Shown: one piece after another, positions 1-64,000 of the stretch | Numbering within the stretch: position 1 is the stretch's first letter | Layout: every line of letters starts with the position of its first letter | Origin: an uncultured Verrucomicrobiota bacterium | GTDB taxonomy: Bacteria > Verrucomicrobiota > Kiritimatiellia > RFP12 > UBA1067 | NCBI GenBank assembly: GCA_946613265.1 | Contig: CAMOFK010000002.1 | Coordinates: 33,817-97,816, forward strand | DNA length: 64,000 nt | Reading direction: 5' to 3' | Program-made: the position numbers and the translations under genes | Notes under the pieces: model-generated | The model's database searches: none | What the model was told of the DNA's origin: nothing | The model's input: the letters and a program-made list of their open reading frames with translations, nothing else

Positions 1-3000
1 GGCGAATGCGTCTCGGTCGATACGGTGGCGACGGAGGAAGTCCGCACGCTTTATGCGAAGTGGCATGAGGAAATCGTGCTTTCCGGGCTGACGATTCTCG
101 GGCCTGCGGCGCTGACCTCCGAAGAGAGCGCGGCGTATTCATGCCGCGCGAACTACTCCGACGGCAGCGTGTCGGCCGTACAGGCGGATTGGAGCATTGT
201 CGCCGGCGGCGATGCCGCCGCCGTGGATGCCTCCGGCGTCGTCACGGCCGGCGCGGTTGTCGAAGCGAAGACGGCGGTGCTGCGCGCGGAGTTCTCGTCT
301 CTCGCGGCGACTGTATCCATCGCCGTGCGCCCGCGCACCGTGGAAGTCGCGTTCGAGGCGAACGGCGGCGAATGCGCCGAAGCCTCGCGAATCTATATCG
401 TCGGCGCGCGCTATGGCGCACTGCCAAGCGCCGTGCGCGAAGGGTGGCGCTTCGCCGGCTGGTGGACGGCTGCGGAGGCGGGCGAGAGGATTCTCGAATC
501 GTCCGAAGTCTCCGCCGCCGTGACGCGCCTCTACGCACATTGGGAAGAAACGGAGCCGGAGCTTCTCGGCATTGCAATCTCCGCGCAGGAAGGGGAAGCC
601 TCGGTGAAGAGCGGCGAGACGCTGATGCTCGCATGCACCGCGACATGGTCGAAGGGCGGCGAAACCGTTCAGAGCGCTCTCAACGGTTCGGAGGTCGCAT
701 GGCGCACGGACGACGCGCTCGCCGGAACGGTGGCGCCGGGCGGTCTTTTCAGCGCCGGTTTCGTGACCGCGCGGGCGATCTGCAATGTCGTCGCGGAATA
801 TGAGGGCGTGGAATCCGCGCCGCTGGCGATATGGGTGGAGCCGGAGAAAGCGACGGTTGCATTCCATGCGAACGGCGGCACGGTTTCGCCTGCGAGCGCC
901 GAGTACACGGTCGGTCTCGCCTACGGAACGCTCCCGGTGCCGGTGAACGGCGGGGACTACATTTTCGAAGGCTGGTTCACCGCTCTCGAGGGCGGCGCGA
1001 GAGTGACCGAAGAGACGATCTGCGAAAAGACCGTCGCCGCGCTCTATGCGCATTGGGCGAAGAAGGTTGTTCTCGAGGCGCTGGCGATTTCCGGCCAGAG
1101 CGTAGTCACGTCCGGCGTCGCATGCGCCTATAGTGCAACGGGGATTTACTCCGACGGTTCGGCGCTGCCGCTGACAGCCTGCGAGTGGGCGGTCGAGAGC
1201 GCGGAACAGGGCGCGTTCGCCGGAGATGGCGTCTTTACCGCGGCGTTCGTGCCCGGCGAGACGCGCGCAGTTGTCATCGCGAACCACGGCGGCGTGGAAG
1301 GGCGTCTTGAAATCCTCGTCGAGCCTCTCGAAGTTTCCGTGCGTTTCGATCCTTGCAACGGCGTCGTCCGCCCGGAACGCATGGCGTTCATCGCCGGTTC
1401 CGCCTATGGAGAATTGCCAACGCCCGTGCGCAGCCGTTACGATTTCGACGGCTGGTGGACGCGCGAGGCGAAGGCCGGCGAAAGAATCGAGGCGTCTTCG
1501 ATCGTCGAGCCTTCGGTCGATATTCTCTACGCCGGTTGGACGCCGGTGCAGACTACTCTGACGGGAATACGGATCGAAGGCCCGGAGACGATTACATCCG
1601 GCGGCTTCGCCGTGCTGACCTGCAAGGCGGTGTATTCGGACGGGAGCGAGGGGAGCGTCGTTCCGCAGTGGAGCCTTGTCGGCGGTCTCGATTACGCCAG
1701 TCTCACGGCAGGCGGCTATCTAGAGGCGGTGGAAGTGGATTCTGCACGCAGCGTTTCCGTTCAGGCAGTTTATACGTACAAGGGCGTGCGCTACGAAGAT
1801 TCGCACGCAATCGCGATCGTTCCAGGCACGCTGGCCGTCGATCCCCACGCGCTTTCCCTCGAAGCCGGCGAGCAGACCGCAGCCATCACGATCGACGCAT
1901 GGGGCGCCTGGACGGCGCGCACGGATGCCGGTTGGCTGACGCTCGAAAAGACTAGCGGCGCCGGTTTCGGCGAGCTGAAGTTCGCTGTCTCGGCGAACGA
2001 AGGCGCCTCGGAGCGCATTGCGACAATCACGGTGACGGACGGCGCTCTCGAAGATACGTGCGTAGTCAAGCAGTTCTCGCCCGTCCCGGACGAATACGTT
2101 TCCGTGACGCTCTGGCCGGAGATCAAAGGTCAGGGCGCGACGCAGCGCCAATATATCAAGGGACGGAAGTTCGGCTACCTGCCTACGCCCGTCCGGCAGG
2201 GCTATGCTTTCGGCGGATGGTGGACGAAGAAAGGCGGCAAGGGCGAGAGAGTCCACGCCATGTCCATAGTCACGGACGAAACGAAGACGCTTTACGCCTA
2301 TTGGGCTGACGTGAGCGTGGCGTATGCGCTGAACAACGCCCTCGATTGGGTCGAAGACGCCGCAAAGCCGTGGAAGTTCGACTACGCCGACGCTGTCGAC
2401 CGTAAAGTCGCGATGGTCTCTCCCAATCTCGGCAATGGCGAGGCATCCTCGCTGCGCGTCATCCTCGAAGGCCCTGGTGACATCTGTTTCTACTGGAAGA
2501 CTTCCAGCGAGCGCTATTTCGACACGCTCGCCTTCTACATCGACGGCAGATTCATTGCGGCCATCGACGGCGAGACGCCGTGGACGCGGCTCGTGCACGC
2601 CGTCGAGGGTTTCGGCCAGCATGTCCTCGAATGGCGCTATGCCAAGGACGGACAGGGCGCAGACGGAATGGATGCGGCATGGCTGGACATGGTGACATGG
2701 TCGCCAGACTATGGCGCGAACGGCATTGCAAGCATCCAAGGCGCGGGAGGCCGTTCGGTCCCCGAAAGCTGGCTTAACGCATACGGCCTCGAAACTACGC
2801 CACATGCGCTCGATGACGACGCCGACGGCGACGGCATGTCGAACTGGGCGGAGTATGTCGCCGGGACGGATCCTGCCGATGCCGAATCCAAGCTCCAAGT
2901 CTTCATAAACTTCGACGAAGACGGGCTCCCGGTGATAGAGGCGTTCCCCGATCTCGGCGATACGGCAAACCGCCGCTACATCCGCGAAGGGCGTGCCGAG

Positions 3001-3087
3001 CTGGGGTCTGACGAAGAAGGCTGGGAACCGGCCGACGAGACTATCCACCGCTTCTTCCGCGTTCGCATCGAAAAAAGCGAAGAATGA
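1..3087 (+). CDS. Surface protein, 5'-truncated at the window edge; frame open from nt 1. Repeated Listeria-Bacteroides (Flg_new / InlB B-repeat) modules, Ig-like regions, and a C-terminal Ca-binding-like DxDxDG motif followed by an FFRVRIEKSEE tail.
   Basis: Repeated ~70-aa units of the form NGG..YG.LP.P.R.G..F.GWWT......I.....V.....LYA.W, which is the classic List_Bact repeat. The first unit starts before the window. C-terminus reads DDDADGDGMSNWAEYVAGTDPAD. Confidence 0.7.
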   Translation, partial: GECVSVDTVATEEVRTLYAKWHEEIVLSGLTILGPAALTSEESAAYSCRANYSDGSVSAVQADWSIVAGGDAAAVDASGVVTAGAVVEAKTAVLRAEFSSLAATVSIAVRPRTVEVAFEANGGECAEASRIYIVGARYGALPSAVREGWRFAGWWTAAEAGERILESSEVSAAVTRLYAHWEETEPELLGIAISAQEGEASVKSGETLMLACTATWSKGGETVQSALNGSEVAWRTDDALAGTVAPGGLFSAGFVTARAICNVVAEYEGVESAPLAIWVEPEKATVAFHANGGTVSPASAEYTVGLAYGTLPVPVNGGDYIFEGWFTALEGGARVTEETICEKTVAALYAHWAKKVVLEALAISGQSVVTSGVACAYSATGIYSDGSALPLTACEWAVESAEQGAFAGDGVFTAAFVPGETRAVVIANHGGVEGRLEILVEPLEVSVRFDPCNGVVRPERMAFIAGSAYGELPTPVRSRYDFDGWWTREAKAGERIEASSIVEPSVDILYAGWTPVQTTLTGIRIEGPETITSGGFAVLTCKAVYSDGSEGSVVPQWSLVGGLDYASLTAGGYLEAVEVDSARSVSVQAVYTYKGVRYEDSHAIAIVPGTLAVDPHALSLEAGEQTAAITIDAWGAWTARTDAGWLTLEKTSGAGFGELKFAVSANEGASERIATITVTDGALEDTCVVKQFSPVPDEYVSVTLWPEIKGQGATQRQYIKGRKFGYLPTPVRQGYAFGGWWTKKGGKGERVHAMSIVTDETKTLYAYWADVSVAYALNNALDWVEDAAKPWKFDYADAVDRKVAMVSPNLGNGEASSLRVILEGPGDICFYWKTSSERYFDTLAFYIDGRFIAAIDGETPWTRLVHAVEGFGQHVLEWRYAKDGQGADGMDAAWLDMVTWSPDYGANGIASIQGAGGRSVPESWLNAYGLETTPHALDDDADGDGMSNWAEYVAGTDPADAESKLQVFINFDEDGLPVIEAFPDLGDTANRRYIREGRAELGSDEEGWEPADETIHRFFRVRIEKSEE

Positions 3088-3188
3088 GGAAGGAGCGAGG
3101 GTGGCGGAAACGGGGGACGGGGCGTTTGACGCGCGCCGTTTCAATCCGCAACCAAATTCCCCGCCGCGCGCCGCGCGGCAGGGAATTT

Positions 3189-3197
3189 TGGTATAAT
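3189..3197 (+). promoter_or_regulatory. Extended -10 element TGGTATAAT, 18 nt upstream of the smc ATG; implies a short or near-leaderless mRNA.
   Basis: Perfect TGnTATAAT. The same TATGGTATAAT word recurs before several other transcription units in this window. Confidence 0.45.
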
Positions 3198-3214
3198 ATA
3201 CGGCAATTCGAGAA

Positions 3215-6200
3215 ATGTACCTTAAGCAACTAGACATACTGGGATTCAAGAGTTTCGCGGACAAGACGCGCTTGACGTTCGAGCCGGGGCTTGTCGCGAT
3301 CGTCGGGCCGAACGGCTGCGGCAAGTCGAACGTGTCCGATGCGATTCGCTGGGTGTTGGGCGAGCAGAAGCCTACGGCGCTGCGCTGCTCCAAGCTTGTC
3401 GATGTCGTATTCAACGGCACGGACACGCGAAAGCCGCTGGGGCTTGCCGAAGTCTCCATCACGTTCGCCGATTGCGAGAAAGAGCTTGGTACCGATTTCC
3501 ACGAAGTGACCGTGACGCGGCGCGTGTACCGCGACGGTTCCGGCGAGTACCTGATCAACAAGAAGCCGAGCCGCCTCAAAGACGTGCAGCACCTTTTCAT
3601 GGGCACGGGCATCGGGACGTCGTCGTATTCGGTGATGGCGCAGGGGCAGATAGACGCCATCCTGTCTTCGAAGCCCGAGGACCGGCGCGCGGTTTTCGAG
3701 GAGGCCGCCGGTATCACGAAGTTCAAGGCGGACCGCAAGGACGCGCTGAGGAAAATCGAGCAGACCGAGCAGAATCTTCTTCGAGAAGCGGACGTCCTGC
3801 GCGAAATGAAGCGCCAGATCGGCTCCCTGCAGCGCCAGGTTGGCAAGGCGCAGAAGTACAAGGAGCTTCGCGACGAGCTGCGCGGTCTGGACATCTACGT
3901 CTCGAAGCAGCACATACGCGAATTCGATAGCGTGCTGGAAGAGAACGCGCGCAACCGCCGCGAGATGGAAGATGCGATAGCCGAGGCGAGCGAATCGGTA
4001 GCCGCCGCCGAAGCTGCGCAGCAGGCATTGCACGCGGAAATCCACGCCTTGGAAGAGCGTTTGCAGACGCTGGCTCAGCAGGAGGCTTCCGCATCGGGGG
4101 CGTATGCGCGTGCACAGGAAGTAATCGGCGTGAATGCGCAGCGCATCGCCGAGTACAGATCCTTCGCGGAGCGCGACGGCAGGGAGATCGCGGATACGCG
4201 CCGCCAGCTCGAAGAAGTCAAGATGCAGATGGAGTCGCTCGAGCAGAAGACGCGCCTGCTTTCCGAGTCGCTGGACGCGGCGAAGGCGGCTCTCGAAGAA
4301 GCGGAGGCGGCTTTCAAGGCGTCGCAGGCGACGATCGACGAAATGCGCCTGCGCACGCAGACTTCGCGCACGGAGAGCGTGCAGTGCGACAGGCGGGCGG
4401 CGGAAATCCGCGACGAGATCGCGCGTCTGGAAGGCGCGGAGCGCGAGGCGATCATGCGCTGCGAGCGCTTGAACGCCGACAAAGCGCAGCTCTCCGGAGC
4501 GGCGGAAGCGTCGCGCGCGGCGCTTGGCGAGATACGCGAGAAGGCGGCGGCCGCGCGCGCGTTGGAGAATGCGGGCGAGGAAGCCGTGCTCGCCGTGAAG
4601 ACAGAGCTTGACGCTTTGCGCGAGAAGATCGAGCACGCCCGCGATTCGCTCGGCGAAATGCAGCGTTCGGCGGCGGCGAAAGAAGCGCAGCTCGAAATGC
4701 TCAAGGACGAGGCGAAAGCGAAAGTCGCGCTCGAGGCGGCGCTGCAAAACGAGTGCGGCGCCGTGCGCATCGTCGCGCAGGAGCTTTCCAAGGGGGCGGT
4801 GCATGATGGCGACAGGCTTCTCGATCGCCTCGCGCCCCCGCAGGAAGAAGGCGCCGGCGAAGCCGTCGATCCGGTGCTGGAGGATTTGCTTGGCGACGTA
4901 GTGCTTGTGGGCGGCGAAGGAGGCGTCTGGCGCCCGAAAACGGGCATCGCGTCTTCGAGCGGAAGAATGTCGCCGATAACGGAAGCGGAAATGGCGCTCT
5001 CGAAGCTGCGCACGGAAATCGCGGAGGCGAAGGACGTCCTGGCCAACGGCGCGGGGAGAATCAAGGAACTCGCCGCGCGGCATGCGGAAGCCGAGGCGCG
5101 CCTGGCGGAAGCGCGGCGCGCCGCCGCGCAGTGCGAAGGCGAGGAAGCGATGGCGCGGCGCGATGCCGAGGCGCTCGATGCGCGCCTTGCCAAGGTCGCC
5201 GCCGAATTCGCGGCGGCGAAGAAAGCCACGGCGGACGGCGCGGAGCGCCGAAAGGTTCTCGCCGCCGAGCTGGAAGAGACGCTGGCGCGGCGCGATGCGC
5301 TGATGGACGCGATGGCGGAGATGCAAGAGACTCTGCGCACTCTGGAGACGGAGAGCGTGACGGAGTCGCAGCGGCTCACGGAGCGGAGAATCGCCGCCAG
5401 CCAGATGGAGCAGGAGCTTTCGTTCGTCGGGCGCCAAGGCGAAGGCGCGCGCGACCGCCGCGACGAGCTGGAGAGGCAGCTCGAAGGACGCGAGAGCGGC
5501 ATACGCGGCTATGAGGACTCGATACGCCGCCTTACCGAGGAAAGCGGCGATCTGCTGGACAGCCTCGATGAATTGAAGACGCGCGCGGAATCCATGCGCG
5601 CCATGATGGACGCCGAGCGCGCAAAGCGCAGCGGCATGATGGAGCGAATCACCGCCGCGGACCGCGAAGTCGCGGCGAAGCGCAGCGGCCTCGACCAGGC
5701 GAGGGACTTCCGCGGCAAGCTCGAAGTACAGGCGGCGGAGGCGACGATGCGCCGCCAGAACATCTACGACCACTTGAGCGACGAGTACGGGCTTTTCGCG
5801 GACGCCGTGCTGCACGAGCCGGATCCGGCGTGGAAGGGGGGCGTCGCGCCGCCCGTGCAGGAGCTGGAGGCGACCGTCGCGCGCCTGCAGGCGGACATCG
5901 CGGCGCTCGGCCCAGTGAACATGGTCGCGATCGACGAATGCCGCGAGCTGGAAGAGCGCTATTCCCGCGAGAAGGCGCAAGAGGCGGATTTGATCGCCGC
6001 CAAGGCGCAGATACTCGAGCTGATAAACACGCTCAACACGACATCGTCGGAAATGTTCCGCAAGACGTTCTCGCAGGCGAACGAGAATTTCCAGGCGATG
6101 TTCACAAAGCTTTTCGGCGGCGGCGAGGCGAGGCTGGTGCTGCTGGAAAACGCTGAGGATCCTCTCGAATGCGGCATCGACATCATCGCGCGCCCGCCCG

Positions 6201-6523
6201 GCAAGCGTCCGCAGTCCGTGACGCTGCTTTCCGGCGGCGAGAGGACGATGACCGCCGTGGCGCTGCTCTTTTCGATATTCTTGATCAAGCCGGCGCCGTT
6301 CTCGATGCTCGACGAACTCGACGCCGCGCTCGACGACGCGAACATCGGGCGCTTCGTCGAGCAGCTCAAGGAGTTTCTCGTCAAGTCGCAGTTCCTCATC
6401 ATCACGCACAACCAGCACACCATCGCCGGCGCCGATCTCGTATATGGCGTGAGCCAGCAGGAGAAGGGCGTAAGCCGCGTTATTTCGATGAAACTCTCCG
6501 ATCTGGGGGTAAAGGAGAAATGA
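3215..6523 (+). CDS. smc: Chromosome segregation protein SMC
   Basis: N-terminal Walker A FKSFADKTRLTFEPGLVAIVGPNGCGKSN. Long coiled-coil middle. C-terminal signature LSGGERTMTAVALLFSIF...LDELDAALD. 1102 aa. Confidence 0.95.
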   Translation: MYLKQLDILGFKSFADKTRLTFEPGLVAIVGPNGCGKSNVSDAIRWVLGEQKPTALRCSKLVDVVFNGTDTRKPLGLAEVSITFADCEKELGTDFHEVTVTRRVYRDGSGEYLINKKPSRLKDVQHLFMGTGIGTSSYSVMAQGQIDAILSSKPEDRRAVFEEAAGITKFKADRKDALRKIEQTEQNLLREADVLREMKRQIGSLQRQVGKAQKYKELRDELRGLDIYVSKQHIREFDSVLEENARNRREMEDAIAEASESVAAAEAAQQALHAEIHALEERLQTLAQQEASASGAYARAQEVIGVNAQRIAEYRSFAERDGREIADTRRQLEEVKMQMESLEQKTRLLSESLDAAKAALEEAEAAFKASQATIDEMRLRTQTSRTESVQCDRRAAEIRDEIARLEGAEREAIMRCERLNADKAQLSGAAEASRAALGEIREKAAAARALENAGEEAVLAVKTELDALREKIEHARDSLGEMQRSAAAKEAQLEMLKDEAKAKVALEAALQNECGAVRIVAQELSKGAVHDGDRLLDRLAPPQEEGAGEAVDPVLEDLLGDVVLVGGEGGVWRPKTGIASSSGRMSPITEAEMALSKLRTEIAEAKDVLANGAGRIKELAARHAEAEARLAEARRAAAQCEGEEAMARRDAEALDARLAKVAAEFAAAKKATADGAERRKVLAAELEETLARRDALMDAMAEMQETLRTLETESVTESQRLTERRIAASQMEQELSFVGRQGEGARDRRDELERQLEGRESGIRGYEDSIRRLTEESGDLLDSLDELKTRAESMRAMMDAERAKRSGMMERITAADREVAAKRSGLDQARDFRGKLEVQAAEATMRRQNIYDHLSDEYGLFADAVLHEPDPAWKGGVAPPVQELEATVARLQADIAALGPVNMVAIDECRELEERYSREKAQEADLIAAKAQILELINTLNTTSSEMFRKTFSQANENFQAMFTKLFGGGEARLVLLENAEDPLECGIDIIARPPGKRPQSVTLLSGGERTMTAVALLFSIFLIKPAPFSMLDELDAALDDANIGRFVEQLKEFLVKSQFLIITHNQHTIAGADLVYGVSQQEKGVSRVISMKLSDLGVKEK

Positions 6524-6530
6524 CGGGCGG

Positions 6531-8261
6531 ATGATGCAATGGATAAAGCAGCCGGGAAACACTCTCATAGCGCAATCGTCCATCGGCCATCTTGCAGGTA
6601 TTTATCCATTTCTTCTCACGGCGGACCGGGCGGCGGATGCAAAGGATGACAGCTTCAAAGAGAACGATGATGCAATGACAAGTGAAAATCCAGACAGAAA
6701 GAATTTCGGTCAATATTTCACGCCAAGAGATATTGCATCGTTTATGCTGGATCTTTCGCAAACATCGGCAAATGCAAAAGTTCTCGAACCATCATCTGGC
6801 GAAGGCGTGTTCTTGAATCTGCTGGAAGAACGCGGCTATGGCGACTTGCTTGCTTTCGAGATCGACCCTGGATTGGCGCGTGAGCGCAGATGTGTCAGAT
6901 GCGAAAGTTTTGTCAGCGCGGAATTGCCGCATGATTTCGATCTAGTCATCGGGAATCCGCCGTATATCCGTTGGAAAAATCTGACGCAAGAATTCAAGGA
7001 CGAACTGGCGGAAAATTTCCTGTGGCAAAAGCATTTCAACTCGTTGTGCGACTACGCCTGCATTTTCATGCTGAAAGGAGTGGAAGTCCTCAAGGAAGGA
7101 GGTGAACTGATATTCATCTGCCCCGAATATTGGATGAATACTACTCACGCGATTTCGCTCCGCAATTATTTGCTTGACCATGGATATTTTTCCGACATAT
7201 ACATTTTCAATGAAGCGCCTATTTTCAAAGGCGCAACGGTTTCGTCCGTCGTTTTCCGGTTCGTCAAAACCACGGCGAAGGAAAAACCGGCAATGCGCAT
7301 TGCAAAATTTGTCAAAAAAAGGAACATAGACAGCGACATATTGAAGAAACTTCAAAAACGAGAGCCTGTAAGCGATGTCGAGTATCTGGAACTCCCGCAA
7401 TTTGGAATTGGAGAACGCTGGGTGTTTGCCGCCAAGGAAGAAGCCGGCCGATTGAAGAGTTTGATGAAATCATGCCGGGCCGCAGATCAAAGCGCCTGTC
7501 TCGGCAACGATTATGCCATTGCCGCAACCGTCGGAGATGTATGCGATATTGGCAACGGAATGGTGAGCGGCTTGGACAAAGTCTTCCAGGTGCCCGGCGA
7601 CTTGCCTTTGACGAAAGACGAGCAGCACGATTCGATATGGGTTTACAAAGCAAAAGACCTGTCGCCTTATTTCGCGCTGCAGCCAACGCGATATGTCTAT
7701 GTCCCAGAAAACATAACCGAAGAATCAGAGTTTGAAAGATTGTATCCGCACTTCCACTCACTGATGAAACCATGTGCCGGACAACTTGACAGACGATACC
7801 AGTATAACAGCCGCATCCCGTATTGGCAATGGTGCTTCAAGCGAAACGAGAAGCTATTCTCTAGAAAAGAACCACGCATATTTGTGCCATGCAAAGAACG
7901 TATTTCGGCAAAATCATTTGTCCGTTTTGCTTTGGCAGACTCCGGCTTTTATCCCACGCAAGACGTCTCCGCCCTGTTCCGCAAGGAAAAGACCAAAGAA
8001 TCGATAGAATATATTCTTGCATATCTAAACCATCCACTTGTATTCAAATGGATAAAATACTATGGAATATCCAAGGGTAATATCGTGGAGTTTTCCGAAA
8101 AGCCGCTTTCCAGCATACCTTTCCGGAAAATAAATTGGGAGAATGAACGCGAAAGAGCGGCCCATGAAAGAATTACCGCATTAGTCAAAGAGTTGCTGGA
8201 CGAAAGAAAACCATCGCTGATTCGCGACATAAACGAACAATTCGAGGAGTTGCTGAAATGA
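6531..8261 (+). CDS. Gamma-class N6-adenine DNA methyltransferase (TaqI / Eco57I-like) with a C-terminal target-recognition region. A later start at 6675 (MTSENP...) is possible.
   Basis: Motif I VLEPSSGEGVFL and motif IV NPPYIRW in gamma order, with FTPRDIASFM upstream. The gene is about 43-45% GC against about 65% for its neighbours. Confidence 0.85.
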   Translation: MMQWIKQPGNTLIAQSSIGHLAGIYPFLLTADRAADAKDDSFKENDDAMTSENPDRKNFGQYFTPRDIASFMLDLSQTSANAKVLEPSSGEGVFLNLLEERGYGDLLAFEIDPGLARERRCVRCESFVSAELPHDFDLVIGNPPYIRWKNLTQEFKDELAENFLWQKHFNSLCDYACIFMLKGVEVLKEGGELIFICPEYWMNTTHAISLRNYLLDHGYFSDIYIFNEAPIFKGATVSSVVFRFVKTTAKEKPAMRIAKFVKKRNIDSDILKKLQKREPVSDVEYLELPQFGIGERWVFAAKEEAGRLKSLMKSCRAADQSACLGNDYAIAATVGDVCDIGNGMVSGLDKVFQVPGDLPLTKDEQHDSIWVYKAKDLSPYFALQPTRYVYVPENITEESEFERLYPHFHSLMKPCAGQLDRRYQYNSRIPYWQWCFKRNEKLFSRKEPRIFVPCKERISAKSFVRFALADSGFYPTQDVSALFRKEKTKESIEYILAYLNHPLVFKWIKYYGISKGNIVEFSEKPLSSIPFRKINWENERERAAHERITALVKELLDERKPSLIRDINEQFEELLK

Positions 8262-8551
8262 ACTCTTTTGTGGATTTCAATGCCATCGGCAATATTGTGC
8301 GCGGGCTTGCAGTCCCCAAACCCTTGTCTGGCACTTTGTCTGGACATGCAGCAGGCGAGCCGTTCGACAAAGCTGTTTACAACGAGCTCAAAAAGGTTTA
8401 TGGAGACAGGATTTTCAGGCAATACGAGTACCTCAACTTCAATTCTATGTCGCGGACTGCGACCAGACATTTTCAGAAGGCCGAGAAAGATGGGCGAGGG
8501 ATTATCTTCGGCATTTCGTCGCAGAGGCCGAAAGAAGAGTGTCATATATGA
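8258..8551 (+). CDS. Small 97-aa ORF translationally coupled to the methyltransferase (ATGA overlap). Possibly the remnant of a cognate restriction endonuclease.
   Basis: The start overlaps the methyltransferase stop. Same low GC. Weak PD...ELK-like stretch (EPFDKAVYNELKK). Too short for a functional type II REase. Ends in an AT-rich junction before ileS. Confidence 0.35.
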   Translation: MNSFVDFNAIGNIVRGLAVPKPLSGTLSGHAAGEPFDKAVYNELKKVYGDRIFRQYEYLNFNSMSRTATRHFQKAEKDGRGIIFGISSQRPKEECHI

Positions 8552-8631
8552 TTGAAACATTCGTAGAGCCGTTCAAGAAATACATCTGATATCTTCTGGC
8601 AATATTTCACAAAAACAACGAAAACGCGAAA

Positions 8632-11600
8632 ATGTACAAGGCAGTATCCAACAAGGTGGCGTTCCCGGAGATGGAGGAGGAGATCCTCGCATTCTGGGAG
8701 AAGGACGGGACGTTCAAGAAGTCGCTCGCGAAGAATGCGGGCAAGGAGCGCTATAAATTTTACGACGGCCCTCCTTTCGCGACGGGATTGCCGCACTACG
8801 GGCATCTTCTCGCCGGGACGATCAAGGATATCGTGCCGCGCTACCAGACGATGCGCGGCAAGTATGTCGAGCGCCGTTTCGGCTGGGACACCCACGGGTT
8901 GCCGATCGAAGCGCTCGCGCAAGAGGCGCTGGGCGTCTCCGGGGCGCACGAGATAAAGTCCATCGGCATCGACAAGTTCAACGAGCAATGCCGTTCGATG
9001 GTCTTGAAGTACGTCGGCGAATGGCGCAAGACTGTGACGAGGATGGGGCGCTGGGTCGATTTCGACAACGACTACAAGACGATGGATCCGTCGTTCATGG
9101 AGACTATCTGGTGGGTCTTCAAGCAGTTGTGGGAGCAGGGCAGGGTGTACAAGTCCCATCGCATCATGCCGTATTCCTGGAAGCTTTCGACGCCGCTTTC
9201 GAATTTCGAGGCCGGCTCGAACTACAAGGACGTGCAGGATCCTGCCGTGACGGTGCGGGCGAAGGCCGTGCCTTCTTCGATCTCCATCGATTGCCTCAGG
9301 GAGGAAGCGGCGCCCGTGTATCTGCTGATCTGGACGACGACGCCGTGGACGCTTCCGGAGAATCTGGCGATCTGCGCCGGCGCCGGCATCGACTATGTGG
9401 CCGTGCGCGATCTTACGGACGCAGGAAAGCCGGTGTACGTCATGGCGAAGGCGCGGCTGGATTCGATATTCAAGAAGCCCGGGCAGTGCGAGACCGTCGC
9501 GGAGTTCAAGGGGCTTTCCCTCAAGGGCTGGAAATACGAGCCGATCTTCCCGTACTTCGCCGCGAAGGAGGCGGAAGGCGCATTCACCGTCCTCAACGAC
9601 GACTACGTGACCACCGGTGACGGCACGGGCCTCGTGCATATCGCACCGGCCTATGGCGAGGACGACTTCCGCGTCTGCAAGGAAAACGGGATAACGGCAT
9701 TCGCCGATCCGCTCGACGAAGCCTGCGCGTTCACTTCGGCCGTCCCGGAATACGCCGGGCGCTTCTGCAAGGATTGCGACAAGGACATAATCAAGCGCCT
9801 GAAGGCCGAAGGCAAGCTCGTCCACCAGGCGACGATCGTGCACTCCTATCCGTTCTGCGACCGCACCGACACGCCGCTCATCTACCGCGCCATCGACGCC
9901 TGGTACGTGCGCGTCGAGGATTTGCACGACCGCCTCGCGGAGAACAACGCCACCGTGCACTGGACACCGGACTACGTGGGCGACAAGCGCTTCGGGAACT
10001 GGCTGAAGGACGCGAGAGACTGGAACATCTCGCGCAACCGCTTCTGGGGCAGCTGCATTCCCGTTTGGGTGAATGTCGATGATCCTCGGGATATGATATG
10101 CGTGGGCAGCGTCAAGGAGCTGGAGGAGCTTTCCGGCGTCAAAGTCGCCGATCTGCACAAGCATTTCGTGGACAAGATCGTCATCGTGCGCGACGGCAAG
10201 ACGTACCGGCGCACGCCCGAAGTCCTGGACTGCTGGTTTGAATCCGGCTCCATGCCATACGCCCAGCAGCACTACATGGGCGAGGGCGATACTGCGGAAT
10301 TCTTCCCGGCGGACTTCATCGCGGAAGGCCTCGACCAGACGCGCGGGTGGTTCTACACGCTCATGCTGCTCGGCACGATGCTCTTCGGCAAGTCGCCGTA
10401 CAGGAACGTCGTCGTCAACGGGCTGGTGCTCGCCGAGGACGGCAAGAAGATGTCCAAGCGCCTGAAGAACTATCCCGATCCCACGAAGATGCTGGACACG
10501 TACGGCGCGGACGCCATCCGCCTCTACATGATCTACTCTCCGGTGGTGCGCGCGGAGAATCTCAAGTTCTCCGAAAGCGGCGTGAAGCAGCTGATGCGCG
10601 ATTTGCTCATACCGTGGTGGAACGCCTACTCGTTCTTCGTGACGTACGCGAATGTCGATGGCTTCAACGAGCCGGAGATTGCGCCGCCCGGCTCCGCGAA
10701 CGTCCTGGACAAGTGGATCGTTTCTTCGATGGAGACGCTGATAGCCGATGTGACGGCGGCGATGGACGGCTACGATCTCCAGCGCTCCGTGCGGCCGTTC
10801 GTGAAATTCGTCGAAGACCTCACCAACTGGTACATCAGGCGCTCGCGCCGTCGCTTCTGGAAATCGACGAACGACGGCGACAAGCTTTCCGCGTACCGCA
10901 CGCTGCGCTACGTGCTCGTGCAGCTCGCGAAAGTCGCAGCGCCGTTCACGCCGTTCATCGCCGAAGAGATTTTCCGGAATCTGCGCGGCGCGGGCGATCC
11001 CGGCAGCGTGCATCTCTGCGACTTCCCGGAGGCGAACGCGGCCGCGCGCGACCTCGCGCTGGAGCGCCGCATGGCCGCCGTGCAGACCGTTGTCGAACTC
11101 GGCAGGCGCCTCAGATCCGACAACGATCTCAAGGTAAGGCAGCCGCTGGCGGCGATCCGTTTCTCCGGCGCTGATGTCGAAGGCCTGGAGGAGCTGATCG
11201 CCGACGAGCTGAACGTCAAGGCCGTCGAATACGTCGCCGACGAAAAGGCGCTTTGCAACGTCTCCTTCAAGGCGAACTTCAAGACGCTCGGCAAGAAGTG
11301 TGGAGCGAAGATGAAGGCGGTGGCGGCGGCGATCGCTTCTTCCGGCGCCGAAGGGCTGGGCGTGAAGACGGTTGTTCTCGAAGGCGTCGAAATCGAGCCG
11401 GAGGATGTGATAGTCACGCGCTCGCCGAAGGCCGGCCTCGTCGTCGCTTCGGAAGGCGCGGTCGTCGTGGCGCTCGAGACGGCGCTGACGCCCGCGCTCG
11501 TCGCGGAAGGGCTGGCGCGCGAATTCGTGAGCCACGTGCAGTCGATGCGCAAGGAGGCGGATTTCGAAGTCGTGCAGCGCATCGCGCTTCGCGTGGAGTG

Positions 11601-11757
11601 CGACGAGGAAATGCGCGCGGCTCTCGAGGAGCATGCGGCGTATGTGAAGGGCGAGACGCTGGCGCTTTCGCTCGAATTCGCGCCGGCTCCGGAAAGCGCG
11701 CCGGTCGTGCTGAACGGCCGCGAAACACGAATCTCAATATCCAAAGCAGGGGAATAA
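8632..11757 (+). CDS. ileS: Isoleucyl-tRNA synthetase
   Basis: HIGH-type motif PHYGHLLAG, KMSKR (KMSKS) motif, editing and anticodon-binding regions, 1041 aa. Confidence 0.95.
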   Translation: MYKAVSNKVAFPEMEEEILAFWEKDGTFKKSLAKNAGKERYKFYDGPPFATGLPHYGHLLAGTIKDIVPRYQTMRGKYVERRFGWDTHGLPIEALAQEALGVSGAHEIKSIGIDKFNEQCRSMVLKYVGEWRKTVTRMGRWVDFDNDYKTMDPSFMETIWWVFKQLWEQGRVYKSHRIMPYSWKLSTPLSNFEAGSNYKDVQDPAVTVRAKAVPSSISIDCLREEAAPVYLLIWTTTPWTLPENLAICAGAGIDYVAVRDLTDAGKPVYVMAKARLDSIFKKPGQCETVAEFKGLSLKGWKYEPIFPYFAAKEAEGAFTVLNDDYVTTGDGTGLVHIAPAYGEDDFRVCKENGITAFADPLDEACAFTSAVPEYAGRFCKDCDKDIIKRLKAEGKLVHQATIVHSYPFCDRTDTPLIYRAIDAWYVRVEDLHDRLAENNATVHWTPDYVGDKRFGNWLKDARDWNISRNRFWGSCIPVWVNVDDPRDMICVGSVKELEELSGVKVADLHKHFVDKIVIVRDGKTYRRTPEVLDCWFESGSMPYAQQHYMGEGDTAEFFPADFIAEGLDQTRGWFYTLMLLGTMLFGKSPYRNVVVNGLVLAEDGKKMSKRLKNYPDPTKMLDTYGADAIRLYMIYSPVVRAENLKFSESGVKQLMRDLLIPWWNAYSFFVTYANVDGFNEPEIAPPGSANVLDKWIVSSMETLIADVTAAMDGYDLQRSVRPFVKFVEDLTNWYIRRSRRRFWKSTNDGDKLSAYRTLRYVLVQLAKVAAPFTPFIAEEIFRNLRGAGDPGSVHLCDFPEANAAARDLALERRMAAVQTVVELGRRLRSDNDLKVRQPLAAIRFSGADVEGLEELIADELNVKAVEYVADEKALCNVSFKANFKTLGKKCGAKMKAVAAAIASSGAEGLGVKTVVLEGVEIEPEDVIVTRSPKAGLVVASEGAVVVALETALTPALVAEGLAREFVSHVQSMRKEADFEVVQRIALRVECDEEMRAALEEHAAYVKGETLALSLEFAPAPESAPVVLNGRETRISISKAGE

Positions 11758-11760
11758 GAC

Positions 11761-13212
11761 ATGGCACTGTTCATAGGCGGTATGTTGTTCTTGCTCGCCG
11801 GCTACTTCGGCTGGGGCAGGATAGTAGAGAAGATATTCGCTCCGGACGATCGCAAGCCTCCGGCGCTCGCCAATCCTGATGGCGTGGACGTGCTTCCGCT
11901 TCCGCAGTGGAAGAACATGCTCATCCAGCTTCTGAACATCGCCGGCGTAGGACCAGTCATCGGCGTCATCCTCGGGATAAAGTTCGGCAAGATCGCCCTA
12001 TTGATAATACCGGTCGGCTGCGTGTTCATGGGCGCGGTGCACGATTTCGCCGCTGGCATGATGTCTCTGCGGATGAACGGTGCGAATCTGCCGAAGATCG
12101 TCCGCGAGCTGCTGGGCAGGAAATACGCGACGGTGTTTTCGTGGTTCATGATCGTGCTGCTGCTGCTCGTCGTGGCCGTGTTCATCAACGTCCCGGCCAC
12201 GCTGATCGACAAGACCGTGTTCCCGGAGACGTCGTTCTTCTGGCCGGTCGTCGCGGCCATATTCATCTACTACGTGGCGGCGACGCTTTTCCCCGTGGAC
12301 AAGATCATCGGCCGCGTGTATCCATTGTTCGGCGCGCTTCTCGTCGCGGGGTCGCTGGCGATTTCCATCGCGCTTCTCGTCGCCGGCTTCAAGACGCCGG
12401 AGATTCTCGACGACTGCGCGCATTTCGCGGATTTCAAGGCGGCCAATCCTCTCTTCCCCTGCCTGTTCGTGACGATCGCATGCGGAATCATCTCCGGCTT
12501 CCACGCGACGCAAAGCCCGATCGTCGCGCGCACGATGACGAGCGAGCGCCAGGCGAAATCGACGTTCTTCGGCATGATGGTCGCGGAAGGGGCGATAGCG
12601 ATGATATGGGCGGCCGCGGCGCTGGCGATATACAATATCGCGCCCTCGAACATATCGCTTCCGGGGCCTGCCGTGCTGGGCAACATAACGACGCATTTCC
12701 TCGGCAAGTGGATGGGCGGCGTCACGGTGTTCGCGATCGTCGCGCTCGCCGTGACGAGCGGCGACACGGCGCTGCGCTCTTCGCGGCTGGGCATCGGCGA
12801 GATGTTCGCGATCGACCAGGTGAAAGTCTCCACGCGCGTGCTCACGTGCTTGCCGCTCGTCGTCATCGTGGCGATTCTTCTCTGGTGGTCGAACACGAGC
12901 GCGAAGTCCTTCAACAATCTCTGGAACTATTTCGCGTGGGGCAACCAGATGCTTTCCGCCACGACGCTTCTGGCCGGCACGGCCTGGCTGCTGCGCAAGG
13001 GGCGCAGGGCGGCCGCGCTTGTCACGCTCGTGCCGGGTTTCTTCATGACCGCCGTAGTAGTGACCTTCATACTCTGGACGCCCGGGACCGGCGGGCAGCC
13101 GTGGGGGCTGGTGCCTGGCGGGCTTCCGCTGTGGGCGGCGTCGTCGATCGGCGCGCTGGCTGCCGCGGCCGCATCCGTTTTCGTGGTGCGCGCCAACATG
13201 AAGAAGGCGTAA
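11761..13212 (+). CDS. cstA: Carbon starvation protein A family membrane transporter
   Basis: Polytopic membrane protein. N-terminus matches the conserved CstA start (…GWGRIVEKIFAPDDRKPPA…GVDVLPLPQWKNMLIQLLNIAGVGPVIGVILG…). Confidence 0.9.
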   Translation: MALFIGGMLFLLAGYFGWGRIVEKIFAPDDRKPPALANPDGVDVLPLPQWKNMLIQLLNIAGVGPVIGVILGIKFGKIALLIIPVGCVFMGAVHDFAAGMMSLRMNGANLPKIVRELLGRKYATVFSWFMIVLLLLVVAVFINVPATLIDKTVFPETSFFWPVVAAIFIYYVAATLFPVDKIIGRVYPLFGALLVAGSLAISIALLVAGFKTPEILDDCAHFADFKAANPLFPCLFVTIACGIISGFHATQSPIVARTMTSERQAKSTFFGMMVAEGAIAMIWAAAALAIYNIAPSNISLPGPAVLGNITTHFLGKWMGGVTVFAIVALAVTSGDTALRSSRLGIGEMFAIDQVKVSTRVLTCLPLVVIVAILLWWSNTSAKSFNNLWNYFAWGNQMLSATTLLAGTAWLLRKGRRAAALVTLVPGFFMTAVVVTFILWTPGTGGQPWGLVPGGLPLWAASSIGALAAAAASVFVVRANMKKA

Positions 13213-13294
13213 ACGCGGCGGCGCCGGGGAGAGCGGGTGGAGGACGAGCGAAACATCAGGAGATCAAGGCGCTTGCGCCTGCGAAACAAAGCGA

Positions 13295-14722
13295 GTGAAA
13301 TATTTCGTGTTTATCGTCGCTGCGCTCGGCGTTCCGCCTTTCGCATTCGTGCTGTCGCAGAACAAGCGATGGATACGCTATGCGTTCGTCGGCATAATCG
13401 TCGCGATGTGCATGTACATCAACACGTCGATAAACTTCTTCTCGCACGAACACTACCGCGGAAGCGCGCGCGGCATGGAGGTGAGCCTCGCGCATCTGAT
13501 GGCATGGGCGGTGATAGGCGCGCTGATGATTTCCGGGAAATTCAAGAAGTGGGTTCCGGAGACGGGGTACGTGCTGTACATAATCTATTTCCTGCTCTGC
13601 CTGCCCAGCATGTCATCGGCGGAGGACAAGCTGATCGCGTGGTTCGAAGTCTGGAAGATGATCATGCTCTATTTCTTCTATGTGGCGGTGTACAGCTACA
13701 TGGACGCGACGGAGGATATAAAGACGGTTGTGAAGGGCCTGGCGATTTTCGCGATCGTTAACATGCTCACCGTCGTGAAGGACCATCTGAGCGGGATATA
13801 CCAGCCTCACGGGGTGTTCCCGCACCAGAACTGCATGGCCGTCGCGATGCATCTTTTCGGCTCCATGTTCTTCGCCGCGTATCTGGCGAACGGCGTGCGC
13901 AAGCCTTTCGGGAAGCTCTGCTTCGCGGCGTTCGCGATGGCGGCGGCGGCGACGGCGCGCTCGTATTCGCGAATGGCGCTGGCGCTCATGCCGGTCGGCT
14001 ACGGGATAGCGTTTGTGTTCTGCGTCTTCGTAGGCAAGACGAAGCGCTGGCTGTCGCGAATCGCGCCTATCGCCGTAATGGGCATGCTGGCGTTCGCCGC
14101 GATACTGCCGAGGATAATCGAGCGCTTCGTGAACGCCCCGGAAGCTTCGGGGAACACGCGCGTGGAGCTTGCGCTTTGCGCCTGGGAGATGATAAAGGAC
14201 GAGCCGTGGCGCGGCGTGGGGATAAACAACTGGGGCATCAAGATCAACCCGCCGTACGAATACGCCGAACTCGCCGGGCGCATCACGAATCGCGGCGAAG
14301 ATTTCCGCGACGGCATTGTCGAGACGGTGTATCTGCTCGTGGGCGCGGAGTGCGGGCTGCCTGCGCTCGCGGCGATGCTGGCGTGGTATCTATGGCATCT
14401 CTACAGCTGCATCCGCCTCGTGCCGCGCCTGAAAGGCACGAAGTGGATGTTCATTCCGGCGGGGCTGGCCGGCGGTTTGACCATCGCCTATCTGCAAAGC
14501 TGCATGGAGTGGGTGTTCCGCCAGCAGCTGAATCTGATTTGCCTGATGTTCTTCTTCGCGCTCATCAGCTACTTGAACAAGAATTGGCGGCGTCTGCGCA
14601 TCGAGGAGGGCTTGCCGGTCGAGCCGGAGAAGCTTCGCCTCGTGCGCCATATGAGGCCGCTGCAGAGATTGATCGACCGCGCGCACGGAAGGGCGCGGCG
14701 CATGCGGCGCGCCGGCGGCTAG
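13295..14722 (+). CDS. O-antigen ligase / polymerase-like (Wzy_C family) integral membrane protein
   Basis: About 10 TM segments. GVGINNWG and VETVYLLVGAECGLPAL motifs resemble the Wzy_C periplasmic loop region. Sits next to a glycosyltransferase and a flippase. Confidence 0.55.
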   Translation: MKYFVFIVAALGVPPFAFVLSQNKRWIRYAFVGIIVAMCMYINTSINFFSHEHYRGSARGMEVSLAHLMAWAVIGALMISGKFKKWVPETGYVLYIIYFLLCLPSMSSAEDKLIAWFEVWKMIMLYFFYVAVYSYMDATEDIKTVVKGLAIFAIVNMLTVVKDHLSGIYQPHGVFPHQNCMAVAMHLFGSMFFAAYLANGVRKPFGKLCFAAFAMAAAATARSYSRMALALMPVGYGIAFVFCVFVGKTKRWLSRIAPIAVMGMLAFAAILPRIIERFVNAPEASGNTRVELALCAWEMIKDEPWRGVGINNWGIKINPPYEYAELAGRITNRGEDFRDGIVETVYLLVGAECGLPALAAMLAWYLWHLYSCIRLVPRLKGTKWMFIPAGLAGGLTIAYLQSCMEWVFRQQLNLICLMFFFALISYLNKNWRRLRIEEGLPVEPEKLRLVRHMRPLQRLIDRAHGRARRMRRAGG

Positions 14723-14851
14723 CCGGGCGTCGCCGCGGTGCGAGGTGTCAAGGTCAATATATATGTATGCGATGCGAGAAGGAGACGAAAGAGGGATGGA
14801 TATGCGGGTGGCGTAAAAGCTTCACGGTGGAAATCGGGAAGGAGTCGGCAG

Positions 14852-15826
14852 ATGGAAAACGGCGAAGCGCTGAATACGATCGTCACGATAGGCGACAAAC
14901 ACTACATCTGGGGCATTTTCATGCTGATAGCATCGGCGCGGAAGGCTGGCATGCGCGAGCCTTTCCTCGTCGGCGCCATGGATTTCCCCCCGGAAGCCGG
15001 CAAGGTGTTGGAGCAGTTCGGCGATGTCGCGCTCGTCCATCTAGGCGACACCGGGCGCTCGCTCGCCTGCATGAAGGCGAAGCTGATGATGGATGCAAAG
15101 ACGCCGTTCGTTACATGGGCGGACGCCGATGCGTTCTTCACCGGCAACGTATCTGAGATGCTGGCGCCGCCCAGCCACGAAGAAGCGCGTTTCCGCCTGC
15201 GCACGCCCTCCGAGATGCCCGCCGCTTTCAAGGGCCATGTCTTCGGCGAAGACGGCACGCACATCCCTGTCGCCGTGCTCGAGCAGTGGCAGCGCGATGT
15301 CGCCGCCGTCGCCGGAGAAACACTGGAGAAAGCGCGCTACACGACAAGCGGCTCGTCGGCGTTTTTCTCGATTTCGCTGGCGCGGCACCGCCGTTTTCTG
15401 GAGCTTTGGTACGAGTTGGAAAGTCGCGTGCTGCCGGTGCGCAATGTCGGCGTGGTCGATGATGCGTTGAAGTTCTACCATCAGCTCGACGAAAGCACGC
15501 TGAACGCCTGCTTGAATTTCATCAAGGATGCGCCGCTCGTCAAAAGCCCGTTCGGGTTGAACAGGGATCGCAAGCGGCTTTTCGCGCATTTCATCGCGCA
15601 TCCGAAGCCGTGGGAAGGCTGGACGAAGAGGGCTTTGCGCTTCTACGACGACTACATCGGCGTGCTGGACTGGGCGCTTGCGCAAGGCTATGCGCCGCCT
15701 GGCCCGGTTCCCTTTTCGCTGAAGAGGCGCAACGGGAAGCTGTGCCGTCGCCTCGCGCCGTTCGTCGAGCTGGCGGCGAGGATCATGCGTCGACTCAAGA
15801 GATATGTGCGCATGGCCTGCGCGTGA
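14852..15826 (+). CDS. Putative GT-A-type glycosyltransferase (nucleotide-diphospho-sugar transferase fold). Start chosen at MENGEAL behind a GGAAGGAG RBS.
   Basis: RBS 8 nt upstream. DADAFF (DxD-like) motif. No closer family call is possible from sequence alone. Confidence 0.4.
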   Translation: MENGEALNTIVTIGDKHYIWGIFMLIASARKAGMREPFLVGAMDFPPEAGKVLEQFGDVALVHLGDTGRSLACMKAKLMMDAKTPFVTWADADAFFTGNVSEMLAPPSHEEARFRLRTPSEMPAAFKGHVFGEDGTHIPVAVLEQWQRDVAAVAGETLEKARYTTSGSSAFFSISLARHRRFLELWYELESRVLPVRNVGVVDDALKFYHQLDESTLNACLNFIKDAPLVKSPFGLNRDRKRLFAHFIAHPKPWEGWTKRALRFYDDYIGVLDWALAQGYAPPGPVPFSLKRRNGKLCRRLAPFVELAARIMRRLKRYVRMACA

Positions 15827-15882
15827 ACACGGACTGGCGGATGTATCGCAGGCGCTTCATATGAGCACGGGAGCATCGAAGG

Positions 15883-17400
15883 ATGAAGCTGGATTTTGCT
15901 AGACATGCCAAGCGGAATATGGTGGCGGCGTTCTTGAACAGCGGCGTCCGTCTCGTCTTTCCGTTTCTGAACCGCACGCTTTTTCTGTGGCTGCTCGGCC
16001 CGGAGTATCTCGGCCTGAACGGCCTCTTCGGCTCCATACTCGGCATGCTGATGCTGGCGGAGCTGGGCTTCGGCATCGCCGTCATATCTTCGATGTACAA
16101 GCCGGTCGCCGATGACGACCACGAGCTTGTCTGTGCATATCTGGCGTTCTACCGCACGATATACCGGTGGGTGGGGGCGGCGGTCTTCACGATCGGCCTC
16201 TGCCTGATGCCGTTTCTGCGGCAGCTCGTGCATGGCGAGGTCCCTGCGGATATCAACTTGCACGTACTGTATTTCATCCATCTCGTCAACGTGGCGACGA
16301 GCTATTTCCTCTTCGCCTACCGCGGCTCGGTGCTTGGCGTGCACGCCCGCAAGGATGTGATCACCCACATCGGCACCTGCGTCTCCGTCGCGCAGTACAT
16401 AACCGTGTTCTTGATTCTGTTCTTGACGCGCAACTACTACTATTACGTGATCGCGACGGTGGCGTTCACAGTGGTGCAGAATCTCTCGCTGTACTGGGCT
16501 TCGAACAAGCTCTTCCCGCACATCCAGCCTTTCGGGAAACTCGATGCGGCGCGCCGCCGCGCCGTCGTCTCCGATGTAAAGGCGGTATTCATGCACAAGA
16601 TCGGCGGCGTCGTCACGAACTTCGCCGACAATCTCGTGATTTCGTCTTTCCTAGGCCTCGTCGCGGTCGCCGCCTACGGCAACTATTATTATGTGCTTAC
16701 GTCCGTCGGCGGACTGGTCGCGGCGGTGTATTCGTCGATGCTGGGCGGCTTCGGCAACAAGATACACACGGAGTCGAAAGAGGACAACTTCCGTCTCTTC
16801 ATGAAGGCCAACCACCTCGTCCTCACGGTCGCGATGTGGTGCGCGGCGATGATGGCCGCGCTCTACCAGCCTTTCATATCGGTTTGGACGCGCGACAATC
16901 CGCAGCTGGCGCGCCACGCGCTCACGCCCGTTTTGATGGTGCTGTTCTTCTATGTGGCGCAGTCGCGCCAGATTCTCCAGACATTCAAGACGGCCGCGGC
17001 GCTCTGGAAAGCCGACAGGTGGAGCCCGTTCGTCACGGCGCTCCTGAATCTCGGCGTCAATATCGCGCTCGTTCTTCTGCTTCCGGAAGCCTACAAGCTC
17101 GACGGCGTGATATTCTCGACGATATTCTCGTACGTCCTCGTCCAGATTCCTTGGGAAACGCGCGTGCTCTTCACGAAATTCTTCGACGGCGCCGAGGCGC
17201 TCAAGTATCTGCGCATGCAGGGCGTGTTCGCCGCGCAGGCGCTAGCCGTGTGCGCGCTGACGTGGGCGGCCGCACGCGTCGTCTCGCTCGACGGCGTTGC
17301 GGGATTGGCCGCGAAGGGGGCGGTTGCGGGAGCCGCCGCCACGGCGCTTGTCGCGGCGCTGCACGGCAAGGCGCTGCTCGGGATGCTGCGCAGGAAATAA
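15883..17400 (+). CDS. wzx: Polysaccharide biosynthesis protein / oligosaccharide flippase (Wzx/RfbX family)
   Basis: 12-14 TM helices. N-terminal signature NMVAAFLNSGVRLVFPFLNRTLFLWLLGPEYLGLNGLF…SMYKPVADDD…YLAFYRTIY is typical of PF01943. Confidence 0.8.
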   Translation: MKLDFARHAKRNMVAAFLNSGVRLVFPFLNRTLFLWLLGPEYLGLNGLFGSILGMLMLAELGFGIAVISSMYKPVADDDHELVCAYLAFYRTIYRWVGAAVFTIGLCLMPFLRQLVHGEVPADINLHVLYFIHLVNVATSYFLFAYRGSVLGVHARKDVITHIGTCVSVAQYITVFLILFLTRNYYYYVIATVAFTVVQNLSLYWASNKLFPHIQPFGKLDAARRRAVVSDVKAVFMHKIGGVVTNFADNLVISSFLGLVAVAAYGNYYYVLTSVGGLVAAVYSSMLGGFGNKIHTESKEDNFRLFMKANHLVLTVAMWCAAMMAALYQPFISVWTRDNPQLARHALTPVLMVLFFYVAQSRQILQTFKTAAALWKADRWSPFVTALLNLGVNIALVLLLPEAYKLDGVIFSTIFSYVLVQIPWETRVLFTKFFDGAEALKYLRMQGVFAAQALAVCALTWAAARVVSLDGVAGLAAKGAVAGAAATALVAALHGKALLGMLRRK

Positions 17401-17418
17401 CTGCACGGAGACTGACGC

Positions 17419-18510
17419 ATGGCGGAATCTGCTGGAGAGAAGACGGAGATGCCGACGCCCAAGAAGCTGCGCGACGCGCGGCAGAAGGGGCAGGTCTGCT
17501 CTTCCAAAGACATCGTCTCCACAGCCATACTCATCGTTCTCTTCTGCGTGCTCGGCTGGATGGGGGTCGCGCTGATGGACGATTCCGGCAATCTCCTGCG
17601 GCTTGTGGGCGCGTCCGTCGAAAAGAACGACATGTTCGGGCTGGGCGAGACGATGAAGCTTACGGCGTTCACGATATGCAAGCATTCCTTCATATTCGTG
17701 ATCGTCGCGGCGGTCATCGGCGTCGTGGGGAACGTGGCGCAGATAGGCTTCCTTTTCACTTTCGAGCCGATCGTCCCGAAGCTGGAAAAGCTCAACCCGG
17801 TAGAAGGCGCGAAGAAAATCTTCTCTATGAAGAATCTTTTCGAGTTCCTGAAAAACGTCGTCAAGGTCACTTTCCTCGGATACCTCGTATATAAGATCAT
17901 ATTGGCCAGCGTCCCGGAGCTGCTTACGATGTGCTACGGCACGCTGGACGACATCTTCCCCTGCCTGCGGCTGATGCTGAAACGCATGGCCATCTATACG
18001 GCCTTCGGGTATATCGTGATAGCGATTGTCGATCGCATCTTCCAGGGCAAGAATTTCACCAAGCAGATGATGATGACGAAGGACGAAGTCAAGCGCGAAT
18101 ACAAGGAGATGGAAGGCTCCGCGGAAGTCAAGCAGGCGCAGCGCCAGTTCCGCGACGAACTCCTCAACGGCCCAGACCCCGCCGCCGCTGCGAAGAAATC
18201 TGATGTCGTCGTCACCAACCCGACGCATCTGGCGGTCGGCATACGCTACGATGTCGAGGAAGCGCCGCTGCCGCGCATATGCGCGGCGGGCGCCGACGAT
18301 GTCGCGAAAATCATCCGCGAGACGGCTCTCGCGGAAGGCATACCGGTAATGGAGGACGTGCCGCTTGCGCGCGCCCTCTACGCCGGCGGCAAGGTGGAGG
18401 AATTCGTCCCCGAGGCGCTTCTCGAGCCTGTCGCCGAAGTCCTCAAGTGGGCGAAAGCCATCAAGGAAGCAAAGAAGGAAGAAGATGAATTGGACAGCGT
18501 GACGATCTGA
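17419..18510 (+). CDS. flhB: FlhB/YscU/EscU-family type III secretion export-apparatus switch protein
   Basis: N-terminal EKTEMPTPKKLRDARQKGQV. Four TM helices. KLNPVEGAKKIF motif. NPTH autocleavage site (VVVTNPTHLAVGIRY) and C-terminal PLARALY. Confidence 0.9.
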   Translation: MAESAGEKTEMPTPKKLRDARQKGQVCSSKDIVSTAILIVLFCVLGWMGVALMDDSGNLLRLVGASVEKNDMFGLGETMKLTAFTICKHSFIFVIVAAVIGVVGNVAQIGFLFTFEPIVPKLEKLNPVEGAKKIFSMKNLFEFLKNVVKVTFLGYLVYKIILASVPELLTMCYGTLDDIFPCLRLMLKRMAIYTAFGYIVIAIVDRIFQGKNFTKQMMMTKDEVKREYKEMEGSAEVKQAQRQFRDELLNGPDPAAAAKKSDVVVTNPTHLAVGIRYDVEEAPLPRICAAGADDVAKIIRETALAEGIPVMEDVPLARALYAGGKVEEFVPEALLEPVAEVLKWAKAIKEAKKEEDELDSVTI

Positions 18511-18604
18511 CGCGCCGCAAGCAAACCCGGAAGGGCGGCCGCGAGTCCAGCCAAGACCGCGCCGCCGGCCCCGCGAACTCCCGAAAGCCTCAAAATACGC
18601 AGAC

Positions 18605-19102
18605 ATGACAATAGAAGAGCATTACGCGGCCATCGCGCCGCGCCTCACAAACTGGCTCGTCTCCACCGGCAGCCGGTATGAAGACGCCTGCGACCTCGTG
18701 CAGCAGGTTTTTCTGAAGCTCTGGAAGATGCGCGACGATCTTCGCGACAGCGACGCGGCCGTTTCCGGGCTGGCGTTCACTATGGCGAAGAATCTGCGGA
18801 AGAACGCCATCCGCGACGACAGCAGAATCACCTTCAAAGAGGAGATTCTCGAAGAAGACGCGGGCAGCGCCACCACAGGCATGATGCCTTCCGACAACGC
18901 ATATCTGCGAAAGCGCCTCAATGCCGCGTTCGCGAAGCTGCCGCCGAATCTTCGCGAGGCGTACACCCTTTTCCAGGTCGGCGAGCTTTCCATACGCGAG
19001 ATCGCGCACGAGACGGGCGTAAGCGAAGGCCTTGTCAAAGTCCGCATTCACCGCGCAAAAGAAAAATTGCGCGAAATTCTCGCCGACCTTGTAACCTTTT
19101 AG
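18605..19102 (+). CDS. ECF-type RNA polymerase sigma-70 family factor
   Basis: Region 2 (DLVQQVFLKLWKMRDDL) and a region 4 HTH (LSIREIAHETGVSEGLVKVRIHRAKEKLR), 165 aa. Confidence 0.8.
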   Translation: MTIEEHYAAIAPRLTNWLVSTGSRYEDACDLVQQVFLKLWKMRDDLRDSDAAVSGLAFTMAKNLRKNAIRDDSRITFKEEILEEDAGSATTGMMPSDNAYLRKRLNAAFAKLPPNLREAYTLFQVGELSIREIAHETGVSEGLVKVRIHRAKEKLREILADLVTF

Positions 19103-19135
19103 GAGAGCGCGGGTATTCCACGCGGAGACAATGCT

Positions 19136-19405
19136 ATGAAACTAGATTTCAACATATCGCAAAACACGTATGCGGCGAACGCCGCCAACTTCGCCGCGAC
19201 TGCGCGCGCCGATTCGGCCGATGCGGCCGCGAAGACGGCCGCGACGCCGGCGCAGGGCTTCTCGATAACCGAGCGCGCAGCGTCGCCGGAGGATATAGAG
19301 GCGGCGAGAATACCGGAAACCGCGCTCGCGCGCGACGATGCGCTCGGCCGTCTGGTGTCCAGCGCATACAACCTGCCTGCGCCGCCCATGCCGGCGTTTG
19401 TCTGA
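19136..19405 (+). CDS. Hypothetical 89-aa Ala-rich protein downstream of the ECF sigma gene; a possible anti-sigma partner (speculative).
   Basis: GGAGA RBS 9 nt upstream. No TM segment and no recognisable domain. Confidence 0.3.
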   Translation: MKLDFNISQNTYAANAANFAATARADSADAAAKTAATPAQGFSITERAASPEDIEAARIPETALARDDALGRLVSSAYNLPAPPMPAFV

Positions 19406-19550
19406 GTGCGCGGCGGCGCGCCGCGTCCTCTCCCCCCGGGCAAGGAGAAGGGCGGCGCGTGGCGGCGGTTGCGCGGGCGCGCGGCGCGATGGCCGCGGGA
19501 GGGGACTCCGGAAGATTTCTTGAAAACACGAAAGGACGGAAAATAAATAG

Positions 19551-21221
19551 ATGAAAGACGGCATATTGGTCCTGCTGACCGTTCTAGGCGGCCTCGGGAC
19601 GTTCCTTCTCGGCATGAAGCATCTTTCGGAGGGGTTGCAAGCCGTCTCCGGGAGAGGCCTTCGCAGGTTTATGGCGCTCGCGACCACGAATCGTTTCGCC
19701 GGGATAGCCACCGGCATGGTCTCTACGTTCGTGGTGCAGTCGTCGTCCATCATCACCGTCATGGTGGTGGGGTTCGTGTCTTCCGGAATGCTGAATCTGA
19801 CGCAGGCGATAAACGTTATCGTCGGCTCGAACATCGGCACTACGGCGACGGCGTGGATAATCGCGTACGTCCCGGACGTGCGGCTGCTCGCGCTCGGGAT
19901 CGTGGCGCTCGGCGCGCTCTGCTACTTTTTCGTGCGTCGCGAATTCTGGCACCATTTCGGGCTTACGCTTCTCGGCCTCGGGTTCGTCTTCATGGGGCTG
20001 TACTGGATAAAGGAGGGCGTGGAGCCGATCAAGAGCAACGCGGCCGTGCTGGAGATGTTCAAGTCGCTCGACGCGAAATCGCTCGGCGGGCTTTTGAAAT
20101 GCACGGCCGTCTCGCTGGTGTTCACGGCGCTTGTGCAATCTTCCGCGGCGACGACGGCGATAGCGATGACGCTCGCGGCGCAGGGCATGATCACTTTCGA
20201 AGCAGCCGCCGCCACGGTTTTCGGCATGAATATCGGAACGACGATCACTGCATGGATGGCGGCTTTCAACTCCACGGCGGAAGCGCGCCGCGCGGCGATG
20301 GCGCATACGCTTTTCAACGTCGTCGGCGCGGTGATATTGATTCCGCTCTTCCTGCCGGTGGTGATACCGCTCGCGAAAGCCGTTTTCCCGGACTATGCGA
20401 GCAACATACCGGCACCGATGGCCGCCGTCCACACATTCTTCAATGTTGTCACGACGATCGTCTTCCTTCCTTTCGTAGGGCGTTTCGCCGCCTTCGTGGA
20501 GCGCATCGTCCCCGCAAAGAAGAAGGAGACGCCGAAATTGACCGTCCTCGATCCGCGTATCAACAGGTCGCCGGCGATAGCGCTCGACCAGGTCTCGCGC
20601 GAAATCTCGTTCATGGCGACTTCGGATGCCGATTTGCTCGGGCGCGTGCGCAAGATCATCGCCGACGAAGGCACGGAGGCCGACGAAGCGCATATCGTCA
20701 AGCGCGAGGATATCCTCGATAAAGTCCAGCGCGAAATCTCCTCCTTCATCGGCACGGTGATGACAGGGCGCCTTTCGTCGGCGGAATCCGAACGCGCGCG
20801 CTCGCTGCTCCGCCTGGCCGATGAATTCGAGTCTGTCTCCGATGTCGCGCCGGCGATACTCAAGACGATTCGCCGCATGCACGACAATGGCCTGGAAATG
20901 TCGGAATACTCGAAAGCGGCGATTCTCTCCGTCCACGACAGAGTGGTGACGTTCGCAGGCGAGGTCTCGACGGCGCTGCAGGCCGAAGGCTCGAACATCC
21001 TCACCGCCGACTTCTCGCCGATCACAAGCGAGTCTTCCTCCATCCGGCAATTCATCCGCGAGATTCGCCAAAAGCAGCTCTCTCGTCTCGACGGCGGCGA
21101 CGAAGGCGCGCCTATGCGCGTCTTGATCGAACTGGATATCCTCAGCGCCTACGAGCACATCCGCGCCTGCTACGAGAATATCGCCGAAACTCTCGCAGGC
21201 GGCAAAATAGCCTTGCGCTAG
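19551..21221 (+). CDS. Na+/phosphate cotransporter family protein (NptA-like) with a PhoU-like C-terminal domain
   Basis: N-terminus GLGTFLLGMKHLSEGLQ…SSSIITVMVVGFVSSGMLNLTQAINVIVGSNIGTT is duplicated in the second half; both copies are Na/Pi type II repeats. Confidence 0.85.
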   Translation: MKDGILVLLTVLGGLGTFLLGMKHLSEGLQAVSGRGLRRFMALATTNRFAGIATGMVSTFVVQSSSIITVMVVGFVSSGMLNLTQAINVIVGSNIGTTATAWIIAYVPDVRLLALGIVALGALCYFFVRREFWHHFGLTLLGLGFVFMGLYWIKEGVEPIKSNAAVLEMFKSLDAKSLGGLLKCTAVSLVFTALVQSSAATTAIAMTLAAQGMITFEAAAATVFGMNIGTTITAWMAAFNSTAEARRAAMAHTLFNVVGAVILIPLFLPVVIPLAKAVFPDYASNIPAPMAAVHTFFNVVTTIVFLPFVGRFAAFVERIVPAKKKETPKLTVLDPRINRSPAIALDQVSREISFMATSDADLLGRVRKIIADEGTEADEAHIVKREDILDKVQREISSFIGTVMTGRLSSAESERARSLLRLADEFESVSDVAPAILKTIRRMHDNGLEMSEYSKAAILSVHDRVVTFAGEVSTALQAEGSNILTADFSPITSESSSIRQFIREIRQKQLSRLDGGDEGAPMRVLIELDILSAYEHIRACYENIAETLAGGKIALR

Positions 21222-21297
21222 CCGCGCGCTCTCCGCGGCGAGGCTGCGCGCCGCATGGCGCGCCGCCTCCCGGGGTCCGTCCGCGAGGCATCCAGAC

Positions 21298-21346
21298 AAA
21301 GCAAAAGGGCGGCGCGCCGGTAAAGGCGCACTGCCCTTTGCTTTTC
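21298..21346. terminator. Putative bidirectional intrinsic terminator between convergent nptA-like (+) and hup (-)
   Basis: GCAAAAGGGC … GCCCTTTGCTTTT inverted repeat with T-runs on both strands. The loop contains a GGCGCGCC palindrome. Confidence 0.45.
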
Positions 21347-21359
21347 GCTAGGTTGGCGG

Positions 21360-21668
21360 TTAGCCGAGAATGGCGTCCTTGAGAGCCTTGCACGCGACGA
21401 TCTTGACGACCTTCTTGGCCTTGATCTTGATCTGCTCGCCAGTCGCAGGATTGCGGCCCATGCGAGCAGGACGCTGGATTTTCTTCACCTTGCCGATACC
21501 GGGAAGCATGAAGCCCTTCTCTTCCTGCTGCGCACCCTTGATTGCAAGATCTACGAGCCTTTCGTAGACGGCAACCGCCTGCTTCTTGGTGATCTCGGCG
21601 GACTCCGCAAGCGCGGCCATGATTCCGCTCTTGGTTGTGGGGACGACTTCCTTCTTAGCCTTTGCCAT
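21360..21668 (-). CDS. hup: HU/IHF-family DNA-binding protein. Start set at MAKAKK with an AAGGA RBS; the track ORF extends spuriously upstream.
   Basis: …RNPATGEQIKIKAKKVVKIVACKALKD is the HU arm signature (R-N-P-x-T-G). 103 aa. Confidence 0.9.
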   Translation of the reverse strand: MAKAKKEVVPTTKSGIMAALAESAEITKKQAVAVYERLVDLAIKGAQQEEKGFMLPGIGKVKKIQRPARMGRNPATGEQIKIKAKKVVKIVACKALKDAILG

Positions 21669-21722
21669 TGTCTGATCCTTATTTATTGACTCGTGGAAAA
21701 CCATTTTCCATTCGTCTGGCGC

Positions 21723-21731
21723 ATAATATAC
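21723..21731 (-). promoter_or_regulatory. Extended -10 (TGGTATATT) for hup
   Basis: Reverse complement of aatatacca lies about 55 nt upstream of the hup ATG. Confidence 0.35.
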
Positions 21732-21931
21732 CATATTTTTCTGCTTCCGCAAAGGGGGTAAAATCGTTTTTTGGCTTTTTTTTCGTCTTTGCCGCCTCCA
21801 AAACCTTCCAACCCCGCCTCAGGGCCAGGATTAAATTGCTTTCTCCCCCCGAAGAAATGCCGCGCAAGCTCGCGCGCCTCCCCTGGTGTGCCGTGCCAAG
21901 CACCGCTATCACCATTGCCTATACCCTTTGC

Positions 21932-22098
21932 GGACCAAGTCGCCTTCATTGGCGACTAGAGTCGCCTTCATGGGCGACTAGAGTCGCTTTCATTGGCGAC
22001 TAGAGTCGCTTTCATTGGCGACTGGAGTCGCTTTCATTGGCGACAGGAGTCGCTTTCACTGGCGACATGAGTCGCTTTTATTGGCGACTGGAGTCGCC
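21932..22098. repeat. Tandem array of about 7.5 copies of a 22-bp unit GGCGACTAGAGTCGCYTTCATT. Each unit carries a 7-bp inverted repeat (GGCGACT-ag-AGTCGCC).
   Basis: Units read off directly at 21951, 21973, 21995, 22017, 22039, 22061 and 22083, with a degenerate copy at 21932. Intergenic, upstream of hup and downstream of uvrD. Confidence 0.9.
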
Positions 22099-22286
22099 AA
22101 GGGAGGGGACGGGAGAAGCGGGCGGCAGCGTTCCGGAGGGGGCGCGTTCCCTTGCCTAAGGAGAGCTGCTCTGCGCTTGCAGCCTCGCGCCCGCGTCCTT
22201 ATATTTAAGTATTCGCTGTGTCCTTTCCGTGTGTGTGGGGTGGGCGGCGGCGCCATAGAGCCAAGGACTCCGCCGCCGGCGGGGGG

Positions 22287-24320
22287 TTAATGGCGCCAGG
22301 TAGTCTTGTAGATCGGCTTGGAGCGCGCGTACGGGCTGCCTCCGGAGGAGTAGGAAGGGCGGTATTGGTTGAAGGCGGGCGGCTGGTAGCCGGAATCTAC
22401 GGAGCGCACGTCGAGAAGCTCGCGGGGGATGTCGCGAAGGAACGGGGAGACCGTCACAGGGAATTCTCCGCCTTCCGGGCTGCGGCGCACGCGAGGCGCC
22501 AGCATCATCAGGCGATCCTTCGCGCGCGTCACGGCGACGTAGAAGAGGCGGCGTTCTTCGTCCAGCCTGTTTTCTTCCTGCGCCTTGGCGCTCGGGAACA
22601 TGCCATCGACGACCCACGGAATGATGACGGCCGGCCATTCCATGCCCTTTGCCTGATGCACAGTGGAGAGCGTGATGCGATCGGCGGACGGATCGTTCTT
22701 CCGAAGATCGAGATTGGTGAGAAGGGCGATGTTGGCGAGATATTCGTCGAGCGGCGTCTGGTCGTCTGCGAGATCGCTGGCAAGTTCGCGGATATCGAGG
22801 AGGCGCTCTTGCGCTTCTTCGCCTTCCCAAGTCCGCTGGAGATAGGAAGCGTAGAACGCTTCGAGGAAATCCATGACGATCATGCCGCGCTCGCCCGCCG
22901 CCAAATGTTCGTCGATTTTCGCCATGGCGGCGGCGATGGCTGGCCAAAGAGGGCGCGCCTTTGCGCCGAGCATGCCGCCGAGTCCGGAGCGAGCTTCGCT
23001 TTTGCGGGGATCGAATTCGCAGCCGAGCTTCTTCCAGAATTTCTTCGCGCCCGTCTCGCCTACGCCCGGAAGAAGCGTGATGAAGCGCAAGAAGGAAAGT
23101 TCGCCGTGCGGCGCGACGACGAGCCGCAGATACGCGAGGATGTCTTTGACATGCTCCTTTTCGTAGAAGCCCGTGCCGCTTGTCAGGCGATACGGGATCG
23201 CAGATTGATTTACGGCTTTCTCCACGTCGATCGATTGGTAGTGCGAGCGGTACAGCACGGCGATGTCGCGGCATGCGTAGCCGGATGCGCGCAATTCGCG
23301 TATGGCCGATACGATTTCCTGCGCCTGCGCCTTGCCGTTATAGACGCGCACGGCCTGCGGAAGGCGGCCTTGCGGGCGGATGGCGCGAAGTTGTTTGGCA
23401 AACTGCCCGGGCGCGTTCTTCATGATCGCGTTCGCGGCGTCCAGAACCTGCGGCACGCTGCGGTAGTTGCGCTCCAGCTTGACGATCTTGCAATCCTTCC
23501 AGCGTTCAGGGAAGCGCATTATATTCTCGATTTTGGCGCCGCGCCAAGTGTAGATGCACTGGAAATCGTCGCCGACGGCCATTATGTTGCGGTGCCCGGC
23601 GGCTATCAAATCCGTGAACTCCGCCTGAATGCCGTTCGTATCCTGGTATTCATCCACGAGGACATGGAGAAACTTCTCCTGGAGCATTCCGCGGATGTCC
23701 GCCTTCTCTTTCAGAAGCTTCAGGCCGTTCACGATCAGATCGTCGAAATCCATCGCGCCTATCTCGCGTTTGCGGGTTGCATAGGCGTTGGCGACGGCTA
23801 CGATCTCCTCCGGAGTGAACCCCGCGGCTTTCGTCTGCCAGCGCGAGGCTATCGCCGCGACGGGAAGCTGTTCGTTGGCGGCTTCCGAAATCATGCGCAA
23901 GACGATTTCCTTCTTCGGGAAGTCTTTTGGGTTTTCCACGGTGGTCTTGACGATTTCCGCGATCAGTTTCTTCTGGTCTTCTTCGTCGAGAATCTGGAAA
24001 TCGTTTCTGTAGCCGAGCGCGCCGCCCCAGCGCCGCAGAAAACGCGCGCAAATCGAGTGGAAAGTGCCTGCCCATATCGCCGCGGCGTCAGGGCCGACGA
24101 CGGCGCGTGCGCGATCCAGCATTTCTTTGGCCGCGCGGTTCGTGAAGGTGAGCAAGAGGATTCTGTCCGGTTCGACGCCGCGTTCGACGAGGCAGGCGAC
24201 GCGATGCACCAGCGTGCGCGTCTTGCCAGTGCCGGCGGCGGCCAGCACGAGCAGCGGGCCGCCTTCCGCCGTCGCGGCCGCGTATTGTTCGGGATTGAGA
24301 AGCTTTGAGAAGTCGGTCAT
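22287..24320 (-). CDS. uvrD: ATP-dependent DNA helicase UvrD/PcrA family
   Basis: Motif I LLVLAAAGTGKTRTL. UvrD motifs throughout. 677 aa. Confidence 0.95.
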   Translation of the reverse strand: MTDFSKLLNPEQYAAATAEGGPLLVLAAAGTGKTRTLVHRVACLVERGVEPDRILLLTFTNRAAKEMLDRARAVVGPDAAAIWAGTFHSICARFLRRWGGALGYRNDFQILDEEDQKKLIAEIVKTTVENPKDFPKKEIVLRMISEAANEQLPVAAIASRWQTKAAGFTPEEIVAVANAYATRKREIGAMDFDDLIVNGLKLLKEKADIRGMLQEKFLHVLVDEYQDTNGIQAEFTDLIAAGHRNIMAVGDDFQCIYTWRGAKIENIMRFPERWKDCKIVKLERNYRSVPQVLDAANAIMKNAPGQFAKQLRAIRPQGRLPQAVRVYNGKAQAQEIVSAIRELRASGYACRDIAVLYRSHYQSIDVEKAVNQSAIPYRLTSGTGFYEKEHVKDILAYLRLVVAPHGELSFLRFITLLPGVGETGAKKFWKKLGCEFDPRKSEARSGLGGMLGAKARPLWPAIAAAMAKIDEHLAAGERGMIVMDFLEAFYASYLQRTWEGEEAQERLLDIRELASDLADDQTPLDEYLANIALLTNLDLRKNDPSADRITLSTVHQAKGMEWPAVIIPWVVDGMFPSAKAQEENRLDEERRLFYVAVTRAKDRLMMLAPRVRRSPEGGEFPVTVSPFLRDIPRELLDVRSVDSGYQPPAFNQYRPSYSSGGSPYARSKPIYKTTWRH

Positions 24321-24456
24321 TTTCTATTCGTCGTAGCGTGTGCGCGAAGCGCCGCGTGGCCGCGGCGCCCTGGAGTCTTTCGAATGGAGCGGCGGAGTGT
24401 GAAAAAGCCCGGCGCCGCACCGGGCCGCCGGGCGCATCGCACCGGGCGCGATCGCG

Positions 24457-25800
24457 TCATTCCGCGCCGAGGCAGATGCCGCGCGCTAGGATGTCCGCGG
24501 TATCGAGAGCGTACGCCGGATCGATCTCTACGACCAGTTTTTCGTCGATAGCGACACCTGCGGCGGCGAGCATGCGGCGCCATTTCGCCTGCATGTCCGC
24601 GCGGCACGTGGCCGGAGAATCGGCACCTTCCGCGTTTTTGACGGGGGAGAATTCGTCTTTCTGGTCGAAAGCCAGGAAGGCCGCTTTCTTCGCGTTCGGC
24701 AGAATATCGAAGATGAACTTCTCGAACTTGTAGCCGTTCGGTTCCGAAGGCTTGACGACCTTGCCATCCGGCGCGACGGTCGGGATCTTCTTGAACGCGA
24801 GGTGCAGAGGCATTGCCTTCGACGCTTCCTTGTCGAGAAACGCGCGGTCGAAAACGTGTATGGCCGGCGAGCCGTAGAGGAAGTAGAGCTTCCCGGACTT
24901 GTCCAGGCGTTCGCACTGCTCCTTGGTCATCTCCGTGTACTCGACCATGCGGTGGACGTCGCCGAACTTCATCGGGATGCCGACCTTCTCGTAGGGGTCG
25001 CGCTTGGCGCAGAGCTTGAGCGAATATTCGCTCCCCTGCAAGACGTGGTAGCCGATGAACGCGGGATCGGCGATCTCCACGAGAGGATTGTCAACCTGGA
25101 AGAAGAAGACGGACTTGATGCCGCGCTTCTTCATGTCGGCGAGCGCTCCGGAGCGCTTGAGCGCCGCGAGCAAGCCGCCGTGGCCGTCCGGACTCATGAA
25201 GATGCGGTCCGGGCGCTCGAGGATGATCTTGCCGTCCTTCGTCATGCCTGGCCACATGCCCTGCGTGAAGAAGAACACGTTCTCCTTGGCCAGCCCGAAG
25301 TAGTTGAAATCTTCGAAGCATTTCTTCGTCGCGGCGTCGTTCGCCTCGCTCGTCATGATGTAGAAGGGGATCGGCTTGCCGTAGCGCAGCGAGCGCGCGA
25401 GAATCTTCCTCGCGTGGAAATAGAAGAGCGGCGCGTCTGTCGCCGGGCCGATGGCGTAGCAGCCTTTCGGGCCGTCGTAGCCGAGGCGCGAGCCCTGGCC
25501 GCCCGCGACGAGAAGCGCGGCCACGCGGCCGGCGCGCAATTCTTTTTCTCCTGCGTCCACGGCGTCCTTGAGCGCCTTGCCTTTGAGGACGGCGACTTTC
25601 GGAGCCTTGCCCTTGGATGAATCAGGAACTTCGGCGCCGCGCCGGAGCGTGGCTTCGCATTGCGCGAGGCTCTTCGGCTCGAGAGTCGCGATCTGCGCGA
25701 GAAGCGCGGCGCGTTGCTTCTTGTCGAGCTGCTTCCAGAATGCGAGCACGTGTTCCTGGCCGCATTTGGCCAGCATTTTCTTCGCTTCTTCGTATGTCAT
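24457..25800 (-). CDS. UDP-N-acetylhexosamine pyrophosphorylase, UAP1-type (UDPGP family, PF01704). The true start is MTYEEAKK at 25800; the track's 950-aa ORF is a chimera.
   Basis: LLVAGGQGSRLG nucleotide-binding loop as in eukaryotic UAP1. AAAGGA RBS upstream of the 25800 start. The upstream part of the track ORF overlaps uxs and purE in another frame. Confidence 0.8.
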   Translation of the reverse strand: MTYEEAKKMLAKCGQEHVLAFWKQLDKKQRAALLAQIATLEPKSLAQCEATLRRGAEVPDSSKGKAPKVAVLKGKALKDAVDAGEKELRAGRVAALLVAGGQGSRLGYDGPKGCYAIGPATDAPLFYFHARKILARSLRYGKPIPFYIMTSEANDAATKKCFEDFNYFGLAKENVFFFTQGMWPGMTKDGKIILERPDRIFMSPDGHGGLLAALKRSGALADMKKRGIKSVFFFQVDNPLVEIADPAFIGYHVLQGSEYSLKLCAKRDPYEKVGIPMKFGDVHRMVEYTEMTKEQCERLDKSGKLYFLYGSPAIHVFDRAFLDKEASKAMPLHLAFKKIPTVAPDGKVVKPSEPNGYKFEKFIFDILPNAKKAAFLAFDQKDEFSPVKNAEGADSPATCRADMQAKWRRMLAAAGVAIDEKLVVEIDPAYALDTADILARGICLGAE

Positions 25801-25853
25801 CGCTTCACTGTCCTTTCGTCGGTGTAAACTCGAGCGCAGGCGGCGGCCGCCGC

Positions 25854-26849
25854 CTATACTCTGCCTCTGAAATATTCTATCGTTTTCGCCAGGCCTTCGT
25901 CGAGCTGGACGCGCGGTTCCCAGCCGAGAAGTTCGCGCGCGAGCGTTATATCCGGGCGGCGCTTGCGCGGATCGTCGCCCGGCAGCGGGCGCGCGACGAG
26001 GCGCGAGCTTGAAGACGGGAGCATCTTCAAAACCTTCTTCGCCAGTTCCTTGACGGTGTATTCGGCGGGATTGCCGATGTTGAGAACGCAGGCGCCAAGC
26101 CCGTGCGAAGCGAAAAATCCGTCGAGCGCCGGCTTCTCCAGCGCCATGTAGCGGCGCATGGCTTCGACGAGATCCGTGCAGTACTGGAAAGAGCGCGTCT
26201 GCGAGCCGTCGCCGTAGATCGTCAAATCGTTGCCGCGCAGGGCCTGCACTATGAAGTTGGAGACGACGCGGCCGTCCTGCGCATCCATGCGCGGCCCGTA
26301 GGTGTTGAATATCCTCGCCATGCGCACATCGACGCCAAGCGTGCGCCGGTAGTCGCTTGCGAGCGTCTCTGCGAAGCGCTTGCCTTCGTCGTAGCAGCTG
26401 CGCACGCCTATGGTGTTCACGTTCCCCCAGTGCGTTTCGCGCTGCGGGTGTTCGATCGGGTCGCCGTAGATTTCGCTTGTCGAGGCGTGCAGGAGCTTCG
26501 CGCCGGAAGTGCGCGCCAGCTCCAGCGCGAAGAGCGCGCCTTTCGCGGATGTGAGGGCGGTTTTCAGCGGCGCGGCCTGATAGTGTACGGGGCTTGCCGG
26601 GCATGCGAGGTTGTATATCTCGTCGATATGCCCGGGCACGAGGAAGCGGCCGCTGTCGAGATCGCAGACGTCGGCTTCGATGAAAGTGAAACCGCCGTTC
26701 TGCGCGAGCGGCGCGATATTCTCCCGCGAGCCGGTGTAGAGGTTGTCGATCGCGATTACGCGGTAGCCTTCGGCAAGCAGCCTCTCGCAGAGATGGCTGC
26801 CGATGAAACCCGCACCGCCTGTGACAAGCGCCGTCTTCATGCCGACCAT
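25854..26849 (-). CDS. uxs: UDP-glucuronate decarboxylase (UDP-xylose synthase), NAD-dependent SDR
   Basis: [11 protein letters not shown]ossmann motif, YxxxK catalytic region, overall UXS-like length and pattern. Confidence 0.85.
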
Positions 26850-26855
26850 ATCCGC

Positions 26856-27353
26856 CTACTTCGAGTTGATCTTTTCGTCGGCAGCCGCCACTTTCGCCGC
26901 GAGCGCCTGCTTGTGAGCGCGGAATTTTTCGCGCAGCGCCGCGTCTGCCGTGCCGAGAATTTGCACGGCGAGAAGGGCGGCGTTTACAGGCCCCGCGCTG
27001 CCCAGCGCCACGGTCGCGACAGGCACGCCGCCGGGCATCTGCACCGTGGCGTAGAGGGCGTCGAGGCCGTTCAGCGCGCCGCCTGCGACGGGTATCCCGA
27101 TCACCGGCAGCACGGTGCCGGCGGCAAGCACGCCGGCGAGATGCGCGGCGCCGCCGGCCGCCGCGATGACGACTTCGAGGCCGCGGCTTTCGGCCGTGCG
27201 GGAATATTCGAGCGCCAGTTCCGGCGTCCTGTGGGCGGATATGACCCTCTTCTCGTAGCACACGCCGAAATCTTCGAGCGTCTTGCAGGCTTTTTCGACG
27301 AGCGGCCAATCGCTGTCGCTGCCCATCACAATACCGACTTTAACTTCGTTCAT
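26856..27353 (-). CDS. purE: N5-carboxyaminoimidazole ribonucleotide mutase
   Basis: GIVMGSDSDWPLVEKA…VIAAAGGAAHLAGVLA is the canonical PurE sequence. Confidence 0.95.
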   Translation of the reverse strand: MNEVKVGIVMGSDSDWPLVEKACKTLEDFGVCYEKRVISAHRTPELALEYSRTAESRGLEVVIAAAGGAAHLAGVLAAGTVLPVIGIPVAGGALNGLDALYATVQMPGGVPVATVALGSAGPVNAALLAVQILGTADAALREKFRAHKQALAAKVAAADEKINSK

Positions 27354-27382
27354 CGCAATTCCCTTCCCGGTGGCCGGGACGT

Positions 27383-27391
27383 ATTATACCA
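27383..27391 (-). promoter_or_regulatory. Extended -10 TGGTATAAT for purE
   Basis: Reverse complement of attatacca, about 30 nt upstream of the purE ATG. Confidence 0.4.
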
Positions 27392-27461
27392 TATTTCGCC
27401 GTCCGCCTGCGCTCGTGCGGTGAAATCCATCCTCCGCATGCGCGGCCGCCGCGCGGCGCTT

Positions 27462-28430
27462 TCAGTCCGTTTCGAAAGACGATTTTCCCGGCAGCAGCGT
27501 CTCGAGGAAGCGCGTTGCGGCCTTGCGGCCTTCGTCCGTCACTTCCGGGGAATCGTTCATGCACACGAGCGAAGGCTTCAAGCGAGCGAATTCCGCCGCG
27601 ATGTCGTCCCTGACGGGTATGCAGTGCCAGGAGTCTCTGTGGGGAAGCCCGAACGCCGTTTGCCACCACGGACGCTTTATCGAGCGGAAATGCGCATGCC
27701 CGCGCGAGAACGCCCAGCCAGCGAGCACTTCGCGCTGAAGCTGCCGGCGGTCGCGGAACGTGAACGACGTCTGCATATCCCAGATCGCCGGATACGCCTC
27801 GCGGAAAGCCAGCAAATCCGCTTTGACGTACGGATCGATATTGTGGTGGCCGAGGCGCCCGTAGGCGCGCTTGTATCCGCCCGCGACGCCGAAATTCGCC
27901 TTTGCGAATCTGAAGGATTCTCGGACGCGGTGCAGATATCCGTCGGCGAGAGTTGGCGCGGCCATGTCGAGGCGGCTCGTCGAATAGCGGTATATCGGCC
28001 AGCCGTCCGGCGCGAAGAAGAACGAAGGCTCGAGAGGGCGCGCGAAGAGCATGTCGTCGTTTGCATAGAGGAAGCGCTCGGAAAGCCCGGGAATGTCCTG
28101 GATGAAAAACTCCAGCGCCGACGAATTGAAGCATGGCAGCTTTTCCGGCGGTATCGCCTCGCTCCATCTGTGCAGGCGCAGGCGCGGCGCATCCAGCTTC
28201 AGCCACGCCGGCGGCGAGATCGCGTCGTCGATGACGATATGCACCGCGTCCAGCCAGGGCGCGAAGCGCTCGAGCGAGCGCAGGGAGTAGCGCAGCTCGT
28301 CGTTGCTGCGATAGCGGCAGGCGCCGTTGTCGCCTTCGTTCACTGCGATGCCGGCGCGGCGCAACGCCTCCGCGCGCTTCGCCCTGAAAGCGGCGTCTTG
28401 CAGATCGCACCAGAGATAGACTATGTCCAT
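27462..28430 (-). CDS. Stealth-family capsular polysaccharide hexose-1-phosphate transferase
   Basis: CR1 DIVYLWCDLQD and CR2 NDELRYSLRSLERFAPWLDAVHIVIDD, plus the NDDMLF region, match Stealth conserved regions (SacB/XcbA/GNPTAB-like). Confidence 0.8.
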   Translation of the reverse strand: MDIVYLWCDLQDAAFRAKRAEALRRAGIAVNEGDNGACRYRSNDELRYSLRSLERFAPWLDAVHIVIDDAISPPAWLKLDAPRLRLHRWSEAIPPEKLPCFNSSALEFFIQDIPGLSERFLYANDDMLFARPLEPSFFFAPDGWPIYRYSTSRLDMAAPTLADGYLHRVRESFRFAKANFGVAGGYKRAYGRLGHHNIDPYVKADLLAFREAYPAIWDMQTSFTFRDRRQLQREVLAGWAFSRGHAHFRSIKRPWWQTAFGLPHRDSWHCIPVRDDIAAEFARLKPSLVCMNDSPEVTDEGRKAATRFLETLLPGKSSFETD

Positions 28431-28437
28431 GGCGGCT

Positions 28438-29055
28438 TCAGCAGGCCATTAGCGTTGCGAGCGCTTTCGCGGGATCTGCGGCGGCGCAGACGGCGCGCAC
28501 GACGGCGAAGTTGCGCGCGCCCGCCTTGCGTACGGCTTGCACCTTCTCCGCATCCGTGATTCCGCCGATCGCGACGGCCGGGAAGGGGACGGAGGCGATC
28601 ATTTTCGCCATCGTCTCCAGTCCGAGCGCGGCGTCCGGGATTTCCTTCGTCGGCGTCGCCCATACGGGGCCTACGCCGATGTAGTCCGGCGCGACGGCTT
28701 TCGCCGCCACGGCCTGTTCGAGCGAATGCGTGGAAAGCCCGACTATGCGCAGGCCCGGAAAGCGCGCGCGCACTTCCGCGACGTCCATGTCGCCTTGGCC
28801 GACGTGCACGCCGTCTGCGCCCGCCTCGGCGGCGATCGATGGATCGTCGTTCACTATGAAAAGCGTCTTAGTGCCGCGCGTGATTTCACGCACCGCTTTC
28901 GCGACGGCGACGATTTCTTCGCGCGGCGCTTTTTTCATGCGCAGTTGCAGCATCCTGACGCCTGCGGCGACGGCGGCGCGCGCGCAGTTTTCGTAGCCTG
29001 CGGCCGGATTCGTCATCACGAGATAAAGGCCGAAAGAGTCTTCCATGTCTGCCAC
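28438..29055 (-). CDS. thiE: Thiamine-phosphate synthase
   Basis: TIM-barrel ThiE pattern …LQLRMKKAP…DGVHVGQGD…GVGPVWATPTK…. Confidence 0.9.
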   Translation of the reverse strand: MADMEDSFGLYLVMTNPAAGYENCARAAVAAGVRMLQLRMKKAPREEIVAVAKAVREITRGTKTLFIVNDDPSIAAEAGADGVHVGQGDMDVAEVRARFPGLRIVGLSTHSLEQAVAAKAVAPDYIGVGPVWATPTKEIPDAALGLETMAKMIASVPFPAVAIGGITDAEKVQAVRKAGARNFAVVRAVCAAADPAKALATLMAC

Positions 29056-29124
29056 CCCGGTTTTGCGTTTGGCGCGGGCGATGCTATGCCCCGGCGCCGT
29101 CGCTGCGGCGCCGGGGCATGCGGA

Positions 29125-29916
29125 TCACTTCGCGAGATCTTCAATGACGATCTGCGCGATCCTGCGGCCGCTCTTCAGCATTCCGCCGAAGATCGGCCCC
29201 ATGCGGAAGCCGCCCTGCGTATTGTTCGCGGCCATGCCGCTCGCGTACAGGCCGGGGTAAAGGCGCTTGGTGTTCGCGACGGTGGTGCGCTCGCCGTCCG
29301 CCATCCACATCGGGCGCTCGCCGAGAATTCCGCCGGTCGGCGAATCGATTTTGACGCCCGCCTTGTGCACCGCCTTGTTGACGATTTCGCTGGGGTGCCC
29401 GGTGCCGTCGATGAGCGCGCGCGAAGTGACGACGATGGGATCGACGTGCATTTCAAGCCTTGCCACAGGGTTCCAGTTTATCACTACTCCGGAGACTACG
29501 CCATCGTGCATCACGATATCTTCCACCTTGACGGTGTTGAAGATGACGGCGCCCGCCTTGCGCGCGCCAAAGATCAGCCCGGAAGCCATCTCGACCGAAT
29601 CCACGGTGTGGTACTGCCCGTCGTACTGGCGCGTGGAAATCCCGAATTCATGGAGAATTTCCGCCGCATCGTTCTGCACGGTCACTTCGTTGAAGAGCAT
29701 TCCGCCGCCCCACGTGCCGCCGCCGGGCGCAAGCTTCGATTCATACACGGCGACCTTCAACCCGGCCTTGGCAAGATCGTGCGCGGCGACAAGCCCGCTC
29801 GGCCCCGCTCCGACGATCGCCACATCGACCGCGAGATTGTTCTCCAGCTTCTCGAAAAAGCGGCGTATGATCGCGCCGCTGATAGTCTCTTCCATTACGG
29901 AAGTCTTGGTGTCCAT
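29125..29916 (-). CDS. thi4: Thi4-family thiazole synthase (archaeal/eukaryotic type)
   Basis: [29 protein letters not shown]…[14 protein letters not shown]-binding pattern of the Thi4/THI1 family. 263 aa. Confidence 0.85.
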
Positions 29917-29929
29917 TTTTTGCTTCTTT

Positions 29930-30016
29930 CTTCTCCCTACGCCGGCATTACCCGGTTCAGGTTATTCGGGTATTTTCTCAGCAGTGCCGGCACCTCGCCG
30001 GCACAGCACCCCGTCG
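29930..30016 (-). promoter_or_regulatory. TPP riboswitch (THI element) in the thi4-thiE leader
   Basis: Minus-strand RNA reads …ACGGGGUGCUGUGCCGGCGAGGUGCCGGCACUGCUGAGAAAAUACCCGAAUAACCUGAACCGGGUAAUGCCGGCGUAGGGAGAAG… This has the GGGGUGC, CUGAGA, ACCUGA…GG…UAAUGCC…GCGUAGGGA core. The SD (GGGAG) lies in the 3' P1 strand just before the thi4 ATG. Confidence 0.8.
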
Positions 30017-30022
30017 CGATAC

Positions 30023-30031
30023 ATTATACCA
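30023..30031 (-). promoter_or_regulatory. Extended -10 TGGTATAAT driving the riboswitch-thi4-thiE transcript
   Basis: Reverse complement of attatacca, immediately upstream of the riboswitch 5' end. Confidence 0.45.
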
Positions 30032-30133
30032 TATTGCCGTTCCGCCATGCAACGCAGCCTAAATCGCGGAAATTCACTCTGTCTTCTCACCGCCTGCAAA
30101 AATCAGTTCCGCCCACACACAGCATCAACATTA

Positions 30134-30142
30134 TGGTATAAT
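30134..30142 (+). promoter_or_regulatory. Extended -10 TGGTATAAT for tRNA-Pro, divergent from the thi4 promoter
   Basis: TTATGGTATAATATGCCGCAACAG, followed directly by the tRNA 5' end. Confidence 0.5.
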
Positions 30143-30154
30143 ATGCCGCAACAG

Positions 30155-30232
<78 letters not shown>

Positions 30233-30374
30233 TTTCAAACGGTGTCAAGGGAATCTCTCCTTGTCGCTGGTTTCGCGGCGAACTCGCGGAGCGTGATCTT
30301 GCGGCCGGCCCGTGTATTCGCGTTCCAGCCAGAAGGGCAAGGATAGGGCGGAGGCGTCAGGGGAAGGGGAGATT

Positions 30375-30383
30375 TGGTATAAT
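30375..30383 (+). promoter_or_regulatory. Extended -10 TGGTATAAT upstream of the GH95-like gene; leader of about 190 nt.
   Basis: GATTTGGTATAATATGCGCG. Confidence 0.4.
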
Positions 30384-30566
30384 ATGCGCGTGGAGGGGCA
30401 ATAGCGCATGGCCGCCAACGAGAACCAGATCGCCGTCCATCGGCAGGACGAGGAGACCGCCCGGCGGAGCGGGCGGCTGCAAATCCGCTGCGCAACCCGC
30501 CGGCATTTCACAAAGGCTCGGCAGATCGTCTTTCGCGGCAAGCGCTCTTGGGAGTGCGGCGACTAA

Positions 30567-32966
30567 GTGCACATGCAAACGGAATATCGCCACATGAAAA
30601 GGGGAATAAAGCGTTGCGTCTTGCTCGCCGCCGCTATATTGGCGGCGTGCGGAGGCGCGAGCCAAGACAATGGCGCCGGTGCGGGACGCGACGCGCGGAA
30701 AGCGCCGAAGGCCGCATGGCGCCTGCGCTACGCCGAACCAGCGCAATGGAGCCAGAAGGGGTGGTGCGAAGCGTCGCTGCCGCTTGGCAACGGCCTCTTC
30801 GGCGTCTCCGAGTTTGGTGGCACGGACGTCGAGCGGTTGCAATTGACGGAGCCGGCGTTTCAGACGCGCCAGCTTTTGTACGGACGCGAGGACTGGCCTG
30901 AAGGGAATCTCACGGACGCGGCGGATGTCACGATAGATTTCGGGCACAAGGACGCCGGTGGCTACATTCGCGAACTCGACCTCGAAACGGGCATCGCCTC
31001 TGTCAGATACTCGACGGGCGGGATCGACCATGAGCGCGAATACTTCATATCCTATCCCGACAAGGCCGGCGTGATGCGTTTTTCGGCTTCGCAGGAAGGA
31101 GCGCTCTCGTTCACGCTCGGTGTCGCGGTGCCGTTCACGGACGAAAAATGGCCGTTAAACCGTACCGGGAAAGTCGAGTCGGCCGGCGACGAGATTCGTT
31201 TGACGGCGGAGAGCGGCGCATACCACGTCAAACTCGCAGGCTGTTTCAAGGTTTTGACGGACGGCAAAATCTCCAAAGCCGGGGAGAACTCTCTGCGGGT
31301 TGAAGGAGCAAGCGAAGCGACGGTCGTGTTTTCTCTCGCCACCAACTACCGCCTTTGCCCGGAGATGTTCACGGCGATGCACGGCGAGCGCGACAGAACC
31401 GCCGATTTCGGCCTCGATCCTGCGCCGGAAGCGGCGCGGCGCGTGGCGGCGGCGGCGCGGCGCGGCTACGCCGCACTGAAAGCGCGCCACCTCGACGACA
31501 TTCGCCGGCTGGTCGGCAGGAGCGGAATAGACATCGCCTTCGAGGCCGGGGATATGGCGCTGACGACGCCGCAACTGCGCTGCCGCGGAGCCGCCAGCAA
31601 TTATCTCGCCATGCTTCAATGGCGGCTGGGGAAGTATCTGCTCGCTTCGTCGTCGCGTCCCGGCGGGCTGCCGGGATCGTTGCAGGGGATATGGGCCGGG
31701 CCTGTTTCGAATACGGCGTGGGGTTCGGGCTATTGGCACAATATAAATGTGCAAATGCTCTACTGGCCGGCGTTCATATGCAATATGTCCGAATGTTTCG
31801 AGCCTTACGCCGCCTATTGCGAAGCGTTCCGCCCGGCGACGCGCGGGGCGGCGAGGGCGTATCTCGAAAGAGAAAATCCGGCCGCGCTGGACGAGCCGCT
31901 GGCGGAGGATTTCTGGAGCGTGGGCACGGCGGCGTGGCCGTACGAGCTGCAGATGACGCCGCACCGCGAAATTCCGAACGGGCACTCCGGGCCTGGCACC
32001 GGCGGCCTTACGACCGCGATGTTTACAGACTGGTACGACTTCACGCAAGATCGCGCAATCCTCGAAAAGCGCGTCTGGCCCGCTCTGCACGGCATGGCGG
32101 ATTTCCTCACGCGCTGCGTCGCGCATACGAACGGGCTGTGGCTGGCGACTTTCTCGGCTTCTCCCGAACAGCTCCACAAGAAAAAGCTGCGCAAGACGCT
32201 CGGGACGTATTGCCACACGCTAGGGTGCGCTTTCGATCAGCAGATGATCGAAGCGAACAGCGCCGCGCTCGTGCGTTTCGCCGGGATTCTGGGGCGGTCG
32301 AACGATCCGGTCGTCAAGCGCTGCCGCGCGCAGCTCGGGAAGTACGACAGCGTCATGATCGGCGGCTCCGGGCAGATAAAGGAGTTCCGCGAGGAGGACA
32401 AGTACGGCGAAATAGGCGATCCGGAGCATCGCCACGTTTCCCATCTCTGCGGCCTATACCCGGCGGCGATAATAACCCGCGCCACTCCGGAATGGCTCAT
32501 GGCGGCATCCGCCACTCTCGATATGCGCGGCAAAAAGACCAATGGCTGGGCCACGGCGCACCGCGCCTGCTGTCGCGCGCGCATCGGCGAAGGCGACAAG
32601 GCTCTTGCTTCCTTCGACACCTTCTTCAAGGACTGTCTGACAGACACCCTGTGGGCGCGGCTGGCGGGAACGCAGGAAATCGATGCGAATCTCGGCTATA
32701 CGGCCGCGGTGTCCGAAATGCTCGTCCAGAGCCATGAAACCGACGAAAAGGAGAATTTCATCGTCGATCTACTGCCGGCGCTTCCGTCGAAGTGGGCGTC
32801 CGGCGGCTCTTTCAAGGGACTTTGCGTTCGCGGCGGCTGGACGGTCGATTGCTCATGGAAGGATGGCCGGCCGGTCGAGGTGGCGCTCCATCCAGGCCCG
32901 CATGCCGCCCCCAAACCCCTTGTCCGCTTCGCCGGCGCTCCTCTGCGGGCGCTTGAATCCCGCTAA
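30567..32966 (+). CDS. Glycoside hydrolase, GH95-like (alpha-L-fucosidase family), probable lipoprotein
   Basis: N-terminus [16 protein letters not shown] is a lipobox. Internal [14 protein letters not shown] resembles the GH95 catalytic-region signature. 799 aa. Coordinates from the ORF track. Confidence 0.65.
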
Positions 32967-33075
32967 TTGCTTTTTGTTCCGGTGCCAGATACGATTTTGC
33001 GCGCTTACCGTTGGCTCCGTAAACCTCGCCCGTTCCATCCATCGACTTTTCCCGTACCGCCCATCAGGTGATTCT

Positions 33076-33215
33076 TGTCGCCTCGTCTCGCGACTAGGGT
33101 CGCCTCGTCTCGCGACTGGAGTCGCCTTTGCAAGCGACTAGGGTCGCCTCGTCTCGCGACTAGGGTCGCCTTTGCTAGCGACTAGGGTCGCCTTTGCTGG
33201 CGACTAGAGTCGCTT
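33076..33215. repeat. Second array (about 6.5 copies) of the 22-bp GCGACTAGGGTCGCC-core tandem repeat, same family and orientation as the 21.9-kb array.
   Basis: Units at 33090, 33112, 33134, 33156, 33178 and 33200. Spacers are TCGTCTC or TTTGCTR. Intergenic, after the GH95 gene. Confidence 0.85.
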
Positions 33216-33810
33216 GGGGAGGCGACAAGCGCCGCTCCGGCTCCCGAACCCGCAGACCGCGGCTACGCATCCCGCGCACCGTGCAAAGACCTGCCGCGGG
33301 CTGACACGCCCGCTCCCAAGGGGAAGTGGCGCAGAAAAGGCGACAAAGTTGCTTTATTCTGGCAGATATAGTGCATAGAAGGGGAGGAGTTTTTGCTAGT
33401 TTCGTACCATTGGGAAGCTGGGATAAGAGAAGGTGAAAAAATCTTCGGGGCGTTCCGTTGCCCATTGACGGGGGCAAAAAGAATATGATAAAATATGCCG
33501 CAACTTGGGTATAGTAGGTATGGTTGGTTATATTGAATATGTCGCAACAGACGAAATAACGTCTCTTACGAGGCGTTTCCAACCTTGCCCCCCACTCCCC
33601 CCTCGAACAATACGCACATATGCGCGGTGTTTTGCGTCGCGAGCCATTTGCCGGCGGTAGCCACGACTTCAAAATGACACGTGACGCGTTCATACCGAGC
33701 AGAGTTTCGCAACGCCCGTCCAGGCGCGTATTCCTTTCTTCGCCCTGGCATCGTCGTCGCGAGTGCGGACGGCGCAGGAACTATTTCCAATTACAAGAGG
33801 CATGAACATT

Positions 33811-34674
33811 ATGAATAGAAGAGTACAGAGGATAGGCGCGGCTATCGTGCTTGCAGCCGCTTCAATCGCGCTGAGCGCGTCCGCCGTCAACTTCCCGGTC
33901 GGCACCCACCTCGTCAAGGGGACGCTGAAGAACTGGAAGAACAAGGTGCTCACCTCTTCCGCCGCCGTGACCGTGCAGGCGGTTTCCACGAACGGCACGA
34001 TCATCGCATCCGCCACGGTGTCCGACCCCACGGAGGACGGATCCAACTTCCTGCTGTCCATTCCGCTTTCCACGAAAGCGACAGACTTCACGGCGGCCGT
34101 AGGCGACCAACTCAACTGCGTCATCGTGCAGGAGGCCGGCCTTTCCGTCGCCGCGAGTCCGATCCGCGTGGGCGATGCGAACACCGTCTCCACGGTATCC
34201 CTCGAGTTCGTCAATATGAAGACATACACCGCGGCGGACGGCACCACCGCGAGCATCCCGGAGGAATACGTCGAAACGATCGCCCCCTGGATGGAGGCAT
34301 ACGAGATCGAGGGCGACTACGATCCATTCGCCGACTATGACAACGACGGCGTTTCGAACTACGTCGAATACCGCGCCGGCACGAGTCCCTTCGACGATAC
34401 CGACAAGCTCGCGATCACCGATTACTTCGCGCCGCGGAACGCCTTGCACACGCTCAAGTTCGAGTATGTCGGCGGCCATGTTTATGGCGTCGCCACCACG
34501 CTTTCGCTCGTGAATCCGGAATGGGCCGTGCAGAAGGTCAAGAAGACGGAGGACGACGCCGCACGCGAGCAGGTCATGCCGTCCGCCGACGAAGAGGATG
34601 TGGGGATTGCGACTATATACGTCGTGCCCGTCGAGGGCGCGAAGAGCCAGTTCTTCAAATTGGAGGCGAAGTAA
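33811..34674 (+). CDS. Secreted protein with a C-terminal DxDxDG Ca-binding-like motif and an FFKLEAK tail. Start set at MNRRVQ.
   Basis: Signal peptide RIGAAIVLAAASIALSASA. C-terminus DYDNDGVSNYVEYRAGTSPFDDTDKL…SQFFKLEAK parallels the C-terminus of the first CDS (1..3087). Confidence 0.6.
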   Translation: MNRRVQRIGAAIVLAAASIALSASAVNFPVGTHLVKGTLKNWKNKVLTSSAAVTVQAVSTNGTIIASATVSDPTEDGSNFLLSIPLSTKATDFTAAVGDQLNCVIVQEAGLSVAASPIRVGDANTVSTVSLEFVNMKTYTAADGTTASIPEEYVETIAPWMEAYEIEGDYDPFADYDNDGVSNYVEYRAGTSPFDDTDKLAITDYFAPRNALHTLKFEYVGGHVYGVATTLSLVNPEWAVQKVKKTEDDAAREQVMPSADEEDVGIATIYVVPVEGAKSQFFKLEAK

Positions 34675-34676
34675 CA

Positions 34677-36392
34677 ATGAAGAGAATCCTTTCTATTGCG
34701 GCGGCGTTTTCCGCCGCGGCGGCGTGCGCCGCGCATATCAGCGAGACGATGACGCTTGCGAAGGGCTGGAACGCAATCTATCTTGAATCGACGCCCACGA
34801 ACGCCGCCTGCGCGGAGTTCTTCGCCGGCGCGCCCGTCGAGCGCGTCGCGTCGTACCAGTCCGACGCCTACTCCTCCACGCGGCAATACGCGAGCGACGG
34901 CTCGGAAATCACGCAGAAGCCGGTTTCCTACTACGTCTGGGTGCCGGGCGACGCGGACGCCTCCACCATGTCGTCGCTTGTAGGTGGCCATACCTATATG
35001 ATCTACGCCAGCGACGTCTGGACGAACAGCTTCTACGGCGTGCCGGCCGCGCCGCGCCAGACATGGCGCGCGACGGCGGGAGACTCCGCCCTCATGAACC
35101 TCGCGGGCGTCTCGGTCGCGCCCGGCGTCTCCGTGACGGCGAAGGAGTATTTCGGCGAAGGGCCGTTCGGGACGACCGCGGGCATCACTTACAAGATCGA
35201 CGGCAGCAAACCGGCCGCGCCGACGTTCCTGCCGATGACGCTCTCCGCGAAGACGAAGCTGCACGGCGGCGCGGCCTACGCGCTCACGGCGGCGAAAGAC
35301 GCCGATTGGCCGGGTGTCGTCGGCGTCCAGAGCAGAGGGCTTTTCTTCGGCGCGAATGCGAATTTCGCTTCCATCACCATCAAGAACTGCGGTACGACGA
35401 ACCACGAGTTCAAGCTCGCCGTCGTCCGCTCTGACGACTATCTGGAGTCCGGGGAAGAGATGCCGCCGATCGCGCGCCGCCTTCCCCGCACGGATGCGGC
35501 CGTCGCGCCGGGTTTCACGAACGTGGCCGAGTCGTCCGAATGGACGGTCGAGCTGAAGGCGGGCGAGAGCTTCGAACAACTATTTAGTATTGACCGTTCG
35601 GCGCTCGAGCAGGGCAAGAACTACGGCGCGATTTTGACGATCGAGGATCTCGGCGCGAGCAAGATGCGCGTCCGCCTGCCTGTTTTGGCAGCCGGCGTGT
35701 CCGAAGACGCCGTTAAGTATCCTACCGGGCTGTGGATCGGCGAAATCGCGCTTTCGTATGTTTCCTCCATTTCCGATACCACTCCAATGCCTGTGGCGCC
35801 GGGCGCCGAGCTGAAGATGAACGTCATGATGCATGTGGACGAGGCGGGCAAGTGCACGCTCCTCCAGCGCGTAGCCGCAGGCATCGACACGAACGGGACC
35901 AAGCGCCTCTTCAGGGAATTGGAAAGCGTCCCGGCGGGCGAGATCGAAAACGCCAAGCGCTATTCGACCGTCATGATGAGCGTAGATACTCCCGCCGTCG
36001 CCGCGGAGAACGGCGCCAAATTCGGCGACGACGCCGTTTTCACATGGGCGGTCGCGCCGACGGCGCGCGACAATCCTTTCCGCCACGCCTGGCATCCCGA
36101 CCATGACGGCAAGAAGGCCGACTACTCCGGCTACCTGCCCGCGGGCGACGACTTCCTGCTCTACTCGAACCCGGTGAAGCCCGAACTCTGGAGCATCACA
36201 AACCGCCTGGACTTCTCTTGGCACGAGGGCGGCAACAAGGCCGCACCGGTCGATTTCCAGTACAACGCTGCGGAGGCGACCACCGGCATAGTCACGTGGG
36301 ACGTCACAGGCCTGTCGGCCAAGAACCCCATCAGATCCGTCGGCACGTTTACGCTCAAGCGCATCTTCAAGGCGAAACGGCTGGAGGATTGA
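34677..36392 (+). CDS. Secreted hypothetical protein (571 aa)
   Basis: GGAGG RBS. Signal peptide MKRILSIAAAFSAAAACAA. C-terminal …FTLKRIFKAKRLED tail. Confidence 0.55.
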   Translation: MKRILSIAAAFSAAAACAAHISETMTLAKGWNAIYLESTPTNAACAEFFAGAPVERVASYQSDAYSSTRQYASDGSEITQKPVSYYVWVPGDADASTMSSLVGGHTYMIYASDVWTNSFYGVPAAPRQTWRATAGDSALMNLAGVSVAPGVSVTAKEYFGEGPFGTTAGITYKIDGSKPAAPTFLPMTLSAKTKLHGGAAYALTAAKDADWPGVVGVQSRGLFFGANANFASITIKNCGTTNHEFKLAVVRSDDYLESGEEMPPIARRLPRTDAAVAPGFTNVAESSEWTVELKAGESFEQLFSIDRSALEQGKNYGAILTIEDLGASKMRVRLPVLAAGVSEDAVKYPTGLWIGEIALSYVSSISDTTPMPVAPGAELKMNVMMHVDEAGKCTLLQRVAAGIDTNGTKRLFRELESVPAGEIENAKRYSTVMMSVDTPAVAAENGAKFGDDAVFTWAVAPTARDNPFRHAWHPDHDGKKADYSGYLPAGDDFLLYSNPVKPELWSITNRLDFSWHEGGNKAAPVDFQYNAAEATTGIVTWDVTGLSAKNPIRSVGTFTLKRIFKAKRLED

Positions 36393-36468
36393 AACCGGAA
36401 GTGCGCCGCCGTTCCAATCCGGCTCCGGCGGCGACCGGCGGCAATTGAACACAATAAGGACTAAGACG

Positions 36469-37287
36469 ATGAAGAATAAGGTTCTCGGGAAAGCGCTATT
36501 CGCCTTTTCGCTTGTTTCCATGGCGGCGGCCGCGTTTGCGGACGTCCCGCAGGTGCTGACGTATCGCGGCGTGCTGGACTGGACGGGCCGCGAGGCGCGC
36601 AAAACCTCGCTGGAAATGACGTTCCGGCTCTACGATTCCCTCGCGCCGGACCAGGCGTTGTGGGCGCGCACGATGCGCGTGCCGGTGGATACGAACGGCG
36701 TCTTCTACGCCGAACTCTCCGACCGCAACGGCAGCGATCCCGACGGCATCGGCTACACGCTCGCCGACGCGATGGGCGCCATCAAGGGCATTCCGGAAAT
36801 CGGCCTCACTCCTCCGGAGTCGGCGGAACTCAGGCCGCGCCAGACGCTCTCGACGGCGCCGCGCGCCGCGCGCGCCGCGCGCGCCAAAGCCGCCGATATC
36901 GTGTATGCGCCGACCGGCGCGTATGCCGACGGCGTGAATATCGACTTCGCGGTCGTCAATGAATTGACGGTGCAGAAGGGCGCGTCGCTCGCGGCGTTTC
37001 CCGCGAAGTGCTCCTTGACGAAGCTGGACGAAGGGCGCGTGCGCGAACTCGGCGGCGGCGATTCGTCCATTACCGTGCGCGATGTGAAGTCCGTGCGTCC
37101 GAACTGGCCAGTCTGCTTCACGCAGGACGGCTTCAAATACACCGTCGATGCCGCGCCTTGCGACATGATCCTCACATACGAGGGCGCGGACGGCGCGTTC
37201 AACGTCATCGTGCCCGCCGGCGGCAAGGTCGATGGCGCAAGCGCCAACGTGCAGACGATCTACGGCACGGCGTTCGGCAACCCGTAA
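36469..37287 (+). CDS. Secreted hypothetical protein (272 aa)
   Basis: AAGGA RBS. Signal peptide MKNKVLGKALFAFSLVSMAAAAFA. Confidence 0.5.
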   Translation: MKNKVLGKALFAFSLVSMAAAAFADVPQVLTYRGVLDWTGREARKTSLEMTFRLYDSLAPDQALWARTMRVPVDTNGVFYAELSDRNGSDPDGIGYTLADAMGAIKGIPEIGLTPPESAELRPRQTLSTAPRAARAARAKAADIVYAPTGAYADGVNIDFAVVNELTVQKGASLAAFPAKCSLTKLDEGRVRELGGGDSSITVRDVKSVRPNWPVCFTQDGFKYTVDAAPCDMILTYEGADGAFNVIVPAGGKVDGASANVQTIYGTAFGNP

Positions 37288-37317
37288 CCGCGGCATATAA
37301 GGAAAGAGGGCAGCATT

Positions 37318-40803
<3,486 letters not shown>

Positions 40804-40805
40804 GG

Positions 40806-40870
40806 GTTGAAAGGTTGAAAAGTGCGTAGCGACGACGCCTCGTCGTCGGAATAAAAGTTGAAAGGTTGAG
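40806..40870 (+). repeat. Junction motif GTTGAAAGGTTGAAAAG, then an 8-bp-stem hairpin (CGACGACG-cct-CGTCGTCG), then a second GTTGAAAGGTTGAG copy
   Basis: Read directly from the sequence. The same word recurs at 41829, 44425 and 46039. Confidence 0.8.
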
Positions 40871-40903
40871 GATGAAAAGCGAGTGCCAGAGAAGGGAGGT
40901 CGC

Positions 40904-41836
40904 ATGAAGGACGGCGAATTGCAATCTGCTTCGTCCGGCGGCGTTTCTTTTAAGGAAAGCGCTACGACCGACGACTTCATCAAGTCTCGCATCTTCACGA
41001 TTCGCGGCGTCCAGGTGATGCTTGATCGTGACTTGGCGTCACTCTACGGTGTTGAAACGAAGCGATTGAACGAGCAAGTCCGAAGAAACGCTGAGCGATT
41101 TCCCGTAAATTTCATGTTCTCGCTTTCACCATCGGAGATGGGGGAACTGGTCGCAAATTGCGACCGGTTCAAAACCATGAAACATTCTTCAGTTCCGATG
41201 ACTGCTTTTACGGAACACGGGATTCTGATGCTTGCGAGCGTGCTCAAAAGTGAAGTCGCCGTATCGGCAAGCATACGGATAACCAACGCTTTCGTCGCCA
41301 TGCGCAAGGCGCTTGCGTCCGTTGCGCCGCTCTTTGCCCGCATGGATACGATAGAGCGCCGCCAAATCGCAGATCAGTCTCGCAACGAAGAGCGGTTCGA
41401 CACCATCTTCAAGGCGATGGACGGGGGCGACTTTCCTCCGCAGAAGGTGTTCTTCGACGGCAAGCACTACGACGCCTTCTCTTTCGCCCGCAAGCTAGTG
41501 CGCAAGGCGGTGAAAAGCATTGTTCTTGTCGACAACTACTGCGACGATGTGACGCTCGACATCCTTTTGCAGAAGCGCGGTGGCGTGGCCGTCACGGTTG
41601 CGACGTTGCAGAAGAGCGTCACGAAGTTCCTGACGCCAGCCGCCATATCGAAGTTCAACAAGCAGAACCAGACGATGACCGTAAAGCCCGTCTCCGCTTT
41701 CCACGACCGTTTCCTCATCCTCGACGGCGTGGAACTCTACCACCTTGGCGCATCATTTAAGGACCTCGGCCGAAAATATTGCGCAGTCACGAAAATGGAC
41801 GCGATGTTCATTCCGTCCATTTTGCAGAGGATTTGA
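40904..41836 (+). CDS. ORF6N-domain protein (phage / mobile-element-associated, antirepressor or RhuM-like)
   Basis: IFTIRGVQVMLDRDLASLYGVETKRLNEQVRRNAERFPVNFMF matches the ORF6N domain. Local GC is lower than the genome background. Confidence 0.7.
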   Translation: MKDGELQSASSGGVSFKESATTDDFIKSRIFTIRGVQVMLDRDLASLYGVETKRLNEQVRRNAERFPVNFMFSLSPSEMGELVANCDRFKTMKHSSVPMTAFTEHGILMLASVLKSEVAVSASIRITNAFVAMRKALASVAPLFARMDTIERRQIADQSRNEERFDTIFKAMDGGDFPPQKVFFDGKHYDAFSFARKLVRKAVKSIVLVDNYCDDVTLDILLQKRGGVAVTVATLQKSVTKFLTPAAISKFNKQNQTMTVKPVSAFHDRFLILDGVELYHLGASFKDLGRKYCAVTKMDAMFIPSILQRI

Positions 41837-41852
41837 AAGGATTGAAAGGAAA
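41829..41852 (+). repeat. Variant junction motif GATTTGAAAGGATTGAAAGGAAAC directly before the GLUG-protein start
   Basis: Direct read. Confidence 0.6.
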
Positions 41853-41858
41853 CAACCA

Positions 41859-44429
41859 ATGAAAAAGACACTTTTGACAATGCTGGCTATGGCCGCCGCG
41901 GTCTGTTCATTCCAGGCCGGCGCGGAAACGGTGCAAATATCGGATGCCGAAGATTGGGCGGCGTTCGCGGCCCGCGTGAACAACGGCGAGACGGCGCTCG
42001 ACGCGGAACTGACTGCCGACGTGACGCTCGCGCAAGACTCCCCGCGCGTCGGCGACTCCGTGGAACATCCATACGCCGGTTCGTTCAACGGCAACAGCCA
42101 CAAGCTGACTTTGAACTGGAATTCTTCCGGCGTCGAACGTCTCGCTCCGTTCGGCTACGTTTCCGGCGCGAAGATTTCCGATTTGCACACGGCCGGCGCT
42201 ATTGTCACCGATAGCCAGTTCGCATCCGGGCTGATTGGCGAAGCGCGCCCAAAAGGCGCTGTCATATCGCGCTGCCGTTCGTCCGTTGCAATCACGAGCA
42301 CCTTAAGCGGCGATGCGACCATGGGAGGCTTCGTCGGCAGGACTTACTGGGAATCGCAGCTTGTCGAGTTGAATAACTGCCTTTTCGACGGCTCGCTGAT
42401 TGCTGCGGACGGAACCAATATCGGCGGTTTTGTCGGCTACAATTTCGATGCGACACAACTCACAATCATAGATTCTTTATTCGCTCCGCAAAGTTATAAC
42501 TTGCAGACAGAAGACGGCTCTGCTACATTTTCTAGACATGTGTCGTGGACTTCCCTCTCATTAAGGAACAGTTTCTACACGACTGCGGTGGGCGAAACCC
42601 AAGGCACGGACGCCTCCGCGATGACGCCGGAGCAGCTTGCCGAGGCTCTCGGCGGCGCTTGGAGCGTTTCGGATGGCAAGCCAATTCCTTCGGCTGCCGC
42701 CTTTGAGGAGTTCAAGCATCGTACCGGCGTCATCGAATTGTTGAAGAACGGCGAAGGCGGCAACACGGACGGATGGTTGGTCGATAGAGGCTCATGGGGG
42801 AAGCAGACGGGCAATGGCAGCTGGTTCTGGCCGAATACGGAAGCCCTGTCTAGATTGTCGCAGTGGGTGACGCTTGAGGATTTCGGAATCACAACGAACG
42901 ATGTCATGGCGGGCGTTTCCGTGACTGCTTCCGTCACGGCACGATGCCGGATTGGCAGTCTGGCCGCCTATGTCAAGCTGATTCAGTTTGGCAATAACGG
43001 AAGCATCGCCGAGACTACGTTGATGGACAGGACAGGCAAAGAATTCGCCGAGACCACCTATACGACAAATATCACGCTCGACGCCAATACGACAGTACTG
43101 CAATATATGCTGGTGGGGCAGCAGCCGGAGAGCGGCGAATACTTGTCCGGTCCAGCCTTCAAGCAGTGCAGCCTGACCACGTCGCGCTTCGCAATATCCT
43201 TTGTGTCGGAAGGCGCCGAGGTCGATAAAGTCTACTTCTTCAACATCTCTGGCGTGACGGCTCCTCGGCCGGGCTACCTCTGGAACCACGTTTTCATCGG
43301 CTACTATACGCAGGAAACGGGGGGAGAGCAGATTTTCGACGGCAACTGCCGCTACACGAATCCCGCGGCTTGGACGCCGAATGGGAGTGCCACACTCTAC
43401 GCGCATTGGCGCCCCCGGGTCGTCAGTTTCAAGTTTGTTTCGTCCGGTTCGACCGTCGGAGACTTGAACTACAACTTTGAGGGCGAGGCGCCGACAGCGC
43501 CGATCCCAGTCCGCAAGGGCGACTACAAATTCCTCGGCTACTACACGGAGAGCGGCGTGCAGGTTTACGACGAGAACGGCGCTTTCGTCGCAAGTTCCGC
43601 TTCCGCTTTGACGCCGGATACGACGCTCTATGCGAGTTGGAAGCTCCCCGAGGGCAGCGCCGCTAAGCTCGTCTATCGCGGGCAGTTGAGCCGTCTGACC
43701 GGCGAACCCGCGACAAACGATACGGCGTACGAAAAGACGATGCACTTCCGCGTTTACGACTCGGCGGAAGCGGCGACGCCGCTTTGGAAGATCGACGACC
43801 AGCATGTGACCGTGAACGCCGACGGCAGCTTCGTGCACATGTTCGGCGACGAGACGCTCGCCGCGCTCATCGCGACAGGAAACGTCTCGCATGTCGGCGT
43901 GGCGATCGGCACGTACGCAAACACGGCTGCGGAATTGAAGCCGCGCCGCGAGCTGCGCTCTGTCGCGGCAGTGAACCGTGCGATTACCGCGGAAGGAGCG
44001 GCGCTCGATATCCGCGTCGGCAATCTCGCCACCGAGAATGCGTTGCTGGCGGCCGACGCGACCGTTTCGCATCTCGAAGTCGCAGGCACGGTGACGGCGC
44101 CGGGCGCCGGCAAGATCGAGGTCTCCCCGCTCACGGTCGGCGCGGGCGAGCGCACGCAGCTCTTGCGCGGCAAGGGCGTCAAGGCGTTCGCGCGCACGGC
44201 GCCTTCCGTGTTGGTTCCCAATTCCGGCGCGGTCTTGAGAGGCGCGGTCCTCGCGACGGCGCCGGCGGACGGCGTGGCGCTCGTTTCGAGCGCGGCGTTC
44301 GGCGAGCGCGCTTTGCGCTGCCCGGCGGTCGTCCAATATTGCCGCGCAGGCGAAAGCGTGCGCGCGCCGACATCCGACGATGGCGGCCTCAAGGTGACGT
44401 TCTTCCCGTTCGTCCGGAACGACCGTTGA
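41859..44429 (+). CDS. Secreted GLUG-motif protein with C-terminal List_Bact repeats
   Basis: Signal peptide MKKTLLTMLAMAAAVCSFQAGA. Repeated GLUG-type motifs (ASGLIGEARP, MGGFVGRTY, IGGFVGYNF). List_Bact units (…GYLWNHVFIGYY…LYAHW; …GDYKFLGYYTE…LYASW). Tail VTFFPFVRNDR. Confidence 0.65.
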   Translation: MKKTLLTMLAMAAAVCSFQAGAETVQISDAEDWAAFAARVNNGETALDAELTADVTLAQDSPRVGDSVEHPYAGSFNGNSHKLTLNWNSSGVERLAPFGYVSGAKISDLHTAGAIVTDSQFASGLIGEARPKGAVISRCRSSVAITSTLSGDATMGGFVGRTYWESQLVELNNCLFDGSLIAADGTNIGGFVGYNFDATQLTIIDSLFAPQSYNLQTEDGSATFSRHVSWTSLSLRNSFYTTAVGETQGTDASAMTPEQLAEALGGAWSVSDGKPIPSAAAFEEFKHRTGVIELLKNGEGGNTDGWLVDRGSWGKQTGNGSWFWPNTEALSRLSQWVTLEDFGITTNDVMAGVSVTASVTARCRIGSLAAYVKLIQFGNNGSIAETTLMDRTGKEFAETTYTTNITLDANTTVLQYMLVGQQPESGEYLSGPAFKQCSLTTSRFAISFVSEGAEVDKVYFFNISGVTAPRPGYLWNHVFIGYYTQETGGEQIFDGNCRYTNPAAWTPNGSATLYAHWRPRVVSFKFVSSGSTVGDLNYNFEGEAPTAPIPVRKGDYKFLGYYTESGVQVYDENGAFVASSASALTPDTTLYASWKLPEGSAAKLVYRGQLSRLTGEPATNDTAYEKTMHFRVYDSAEAATPLWKIDDQHVTVNADGSFVHMFGDETLAALIATGNVSHVGVAIGTYANTAAELKPRRELRSVAAVNRAITAEGAALDIRVGNLATENALLAADATVSHLEVAGTVTAPGAGKIEVSPLTVGAGERTQLLRGKGVKAFARTAPSVLVPNSGAVLRGAVLATAPADGVALVSSAAFGERALRCPAVVQYCRAGESVRAPTSDDGGLKVTFFPFVRNDR

Positions 44430-44460
44430 AAGGTTGAAAAGTTTAAAGGTTGAAGGGTTG
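44425..44460 (+). repeat. Junction motif GTTGAAAGGTTGAAAAGTTTAAAGGTTGAAGGGTTG
   Basis: Direct read. Lies immediately after the GLUG-protein stop. Confidence 0.8.
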
Positions 44461-44665
44461 ATGGCGAAGAACGGCAACAGCAGCCTCGACCGGGCCAAGA
44501 AGCAGAAGGGCGCGTACATGACAATCCTGAGAGTACGAATTATTTCTGCAATACAGACCAGTCGTTCACGCTAGACAGAGATGGAACAGTCCGCGTCTGC
44601 AAGTTTGGCTACGCATGTGAATGCTGCACAAACCGGACATGCCATGTAGAACGGGAGGTGCAACG

Positions 44666-45412
44666 ATGAAAACGCGAAAGCCATTTTATGTCATTGCTAT
44701 CCTGTCGATGGCGATTATGATGTCTCGACATGCCGAAAGCGCAGTCATATACGACCCTATGCCCGTGGGCAAGCTGCCGCCAAATGGCTTTTTCTCGCTT
44801 GATTCTCCGCCGGAATCGTTTCCGGAGGAACTTCTTTGCAAGGTGCGGGAAAATGCCGCCGCGCAATGTGCGCCCTTTGCCACTTGCACGACCGCGACCA
44901 ACGATGTCAGACACATCCGTGCCGCTCTCGATTCTTTAGATTATGTTTGCGCCACCAATCAGTGGAATTATCGGCTGGTGGAAGAGGCGATGAATTTCGA
45001 AAGGATCAAGGAGTCGCCGGACTATCGCGCATTTGCGTCTGTCGTATCAAATGATTGGACGCTCGCGCTTGAACATTTGGACGAACTTGCGACCAACGAT
45101 TTGGAACGCTTGCTGATACTTGGCGTCGGCAAGACATACGACGAGGATTTTTATATTGAACACATGGGTGCGCTCGCCAGCATGGTGACGAACAATCTTG
45201 TTTTGGCCGAAGAATTTTCGTGGGCGCGCGCAAGCACGCGGTTTGATCTCCAGTCCTGTCTTATCCGCCGATACCAAGAACCCAAGGTGATCGCGCTGAT
45301 CGACAAATACAAGGCGGTGCAGCCAGACCGGACGAACTATTGGGACAGCGTGCTTTCCGGTGTCGCATATACCAATTATCTGGAAGAAGTGAAGGCTGGA
45401 CTTTGGCAGTGA
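44666..45412 (+). CDS. Hypothetical secreted protein (low-GC gene)
   Basis: GGGAGG RBS. Signal peptide MKTRKPFYVIAILSMAIMMSRHAESA. GC about 50%. Confidence 0.5.
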   Translation: MKTRKPFYVIAILSMAIMMSRHAESAVIYDPMPVGKLPPNGFFSLDSPPESFPEELLCKVRENAAAQCAPFATCTTATNDVRHIRAALDSLDYVCATNQWNYRLVEEAMNFERIKESPDYRAFASVVSNDWTLALEHLDELATNDLERLLILGVGKTYDEDFYIEHMGALASMVTNNLVLAEEFSWARASTRFDLQSCLIRRYQEPKVIALIDKYKAVQPDRTNYWDSVLSGVAYTNYLEEVKAGLWQ

Positions 45413-45443
45413 TGTCGCCAAACGAAAATGAAAGAATTGCTGA

Positions 45444-46028
45444 ATGAAGATTGACCCACTATCGCTGACTGCGCGAGAACTGTGCGAAGGCTACGCCGAC
45501 CATGCGGAGGACGGCGTGGTTGCGTATGGCGGCAGGCTCGACATCCGCCCGAAGTATCAACGCGAGTTCATCTACTCCGAAAAGCAGCAGCAGGCAGTCG
45601 TAAACACGGCGATGCACGGCTGGTCTCTGAATACGATGTACTGGGCCGTGCGCGGCGACGGCACGTTCGAGGTCATCGACGGACAGCAGCGCACCTTGTC
45701 CCTCTGCCGCTTCTGCGAGGGCGACTTCTCCTTCCCGTGGCGCGGCTCACGGCAGACGGCGACGTGCCGCGCACGAGCGGAATCTACGAGTATCTTCTTT
45801 CCGGCGGCGAGCGGGAGAGCGCGCTTTCCATCCGCAAGTTCACAGATTCGCAGAAACGCTCGGCCTGCGAGCGGCAGGGCTTGGGCCTGTCCCGTCTGCG
45901 GCAAGCGTTTCGAATTCGAGGAAATGCACGGCGACCGCAAGACGCCGTGGCCGAAAGGCGGGCACACCACGCCCGACAATCTACAAACGCTTTGCCGCAT
46001 ATGCAACCTAAGGAAAGGCAATGTGTAG
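45444..46028 (+). pseudogene. DUF262 (ParB-like, DGQQR) plus HNH mini-nuclease, apparently disrupted by two compensating frameshifts
   Basis: Frame 1 gives the N-terminal …RPKYQREFIYS…EVIDGQQRTLSL (DUF262) and the C-terminal CPVCGKRFEFEEMHGDRKTPWPKGGHTTPDNLQTLCRICNLRKGN (HNH). The roughly 150-nt middle reads as Arg/Ala/Ser junk in that frame but as plausible protein in frame +1 (ORF 45482..46060). Confidence 0.45.
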
Positions 46029-46038
46029 TCGCTCATGA

Positions 46039-46066
46039 GGTTGAAAAGCTGAAAGGTTGAAAATTC
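46039..46066 (+). repeat. Junction motif GGTTGAAAAGCTGAAAGGTTGAAAATTC, abutting the giant gene's ATG
   Basis: Direct read. Confidence 0.8.
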
Positions 46067-49000
46067 ATGAATTTCGATAACTATATTAAATCACGCATGG
46101 AGGGCAAAGCAATGAGCCTTGCAGAAAAACTCGCTGGAAAGATGAAAAGTCGCTTTTCAACTTTTCACCTTTTCAACTTTACAACCGCAGCGTTTGCGTT
46201 CGCGCTCTGCGCGACGGCAAACGCCGCTCCGCCAGAGGATACAGAACTCACGCTTGGCGAGGTTGAGCTGCCTGTATATATCTATTCGGCGGGCGGCAAC
46301 TCCGGCTTCGCGCAGCCTTCCGTGGCGTATCCGATTTCCACCGTCAAGGCGCCCACGCTGCCAGAAGAACAGGTGACGAGCGTCTCGGACAAGGACAAGA
46401 CGAAGACTTGGCAGCTCTTCGCCTGGACGGTCGGGCGCACGCTCTCGGAGCAGCCGCCGGACGCCAGGCTCGGCGACTTCTGCACCGACACCATCTACAA
46501 CCCGGAGGATATCGACTGGCTCGCGACCATCGCGACAAACAAGGCGCTCGTCGCCAATGGCCAGATCGTTTTCAACACCGGCGCGACGAATGCGTACGAG
46601 CGGCTGATCTTCACCGCGAGCGGCGCGACGGAGATTACATGGGTGAACACCGCCGGCGAGACAGAGTCGCGCACGTACAACATCGGCAGCTCGTCGTCGG
46701 CGCGTCCCTACAGGCTCTTCGCCACGCGCGCCGATGAGGGGAATTCCGCCGCGTTCATCGACCTCTCCGGAAAGTACGTCAGATTTTTTGGCGACAAGAA
46801 ACTGCTCGAGAGCCGCTATGCCGAGACTACGCCGGGCGCCTCTAACGTGGTTTACGGTATAGACTACGATCCTTCAAAAAGCAAGCTTCTCACGGTGCGC
46901 TACACGGTCGATGAAGCAACCGGTGCCATCGATTGCCCGCAGGGGCAGTTCGTGCTGGCCTACTACGACACCGAAACGAAGGATCGCATGGTCGCGCATA
47001 TCGTCGTCGAGATATGCCCTCCGAATATCACCACGCTCAATGTCGAAGTCGGCGATTGCCTCAAGCCGGCGGGCGGCGGCTTCGGCTCCGGCCAGCTCTA
47101 CGCCGTCGCTTCCGCAGGCCTCTCGCGCGAGGATAACGACTTGTATTCGCCGTATCTCGAGAAGTATTCCGCCCCCGAGGGAGAGGAGCTTACCGATCCA
47201 GACCACGGCAAGATTTTCGCCGTCGCGCCCACGGACGTGACGACAAGTTCCTCCGGCATCGCTATGCCGTGGAAGGCGGACATCTTCTGGCAGACGGAAG
47301 ACCCGATGAAGACGAAGTGGAACTTCGAGCACGACTGGTACCTCATCAGCTGGCCGGAGAAGCCCGTTCGCGTCGTCGTCGCGCCGAACGGGGCGCCGGC
47401 GGGATGCTCCGTCGTCGTGCCGACAAATTATGTCGCTTCCACATCCGGCTTCAAGCTTCCGAGCACCGTTTCCGCCAATTACGATTCTTTCAAGGGCGAG
47501 ATGACGTTCAGCGGCGCGAGCGGAGACAAGATCCTTGTCAAGCTCGTCAATCAGAACAACAAGGGCTGCCCGTCGTTCATCCCCGTCGAGCTGACCGGCT
47601 ACGCGAATCCGCTTGTGGCGTCGCCTTGGCTCTACGAATGGCCAGTCGGCGTCGAGATCACGCCGCGCATCGGCATCGAGGCCGGCCCGCTGGCGCGCGC
47701 GGTTTCCGAGCGCATCGACGACAATCTCGCAGGCTACATCTACGAGCCAGAATCGCGCGGACGCAACTGGAACCCGCGGCTCTACCATCGTCCAGGCGGC
47801 TCGAGCGTGGTTCCGCTCGACGTCCCCTCGCTCGACGAAATAGAATCCGAAGCGGCCCGCGAGCCCGCCGACGCCTATGAAGATCTCGATTCCTCCATCT
47901 ACGGCGTGAACGAAAGCGGCTCGAAGATCCAGGTGTGGTGGAGAGCGAATTTCCAGACGCCGCAGATGAGCGTGCCTGTCGTTTATCCGGCGCTCGTGCA
48001 GAACTACAACGTGACATGGAACGCGACGATGGCGAACGGCCTCCTGCCGCAGATCGCCTTCTCCTCGCAGTGCGGTTCGGACGACCCCACGCTGACTGCA
48101 TGCAGCGGGCGCTCCCTCCTTCTCGTCGAGACGAATTCGATGGCGAGCGTCGAACTTGGCAACACGGCGCTTTCCGTGACGGAATCCGCCAACCTCGGTT
48201 TCTCCTGCTACGTCTCTCCCGACGAGACGGAGAACGGCGAGTTGGCCGCGATGCCGGGACGCCTCGCGAAATTCCGCTTCGGCGGGCGCAAGACCGGCGA
48301 CGTCGCCGTGATCGACGCGATACTCGTCAAGGGCGAGACGAATGACTACAGCGTCGTCGTTTCTACGACGGCTGGCGGCGCCACGACGCAGGAGACCTAT
48401 CCCGTAACGCCCGGCGAATGGGCGGACATCCCTGCGCCAATTCCCGAACCGGCGCGCGGCTGCACGGTTTCCGCGACATACGGCGCGGAGAACCAGACGG
48501 CGGGCGATGCCGCGACATTCGTGGCCCTCGACAACCTCGAAATCTGGTACGGCCCGGCGACCAACGCAGTCGATTTCCTCTACGCATTCGCGTTTGGCGA
48601 CAACGATCTGGCGACGCTCGGCACGAACGGCACCGTCCGCACATCCACGGATCCGCTAGGCAACGTGCTGACTTGCCGCAACTGCTCGATGGCCGGTGCG
48701 GGCGCGCCGCGCGCCTTCGAGAAGAAGTTCGCGGCGAATAATGGCGTGGCACCGGAAATCTACTACGAGAACAACCCGAACAACATCGGCTACAACCCGA
48801 ACGAAGAACATGCGTTCATAGATTTCAACAACTCCAACTACACCGTCTGGGCGTTGAGAAACGATCTGAACACCGAGAATTCTTCGCAGCCGCTCGTCCT
48901 GGTGATGTATGCCGAGAACGGTAAGGGCAAGATGCAGGCCTTCACGCTCGCGAAGACCTCCATCCACCACCCGGAGTTTTCCAGCTCCGCCATCGTCGGC

Positions 49001-52000
49001 AACCAGCTGTTGCCGCCGGCGCCGATCTCCCGCCTCTCCGGCAGCAAGACTTCCATCGACACCGCGGCGTCGGCGTTCGCGTTCGACGACAACGCCGTCG
49101 CCTACAAAGACCGCAAGAACGCCCTCTGGGCGCGTCGCGACGGCATCGCCTACGCCAAGTACGGCTACCCGATGCAGACGGGCTTCTACTTCCCGTCGCT
49201 CGTCGAGCAGCCCGCGGTCGGCACGCCGATCGCCTGGCTTGCATGCGAAGGTTTGCAGGCGCCGACGATGGACGACATCACCAACATCGCCGCAGCGGTG
49301 AACTGGAAGTGGACCGCTCAATGGCCTTTGCAGGTTCCGGAAATGAAGATCGGCCAGGTGCTGACGAAGGCGGCGCTCGGGCTTCCCGAAGTCTGGAACG
49401 CCTCGTCCATGGCAGTCTGCTACCCGAATCCTTCCGCGGCCGACGTGGAAGCCGGTAGTTCCCTCGGCCTGCCCGTAGTCGAACTCATCGACCCTACCGT
49501 CGTGCAGAAGTCCGAAAAGACGCTTGACGTGAACTCGAACTTCCCCGACGAGTGGGGCTTCGTGGTCGGGCCTTCCGGCACGACGTTCCTCCGCAAGGGC
49601 AAATACTACTTCACCGGCCTGCCGCCGTCCATTTCGGACCGTTTCTACGTCACGGTAGAGAACGGGCAGGCCTCGATGAACCTCATCGGGCAGTACGTCG
49701 AGAAGGAAGCCGGCGGCTCGTACCTCGAGCTTAACGTGCTCACCGACGCGGAGCGCGCGGCCATCAAGGCGCTGTGCACGCTCGATCCGACGCAGAAGGC
49801 CGCGGAAGTCGCGGCCTGGAACGCGGCGGCGGATTCGCTCGCCGTTGCGGAAGTGCAGCCGTCTCCTCGCACGAACGTCCCGGACGGCGTCCCGTCCGAA
49901 GGGCGCGTCGAGATGATGCTCGCCTTCCCGAGCAAGGATCTGTACGATGCCTGGGTGAGCAAGATGAGGTGGGACGACTCTCTCATCGCCAGCCGCTTTA
50001 CCGTCGAGGAGATCACTCTCAGCAGCATCGGCACGCCTCTCAAGGTCGTCGTCGGCAAGGCCGTCGAAGCAGACGGCGTCGCATTCGCCAAGTGGCATCT
50101 GAGCAAGATACGTACCGAGAAGGTGAAGGAAGGACGCCTCGAAGCCGCCAAGTCCCGCTACGAAGAACTCGGCCTCAATACATATCTCGGCAAGGAGTGG
50201 GACGAGGAGACGGGAGAAAAGACGACTTGGCCTGTCACATTCGTCGAAGGCTACTTCACGTGGGATGCGAAGGAATATCCCGCCGCGAACACGTATCTGC
50301 CGCGCGACCACTACGCGCTCGTCGCCAACGGCCTCGGTGTCGGATATGTCACGCTCATCGAGAACGACAACCCCGATCCGACGCAGGTGTCCGACGGCCT
50401 GCCGGTGCGCATGCACGTCATCAAGGTCGTGCCGGAATTGTACACGGACGGCATCGCGGTCTTGACCGACTCTCTGAACAAGCTTTCCGAAAAGCTCACG
50501 CTCCTCTATCGCACGCCGCTCGGTTCCTCCGCGAAAGACTTCGAATTCCAGTGGGCGTACACGACGCCGATGGCAAACGGCGACGTCCCGGAGAAGGGCA
50601 CGTCCTATTGGAAGGACAAGGCGCAGGAGACGGGACTCGTCTCGGTGCAGCTCGGCGAGAATGGCGCGAACCTCCAGGACTATGTCAATACCTATTATAC
50701 TCTGCGCTACCGTCCCCGCAAGGGTTCGCCCGCGTGGGAGGTCTTGAAGCTGGCTAACGGCTGGACGGACGACGAGCAGTTCTGGAGCCCGTGGGTGGAC
50801 GAGCAGCTCGCCGAAGGCTGGCTGCAGCGCGTTCTCAACTCTCTCACGCCGTTTGCGCAGCGCGTGGAGGATTTCTACTCCAACCAGAGCGACATGTGGC
50901 TCACGATGCTCGAGCAGATCGGCCGTCCCTACCAGGGCGACGTGGCGCTCAACAACGACAATCTCAAGCAGATCGGCCTGCTTGAACTCTACCAGACGAT
51001 ATTCAACCGCGCCGAGGCGTTGCTCGTCGCCGCCGGCGGCAACAACATCGACATGTCCAAGCAGCTCATGCTTGCGCAGACGCGCATGGGCGAATTCTAT
51101 TCTCTCCTTGGCGCCGAGGCGTATTCCGACGCGAAGAACCCGCTGATTTCTCCGGCCGCCGACGGCCAGAAGTTCGCGTCCGGAACGTTCTCGTTCGCGA
51201 ATCAGGTTCCGTCGCTTCTCGACGAGGAACTCGCGCTCCTGCGCGGCCGCACGAAGGCGACGCAGTTCCCGCGCATGACCGAGGCGCCGCTCTACAACCG
51301 CCTCGCCTGGAACCTGACAAAGGGAATAACCGAGGGCGAGCCCGCGTACGTCGCCAACTACGGCATCCGTGCGCGCGACGGCATCCTCGACGTCAACTGC
51401 GCGGCTGCGCAGTATCCGCAGGGCCACGGCGACGCATGGGGCCACTACCTCTCGGCCATCACCGGCTACTACCGCCTCCTGCGCAACCCGTGGTTCGATT
51501 GGGCGACGGCGATGGGCGAGATGCTCATGGACCAGAAACTCATGAACGTCGATTACCAGGATGAGCAGAAGCTCGCCGATGCGGCCGTCAAGCTCGTCCA
51601 GACAGGTACCGACGCCATGGATCTCACGCTTCGCAAGGCTTACAAGGAGAACGCCGGCAACACCGACGCGGCCTATTTCGACTCCGACACCGAGCAGGCG
51701 TTTGGCTACGGCGAATGGGCGACGCGCACGGGCATGGCGGCCGCTTACAACTGGATGACGGTGAATGCGCTCCTGCCGACGAACGACGCGCCCTACCAGG
51801 CGTTCACCGACAAGGGCGTCAAGAAGATCGACCGCACCACGGCGACGCAGCTTCCCGCCCTTGCATCCTCCGTCCGCGTGATCGAGAGGAAGCTGAACGG
51901 CTACGAGGCGGGTGCGAACCCGCTGGGCCTCGACGAGAACGCGATCCCGTTCGATATCGATCCCGACCGCCTGGCGCAGAAGGAGTCGCACTTCGAGCAG

Positions 52001-64000: not shown

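Follow-up and report, generated by a model that had tools for sequence, protein, structure and literature searches.

An sctU gene of a Ysc-family type III secretion system apart from its operon in a sheep-rumen Kiritimatiellia lineage: a probable case of detachment by rearrangement

It was concluded, with a probability of roughly 0.78, that the gene at positions 17419-18510 is an orthologous and functional sctU of a Ysc-family injectisome from sheep-rumen Kiritimatiellia, which was detached by a rearrangement, with the apparatus encoded elsewhere in the genome. This subunit of the export apparatus cleaves itself, docks on the SctRST gate and acts as the switch of substrate specificity. The gene itself is of an ordinary kind, and what is unusual is solely its placement, since it was cut from its operon by the rearrangement yet kept its presumed sigma-factor regulator adjacent. 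The gene and its immediate neighbours in the window, that is, the whole 64-kb stretch of DNA that was analysed, were as follows.

15883..17400, + strand: MOP-family flippase (Wzx-type), scoring 31.1 bits with Pfam Polysacc_synt (cutoff 28.2); continues at its 3' end into the sctT tail.
17365..17418, + strand: scar of the sctT 3' end, made up of the ~15 final sctT codons with their stop and of the ribosome-binding site of sctU; now the wzx 3' end and the 18-nt spacer.
17419..18510, + strand: sctU, export-apparatus switch protein assigned to a Ysc-family injectisome, 363 aa, NPTH at residues 267-270.
18605..19102, + strand: ECF sigma factor, Sigma70_r2 and r4_2 domains, TIGR02937; the conserved downstream partner of sctU.
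19136..19405, + strand: orf89, a small conserved protein whose gene accompanies that of the ECF sigma factor.

The sctU open reading frame in the window ORF list starts with ATG, is full length and encodes 363 aa. Pfam Bac_export_2 (PF01312) spans residues 6-344 (E=5.6e-104). The N-terminus, MAESAGEKTEMPTPKKLRDARQKGQV, contains the EKTEMPTPKKL motif, and the NPTH autocleavage motif at residues 267-270 comes after four predicted transmembrane segments, seen as Kyte-Doolittle hydrophobic segments at residues ~26-56, 81-115, 147-165 and 190-208. The Pfam match, hydropathy and motif positions upheld an earlier note, in which a full-length FlhB/YscU-family gene with an EKTE.PTPKKL N-terminus, four transmembrane helices and NPTH was described. 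The family named there stood, while the ambiguity between FlhB and YscU did not: the protein scored 379.3 bits with the NCBIfam SctU equivalog TIGR01404 (cutoff 358, thus above) and 304.6 bits with the FlhB equivalog TIGR00328 (cutoff 349.25, thus below). The gene was assigned by these model scores to injectisome SctU and not to FlhB. The alignment with relatives showed a single deviation in 158 conserved columns, and the conservation was indistinguishable from that of SctU proteins embedded in operons.

FlhB shares with this protein the Pfam family, the fold, the NPTH motif and the role of a substrate-specificity switch, and full-length FlhB chains gave the top PDB scores (179 bits), because no full-length YscU chain is present in the PDB. 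The orthologs of the window SctU, however, all sat in injectisome and not flagellar operons, together with genes of the secretin, needle, gatekeeper, YscK, YscO and YscP-like proteins. Neither flagellar genes beside the orthologs nor read-level evidence against the wzx|sctU junction was seen. A flagellar FlhB paralogue, or an arrangement created by chimeric assembly, was accordingly given next to no probability. An assembly artefact was excluded at this junction, as it was reproduced in at least four independent assemblies: it was present in ERZ28612944 and SRR5323048 and also in a sister strain of 1.4% nucleotide divergence (ERZ12302853, ERZ28612953).

The arrangement in relatives was then compared. 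The sct families were assigned by Pfam and ordered along the loci, and about 50 of the 80 related rumen and gut Kiritimatiellia species were found to carry one contiguous operon ending in sctU. The order was sctC-W-V-D-F-I-J-K-L-N-O-P-Q-R-S-T-U, followed by the same ECF sigma gene and the same small ORF. In 51 of 77 related species, the gene immediately following sctU was that of the ECF sigma factor, in most cases accompanied by that ORF, and in the intact operons the sigma gene overlapped sctU by 4 nt. It was therefore regarded as a conserved partner of sctU, and the view of the ECF sigma factor as an unrelated neighbour was not borne out. Similarly, the suggestion of a repurposed paralogue found no support, since the window gene is the ortholog of the sctU embedded in these operons. 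The operons of relatives often contained insertions or lacked sctT at its usual place, so these loci do decay within the clade. An intact sctU without an adjacent sctT was present in at least 13 other species, and in some of the species with a detached sctU a TGnTATAAT element was found upstream.

Pairwise and profile scores of the core proteins assigned the system to the Ysc family. The window SctU was 42.6% identical to AscU, ~40% to YscU, 35% to HrcU and 32% to Spa40, and its C-terminal domain scored 117 bits with YscU, 114 with PscU, 86 with EscU, 43 with CdsU and 37 with SpaS from the PDB. SctV of the relatives scored 770 bits with YscV of Yersinia against 453 with SsaV and 401 with FlhA, and its C-terminal domain 388 with YscV against 287 with CdsV. 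The best PDB match of their SctN was annotated as 'type 3 secretion system ATPase' and was followed by EscN. The protein thus resembles YscU, AscU and PscU of Yersinia, Aeromonas and Pseudomonas in the N-terminal motif, the four transmembrane segments, the linker and the NPTH domain, with 40-43% identity over 93% of the length. In Yersinia, the genes are ordered in the yopN-yscV, virC and virB blocks, which are mirrored by the Kiritimatiellia order sctW/SycN-like/sctV, sctD-F-G-I-J-K-L and sctN-O-P-Q-R-S-T-U. The hosts differ, being anaerobic gut and rumen Kiritimatiellia here and proteobacterial pathogens there; moreover, sctU has here lost its place beside sctRST and was joined to the end of a flippase gene, with an ECF sigma gene next to it instead of the operon end.

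A chlamydia-style system, namely a vertically inherited PVC injectisome with natively dispersed genes, had also been suggested. Kiritimatiellota, like chlamydiae, do belong to the PVC superphylum, and in both the apparatus gene lies apart from other apparatus genes, sctU being isolated in the window; a difference is that cdsU adjoins cdsV in chlamydiae. Nevertheless, the relatives have one contiguous Ysc-type operon, the proteins are far nearer to YscU, YscV and AscU, and to the Ysc, Asc and Psc systems in general, than to CdsU and CdsV of chlamydiae, and the isolation of sctU is a recent secondary event, as indicated by the sctT scar directly upstream. The suggestion was not borne out, and such an origin was considered very improbable.

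The statement that the window holds no other flagellar or injectisome apparatus gene was confirmed: no other sct or fli gene was present, and tblastn with representatives of every sct family of the relatives matched SctU, the ECF sigma factor, orf89 and one CesT chaperone alone, so that sctR, sctS, sctT and sctV were all missing beside sctU. The 6.8 kb past either window end on the 99.9-kb ENA contig contained no sct gene either, which makes ~78 kb of contig in all without any sct gene besides sctU. The upstream 6.8-kb flank encodes giant Flg_new/BACON surface proteins, and the downstream one further proteins without a Pfam match.

The wzx stop lies at 17400 and is separated from sctU by 18 nt, as had been reported, whereas the distance from sctU to the ECF sigma gene, which begins at 18605, was measured as 94 nt and not 95. 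No flanking direct repeats as a signature of a mobile element were found around the sctU-ECF-orf89 trio; a 19-nt perfect inverted repeat occurs near the trio and does not bracket sctU. A scan for sigma-70 promoters and terminators from wzx to orf89 gave nothing above the shuffled expectation, and no promoter was identified there for the detached sctU.

The polysaccharide genes next to sctU had been taken as a meaningful setting, and it could be supposed that a repurposed SctU now works with Wzx/Wzy in polysaccharide export, as the 18-nt gap (3 nt in the sister strain) makes co-transcription with wzx probable. Wzx, Wzy, CstA and IleRS, however, were neighbours of sctU in 0 of 80 other species and adjoined 0 of 80 metagenome T3SS loci, so the wzx adjacency belongs solely to this strain lineage. 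The linkage retained by sctU is that to the ECF sigma gene and orf89 and not to wzx, and its conservation, as described above, does not set it apart from operon-embedded SctU. The polysaccharide genes came to lie beside sctU by accident in this lineage, and the repurposing of SctU for export of polysaccharides was judged extremely improbable.

The wzx 3' end and the spacer before sctU hold the trace of the break. The ~48 nt that precede the sctU ATG are a remnant of the sctT 3' end, which now continues the wzx reading frame. When the alignment was anchored at the sctU ATG and made against the sctT tails of 19 attached loci, a score of 11 was obtained, which was reached by 0 of ~5000 segments of the null (mean -2.6, sd 3.0, maximum 8). 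An earlier unanchored test had been marginal (p about 0.017). The wzx frame of the sister strain stays open as far as the TGA at the sctT position and ends in ...ALLGMLRRKQLHGD against ...AILGPVRRLLGG of the SctT tail. The scar was found convincing on the anchored test and the read-through of the sister strain.

Further, the changes in sctU were counted between the two strains sharing the junction. There were 13 synonymous and 2 non-synonymous changes (dN/dS 0.045), when ~25-44 non-synonymous ones would be expected under neutrality at the observed dS (P=3.8e-7). The dN/dS was in the same range as that of the neighbouring NaPi and UvrD genes. Against the sister species L003, dN was 0.11 and dS ~1.0. 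These ratios show purifying selection on the detached sctU since the junction was formed, and the gene is probably functional, as the excess of synonymous changes was recorded in strains that share this junction.

The window was also said to carry T3SS chaperone and effector-like modules, and this was supported by a Pfam CesT match and by homologs of the genes that trail the trio in relatives. The corresponding features were as follows.

55155..56462, + strand: effector-like protein of 435 aa, tblastn 33% over ~320 aa (E=5e-38) to the gene directly after orf89 in relatives L022 and L033; no Pfam match.
56506..56979, + strand: CesT-family T3SS chaperone, Pfam CesT E=8.5e-13; 46-47% to cluster C10 of relatives L022, L028, L030 and L033.
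57062..57978, + strand: two small ORFs of 158 aa and 141 aa, tblastn 48% and 69% to the pair after orf89 in relative L015.
58326..60224, + strand: effector-like protein of 632 aa, homologs downstream of the T3SS operons in 7 relatives; no Pfam match.
60575..61409, + strand: 134-aa ORF and a second CesT-like chaperone (145 aa), tblastn 47% and 55% to the pair downstream of the T3SS locus in relative L058.

The chaperone gene of cluster C10 follows sctU-ECF-orf89 in the relatives. The 632-aa protein matched its homolog in L030 with 34% over 627 aa (tblastn, E=5e-100). The gene of the second CesT-like chaperone, at 60972-61409, had a weak precomputed CesT match.

The same junction could also have been left by a single deletion between the 3' ends of wzx and sctT, which would have removed the apparatus operon and left sctU-ECF-orf89 as a relic without an injectisome. 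The geometry fits such a deletion, as the wzx body, the sctT tail and sctU have the same orientation, no other sct gene is present within ~78 kb of contig, and the T3SS loci of relatives show insertions and missing sctT. On the other hand, sctU was under purifying selection after the junction had been formed, with 2 non-synonymous changes in place of ~25-44, the conserved columns of SctU are intact, and so are the T3SS chaperone and effector-like genes of the window. Additionally, wzx, wzy, cstA and ileS were found upstream of sctC in 0 of the ~19 metagenome loci with several kb available there, a check of 80 JGI metagenome loci that speaks for those loci and not for this particular lineage. 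A relic of this kind was considered unlikely. In a more radical variant, the apparatus would have been lost, and SctU, the sigma factor and orf89 would be kept as a selected stand-alone signalling module; this was held to be quite improbable.

It was observed that the same-orientation junction of the wzx body and the sctT tail is also the expected remnant of a deletion of the whole operon body, which counts against detachment with an apparatus preserved elsewhere. When SctN of L045 and SctQ of L021 were used as queries, 0 of the eight candidates (P0103, P0096, P0116, P0074, P0106, P0135, P0134 and P0123) came from ERZ28612944, ERZ12302853, ERZ28612953 or SRR5323048.

We proposed the following course for the favoured detachment by rearrangement. 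In the ancestral state, which is kept in most related species, sctU was the last gene of one ~17-kb operon, sctC...sctU, and translationally coupled to the ECF sigma gene and the small ~90-aa ORF. A breakpoint within the last ~15 sctT codons would then have placed the sctU-ECF-orf89 trio behind the wzx 3' end. The gene would now most likely be co-transcribed and translationally coupled with wzx, with its native ribosome-binding site kept. We infer that this genome has the remaining sct genes at other sites; such a dispersed apparatus is a plausible reading here and the favoured one.

The ECF sigma factor presumably drives the T3SS genes. The orf89 family alignment showed an N-terminal M-x-I-N, a variable middle part and a conserved C-terminus P..AL.RDDxLGxLV..AFNLPPPPMPxF. 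For orf89, Pfam gave nothing at E<=5 save one chance match and the PDB profiles nothing at E<=10, and homology to any anti-sigma factor was likewise not detectable with Pfam and PDB profiles. In many relatives, a CesT chaperone gene follows orf89, and genes of STAS and SpoIIE/HATPase_c_2 proteins were found within 10 kb of the locus in ~13 relatives, whereas STAS and SpoIIE genes were absent from the 64-kb window by tblastn.

In Bordetella, the T3SS is controlled by the ECF sigma factor BtrS, the T3SS-secreted anti-sigma factor BtrA, the CesT chaperone BtcB and the BtrU/W/V partner switch (PMC7498569, PMC10732220). The Kiritimatiellia loci resemble this node in having an ECF sigma gene on a Ysc-type T3SS locus with a small gene directly beside it, often a CesT gene next, and STAS and SpoIIE/HATPase_c_2 genes near the locus in several relatives. 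The differences are that orf89 matches nothing in Pfam or the PDB, that in the Kiritimatiellia relatives a single fused protein carries both phosphatase and kinase, and that the STAS and SpoIIE genes lie outside this window. By this likeness, orf89 would be a candidate for an anti-sigma factor or for a regulator secreted by the T3SS, and would act as an exported antagonist of the ECF sigma factor.

The apparent orphan gene thus becomes a dated rearrangement, in which the ECF sigma gene and orf89 are the meaningful neighbours and wzx is the accidental one. The Kiritimatiellia of rumen and gut are viewed as free-living bacteria that degrade polysaccharides. In ruminant and human guts, at least 80 species-level lineages of Kiritimatiellia share a conserved Ysc-type injectisome, of which no description was found in the literature searched; this raises the question of which eukaryotic cells would be injected by an anaerobic PVC commensal. 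In a sheep-rumen dataset, the abundance of taxonomically unassigned T3SS genes tracked methane yield (PMC5549432); several T3SS-bearing Kiritimatiellia genomes stem from the same dataset, which offers a candidate organism and gene set for these methane-linked genes.

A broader proposal was made tentatively and is held somewhat less probable than its contrary: rumen and gut Kiritimatiellia may be widely equipped with a complete injectisome of the Ysc type, whose control circuit would consist, much as in Bordetella, of an ECF sigma factor, a small secreted antagonist and a partner switch, and sctU-sigma-orf89 may be a relocatable control cassette that is kept together when the operon breaks. If this were true, Kiritimatiellia would be a main source of the unassigned rumen T3SS genes tracking methane yield and would engage in contact-dependent interaction with rumen eukaryotes or the host epithelium.

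The gene under study, sctU, and its immediate neighbours were located as follows (window coordinates).

15883-17400, MOP-family flippase gene (wzx; Polysacc_synt), its stop 18 nt upstream of the sctU ATG
17419-18510, + strand, sctU, an ORF of 363 aa with an ATG start
18605-19102, ECF sigma factor gene, its start 94 nt downstream of the sctU stop

The description in the earlier note, of a full-length ORF with four TM helices and an NPTH motif, preceded by wzx and followed by an ECF sigma gene, was correct. Four hydrophobic segments were located at residues ~26-56, 81-115, 147-165 and 190-208, and NPTH at residues 267-270. The N-terminus was MAESAGEKTEMPTPKKLRDARQKGQV, Pfam Bac_export_2 was matched over residues 6-344 (E=5.6e-104), and the codon-position GC pattern was the same as in the genes around. 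NCBIfam models were used to tell the SctU branch from the FlhB branch. The SctU equivalog TIGR01404 scored 379.3 bits (cutoff 358), whereas the FlhB equivalog TIGR00328 remained below its cutoff (304.6 vs 349.25), hence the label FlhB/YscU was right for the family but not for the FlhB branch. The top annotated plasmid-borne homologs were Aeromonas AscU (42.6%) and Yersinia YscU (~40%), followed by Desulfovibrio SctU (38%), Ralstonia HrcU (35%), FlhB (34%) and Shigella Spa40 (32%). Among solved structures, the best matches of the cytoplasmic domain were YscU with 117 bits and Pseudomonas PscU with 114, and those of EscU (86), FlhB (65), chlamydial CdsU (43) and SpaS (37) were much weaker. It was concluded that the gene is an orthologous Ysc-family sctU, ordinary in kind.

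Two contigs carried an identical SctU, one from Logan and one, of 99.9 kb, from ENA (sheep-rumen metagenome ERZ28612944, label SHIW14-1). When GTDB was scanned with one genome for each species, 80 loci with SctU 65-82% identical were obtained, nearly all of them in MAGs labelled Kiritimatiellae/Kiritimatiellia or with older names such as Verrucomicrobia and Lentisphaerae; the sources were human gut, horse faeces, the rumen and further gut sites of ruminants. The canonical NPTH, kept in the window protein, was replaced by NPTR in 36 of the 81 Kiritimatiellia SctU proteins (fetched loci L004, L006, L007, L011, L013, L021-L023, L025-L032, L035, L036, L039-L044, L046, L047, L049-L053, L055, L057-L059 and L079). 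NPTR was patchy over the SctU tree, and even the sisters L022 (NPTR) and L033 (NPTH) were unlike.

The ORFs of the 80 loci were clustered and the cluster representatives were annotated with Pfam. In ~50 species sctT (Bac_export_1), sctS (Bac_export_3), sctR (FliP) and a 290-aa presumed sctQ lay directly upstream of sctU. Further upstream followed sctP (HpaP/FliK-like), sctO (YscO) and sctN (T3SS ATPase), then sctL, sctK (YscK), a TPR protein gene and sctJ, then sctI, a YscG/HrpB1-like TPR protein gene and sctF (needle protein), and farthest a small ORF with sctD and then sctV (FHIPEP) beyond it. From contigs with sctN at their centre came also the genes for a SycN-like chaperone, for the gatekeeper sctW (a HrpJ/TyeA fusion) and for the secretin (sctC). 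In L117-L122 the full set ran in one direction as a single unbroken operon, the stop of one gene overlapping the start of the next. The relatives' SctV scored 770 bits with Yersinia YscV vs 453 with SsaV and 401 with FlhA, and its C-domain 388 with YscV vs 287 with chlamydial CdsV; the nearest match of SctN was the PDB entry 'type 3 secretion system ATPase', EscN being second. Judged by these genes and matches, the system of the relatives is a complete injectisome of the Ysc family and not of the chlamydia type. The chlamydia-style T3SS suggested earlier was thus contradicted by the contiguous operon and by SctV and SctU C-domains nearer to YscV/YscU than to CdsV/CdsU.

Several operons departed from this layout. 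In a mainly human-gut clade sctU or foreign genes stood directly downstream of sctS, and sctT was not detected in L065, L067, L071, L072, L075, L078, L080, L098, L101 and L103-L105; this essential export-gate gene must be elsewhere or missing there. Foreign insertions comprised an IS200-type Y1 transposase between sctS and sctT (L109:7520-7969), a PDDEXK_3 nuclease gene downstream of sctJ (L087:8125-8643 and L103:8125-8643), DUF1565/Pel9A-like and TMEM43/LRR genes between sctS and sctU (L098:16605-20389, L101:17871-21329) and a CCACCTAA-like microsatellite between sctT and sctU (L008, ~5280-5850), the operons being otherwise intact. The operon appears to have a rearrangement hot spot at its 3' end. 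In the divergent clade L068, L069 and L073 (~150-10000) a TPR class-II-like chaperone, an SseC-like translocator, an orf89 homolog and a 563-aa protein were all encoded upstream of sctT, and STAS and SpoIIE/kinase genes were inserted between sctT and sctU.

No apparatus gene besides sctU was found in the window, as had been noted earlier, nor in 6.8 kb beyond either end. The last 54 nt upstream of the sctU ATG (17365-17418) could be aligned with the 3' end of sctT as found in loci where it adjoins sctU, best with L004 (of 45 aligned positions ~36 matched, with a single 6-nt indel and the reading frame kept). The TGA-CGC-ATG end was shared and the GGAG ribosome-binding site was retained. The ATG-anchored alignment score was 11, against -2.6 +/- 3.0 (maximum 8) for ~5000 random window segments and at most 7 for junctions between other genes and for further detached loci. 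In the sister strain (L115/L116; sctU 98.6% identical in nucleotides) the wzx stop TAA was changed to CAA, and the ORF read through to the old sctT stop, ending ...ALLGMLRRKQLHGD, where SctT ends ...AILGPVRRLLGG. The scar and the read-through indicate that sctT-sctU adjacency was ancestral in this lineage, the break falling among the ~15 final codons of sctT. Detachment was recurrent, loci lacking an adjacent sctT occupying at least 8 separate positions in the NJ tree. A TGnTATAAT-like element lay just upstream of sctU in several of them (L003, L017, L018 and L023).

Between the two strains with the common junction, sctU showed 13 synonymous and 2 non-synonymous differences (dN/dS 0.045; binomial P vs neutrality 3.8e-7), in the same range as the neighbouring genes for the Na/Pi transporter (0.037), UvrD (0.081) and UDPGP (0.051). 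Compared with the sister species L003, also without sctT upstream, dN was 0.11 and dS ~1.0. At 158 alignment columns at least 95% of the 81 SctU sequences agree; the window protein departs from them at only one, by a conservative change from L to M, and the mean number of deviations was 1.7 for detached and 1.5 for attached SctUs. In addition, intact homologs of genes that directly follow sctU, the sigma gene and orf89 (a small ORF, 19136-19405, + strand) in relatives were found at 55-64 kb of the window, directly downstream of a giant ORF.

46067-54220, ORF of 2717 aa without a Pfam domain
55-64 kb, 435-aa protein and CesT chaperone genes, matching the L022/L033 pair
55-64 kb, 158-aa and 141-aa pair, matching L015
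55-64 kb, 632-aa protein gene, matching L030, L026, L050 and others
55-64 kb, 134-aa ORF and second CesT-like gene, matching L058

Purifying selection, intact conserved columns and these chaperone/effector-like homologs argue that the T3SS would be in use in this organism, with sctU serving it from a new location. A probability of roughly 0.78 was assigned to sctU being split from the operon and functional. The junction geometry is also compatible with a relic, left behind when a deletion took out the whole operon body, but this is improbable, as the selection data speak against a dead remnant and no comparative support was obtained for wzx having adjoined sctC. The gene is regarded as secondarily detached from its operon and as remaining under selection and linked to its regulatory partners.

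The polysaccharide context pointed out earlier proved to be an accident of one lineage. With tblastn, genes for IleRS, CstA, Wzy, a 362-aa protein, Wzx, a Na/Pi transporter and the remaining neighbours were found together with sctU solely in L001, L002, L115 and L116, which are contigs of this one strain lineage, and in 0 of 80 other species; they were likewise absent from 80 JGI metagenome loci centred on sctW. The ECF sigma gene directly followed sctU in 51 of the 77 loci with enough downstream sequence, and orf89 was detected after it in 42. A CesT-family chaperone gene came next in many relatives, and a STAS protein and a SpoIIE-phosphatase/HATPase_c_2 fusion were encoded nearby in ~13 loci. 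The orf89 family has conserved ends (N-terminus M-E/D-I-N-L, C-terminus P..AL.RDDxLGxLV..AFNLPPPPMPxF) and a variable, Ala/Gly-rich middle; Pfam and PDB searches returned no relatives. The C-terminal AFNLPPPPMPxF (19340-19402) resembles eukaryotic proline-rich ligands of the EVH1- or profilin-type LPPPP, which would fit delivery of orf89 into a eukaryotic cell as well as an anti-sigma factor.

In the Bordetella btr node, the ECF sigma factor BtrS is accompanied by the adjacently encoded, T3SS-secreted anti-sigma factor BtrA, whose secretion requires the CesT-family chaperone BtcB, and BtrU/W/V form a partner switch (PMC7498569, PMC10732220). The Kiritimatiellia ECF sigma/orf89/CesT/STAS-SpoIIE set is similar by position and domain content; the parallel is a lead, homology not being demonstrated.

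Where the operon is intact, sctU and the sigma gene share 4 nt at the sctU stop; the window has the 94-nt spacer instead, which could hold a promoter. No sigma-70-like promoter or intrinsic terminator stood out from wzy to orf89, and ileS-cstA-wzy-orf-wzx-sctU formed a co-directional run with gaps of 3-82 nt. Most likely, transcripts of the wzx unit would read through into sctU, whose translational coupling would be a legacy of the sctT tail. A perfect 19-nt inverted repeat, CGCGGCCATCGCGCCGCGC, was observed with one arm in the first codons of the sigma gene (18625-18643) and the other in the spacer downstream of orf89 (19479-19497); the sister strain shares it, L003 lacks it, and its length was reached in 0.5% of codon shuffles.

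Other features of the window were recorded as well.

25-3087 and, upstream on the contig, L083:1-9873, very large surface-type protein genes
6531-8560, Eco57I/N6_Mtase-type methyltransferase and HincII-like endonuclease genes
29916-30023, - strand, and 30155-30231, + strand, TPP riboswitch ahead of thi4-thiE and nearby tRNA-Pro(TGG) gene
33763-44429, large co-directional ORFs (303, 623, 280, 1161 and 894 aa) without a Pfam match
40883-41836, ORF6N-domain gene breaking this run
45444-46028, GmrSD_N/HNH nuclease gene after the run

The surface-type proteins (2780, 623 and 2246 aa on the contig) carried Listeria-Bacteroides repeats (Flg_new), BACON, LRR_5, FGE-sulfatase and Peptidase_S8 domains. 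The 6531-8560 segment was low in GC (0.51 vs ~0.61 for the window) and is probably a recently acquired restriction-modification system; the riboswitch and the tRNA gene are both ordinary. The ORFs of the 33763-44429 run had a homolog in no fetched locus. The 2717-aa ORF was under strong purifying selection (49 synonymous and 7 non-synonymous differences from the sister strain, dN/dS 0.04).

Full-text searches combining Kiritimatiell* with 'type III secretion' or 'T3SS' retrieved no paper describing such a system. Of more interest than sctU itself is an injectisome which occurs widely in Kiritimatiellia of rumen and gut, is apparently undescribed and comes with Btr-like control genes. T3SS gene and transcript abundance was correlated with methane yield (Kamke et al. 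2017, PMC5549432) in the sheep-rumen dataset of Shi et al. 2014 (PMC4158751), which includes runs SRR873595-SRR873610. The T3SS-bearing Kiritimatiellia MAGs L003, L006, L034, L049, L077 and L079 derive from these runs, and the ENA sample label SHIW14-1 suggests that the window comes from the same study. The Kiritimatiellia are therefore a concrete candidate for part of the unassigned T3SS signal tied to methane yield.

Follow-up and report, generated by a model that had tools for sequence, protein, structure and literature searches.

R6K has seven 22-bp iterons, and parC of pSK41 has 20-bp tandem repeats. At the level of RNA, CsrB and RsmZ titrate CsrA and RsmA, and high-affinity CsrA sites possess a loop of 5-6 nt of the form ANGGAN. 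REPs are 20-40 nt imperfect palindromes tagged with GTAG or CGTC at one end; inverted pairs dominate, and head-to-tail dimers are absent or rare (PMC3733652). In the Beggiatoaceae, sets of TAACTGA direct repeats are abundant in intergenic DNA, where a post-transcriptional role is suspected and lateral spread is considered possible (PMC4679880). GGA in the loop of a hairpin is the recognition motif of CsrA, and its sponge RNAs contain many such motifs (PMC13443453, PMC6546359). In addition, repeat-mimicking RNAs are known from phages (PMC10651486).

The window, i.e., the whole 64-kb stretch of DNA that was analysed, contains two arrays of a short tandem repeat, each accompanied by a decayed terminal unit:

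21938..22097, + strand: array 1 (Tandem Repeats Finder (TRF), pattern search against shuffles, covariance model R1, sequence)
21930..21943, + strand: decayed unit GCGGACCAAGTCGC terminating array 1 on the side of hup (read from the sequence)
33077..33213, + strand: array 2, of the same family and orientation as array 1 (TRF, R1, Pfam for the neighbouring gene)
33222..33235, + strand: decayed terminal unit GCGACAAGCGCCGC after array 2 (read from the sequence)

TRF assigns array 1 a period of 22, 7.3 copies with 92% matches, no indels and a score of 243. Its seven full GCGAC-N4-GTCGC cores start at 21952, 21974, 21996, 22018, 22040, 22062 and 22084 and are thus spaced by exactly 22 bp. On the + strand, a unit consists of GCGAC, a centre (TAGA three times, TGGA twice, AGGA and ATGA once each), GTCGC and the 8-nt, T-rich spacer TTTCATTG, which is A-rich on the sense strand of the neighbouring genes uvrD and hup. 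At the left edge, the right arm AGTCGCC (21938-21944) is preceded by a decayed left arm (21930-21937); this decayed unit is kept in all strains, and its R1 score of 9.1 bits lies at noise level. The tandem 22-bp repeat described in an earlier, sequence-only reading is therefore real and comprises seven complete units and a decayed one at exact 22-bp spacing, whereas the near-perfect 16-bp palindrome ascribed to every copy is found in full (GGCGACT..AGTCGCC) in the first and last of the seven units only. The remaining five end in GTCGCT, with G..T instead of G..C at the outermost position, and two of these five (centres AGGA and ATGA) also lack the inner T..A position; the invariant portion of the unit is confined to the arms of 5+5 nt. 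The suggestion that the sites are phased on one face of the helix is not supported, since sites at 22 bp per unit drift by about 34 degrees per unit. In agreement with the sequence-only reading, array 1 does not look like a canonical terminator. The stem has 5-6 bp, the spacer of the + strand is rich in T, and a simple terminator scan is passed by two units, both of them on that strand. A CRISPR could be dismissed, as had been claimed, because the 8-nt spacers are near-identical and no cas genes were detected among the window ORFs scanned with Pfam or in the gene tables of related loci. Minimum-energy folds of the whole intergenic region were uninformative, as any arm can pair with any other.

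The pattern GCGACTNGAGTCGC, with up to two mismatches, gave 26 strand-matches against 6.7 expected, a number reached by none of 100 shuffles, and all 26 fall in array 1 or array 2 (33077-33213). R1, a covariance model of the 22-bp unit that was run with filters off, detected 13 significant units over the 64-kb window, all of them on the + strand, seven in array 1 (25-32 bits on the + strand, at most 15.7 on the - strand) and six in array 2 (22-33 bits on the + strand); the best remaining matches outside both arrays in the window score 14 bits at an E-value of about 0.2, which is noise. Likewise, R1 with filters off revealed no solitary unit in the 64-kb window and 65 kb of array-bearing loci. 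The high-copy scatter of single units that would have marked the repeat as a dispersed selfish element is thus not seen, and a DNA uptake sequence was rejected on the same ground, namely the lack of dispersed single copies. Array 2 has a period of 22 and 6.2 copies according to TRF and begins 110 nt past the stop codon of a GH95 gene (30567-32966, + strand; Pfam). Its six units read GCGAC-[TAGG four times, TGGA, TAGA]-GTCGC, and their spacers alternate between CTCGTCTC and CTTTGCWN.

The exact HU protein encoded next to array 1 is found on nine public contigs, and the same intergenic region is present in six loci from independent assemblies. Array 1 is therefore not an assembly artefact, a possibility that the sequence-only reading had raised. 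Among the four assemblies that span it whole, two have seven units and two have eight; two further contigs end inside array 1. Contig breaks inside arrays were observed at L004, L006 and L077, the latter being an independent assembly that breaks within array 2. As contigs break in the arrays and array 1 (160 bp) is probably about as long as one sequencing read, exact copy numbers call for long reads. Between the window and the eight-unit variant L002, the flanks differ by 1.5-2.3%, and the array differs by 9.3% and one 22-bp indel, which corresponds to a divergence about five times faster than that of the flanks. Every change is located in the 4-nt centre or the 8-nt spacer, and none affects the arms GCGAC and GTCGC. 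Arrays of close strains thus gain, lose and reshuffle whole units. The proposal that the array is bound in multiple copies by a dimeric protein is supported in part: the invariant arms amid variable centres and spacers argue for a sequence-specific factor, but a symmetric dimer fits poorly.

Array 1 has uvrD, hup and a gene for a Na/Pi cotransporter (Pfam) as neighbours:

22287..24320, - strand: uvrD-type helicase gene (Pfam UvrD-helicase, E=3.8e-76; same call in related contigs)
21360..21668, - strand: hup, encoding a 102-aa HU-family DNA-binding protein (Pfam Bac_DNA_binding, translation)
21721..21753, - strand: predicted hup promoter, inferred from its conservation in relatives without the array

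The gap between uvrD and hup measures 618 bp, and array 1 starts 190 nt past the uvrD stop codon, reading the - strand. The predicted hup promoter follows roughly 200-380 bp downstream and neighbours array 1 without being a part of it; the position of the array between the uvrD stop codon and the hup promoter, as given in the sequence-only reading, is correct. The promoter was missed by a simple consensus scan and was placed by comparison with the hup upstream regions of three other Kiritimatiellae (L087, L090, L093); a -35 element TTTGCG/TTGCGG is predicted at about 21747-21753 and an extended -10 element TGGTATATT at 21725-21733. The names carried by HU homologues assign the source organism of the window to the Kiritimatiellae as well. 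In these three species, long contigs encode HU homologues that are 82-93% identical; hup has different neighbours there, uvrD-hup synteny is missing, and an upstream region of 320-340 bp contains a matching promoter and no array. R1 found no unit in about 75 kb of loci from these species. The suggestion of a regulator array for hup does not survive this comparison, since three relatives keep the promoter without the array and the same unit is arrayed at unrelated loci, and a hup operator was ruled out on the same grounds. At the level of sequence, the comparison shows no conserved link between array 1 and hup. A LexA/SOS box, with its 5-N4-5 format and with uvrD and cinA as neighbours of arrays, was rejected as well: the arrays are found at the 3' ends of genes, and the promoters of the window are free of units.

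Further arrays were found by translating known arrays and searching a protein database for spurious ORFs (matches P0121-P0127). At least four other intergenic loci, a small sample biased towards arrays without stop codons because it was obtained via spurious ORFs, carry arrays of the array 1 unit:

L096/L097: 8 units, flanked by cinA and a GH20 gene in convergent orientation
L099/L101: 6-8 units, flanked by a tRNA operon and rnf in divergent orientation
L100: 6 units, between co-directional genes
L102: array of the same family (R1 and regex searches)
L103: 7 diverged units, between co-directional genes

The sample that yielded L096/L097 also contains a 100%-identical copy of the window region. 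About seven further spurious ORFs, which bear the signature ATGVA / RLESP / DWSR and have different flanks, emerged from an exhaustive HMMER search. Array 1 is hence one locus of a family of head-to-tail hairpin repeats in some Kiritimatiellae, which appears to be undescribed so far and is present in several copies per chromosome. Since it is one of a family scattered through intergenic DNA, array 1 is not a dedicated control site of hup. The genes next to the arrays are co-directional (array 1, array 2, L100 and L103), convergent (L096) or divergent (L099/L101). The arrays occur in either orientation, so that the strand carrying GGA in the unit centre (the GGA strand) can be sense or antisense to the neighbouring genes, and a simple scan detected no sigma-70-type promoter adjoining any of them.

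Over 62 units, the consensus is GCGAC-Y-G-G-A-GTCGC-Y-T-T-N-N-Y-T-S, i.e., a 14-nt near-palindrome followed by an 8-nt T/C-rich spacer. The counts are T47/C10/A4 - G51 - G61 - A57 for the centre and Y-T(56)-T(49)-N-N-Y-T(51)-S for the spacer. As loops, TGGA occurs 36 times, CGGA 10 times, TAGA five times, TAGG four times and AGGA three times; YGGA or AGGA is present in 50 of the 62 units, and GGA is found in three of the seven loops of array 1 and one of the six loops of array 2. Although the spacers vary from locus to locus, T is common to them at positions 16, 17 and 21. Homology between loci thus extends over all 22 bp of the unit, which in turn implies that arrays or founder units have moved. 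The unit is strand-asymmetric, since the spacers of the GGA strand are T/C-rich and A-poor (T 48%, C 29%, G 17%, A 6%; 77% pyrimidine). As RNA, single units form a stem of 5-6 bp with -5.8 to -7.9 kcal/mol. A sixth pair beside the stem is possible as G-U in 21 units on the GGA strand against two on the opposite strand; these G-U units come from two lineages only, and strands rich in G and U fold better anyway.

In the diverged array at L103, centres and spacers have strongly changed and the loops are mostly YGGC, while none of the seven arm pairs has lost its perfect match, and R1 detects six units at distances of exactly 22 bp, without indels. A neutral minisatellite would not keep perfect arms amid diverged centres and spacers; the pattern thus indicates in-place selection on the arms and perhaps also on the spacing, as judged by sequence conservation.

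The L096-type arrays are embedded in a conserved non-coding element of 400-520 nt, for which three different gene contexts were observed. Two of these have the boundary of the element (...CTGCGACGCTTGGGTT) directly at the stop codon of the neighbouring gene, and the variety of contexts hints at mobility. The consensus of the 5' flank folds with -21 kcal/mol on the GGA strand against -6 kcal/mol on the other strand. The 3' flank folds equally well on both strands and has a conserved AAAGGAGGTG in a predicted loop, and, on the GGA strand, a small conserved hairpin with a T-run follows the array at a distance of about 75 nt. Taken together, the G-U pairs and the flank folds give a thin hint of a preference for the GGA strand. 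A small ORF after a conserved AAGGAGG within the element was discarded for want of a conserved reading frame in the alignment. The window lacks the conserved flanks of the L096-type element.

The core also recurs in MAGs binned to other phyla. One genome per species was scanned with a loose pattern, which yielded many chance or unrelated two-unit matches among those listed. The listed matches include genuine 22-bp arrays with AGGA or CGGA loops in MAGs labelled Terrimicrobiaceae, Anaerolineaceae, Promineifilum and Kineosporiaceae, i.e., in MAGs binned to Verrucomicrobiota, Chloroflexota and Actinomycetota; these loops were not demanded by the pattern. Also among the listed matches is an Alloprevotella MAG that carries a 22-bp array with TGCA or TACT loops. 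A stricter scan of metagenomes gave nine loci, mostly with NGGA loops. Several of the contigs are short and terminate within the array, which makes their binning uncertain. At L079, the units are spaced by 15, 19 and 22 bp. Chloroflexi MAGs (L046, L054) possess GTAG-tagged inverted palindromes with GCGAC-TTCA-GTCGC, and in Acidobacteriota MAGs, mostly of the Vicinamibacterales, TGCGACA-N2-TGTCGCA occurs twice, 22 bp apart, embedded in predicted TTGACA/-10 promoters. These pairs appear to sit in promoters and to serve as DNA operators, a reading that depends on the inferred promoter elements. No neighbouring gene is conserved across the cross-phylum arrays: a subtilase gene occurs twice, cas6 once, and the others are unrelated. 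The two subtilase neighbours (L051 and L070) apparently represent one locus. The cas6 case is L081, which belongs to the related family A and whose array ends 7 nt from the cas6 stop codon; it is a single case.

What, then, are these arrays? Our preferred explanation, which we put forward tentatively and as possible rather than probable, is that they represent a REP-like hairpin family which is organised in head-to-tail arrays, grows by slippage and has a core that serves as the site of a factor acting on single strands. The arrays would expand and shrink through replication slippage or unequal exchange between units, and founding units would have reached new loci via some mobilisation step. 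The arms, the GG(A) centre and the first bases of the spacer may constitute the recognition site of a trans-acting, sequence-specific factor, which would act on the folded, GGA-bearing single strand, be it RNA or ssDNA. When folded, a unit is predicted to form a G+C hairpin of 5-6 bp with a YGGA tetraloop, followed by a U/T-rich linker. Effects on neighbouring genes would be generic, in that a row of stem-loops within untranslated RNA would weakly terminate transcription or hinder 3' exonucleases; any influence of array 1 on uvrD and hup would be of this kind and would not amount to specific control of hup. Several points argue against the REP-like explanation: known REPs are single or form inverted pairs, no RAYT or other candidate mobilising enzyme appeared in the fetched loci, no sigma-70-type promoter adjoins the arrays, the strand evidence is thin, and the sample of loci is small and biased. 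Furthermore, perfect arms would not be retained in the decayed L103 array if the element were purely selfish; this speaks for a function at the level of the host, as the rival explanations propose.

One of these holds that transcripts of the GGA strand, made on their own or derived from 3'-UTRs, act as RNA decoys or sponges and titrate a GGA-binding RNA regulator or a hairpin-binding protein. We consider this unlikely. An array would provide six to eight short hairpins, and 50 of 62 units present GGA in the 4-nt loop; AGGA and CGGA loops recur in independent 22-bp arrays of MAGs binned to other phyla, although the search pattern did not require them. The L096-type element, with its conserved AAAGGAGGTG in a loop, its hairpin and T-run after the array and a 5' flank that folds far better on the GGA strand, points in the same direction. 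CsrA is common in Planctomycetota, and the several array copies per genome resemble the Rsm sRNAs, which are multi-copy. However, GGA is present in only 3/7 loops of array 1 and 1/6 of array 2, L103 has mostly YGGC, and the loop of 4 nt is shorter than the 5-6 nt of known high-affinity CsrA sites. No promoter adjoins the arrays, and Rfam gave no match even at permissive thresholds. A csrA gene was not detected in the fetched loci, a tiny sample covering a few percent of a genome that was searched with an HMM built from three CsrA sequences, and no literature linking CsrA with Kiritimatiellae was found. In addition, a sponge would not need the strict 22-nt period that is kept even in the diverged array. 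The more specific version, in which the arrays are multivalent RNA decoys titrating a conserved hairpin- or GGA-binding protein that is CsrA-like or a Cas6-type RNase, is quite unlikely in our view. The participation of Cas6 has also been considered in the form of a spacer-less CRISPR-like array, whose hairpins would be cut or bound by a Cas6-type endoribonuclease to give a regulatory or decoy RNA; the position of the L081 array (related family A) 7 nt from the cas6 stop codon would fit, as would the repeat-mimicking RNAs of phages, but the former is one case in another organism, no cas gene was detected near the Kiritimatiellae arrays among 29 window ORFs scanned with Pfam and in the gene tables of the related loci, and unique spacers are missing, which makes this reading barely plausible.

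A different kind of function is assumed if the units act as double-stranded DNA operators, with the near-palindromes bound by a dimeric protein and six to eight sites two helical turns apart forming a cooperative filament, for instance as a nucleoid-organising, centromere-like or titration site. Sites of helix-turn-helix dimers classically take the form of a 5-N4-5 palindrome whose arms do not vary, most units have a symmetry extended by T6/A9, the diverged L103 array has retained its 22-bp period free of indels, and related palindrome pairs 22 bp apart occur in the predicted Acidobacteriota promoters. However, conservation is asymmetric, with G7/G8 in the centre and, on one and the same strand, Y-T-S as the 5' flank and Y-T-T as the 3' flank; a symmetric dimer fits poorly, because it would not impose an asymmetric centre (YGGA) together with T/C-rich flanks on one strand. 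Arrays are also found between convergent genes and far from promoters (array 1 roughly 200-380 bp from that of hup), hup occurs in relatives without the array, no par or rep gene is adjacent, plasmid and phage matches are missing, spacing is not fixed in L079 (15, 19 and 22 bp), and successive units are rotated by about 34 degrees relative to each other. We therefore regard the operator reading as improbable. Control of hup or uvrD in cis, or a local iteron or parS site of the plasmid type, is suggested by the location between uvrD and hup and by the 22-bp direct repeats, which resemble iteron spacing. This reading is very improbable: three related species have the hup promoter without the array, the unit is shared by unrelated loci, searches of plasmids, phages and viral contigs gave no match, and the flanking genes are ordinary chromosomal ones.

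Whichever explanation applies, the arrays belong to abundant, barely studied polysaccharide degraders, as the Kiritimatiellae are, and no published description of repeats or small RNAs of this group was found. In-place selection on the core, variation in unit number between co-occurring strains and the recurrence of the core in MAGs binned to other phyla would together point to a sequence-specific nucleic-acid-binding factor that is possibly widespread. If the decoy reading were true, the arrays would be the first known sponge-RNA family of the PVC group and have counterparts in Verrucomicrobiota, Chloroflexota and Actinomycetota, the gain and loss of units would tune titration capacity between strains, and post-transcriptional regulation in the PVC group would become directly testable. 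If the DNA reading were true, they would represent a new chromosomal multi-site binding array. In practical terms, the arrays break short-read assemblies, yield spurious ORFs in protein databases (P0121-P0127 and others) and could act as strain markers in the manner of variable-number tandem repeats.

Like iterons and the ParR-parC system, the arrays comprise five to eight direct repeats at intervals of about two helical turns, which are suited to cooperative binding, and array 1 falls within the range of iteron-type repeats (17-22 bp direct repeats, phasing of about 22 bp). In contrast to these systems, they are chromosomal, are present at multiple loci and consist of units that are each palindromic, and neither a rep or par gene nor an AT-rich unwinding element or DnaA boxes were noted next to them. 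A Pfam search of 29 large ORFs of the window revealed no Par domains. A comparison with 72,556 plasmids and 50,697 phages gave no similarity to the array, and IMG/VR contains no three-unit match. The iteron or parS identity proposed in the sequence-only reading is contradicted by these results and by the occurrence of several arrays per chromosome, with the unit present at six or more unrelated loci, and both candidates were rejected. CRISPRs resemble the arrays in having palindromic repeats at regular spacing but differ in that their repeats of ~23-55 bp are separated by unique spacers of comparable length, as opposed to a 14-nt core with 8-nt near-identical spacers and a period of 22 bp; Cas domains were found neither in 29 large window ORFs (Pfam) nor in the gene tables of related loci. 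CsrB and RsmX/Y/Z are similar in that short GGA-loop hairpins are reiterated, several loci exist per genome and one array element is followed by a terminator-like hairpin. The arrays are distinguished from them by perfect periodicity, 4-nt loops, the loss of GGA in many units of the window and the lack of an adjoining promoter and of an Rfam match, neither at gathering score nor at E-values of up to 10. The TAACTGA repeats of Beggiatoaceae are likewise lineage-specific, short tandem direct repeats at many intergenic sites, although their unit has 7 nt, is not palindromic and is unrelated in sequence (PMC4679880).

Compared with REPs, the core of the arrays is shorter (14-16 nt as opposed to 20-40 nt) and lacks the GTAG or CGTC tag: on the non-GGA strand, the stem is preceded by GAAA, GAAG, CAAG or AAAG, and GTAG occurs once, in L100. 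Furthermore, the units are arranged head-to-tail only, with an exact 22-bp period and without solitary copies, and no candidate for a RAYT or another mobilising enzyme was present in the gene tables of the fetched loci. Nevertheless, the arrays share with REPs, BIMEs and REPINs the nature of short, G+C-rich extragenic palindromes, which form a multi-copy family and intergenic clusters often located past gene 3' ends, and whose stems are conserved in sequence, implying a recogniser that acts in trans. The GCGAC/GTCGC arms are even common to the GTAG-tagged palindromes of Chloroflexi MAGs. Among known kinds of elements, REPs are thus the nearest to the arrays described here.

A second array of the 22-bp hairpin-repeat family is located downstream of a GH95 glycosidase gene, and a separate set of tandem 8-bp repeats, (GGTTGAAA)n, is found directly 5' of the start codons of three successive plus-strand ORFs. 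These and further features of the window are as follows.

17419-18510: gene for an FlhB/YscU-family export gate
29916-30023, minus strand: TPP riboswitch, upstream of the thi4/thiamine-biosynthesis operon
30155-30231, plus strand: tRNA-Pro(TGG) gene, adjoining the riboswitch
33077-33213: array 2 of the 22-bp family
40805-40821, 44424-44464 and 46039-46063, plus strand: (GGTTGAAA)n repeats of the ORFs starting at about 40883, 44462 and 46067
46067-54220: ORF of 2717 amino acids
46153-46186, reverse complement: inverted copy of (GGTTGAAA)n, just within the 2717-aa ORF
56506-56979: gene for a CesT-family chaperone

The spacer types of array 2 alternate, resulting in a super-period of 44/66 bp, and the contig of the independent assembly L077 ends within this array. 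Arrays of the 22-bp family have also been called as genes, which gave rise to spurious "proteins" with motifs recurring every 22 amino acids (ATGVA..DWSR..RLESP; database entries P0121-P0127, P0130, P0131, P0135, P0145, P0152 and P0159), one of which, P0123, also spans three tRNA genes. In the metagenome locus L081, a perfect array of 5.3 copies of (CGTCGTTGCGCGACAGGAGTCG) occupies positions 7-123 at the end of the contig, and a cas6 gene (130-1038) has its stop codon 7 nt from the array; L078, a locus from the same metagenome, terminates in the same array.

The 8-bp repeat GGTTGAAA was matched eight times, compared to 0.06 expected matches, and could serve as a translation-initiation or regulatory motif of this gene cluster. 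Taken together, the export gate, the CesT-family chaperone and the 2717-aa ORF suggest that this Kiritimatiellae genome may encode a type III secretion-like system. Between the SMC gene and ileS (6500-9000), the G+C content drops to 0.47-0.54 compared to around 0.61 elsewhere, and a GC3 screen of this region revealed no convincing ORF.

A long hairpin, GGCCGCAAT-N4-ATTGCGGCC, with the conserved sequence CAACTGCGACGCTTGGGTT flanking it, was read as a bidirectional terminator and occurs in three further array-bearing loci (L096, 9947-9997; L099, 4340-4386; L102, 80-150 and 715-764). In L102, it is present on either side of the array-bearing element; the hairpin is possibly a REP-like element in its own right, or may instead mark the termini of a mobile unit. 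Next to a DDE transposase gene, the related Kiritimatiellae contig L094 carries a 41-bp tandem repeat (14172-14443; 6.6 copies, 96% identical).

Promoters of a conserved layout were found in MAGs of Vicinamibacterales and other Acidobacteriota (among the matches listed, L010, L013, L022, L036, L044, L045, L050, L053, L055, L062 and others): TTGACA overlaps the palindrome ATGCGACA-N2-TGTCGCAT and is followed by the -10 hexamer, with a second palindrome copy 22 bp on. The paired palindromes are probably the operator pair of a putative repressor. In L087, a contig of a related Kiritimatiellae species, the palindrome CCGGAATATCCGG is repeated in three 18-bp units in tandem and found once more on its own (13790-13870), directly 5' of the promoter TTGACG / TGGTACAAT. 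This set resembles a conventional operator array, in contrast to the 22-bp family.

Follow-up and report, generated by a model that had tools for sequence, protein, structure and literature searches.

Several described systems resemble the repeat reported here. The F-plasmid site sopC is a tandem series of 12 units of 43 bp, and SopB binds the 7-bp inverted repeat that each unit contains. The parC sites of R1 and pSK41 are plasmid centromere-like repeat arrays, and the iterons of R6K, pSC101 and RK2 have a period of 22 bp. The REP/BIME elements of enterobacteria and pseudomonads are extragenic, species-specific, multi-locus and clustered palindromes, often located just past stop codons; they are roughly 35 bp long, imperfect and alternating. 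Variable-number tandem repeats (VNTRs) and minisatellites, such as the mycobacterial MIRUs, are intergenic tandem repeats of tens of base pairs at several loci, with a unit number or composition that differs between strains. MIRUs measure 40-100 bp, are without a perfect dyad core and often couple the translation of flanking genes. The CsrB/RsmZ sponge RNAs are made of many short hairpins with GGA-containing loops.

We analysed a stretch of 64,000 bp (the window) that carries two arrays of a 22-bp tandem repeat. Like sopC, parC and the iterons, these arrays consist of head-to-tail units with one short dyad each, at an integral-turn period (22 bp, about two turns) and with six to eight units; the arms do not vary, in contrast to the centre and linker. 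Unlike those sites, they are chromosomal and occur at several loci per genome. They are direct 17-22-bp repeats at about 22-bp spacing, as in iterons, and tandem units with a short inverted repeat each, as in partition centromeres. Neither par nor rep genes were found beside them, and DnaA boxes and an AT-rich unwinding element were likewise missing. An iteron-type origin or a plasmid or phage replicon was rejected, given the neighbouring genes (GH95, thi4, uvrD and HU) and zero viral, plasmid and phage matches. A strict partition centromere was also rejected, as neither the window genes scanned nor those called on contigs L075 and L083 include parA/parB or parM/parR Pfam domains.

With REP/BIME elements, the arrays share the extragenic, species-specific and palindromic nature and the clustering, often just past stop codons, and they occur at more than one locus (two in 71 kb, plus two more in the same metagenome). 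They differ in that each unit is a 14-15-bp perfect dyad, all units are direct at a strict 22-bp period and no solitary copies occur in the window. No RAYT gene was present in the 71 kb inspected. With VNTRs and minisatellites, they share the head-to-tail unit of 10-100 bp (22 bp here), the intergenic position at several loci and the strain polymorphism of unit number or composition. In contrast to MIRUs, they keep a 10-base dyad frozen while the rest of the unit varies. The many short hairpins, the GGA-containing loops and the intergenic packing are reminiscent of CsrB/RsmZ. Unlike these RNAs, the arrays are exact tandem repeats, GGA is not maintained in the two arrays of the window, and no promoter/terminator pair, Rfam match or csrA (~250 kb searched) was seen. 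A known RNA family was ruled out, since nothing in Rfam matched at gathering thresholds or at E<=5. CRISPR was ruled out on the basis of the 15-bp core, the 7-nt linkers that are themselves repeated and the lack of cas domains. The arrays are a previously undescribed, lineage-restricted, hypervariable and palindrome-cored minisatellite family within the broad bacterial extragenic palindromic/VNTR class. The parts of the two arrays are listed in Table 1.

Table 1. Parts of the two repeat arrays, in window coordinates.
Feature	Position	Strand	Evidence
Array 1, decayed first unit, GCGGACCAAGTCGCC + TTCATTG	21930..21951	+	sequence reading, strain comparison
Array 1, seven full 22-bp units	21952..22105	+	Tandem Repeats Finder, pattern search, gene identities
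Array 1, decayed terminal unit, GGGACGGGAGAAGC	22106..22119	+	sequence reading, end-unit comparison
Array 2, decayed first unit, GTGATTCTTGTCGCC + linker TCGTCTC	33068..33089	+	sequence reading
Array 2, six full 22-bp units	33090..33221	+	Tandem Repeats Finder, pattern search, unit table
Array 2, decayed terminal unit, GCGACAAGCGCCGC	33222..33235	+	sequence reading, end-unit comparison

Tandem Repeats Finder called array 2 at 33077-33213 (period 22, 6.2 copies, 82% matches, score 162). The array was also scored at superperiods of 44 and 66 bp because two linker types alternate. By direct reading of the sequence, each full unit follows the formula GCGAC-N4-GTCGCY plus a 7-nt linker, and the units start at 33090, 33112, 33134, 33156, 33178 and 33200. 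The loops (N4) are TAGG in four units and TGGA and TAGA in one each. The linkers are TCGTCTC (twice), TTTGCAA, TTTGCTA and TTTGCTG, followed by the purine-rich terminal linker TGGGGAG. The decayed first unit matches the core at 10 of 15 positions and keeps the 22-bp register.

The sister array, array 1, was called at 21938-22097 (period 22, 7.3 copies, 92% matches) in the same orientation. Its loops are TAGA (three units), TGGA (two units), AGGA and ATGA; its linkers are of the TTCATTG type, and the terminal linker is AAGGGAG. It is located 190 bp past the stop codon of uvrD, to which it is antisense, and 270 bp upstream of the start codon of HU; uvrD and HU are minus-strand genes. No sigma-70-like site was detected around it in a promoter scan. 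The original prediction of a 22-bp palindrome-core tandem repeat in two arrays of the same orientation is thus real. The six to seven copies that it gave for array 2, with TCGTCTC or TTTGCTR spacers, correspond to six full units plus decayed ends, with the linkers TCGTCTC and TTTGCWR. It had further claimed a like terminal sequence in both arrays. The strings do exist (GAGTCGCTTGGGGAGG at 33207-33222 in array 2 and GAGTCGCCAAGGGAGG at 22091-22106 in array 1), but they are a decayed end unit with the purine-rich last linker and not a separate flanking element: nothing beyond them aligns.

Array 2 starts 110 bp past the stop codon of a GH95 fucosidase gene (30594-32966, +). It is sense to this gene, and no terminator was predicted between the two. 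The surrounding gap (32967-33810) measures 844 bp and is non-coding, as had been proposed (0.85 kb), because its minus-strand ORF lacks a coding GC signature. This ORF (33175-33693), which is called by public annotations and overlaps the end of array 2, was rejected as spurious: its codon-position GC is 0.51/0.57/0.55 vs 0.63/0.51/0.76 for real window genes. The distance from array 2 to position 33811, the start of a block of four genes, is 576 bp. The products of all four genes have signal-peptide-like N-termini, in agreement with the predicted block of secreted-protein genes, and none has a Pfam domain. Of the tandem promoter-like elements claimed for the gap, just one sigma-70-like site (33465-33494, TTGACG-18-TAAAAT) passed the scan.

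This site is strong and has a TG element. It is followed, ~70 nt on, by the hairpin AACGTCTC-TTAC-GAGGCGTT. Promoter and hairpin (33465-33590) are identical in the sister strain L093, where the first difference is a single base just past the stem (about 33583). The region may encode a small RNA, or else a leader of roughly 310 nt for the operon at 33811 may begin here. For the 287-aa secreted protein encoded at 33811-34674, 760 homologues were counted in metagenomes of gut and rumen; the best 120, which were listed, are 73-99% identical, and some homologues have a weak bacterial TSP3 repeat. A 5' leader that is conserved in relatives (TTTGACAYCRCCAGARAAGGCGGCATGTCCCGAGAT...GGAGC; L086 9753-10001 and L090 9485-10001) is missing from the window.

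The window derives from the chromosome of an uncultured Kiritimatiellae that lives in the sheep rumen. Among sheep-rumen assemblies, AUXO01 contains the sequence (contig L074/L080, 100% identity over 1632 bp), and it recurs in ENA SHIW14 scaffold_212 and NCBI MAG GCA_002363575.1; homologues of the window's proteins carry the NCBI name Kiritimatiellae. The genes around the arrays are chromosomal (smc, ileS, uvrD, HU, tRNA-Pro and thi genes). A TPP riboswitch ahead of thi4-thiE (29916-30023, -) and a tRNA-Pro(TGG) gene between the two arrays (30155-30231, +) are ordinary.

Some other regions of the window were also recorded. A low-GC island (6531-8551, GC 0.51 vs about 0.61) lies directly after smc. 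It encodes an Eco57I/N6-adenine methyltransferase-like protein of 576 aa together with a fragment of 97 aa that carries a HincII endonuclease domain, and is probably an acquired restriction-modification module whose nuclease has decayed. An FlhB/YscU-type export gate gene (Bac_export_2) adjoins an ECF-like sigma factor gene, and three chaperone genes of the CesT family and very large ORFs free of Pfam domains (2717 aa and >890 aa) are also located in the window. Taken together, this set (17419-18510; 46067-54220; 56506-56979; 60575-61409) resembles a region of type III secretion effectors and chaperones, here in a Kiritimatiellae bacterium. An 8-bp repeat (GTTGAAAG or its complement) forms short runs at 44425-44461, 46038-46062 and 46153-46185, which flank a GmrSD_N+HNH endonuclease gene (45444-46028).

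The pattern GCGACTNNNGTCGC, with at most one mismatch, gave 28 strand-matches in the window vs 5.2 +/- 2.5 in shuffles (a maximum of 11). Just two one-mismatch strays lay outside the two arrays, and no solitary exact core was found outside them in the window. A stricter two-unit pattern, applied to 241 million metagenome records, led to four loci (L071, L072, L073 and L074). L074 is array 1 itself, and L071, L073 and L074 all originate from one sheep-rumen metagenome. The L073 array has eight units with the linkers TTTGCTC, TTGCCTT and TTGGTTC and adjoins cinA, the homologues of which are from Kiritimatiellae. The L071 array has four to five units with the linker CGCTCTC. A sister-strain copy of L073, also with eight units, was found in L095 between the 3' ends of convergent cinA and rsmE-like genes, ~170 bp past the rsmE-like gene and in sense orientation to it. 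This third array probably belongs to the genome of the window because L095 shares its sample of origin, and nearly its coverage (4.16 vs 4.20), with contig L085, which is identical to the window. The family comprises at least three or four arrays: two in 71 kb of contiguous sequence and two more in the same rumen metagenome. All are extragenic and palindromic, and in general they lie 110-240 bp past stop codons. The two window arrays have opposite orientations to local transcription.

All arrays are laid out alike: homogeneous inner units are enclosed by a decayed unit at either end, and the last linker is purine-rich. The flanks of different arrays did not align beyond the decayed end units, and no common flanking element, promoter or terminator was found in them. 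The linkers are specific to the locus (TTCATTG, TCGTCTC/TTTGCTR, CGCTCTC and TTGCCTC) and follow a loose Y-T-n-n-n-Y-T-n pattern. Array 2 mixes one linker type near that of L071 with another near that of L073. The core is identical throughout, with the consensus GCGACTGGAGTCGCY and the dyad GCGAC-N4-GTCGC. In 45 pooled units, the arms GCGAC/GTCGC were invariant, no compensatory change occurred, and the period was 22 in every array. The third loop position was G in 44 of the 45 units. The commonest loop was TGGA (23 units), and AGGA, CGGA and GGGA made up seven more, so that 30 of 45 loops were NGGA. Within the window, such loops occurred in one of the six units of array 2 and three of the seven of array 1. 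The pooled loops were 77% purine and the linkers 71% pyrimidine.

In the strains compared, the nucleotide identity of the flanking genes is 99.1-100%. Array 1 has seven units in the window strain vs eight in L076/L078, plus 13 substitutions. It is 92.6% identical between strains vs 97.3-98.3% in the rest of its intergenic region, and its flanks are 0.6-2.7% divergent. Array 2 is identical in L083, L084 and L085. In the sister strain L093, there are still six units, but these are reshuffled and differ at 14 of 132 positions vs about 3% in the flanks; the terminal unit there is GCGACAAGCGTCGC, with the dyad still complete. L073 and L095 differ at 15 of 176 array positions vs 2.8% in the flank. 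Overall, array divergence amounted to 7-11% of positions, plus whole 22-bp units. The arrays change several-fold faster than their surroundings through unit turnover. Gain, loss and reshuffling of whole units are expected from slipped-strand mispairing or unequal recombination between units. Moreover, public contigs from several assemblies end inside array 1 or array 2 (the end of L082 and the starts of L079 and L081), as expected because such repeats confuse assemblers.

None of the 42 differences between strains affected the ten stem positions: all of them were located in the 12 loop and linker positions. If the sites are independent, the chance of this outcome is (12/22)^42 ~ 1e-11. A core that stays fixed despite rapid array turnover argues against purely neutral slippage. 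The dyad is under sequence-specific constraint, and its arms are protected by selection, recognition-dependent copying or conversion.

Related genera were reached via homologues of UvrD (70-71% identical) and of the 287-aa protein (75-79% identical). Neither the core nor a comparable tandem repeat was found in about 65 kb of non-redundant sequence from them. The orthologous intergenic regions are not present in these genera, where the uvrD and 287-aa homologues sit in other neighbourhoods, and no lineage of intermediate divergence was found among the protein-database homologues. Array conservation is limited to strains of one species-level lineage. Viral contigs gave zero matches with the three-unit and two-unit patterns, plasmid and phage collections gave no blastn match to array 2, and a literature search on the core sequences and on Kiritimatiellae repeats found nothing relevant. 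Hence, the further copies that had been anticipated do exist (L073/L095 and L071 of the same rumen data), but orthologous arrays in related genomes do not extend beyond the strains of this lineage. The idea of a repeat family kept up by function or gene conversion holds as far as the family itself is concerned, with its conserved core, divergent linkers and spared stems; the link to a promoter or to the secreted-protein block is not supported (see below).

A loose two-unit pattern was also applied to genome contigs, and the matches listed were mostly unrelated (BlaI operators, REP-like pairs and chance hits in coding sequences). Counting L072, the acidobacterial operator pair from the metagenome search above, at least 14 contigs of Vicinamibacterales/Acidobacteriota had a Penicillinase_R (BlaI/CopY) gene of 127-131 aa behind a dyad pair. 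The pair has the form TTGACA-TGCGAC-N4-GTCGCA-TAnnA-TGCGAC-N4-GTCGCA, with dyads 22 bp apart that overlap the -35 and -10 elements, and the central four bases differ between paralogues. The pairs are presumably autoregulatory operators. One of these contigs (L072) has the core GCGACTGGAGTCGC, which is identical to the array consensus. The classical BlaI/MecI/CopY box is TACANNTGTA (PMC7253601). Arrays and operators are alike in the dyad (T)GCGAC-N4-GTCGC(A) and in the 22-bp centre-to-centre spacing, a match that was partly forced by the search pattern used in the genome scan. They are unlike in that the operators are paired inside the promoter of the repressor itself, whereas the six to eight array dyads are far from promoters. 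No blaI or blaR1 gene was found near the arrays. A BlaI/CopY operator in the strict sense was rejected, as neither a Penicillinase_R gene nor a promoter is located beside the arrays despite the identical dyad geometry. The dyad pairs before Penicillinase_R genes show that a real protein family reads this geometry; they are not evidence of such a protein in this organism.

Tandem GCGAC-NGGA-GTCGC arrays with a 22-bp period, often at contig ends, were also among the matches listed (at least L045/L064, L024/L028 and L050). The MAGs are labelled Terrimicrobiaceae, Promineifilum, Anaerolineaceae and Kineosporiaceae, with unverified binning, and belong to Verrucomicrobiota, Chloroflexota and Actinomycetota. 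Among the matches listed, NGGA loops look over-represented in independent tandem arrays (3 of about 10 vs about 3% expected, a small sample). The L045/L064 arrays were ruled out as 5' leaders, since ORF analysis revealed a gene on the other strand, with the arrays at its 3' end. One Alloprevotella MAG accounted for many copies of a MITE-like element (seven contigs among the matches listed), which has three to five units of CGCGACTGCAGTCGCG or CGCGACTACTGTCGCG at a 22-bp period and the inverted ends GTTGTCTC...GAGACAAC.

We tentatively read the array as a set of dyad sites for a dimeric DNA-binding protein, aligned every two helical turns (probability of about 0.4). Judged from the sequence comparisons, a specific binding partner is suggested by the invariance of the dyad and by the constant period of two turns; sequence-specific recognition of double-stranded DNA by a dimeric protein would be the simplest constraint. 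Recognition of double-stranded DNA is preferred because the arm sequence itself is fixed, not just the pairing, and because the orientation to transcription is variable. The period of about two turns and the variable centre and linker are further support. One dimer would occupy each dyad, and a distance of 22 bp would place successive dimers roughly on one face of the helix. Six to eight dimers would then form a cooperative nucleoprotein stretch, with a candidate role that is structural, insulating or one of protein titration. Array 2 is sense, array 1 is antisense, and the L095 array is located between convergent genes; this varied orientation fits a strand-symmetric target. The asymmetry of the unit (77% purine loops, G at position 3, 71% pyrimidine linkers), on the other hand, hints at strand-specific reading as RNA or single-stranded DNA. 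As to a candidate binding protein, neither the window nor the roughly 250 kb of DNA sampled from Kiritimatiellae yielded a BlaI-like, partition or rep gene, and a tblastn search for BlaI in this small sample found none. To our knowledge, there is no precedent among BlaI-type repressors for six to eight operator-like sites far from promoters. The invariant arms and the period could be explained instead by recent common ancestry plus homogenisation, or by a hairpin-recognising mobilising enzyme.

An alternative is a selfish or neutral REP-like element, in which a palindrome spread to intergenic sites and was then amplified by slippage, with no host function. The uniform core would come from a mobilising or nicking enzyme (RAYT/IS200-605-type HUH transposase or IS110-type recombinase) or from ectopic gene conversion. 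A family that is species-restricted, extragenic, multi-locus and hypervariable, with related genera free of arrays, agrees with this. The common architecture suggests descent from one ancestral array copied to new sites, array 2 mixes linkers otherwise typical of L071 and L073, and assemblies often break within arrays (L082, L079 and L081). However, the 71 kb of contiguous sequence contains no transposase gene, the window contains no solitary core outside the arrays, and the GTAG-type guide motif of classical REPs is missing. Unconstrained decay should also strike stems as often as linkers, but the stems were spared. We consider this explanation, including the mobilising enzyme or conversion, somewhat unlikely. 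We regard as unlikely, too, that the array is a transcribed hairpin array made by read-through past stop codons and acting as RNA, be it as REP/BIME-like 3' exonuclease barriers, terminator or insulator stacks, a GGA-sense sponge for a CsrA/Rsm-type protein or a Shine-Dalgarno mimic. Each unit folds into a 5-bp GC-rich tetraloop hairpin on either strand (-6.8 to -9.1 kcal/mol). Read-through would be compatible with the position of array 2 shortly past GH95 on the same strand, with no predicted terminator between, and with that of the L095 array on the sense strand past the rsmE-like gene. The NGGA loop consensus, the purine-rich loops, the U-rich linkers and the Shine-Dalgarno-like last linker (AAGGGAGG, TGGGGAGG) fit an RNA as well, as do the NGGA-loop arrays among the matches listed from Verrucomicrobiota, Chloroflexota and Actinomycetota MAGs. 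In the window, however, GGA is found in just 1/6 loops of array 2 and 3/7 of array 1, and is therefore not maintained. The arrays are not enclosed by a promoter or an intrinsic terminator, and there is no likeness between their 5' flanks. Array 1 is antisense to the preceding gene, as is the L045 array. The stems show invariance of sequence and not covariation, and Rfam was without a match even at E<=5. By tblastn, csrA, fliW and hfq were absent from ~250 kb of DNA, a sample too small to decide. The minimum-energy fold of a whole array is one long nested duplex and not a row of separate hairpins; as it is obtained on both strands with equal z-scores, it is uninformative on strand or function.

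A cis-regulatory module, in which copy number tunes or phase-varies the secreted-protein operon (array 2) and HU (array 1), appears highly improbable. Array 2 is located 250-390 bp upstream of the one strong sigma-70-like promoter of the gap, array 1 lies upstream of the HU start codon, and copy number or unit composition varies between strains. Against this, homologous operons in related Kiritimatiellae (proteins 75-79% identical) are without the array and have a different upstream region, and the L095 array lies between convergent genes, where a promoter is not expected. The promoters are far away, with none detected near array 1, and the length of array 2 is unchanged between the two strains. 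The same operons and the L095 array, together with the opposite orientations of the window arrays to local transcription, leave the proposed tie to a promoter and the secreted-protein block unsupported. On the preferred reading, array 2 is no promoter element for the secreted-protein operon that lies downstream.

For the preferred reading of dyads bound by a dimeric protein, a far-reaching form would make the arrays chromosomal landing pads with six to eight phased dyads each, where one sequence-specific protein, such as a BlaI/CopY-like winged-helix or a ribbon-helix-helix protein, builds centromere-like nucleoprotein filaments across numerous intergenic loci of a Kiritimatiellae chromosome. 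If the arrays act as RNA instead, they would make up a protein or anti-Shine-Dalgarno sponge of exact tandem GGA hairpins, the first in the PVC superphylum. We consider either form very doubtful. If it were true, the 22-bp GCGAC-NGGA-GTCGC arrays of Verrucomicrobiota, Chloroflexota and Actinomycetota MAGs would be part of a widespread undescribed system.

As VNTR markers, the arrays can resolve strains of an uncultured rumen lineage that is abundant, and they are a recurrent cause of contig breaks in metagenome assemblies of this lineage. Apart from the marker use and a possible role as binding sites, they are an ordinary lineage-specific repeat family. If the frozen dyad is a protein-binding site, the arrays would reveal a hitherto unrecognised system for sequence-specific DNA or RNA binding in a phylum that has seen almost no experimental genetics.

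Follow-up and report, generated by a model that had tools for sequence, protein, structure and literature searches.

The window, by which we mean the whole 64-kb stretch of uncultured Verrucomicrobiota DNA analysed here, carries genes for a 1161-aa protein (p1161), an 856-aa secreted protein ("GLUG") and a giant secreted protein, with short tandem-repeat arrays (A to F), an ORF6N-domain gene and a 1.58-kb fragment at their junctions. The features are as follows.

37318-40803, plus strand: 1161-aa gene (p1161), ending in a TAG stop, with array A next
40806-40821, plus strand: array A, GTTGAAAG GTTGAAAA, 2 units, beginning 2 nt beyond the p1161 stop (TAG)
40830-40848: GC hairpin, CGACGACG-CCT-CGTCGTCG, between arrays A and B
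40857-40872, plus strand: array B, GTTGAAAG GTTGAGGA, 2 units, the second one degenerate
40904-41836, plus strand: ORF6N-domain gene (PF10543), sitting in the p1161/GLUG array, with its stop in array C
41832-41849, plus strand: array C remnant, TTTGAAAGG ATTGAAAGG, two variants spaced 9 nt
41859-44429, plus strand: gene for the 856-aa secreted protein (GLUG), a conserved operon member with its stop in array D
44425-44460, plus strand: array D, GTTGAAAG GTTGAAAA GTTTAAAG GTTGAAGG GTTG, 4-5 units
44461-46039, plus strand: inserted 1.58-kb fragment in three parts (short ORF, lower-GC gene, DUF262-HNH remnant)
44461-44574, plus strand: 37-aa ORF, part of the 1.58-kb fragment
44666-45412, plus strand: lower-GC, immunity-like gene, with 192-aa homologues that occur as tandem arrays of paralogues
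45444-46028, plus strand: DUF262(GmrSD_N)-HNH remnant, end of the 1.58-kb fragment
46040-46063, plus strand: array E, GTTGAAAA GCTGAAAG GTTGAAAA, 3 units, 5' arm of a foldback
46064-46152, plus strand: leader between the arms, with ATG at 46067, GGAGGG at 46099-46104 and further ATGs at 46112 and 46142
46067-54220, plus strand: gene for the giant secreted protein (2717 aa), with the foldback module at its 5' end
46153-46185, minus strand: array F, CTTTTCAA CTTTTCAC CTTTTCAA CTTTACAA C, 4 inverted units, 3' arm of the foldback

The junction motif described in the original prediction is real, with arrays at 40806, 40857, 41832, 44425 and 46040, and a sixth array, F, lies on the opposite strand and had been overlooked. 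Each array repeats an 8-nt unit, GTTGAAAR, in 2-5 tandem copies in the window, and Tandem Repeats Finder (TRF) assigns these arrays a period of 8 and 2-4.6 copies. TTGAAAGGTTGAAAAG has exact matches at 40807 and 44426; allowing as many as 3 mismatches raises the number to 11 in the 64-kb window (0.27 expected from shuffles), which 0 of 100 shuffles reach. The related string TTGAAA[AG]G is nearly restricted to 40.8-46.2 kb, occurring elsewhere in the window only at 58756 (plus strand) and 20317 (minus strand). The units are contiguous 8-mers, and the 24-48-nt repeats with unique spacers of a CRISPR were not found in the arrays. We take GUUGAAAG to be similar to the 8-nt crRNA tag AUUGAAAG, and what we take to be the IHF consensus, WATCAANNNNTTR, is poorly matched by the arrays.

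Several arrays are built into the genes beside them. The TGA stops of ORF6N (41834-41836) and GLUG (44427-44429) lie within arrays C and D, and the ATG at 40872 in array B opens an 11-codon ORF that ends as ATGA at the ORF6N start. The first unit of array C is in part the native 3' end of ORF6N (AGGATTTGAAA), joined at a TTGAAA microhomology, and its last unit is fused with the Shine-Dalgarno (SD) sequence (GAAAGGA) of the GLUG-like gene. The C strand of the arrays is G-free, and Rho rut sites, BoxA-like NusB/E sites and RNase E sites were conceivable roles alongside a crRNA tag mimic and IHF sites. Array D is 83% complementary to 46156-46185, and arrays E and F are 92% complementary over 24 nt, with 90 nt separating the arms; array D is the left part of the foldback module's G arm, split from array E by insertion.

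The phage-type ORF6N domain was recovered (PF10543, E=1.8e-29), GmrSD_N and HNH domains were found in a 194-aa ORF that had been called a DUF262-HNH nuclease, and the low-GC stretch has a GC content of 0.49-0.54 versus 0.61 overall. The protein labelled GLUG/List_Bact has no Pfam match at E<=0.01, and a homologue gives just a weak or faint match to Flg_new. The predicted hairpin with a perfect 8-bp stem is present at 40830-40848, is followed by GAATAAAAG, and is one of a small family of REP-like hairpins (GTGG/GTAG-CGACGRYG-N3-4-CGYCGTCG). Further copies are found between or beside arrays at five loci (L137, L152, L162, L163, L082) and away from arrays at L044. A consensus scan found no intrinsic terminator (GC-rich stem plus T run) at the arrays or at this hairpin.

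Arrays E and F enclose a leader in which all ATGs share the frame of the giant ORF, and array F is translated as FSTFHLFNFTT, inside the giant protein's N-terminal extension plus signal peptide. We found this leader conserved in 9 modules at 7 loci, with a C arm of 4 units in every module and a G arm of 3-6 units. Depending on the genome, the G(n)-leader-C(4) module precedes p1161, GLUG, GLUG2 or the giant gene, with the frame kept. The module has a predicted stem of 35 pairs, and the fold at the window's copy is modest (-43.7 kcal/mol, z = -2.2); covariation is weak (term -0.26 kcal/mol) because the arms scarcely vary. Pairing of the arms could give a stem of about 30 bp whose loop holds a ribosome binding site and ATG, and the 3' arm would be translated within the long N-terminal extension. 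By analogy with the hmw1A repeat hairpin of Haemophilus, the variable-length G arm could adjust how the mRNAs for large secreted proteins are processed, stabilised or translated.

Comparing synteny across about 30 related loci, we found the operon to consist of p1161, GLUG and the giant protein, with junctions that are either empty or occupied by a GC hairpin, by 2-7 units, by foldback repeats of other 7-9-nt units, or by G(n)-leader-C(4). The p1161/GLUG junction carries 0-7 units in relatives, and across 25 loci the orthologous junction contains variable fillers, the last unit fusing with the native SD GGAAAGGA. Unit number also changes between orthologues, as slippage would give (5 units in L016, 4 in L130). 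The only three other assemblies of this locus or strain (L001-L003) match the window with 100% identity.

Against this background, ORF6N is a lineage-specific insertion into the p1161/GLUG array, and both it and the 1.58-kb fragment were inserted inside pre-existing arrays. ORF6N is missing from L132-L161 and occupies the same slot in L162-L165; the 44461-46039 block is missing from about 30 related loci, and in L162 and L163, which lack the fragment, G2 comes directly after the GLUG stop, and a short leader, C4 and the giant gene follow in that order. The p1161/GLUG and GLUG/giant junctions of relatives already hold arrays. Two foreign segments inside arrays thus make the block look like cassettes. 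We rejected the idea that arrays are portable homology moving with their cargo, since no arrays accompany the homologues of the low-GC gene, or those of ORF6N where they stand in other contexts. L137 and L140 repeat the array-hairpin-array order seen at A and B, and there the next ATG opens a four-helix-bundle gene. Genes of this family (the 23S IVS protein family) were considered as the usual cargo or as a trans factor, and this was set aside because they occur only at L094, L137/L140 and L155; a tblastn search of about 170 loci returned no further ones. At L083 there is a possible 3' end fragment of such a gene.

A wider motif search found dozens of arrays of 2-17 units with a GTTGA core among rumen Kiritimatiellae MAGs, and others in Bacteroidota, Melainabacteria, Chloroflexota and Elusimicrobia. 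Scanning genomes for an exact 17-mer gave at least 120 stretches, 91 of 120 among the matches listed having at least three units, and the 17-mer occurred on up to 9 or more contigs of a single MAG. Across phyla the GTTGA core is conserved and positions 6-8 are variable. An array cluster in Flavisolibacter (F. ginsengisoli DSM 18119 is an array-rich isolate) is surrounded by receiver-domain and HTH genes, and the array-bearing genomes contain many further 7-9-nt tandem and foldback repeats. Neutral slippage does not account for so nearly identical an octamer in different phyla, and the likeness suggests a conserved partner or horizontal spread. A phage origin was rejected, as the 17-mer gave 8 matches in IMG/VR, 7 of them plain two-unit matches, which is chance level. 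Rfam gave no match at E<=1 in window positions 40000-47000 and only tRNAs in 19 array-bearing loci, and literature searches found no paper containing the sequence when array strings were used and nothing relevant for tandem Shine-Dalgarno phrases.

Where arrays occur in pairs, their polarity is strikingly uniform. Close pairs are convergent (G...C) in 23 cases versus 0 everted under strict criteria, and in 105 versus 18 under loose criteria; since close pairs nearly always read G-array, loop, C-array, a foldback palindrome is the family's basic unit. In L091 and L059 the two arms mirror each other. Solo arrays show no sense-strand bias with respect to the genes beside them, with counts of 12:11 and 15:16, and lie between convergent and divergent genes alike. 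Most arrays are intergenic by the gene calls in the fetched loci, which came from a crude GC3-based caller, and some fall within the 5' coding region of secreted-protein genes; in two cases an array TTG is itself the start codon, of Pth (L070) and of a lipoprotein (L072). Neighbours include housekeeping genes (Pth, Cmk, HrcA, FolE, NadE, FliP/Q) as well as accessory genes, so copies do not specifically precede secreted-protein genes as had been proposed, and a tie to one gene family was rejected because no Pfam family is common to 77 array-adjacent ORFs. The 25 most frequent Pfam families of these 77 small ORFs include no transposase or integrase, no consistent direct repeat (target-site duplication) flanks about 30 pairs, and no conserved terminal sequence beyond the units was found at the arrays. 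Spacers in pairs elsewhere are unrelated, and the leader module recurs only within the p1161/GLUG/giant operon family.

These data leave almost no likelihood for the originally proposed operator or promoter, a direct repeat serving a specific response regulator or ECF sigma that governs a secreted-protein block. The tandem direct repeats in the window do sit just 5' of start codons, TTGAAA is similar to a -35 hexamer, and an ECF-type sigma factor gene was confirmed 22 kb away, at 18605-19102. However, arrays occur in both orientations, in every intergenic type, at coding 5' ends, in many phyla and beside unrelated genes, and their presence and copy number vary at orthologous junctions, down to complete absence. 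A consensus scan detected no sigma-70-like promoter consensus or -10 partner at the arrays, the 8-bp spacing is out of helical phase for OmpR/PhoB-type dimers, and the arrays show neither a fixed orientation and distance to a start nor membership of one regulon. A generic SD context was the original prediction's own caveat, and it fails as well: the motif is massively conserved elsewhere, and some 20 other genes in the window start without it upstream and it is therefore not generic SD context.

What the window shows is one local cluster of a dispersed repeat family with the basic form (GTTGAAAR)n, loop, (YTTTCAAC)n. Our preferred explanation, to which we give a probability of about 0.6, is that this family is an interspersed repeat like the short tandemly repeated repetitive (STRR) sequences, a fragile insertion site that has been locally co-opted as stop, SD and start. 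Like STRR sequences, it has tandem units within the 7-9-nt range, many dispersed copies and inverted arrays able to form hairpins. The arrays may be recombination-prone or fragile sites, a reading supported by only two insertion events, and insertion could proceed by microhomology or illegitimate joining within arrays, without a dedicated integrase. A sense-oriented array could then be co-opted, as a run of three units puts a TGA into every reading frame, GAAAGG(A) may act as the Shine-Dalgarno sequence of the next cistron, and TTG can be a start. We infer every such functional step from sequence. The roughly 50:50 orientation means that the stop, SD and start role cannot explain why the family exists.

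The arrays may instead be terminal inverted repeats bounding a foldback or MITE-like element that is non-autonomous, either empty (G-loop-C), or with the leader, or with a small gene (the four-helix-bundle gene, for example), moved in trans by a transposase that binds tandem 8-bp sites; we regard this as unlikely. Strict pair polarity provides the terminal inverted repeats, arrays are polymorphic for presence at orthologous junctions, the same module occurs at different genes, L137 and L140 carry G4-hairpin-G2, the four-helix-bundle gene and C3 (L155 is similar), a CGCAGAGA repeat adjoins arrays in UBA3761 loci, and horizontal transfer would account for the cross-phylum spread. In Geobacter, ISGme8/9 lie at a fixed distance from octamer sites (PMC2700814). 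Against a mobile element stand the missing target-site duplication around the roughly 30 pairs, the lack of conserved terminal sequence outside the units and of a transposase among the 25 most frequent Pfam families of the 77 array-adjacent ORFs, and arm lengths that differ unit by unit. The leader module, moreover, is always gene-oriented and in frame, a better fit to a gene segment than to a mobile insert, and the four-helix-bundle gene of Bacteroidales locus L094 lies between direct, not inverted, arrays. We judge it distinctly unlikely that a conserved trans-acting system, whether a nucleic-acid-binding protein or a recombination or repair activity, reads the tandem 8-nt units, maintains the near-identical arrays across phyla and makes them integrase-independent landing pads for the insertion and exchange of genes and 5' gene segments (extended signal-peptide modules).

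Another reading holds that the arrays are cooperative platforms for a conserved small DNA-binding protein, that is, nucleoid or global regulatory sites, with a ribbon-helix-helix protein (MetJ or omega type, tandem 7-8-bp boxes) or IHF/HU as candidates. MetJ binds tandem 8-bp boxes and omega 7-bp boxes, and the 8-bp periodicity, a GTTGA core that different phyla share while positions 6-8 vary, and the independence of orientation from genes all point this way, as does the IHF/HU proposal for Geobacter (PMC2700814). We nevertheless hold such platforms improbable, because independent sites would not yield near-exclusive convergent pairing, arrays lie in coding 5' ends and abut start codons, the many unrelated 7-9-nt families per genome would need many cognate proteins, and no candidate protein was identified. 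Still more doubtful is a dedicated cassette system, integron- or shufflon-like, that shuffles accessory or secreted-protein genes at the arrays. The recombination-site part of the original prediction is partly supported, in that foreign genes lie inside pre-existing arrays and the G-leader-C module heads different operon genes in different genomes. Matching array-hairpin-array slots, in the p36445/p1161 interval of L137/L140 and the p1161/GLUG interval of the window, are filled by the four-helix-bundle gene and ORF6N, respectively, and GTTGAAA agrees with 6 of 7 positions of what we take to be the integron core site, GTTRRRY. However, Pfam searches of the block's genes and of ORFs adjoining arrays found no integrase or recombinase, att-like architecture and target-site duplication are missing, and pairs run GTT...AAC, opposite to the order in attC (RYYYAAC...GTTRRRY). 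Cargo genes are array-free elsewhere, most arrays flank ordinary, syntenic genes, and one junction is a microhomology joining, not a fixed crossover point.

If the family is an STRR-like repeat as we propose, its arrays would yield spurious ORFs and peptides (e.g. FSTFQLFNF) in rumen and gut MAG annotation and would also provide genuine stops, TTG starts and SD sites and flag junctions of changing gene content. An 8-nt repeat with a shared core in distant phyla would be unexpected for a slippage-driven microsatellite, and the variable hairpin at large secreted-protein gene starts would give an uncultured, abundant rumen lineage its own analogue, open to testing, of the hmw repeat rheostat in Haemophilus. 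Should the trans-acting landing-pad reading be true, the arrays would be a new type of cassette platform working across phyla.

Among known systems, REP/BIME, BOX, Correia and RPE elements are likewise palindromic, intergenic, multi-copy, presence-polymorphic and insertion targets for other elements, and GTTGAAAR arrays resemble RPE in lying in-frame inside genes; unlike all of these, their arms have variable numbers of 8-nt units, lack target-site duplications and conserved termini, and occur across phyla. Integron attC sites share imperfect palindromes at gene junctions, a GTT/AAC core and accessory genes in between, whereas the arrays differ in their reversed arm polarity, tandem units, lack of IntI and flanking genes that are mostly not cassettes. 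STAB-SD, the SD-like GAAAGGAGG in the 5' UTR of Bacillus thuringiensis cry3A, stabilises mRNA. The GAAAGG of sense units is presumably complementary to the 16S rRNA 3' tail (CCUUUC), so that by assumed analogy these units could recruit 30S subunits at or off a start codon, which we offer as a lead only; unlike STAB-SD, half of the arrays are antisense and none has a GGAGG core.

In the Haemophilus influenzae hmw1A 5'-UTR, an (ATCTTTC)n hairpin varies in repeat number and tunes expression via RNase III (PMC12721329). The giant-gene module similarly places a repeat that is not a multiple of 3 nt 5' of a very large secreted protein, as one arm of a long hairpin, and varies its G arm (3-6 units) opposite a fixed C arm; it differs in that both arms are repeats, the 3' arm is translated, and the repeat is genome-wide rather than locus-specific. 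Geobacter metallireducens carries paired tandem octanucleotides, including class 1 GTTGCTYN x4 and TWGTTGAY repeats, which were called species-specific and guessed to be IHF/HU sites (PMC2700814). They share GTTG-core octamers, opposite-strand pairs at variable distance, dozens of copies and mobile elements alongside, whereas the consensus after GTTG differs and no link to start or stop codons or coding 5' ends was made there (PMC2700814). In cyanobacteria, STRR heptamer hairpins lie between genes of one transcript, for example hupS and hupL, with proposed roles in transcript stability and translational coupling (PMC2670836). GTTGAAAR arrays resemble them as short tandem units (8 nt versus 7 nt) that are dispersed, intergenic and hairpin-forming, and in host range, since they also occur in Melainabacteria, classified with Cyanobacteria; unlike STRR, the GTTGAAAR core is common to several phyla and not lineage-specific. 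To our knowledge, foldback polarity and insertions into arrays have not been described for STRR. The GTTGAAAR foldback is thus the 8-nt counterpart of the STRR heptamer hairpins and of the paired Geobacter octanucleotide sites.

We found that the true repeat unit in the window is an 8-nt tandem repeat, GTTGAAAR, as determined by reading the sequence and with repeat finders, and that it forms six arrays:

Octamer arrays in the window
40806-40821: array A
40857-40872: array B
41832-41849: array C, a degenerate variant with 9-nt spacing
44425-44460: array D, 4-5 units
46040-46063: array E, 3 units
46153-46184, opposite strand: array F, 4 units, overlooked in the original prediction

The direct repeat predicted to recur at gene junctions is real, with the 16-mer TTGAAAGGTTGAAAAG present exactly at 40807 and 44426 and, at up to three mismatches, 11 matches in the 64-kb window versus 0.27 expected. 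The perfect hairpin described alongside it, CGACGACG-CCT-CGTCGTCG, lies between arrays A and B, and arrays E and F, 90 nt apart, are 92% complementary across 24 nt. Array TGA is the stop codon of two window genes. Because the octamer hardly occurs in the remaining 58 kb of the window and is missing from the other gene starts there, we ruled out that the arrays are the ordinary ribosome-binding context of the organism. Contigs in MAG GCA_002363575.1 and in one ENA assembly have a sequence identical to that of the window. Elsewhere in the window, hairpin units of 22 nt are repeated in tandem in two intergenic arrays, at 21938-22097 (7.3 copies of AGTCGCTTTCATTGGCGACTAG, 92% match) and 33077-33213 (6.2 copies of GTCGCCTCGGCTCGCGACTAGG), each unit comprising a 5-6-bp stem, an 8-nt loop and TAG.

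A genome-wide motif search, proposed with the original prediction, recovered at least 120 stretches with GTTGAAAGGTTGAAAAG from a species-representative genome collection. Rumen or gut Kiritimatiellae, a few of them recorded as Verrucomicrobia or Lentisphaerae, account for about half of those listed, and the remainder are from Bacteroidota (cultured carriers among the matches listed: Flavisolibacter, Niabella, Algoriphagus and Odoribacter), Gastranaerophilales/Melainabacteria, Chloroflexota, Elusimicrobia, Nitrospirae and others; among the matches listed, a single MAG carries GTTGAAAGGTTGAAAAG in at least nine contigs. These matches are not chance 17-mers, since the seed lies inside an array of at least three units, and up to 17, in 91 of the 120 stretches listed, seven of the eight matches in viral contigs are bare two-unit matches, and the GTTGA core is 88-100% conserved in every group, with unit positions 6-8 variable. 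Kiritimatiellae arrays often alternate GTTGAAAG and GTTGAAAA. No Rfam family matches the arrays, and a literature search by sequence found no paper containing the array sequence. That distant phyla share the unit is a notable trait of the family.

We then compared the window operon with related loci (L numbers) from a protein-guided metagenome scan (30 loci at 50-87% identity); L095, from the genome scan, is also syntenic with it. The conserved order is p34521, p36445, p1161 (a 1161-aa gene, 37318-40803), a variable GLUG-like gene (in the window, an 856-aa secreted-protein gene, 41859-44429) and a giant secreted protein (2717 aa, 46067-54220). Across 25 loci, the spacer between the p1161 stop and the native RBS (GGAAAGGAWACRACWWATG) holds, depending on the locus, no insert, a GC hairpin, 2-7 sense units (G units) with the last fused with the SD, G units plus a CGACGRCG hairpin, other foldback repeats, or a full G(3-6)-leader-C(4) module, C being the inverse array (YTTTCAAC)n. 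Depending on the genome, this module heads p1161, the GLUG gene or a second gene like it, or the giant gene, and it always takes the orientation of the gene that it heads. The synteny comparison suggested for cassette gain and loss was informative: the ORF6N gene (40904-41836), the low-GC gene (44666-45412) and the DUF262-HNH remnant are all missing from every one of these loci. In closer relatives (L162-L165) the matching slot does contain ORF6N, with A-hairpin-B likewise upstream, and in L162 and L163 G2 comes directly after the GLUG stop, and then a short leader, C4 and the giant gene. From these absences and the layout of L162-L165, we conclude that ORF6N was inserted into the p1161/GLUG array, with one junction at TTGAAA microhomology between the ORF6N 3' end AGGATTTGAAA and an array unit, and the 1.58-kb fragment at 44461-46039 into the G arm of the giant-gene module, which was thereby split into arrays D and E. 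The arrays pre-existed at these junctions.

The cargo does not bring arrays along. The ORF6N family is very large, with 7223 database homologues at E<=1e-10, many of them 70-97% identical and the named ones from Kiritimatiellae; neither the homologues in a MatE neighbourhood nor those in a RhuM/Type ISP island have flanking arrays. Members of the family occur in several unrelated contexts, including beside RhuM and a restriction enzyme of Type ISP, which suggests mobile or defence-island behaviour for the window ORF6N. Arrays are likewise absent at the 192-aa homologues of the low-GC gene (L173, L178, L179), tandem paralogues downstream of large proteins that sometimes form repeated 361/192/270-aa units, a layout characteristic of immunity cassettes or orphan cassettes in polymorphic-toxin systems; the start of the window ORF may be downstream of 44666. 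A 37-codon ORF beginning MAKNGNSSLDRAKKQKGAY (44461-44574) starts inside array D, and its start, which we take to resemble the N-terminus of some DNA methyltransferases, suggests that it may be a gene remnant. Four-helix-bundle genes, rare among array loci, lie between arrays in Kiritimatiellae and one Bacteroidales MAG (L137 1213-1593, L140 2376-2756, L155 6146-6526, L094 2907-3269) and by eye look like members of the 23S rRNA intervening-sequence protein/Avd-like family; in L137 and L140 an array-hairpin-array like that 5' of the window ORF6N precedes the gene, before p1161 rather than after it. Two paralogous window proteins (MALDIN..., 55155-56462 and 58326-60224) have no Pfam match; their homologues in other Kiritimatiellae (L016, L034, L130, L052, L105) have upstream of them either C-orientation arrays with AGGAGA or a conserved stretch of ~50 nt with G arrays, and neighbouring CesT-type chaperone and FlhB/FliP/FliQ genes hint at secretion-system substrates.

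Arrays occupy co-directional, divergent and convergent intergenic spacers alike, and solo arrays are sense and antisense in ratios of 12:11 (GC-rich loci) and 15:16 (AT-rich loci). Adjacent arrays are not independent of one another: with strict unit criteria, pairs no more than 400 nt apart were convergent (G array, spacer, C array) in 23 cases versus everted in none, and loose criteria gave 105 convergent versus 18 everted pairs, most of the 18 being weak matches. This near-exclusive convergent pairing, together with mirrored unit variants in several pairs (such as GTTGATAC...GTATCAAC in L091), indicates that the basic element is a foldback palindrome; solo arrays are plausibly its half-elements. 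Orthologous arrays differ by whole units (5 in L016 versus 4 in L130), and the family is an interspersed foldback short-tandem-repeat family that varies in this way. At L030 5256-5480, a perfect G5-loop-C5 foldback lies 20 nt beyond a tRNA gene (5256-5329), and its loop holds a further period-8 repeat, TCTAGAAC; the foldback's position is terminator-like, yet it has no T run.

The pair polarity and presence/absence polymorphism would match a MITE or foldback transposon, an origin we consider doubtful: the arrays have no defined ends, no target-site duplication surrounds the array pairs examined, the array loci compared share no conserved sequence beyond the units, and transposase and integrase families are absent from those reported for 77 small array-flanking ORFs, which have no family in common and some of which are housekeeping genes. 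The 8-bp period and core conservation would suit a platform for cooperative DNA binding, MetJ/omega-like or with IHF/HU as guessed for Geobacter, but such a platform is improbable, being at odds with convergent-only pairing and with the many coexisting repeat families. The proposed specific operator or promoter was wrong, as arrays lie in both orientations and all spacer types, beside unrelated neighbours including housekeeping genes, and orthologous junctions vary. The alternative proposal of a recombination site held insofar as foreign DNA lies inside arrays twice, but not as a dedicated cassette system; an integron-like one is very improbable given the arm order, cargo without arrays and the lack of a recombinase in the window block and among array neighbours. 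The element is instead an STRR-like set of interspersed repeats, both tandem and foldback, of a kind that is known but little understood.

We propose that such repeats would be fragile or prone to recombination, whether by slippage, by folding into hairpins or cruciforms, or by microhomology, which would explain why accessory genes look array-delimited. Sense-orientation units may be co-opted as stop, SD and start. As 8 is not divisible by 3, a run of three units puts a TGA into each reading frame; GAAAGG(A), which is complementary to CCUUUC, the common tail at the 16S 3' end, coincides with the native SD at the p1161 spacer; and array TTG is the start of Pth (L070) and of a lipoprotein (L072). 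The antisense strand, lacking stop codon, start codon and G, could be read through. The module's C arm always has four units and its G arm is variable, leader indels are multiples of three, and the ORF runs from ATGAATTTC via AAGGAGG-N8-ATG into FSTFQLFNF and then a signal-peptide hydrophobic core, which argues that the 3' arm is coding. The two arms can pair into a predicted ~30-bp stem with the RBS in the loop. The operon's large secreted proteins carry a 40-50-residue N-terminal extension before a normal signal-peptide core, partly encoded by the C array (FSTFQLFNFSTFQLFN; window 46067-46230; L083 7700-8000, minus strand; modules of L095, L135, L143, L145, L156 and L161). It is notable that arrays at this locus appear to act as insertion site and as stop, SD, start and leader element. 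The 50:50 orientation shows that the stop, SD, start and leader roles are local uses rather than the family's reason to exist, and our proposal leaves cross-phylum unit identity outside its account.

Array-bearing genomes are also rich in further tandem repeats with periods of 7, 8 or 9 nt, many as inverted pairs and of unrelated sequence (CACAAAGGA, GACAGGATT, AATGTTGCC, CGCAGAGA, GAAATGTG; Kiritimatiellae loci L044 2701-2751, L133 1676-1769, L153 1745-1787, L027 7452-7615, L084 2098-2293). Since other periods are rare, this 7-9-nt foldback habit seems general in the Kiritimatiellae lineage. At three places in MAG UBA3761 (L027 7396-7690, L104 3004-3082, L030 3485-3556), GTTGAAAR arrays have a second repeat element, CATGCAATAGRTTTTTATCGCAGAGACGCAGAGACGCAGAG with its inverse, immediately next to them or between them, suggesting that arrays may be preferred targets for other repeats, as for ISGme8/9 in Geobacter (PMC2700814).

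The described pattern of the cyanobacterial STRR heptamers (PMC2670836) is the same as that of the octamer family here, as is that of the paired tandem octanucleotides GTTGCTYN and TWGTTGAY of Geobacter metallireducens (PMC2700814). The N-terminal extension resembles the extended form of signal peptide seen in very large exoproteins, and the module, as a variable-length stem around the start of a very large secreted protein's gene, may be likened to hmw1A, whose (ATCTTTC)n hairpin is processed by RNase III (PMC12721329).
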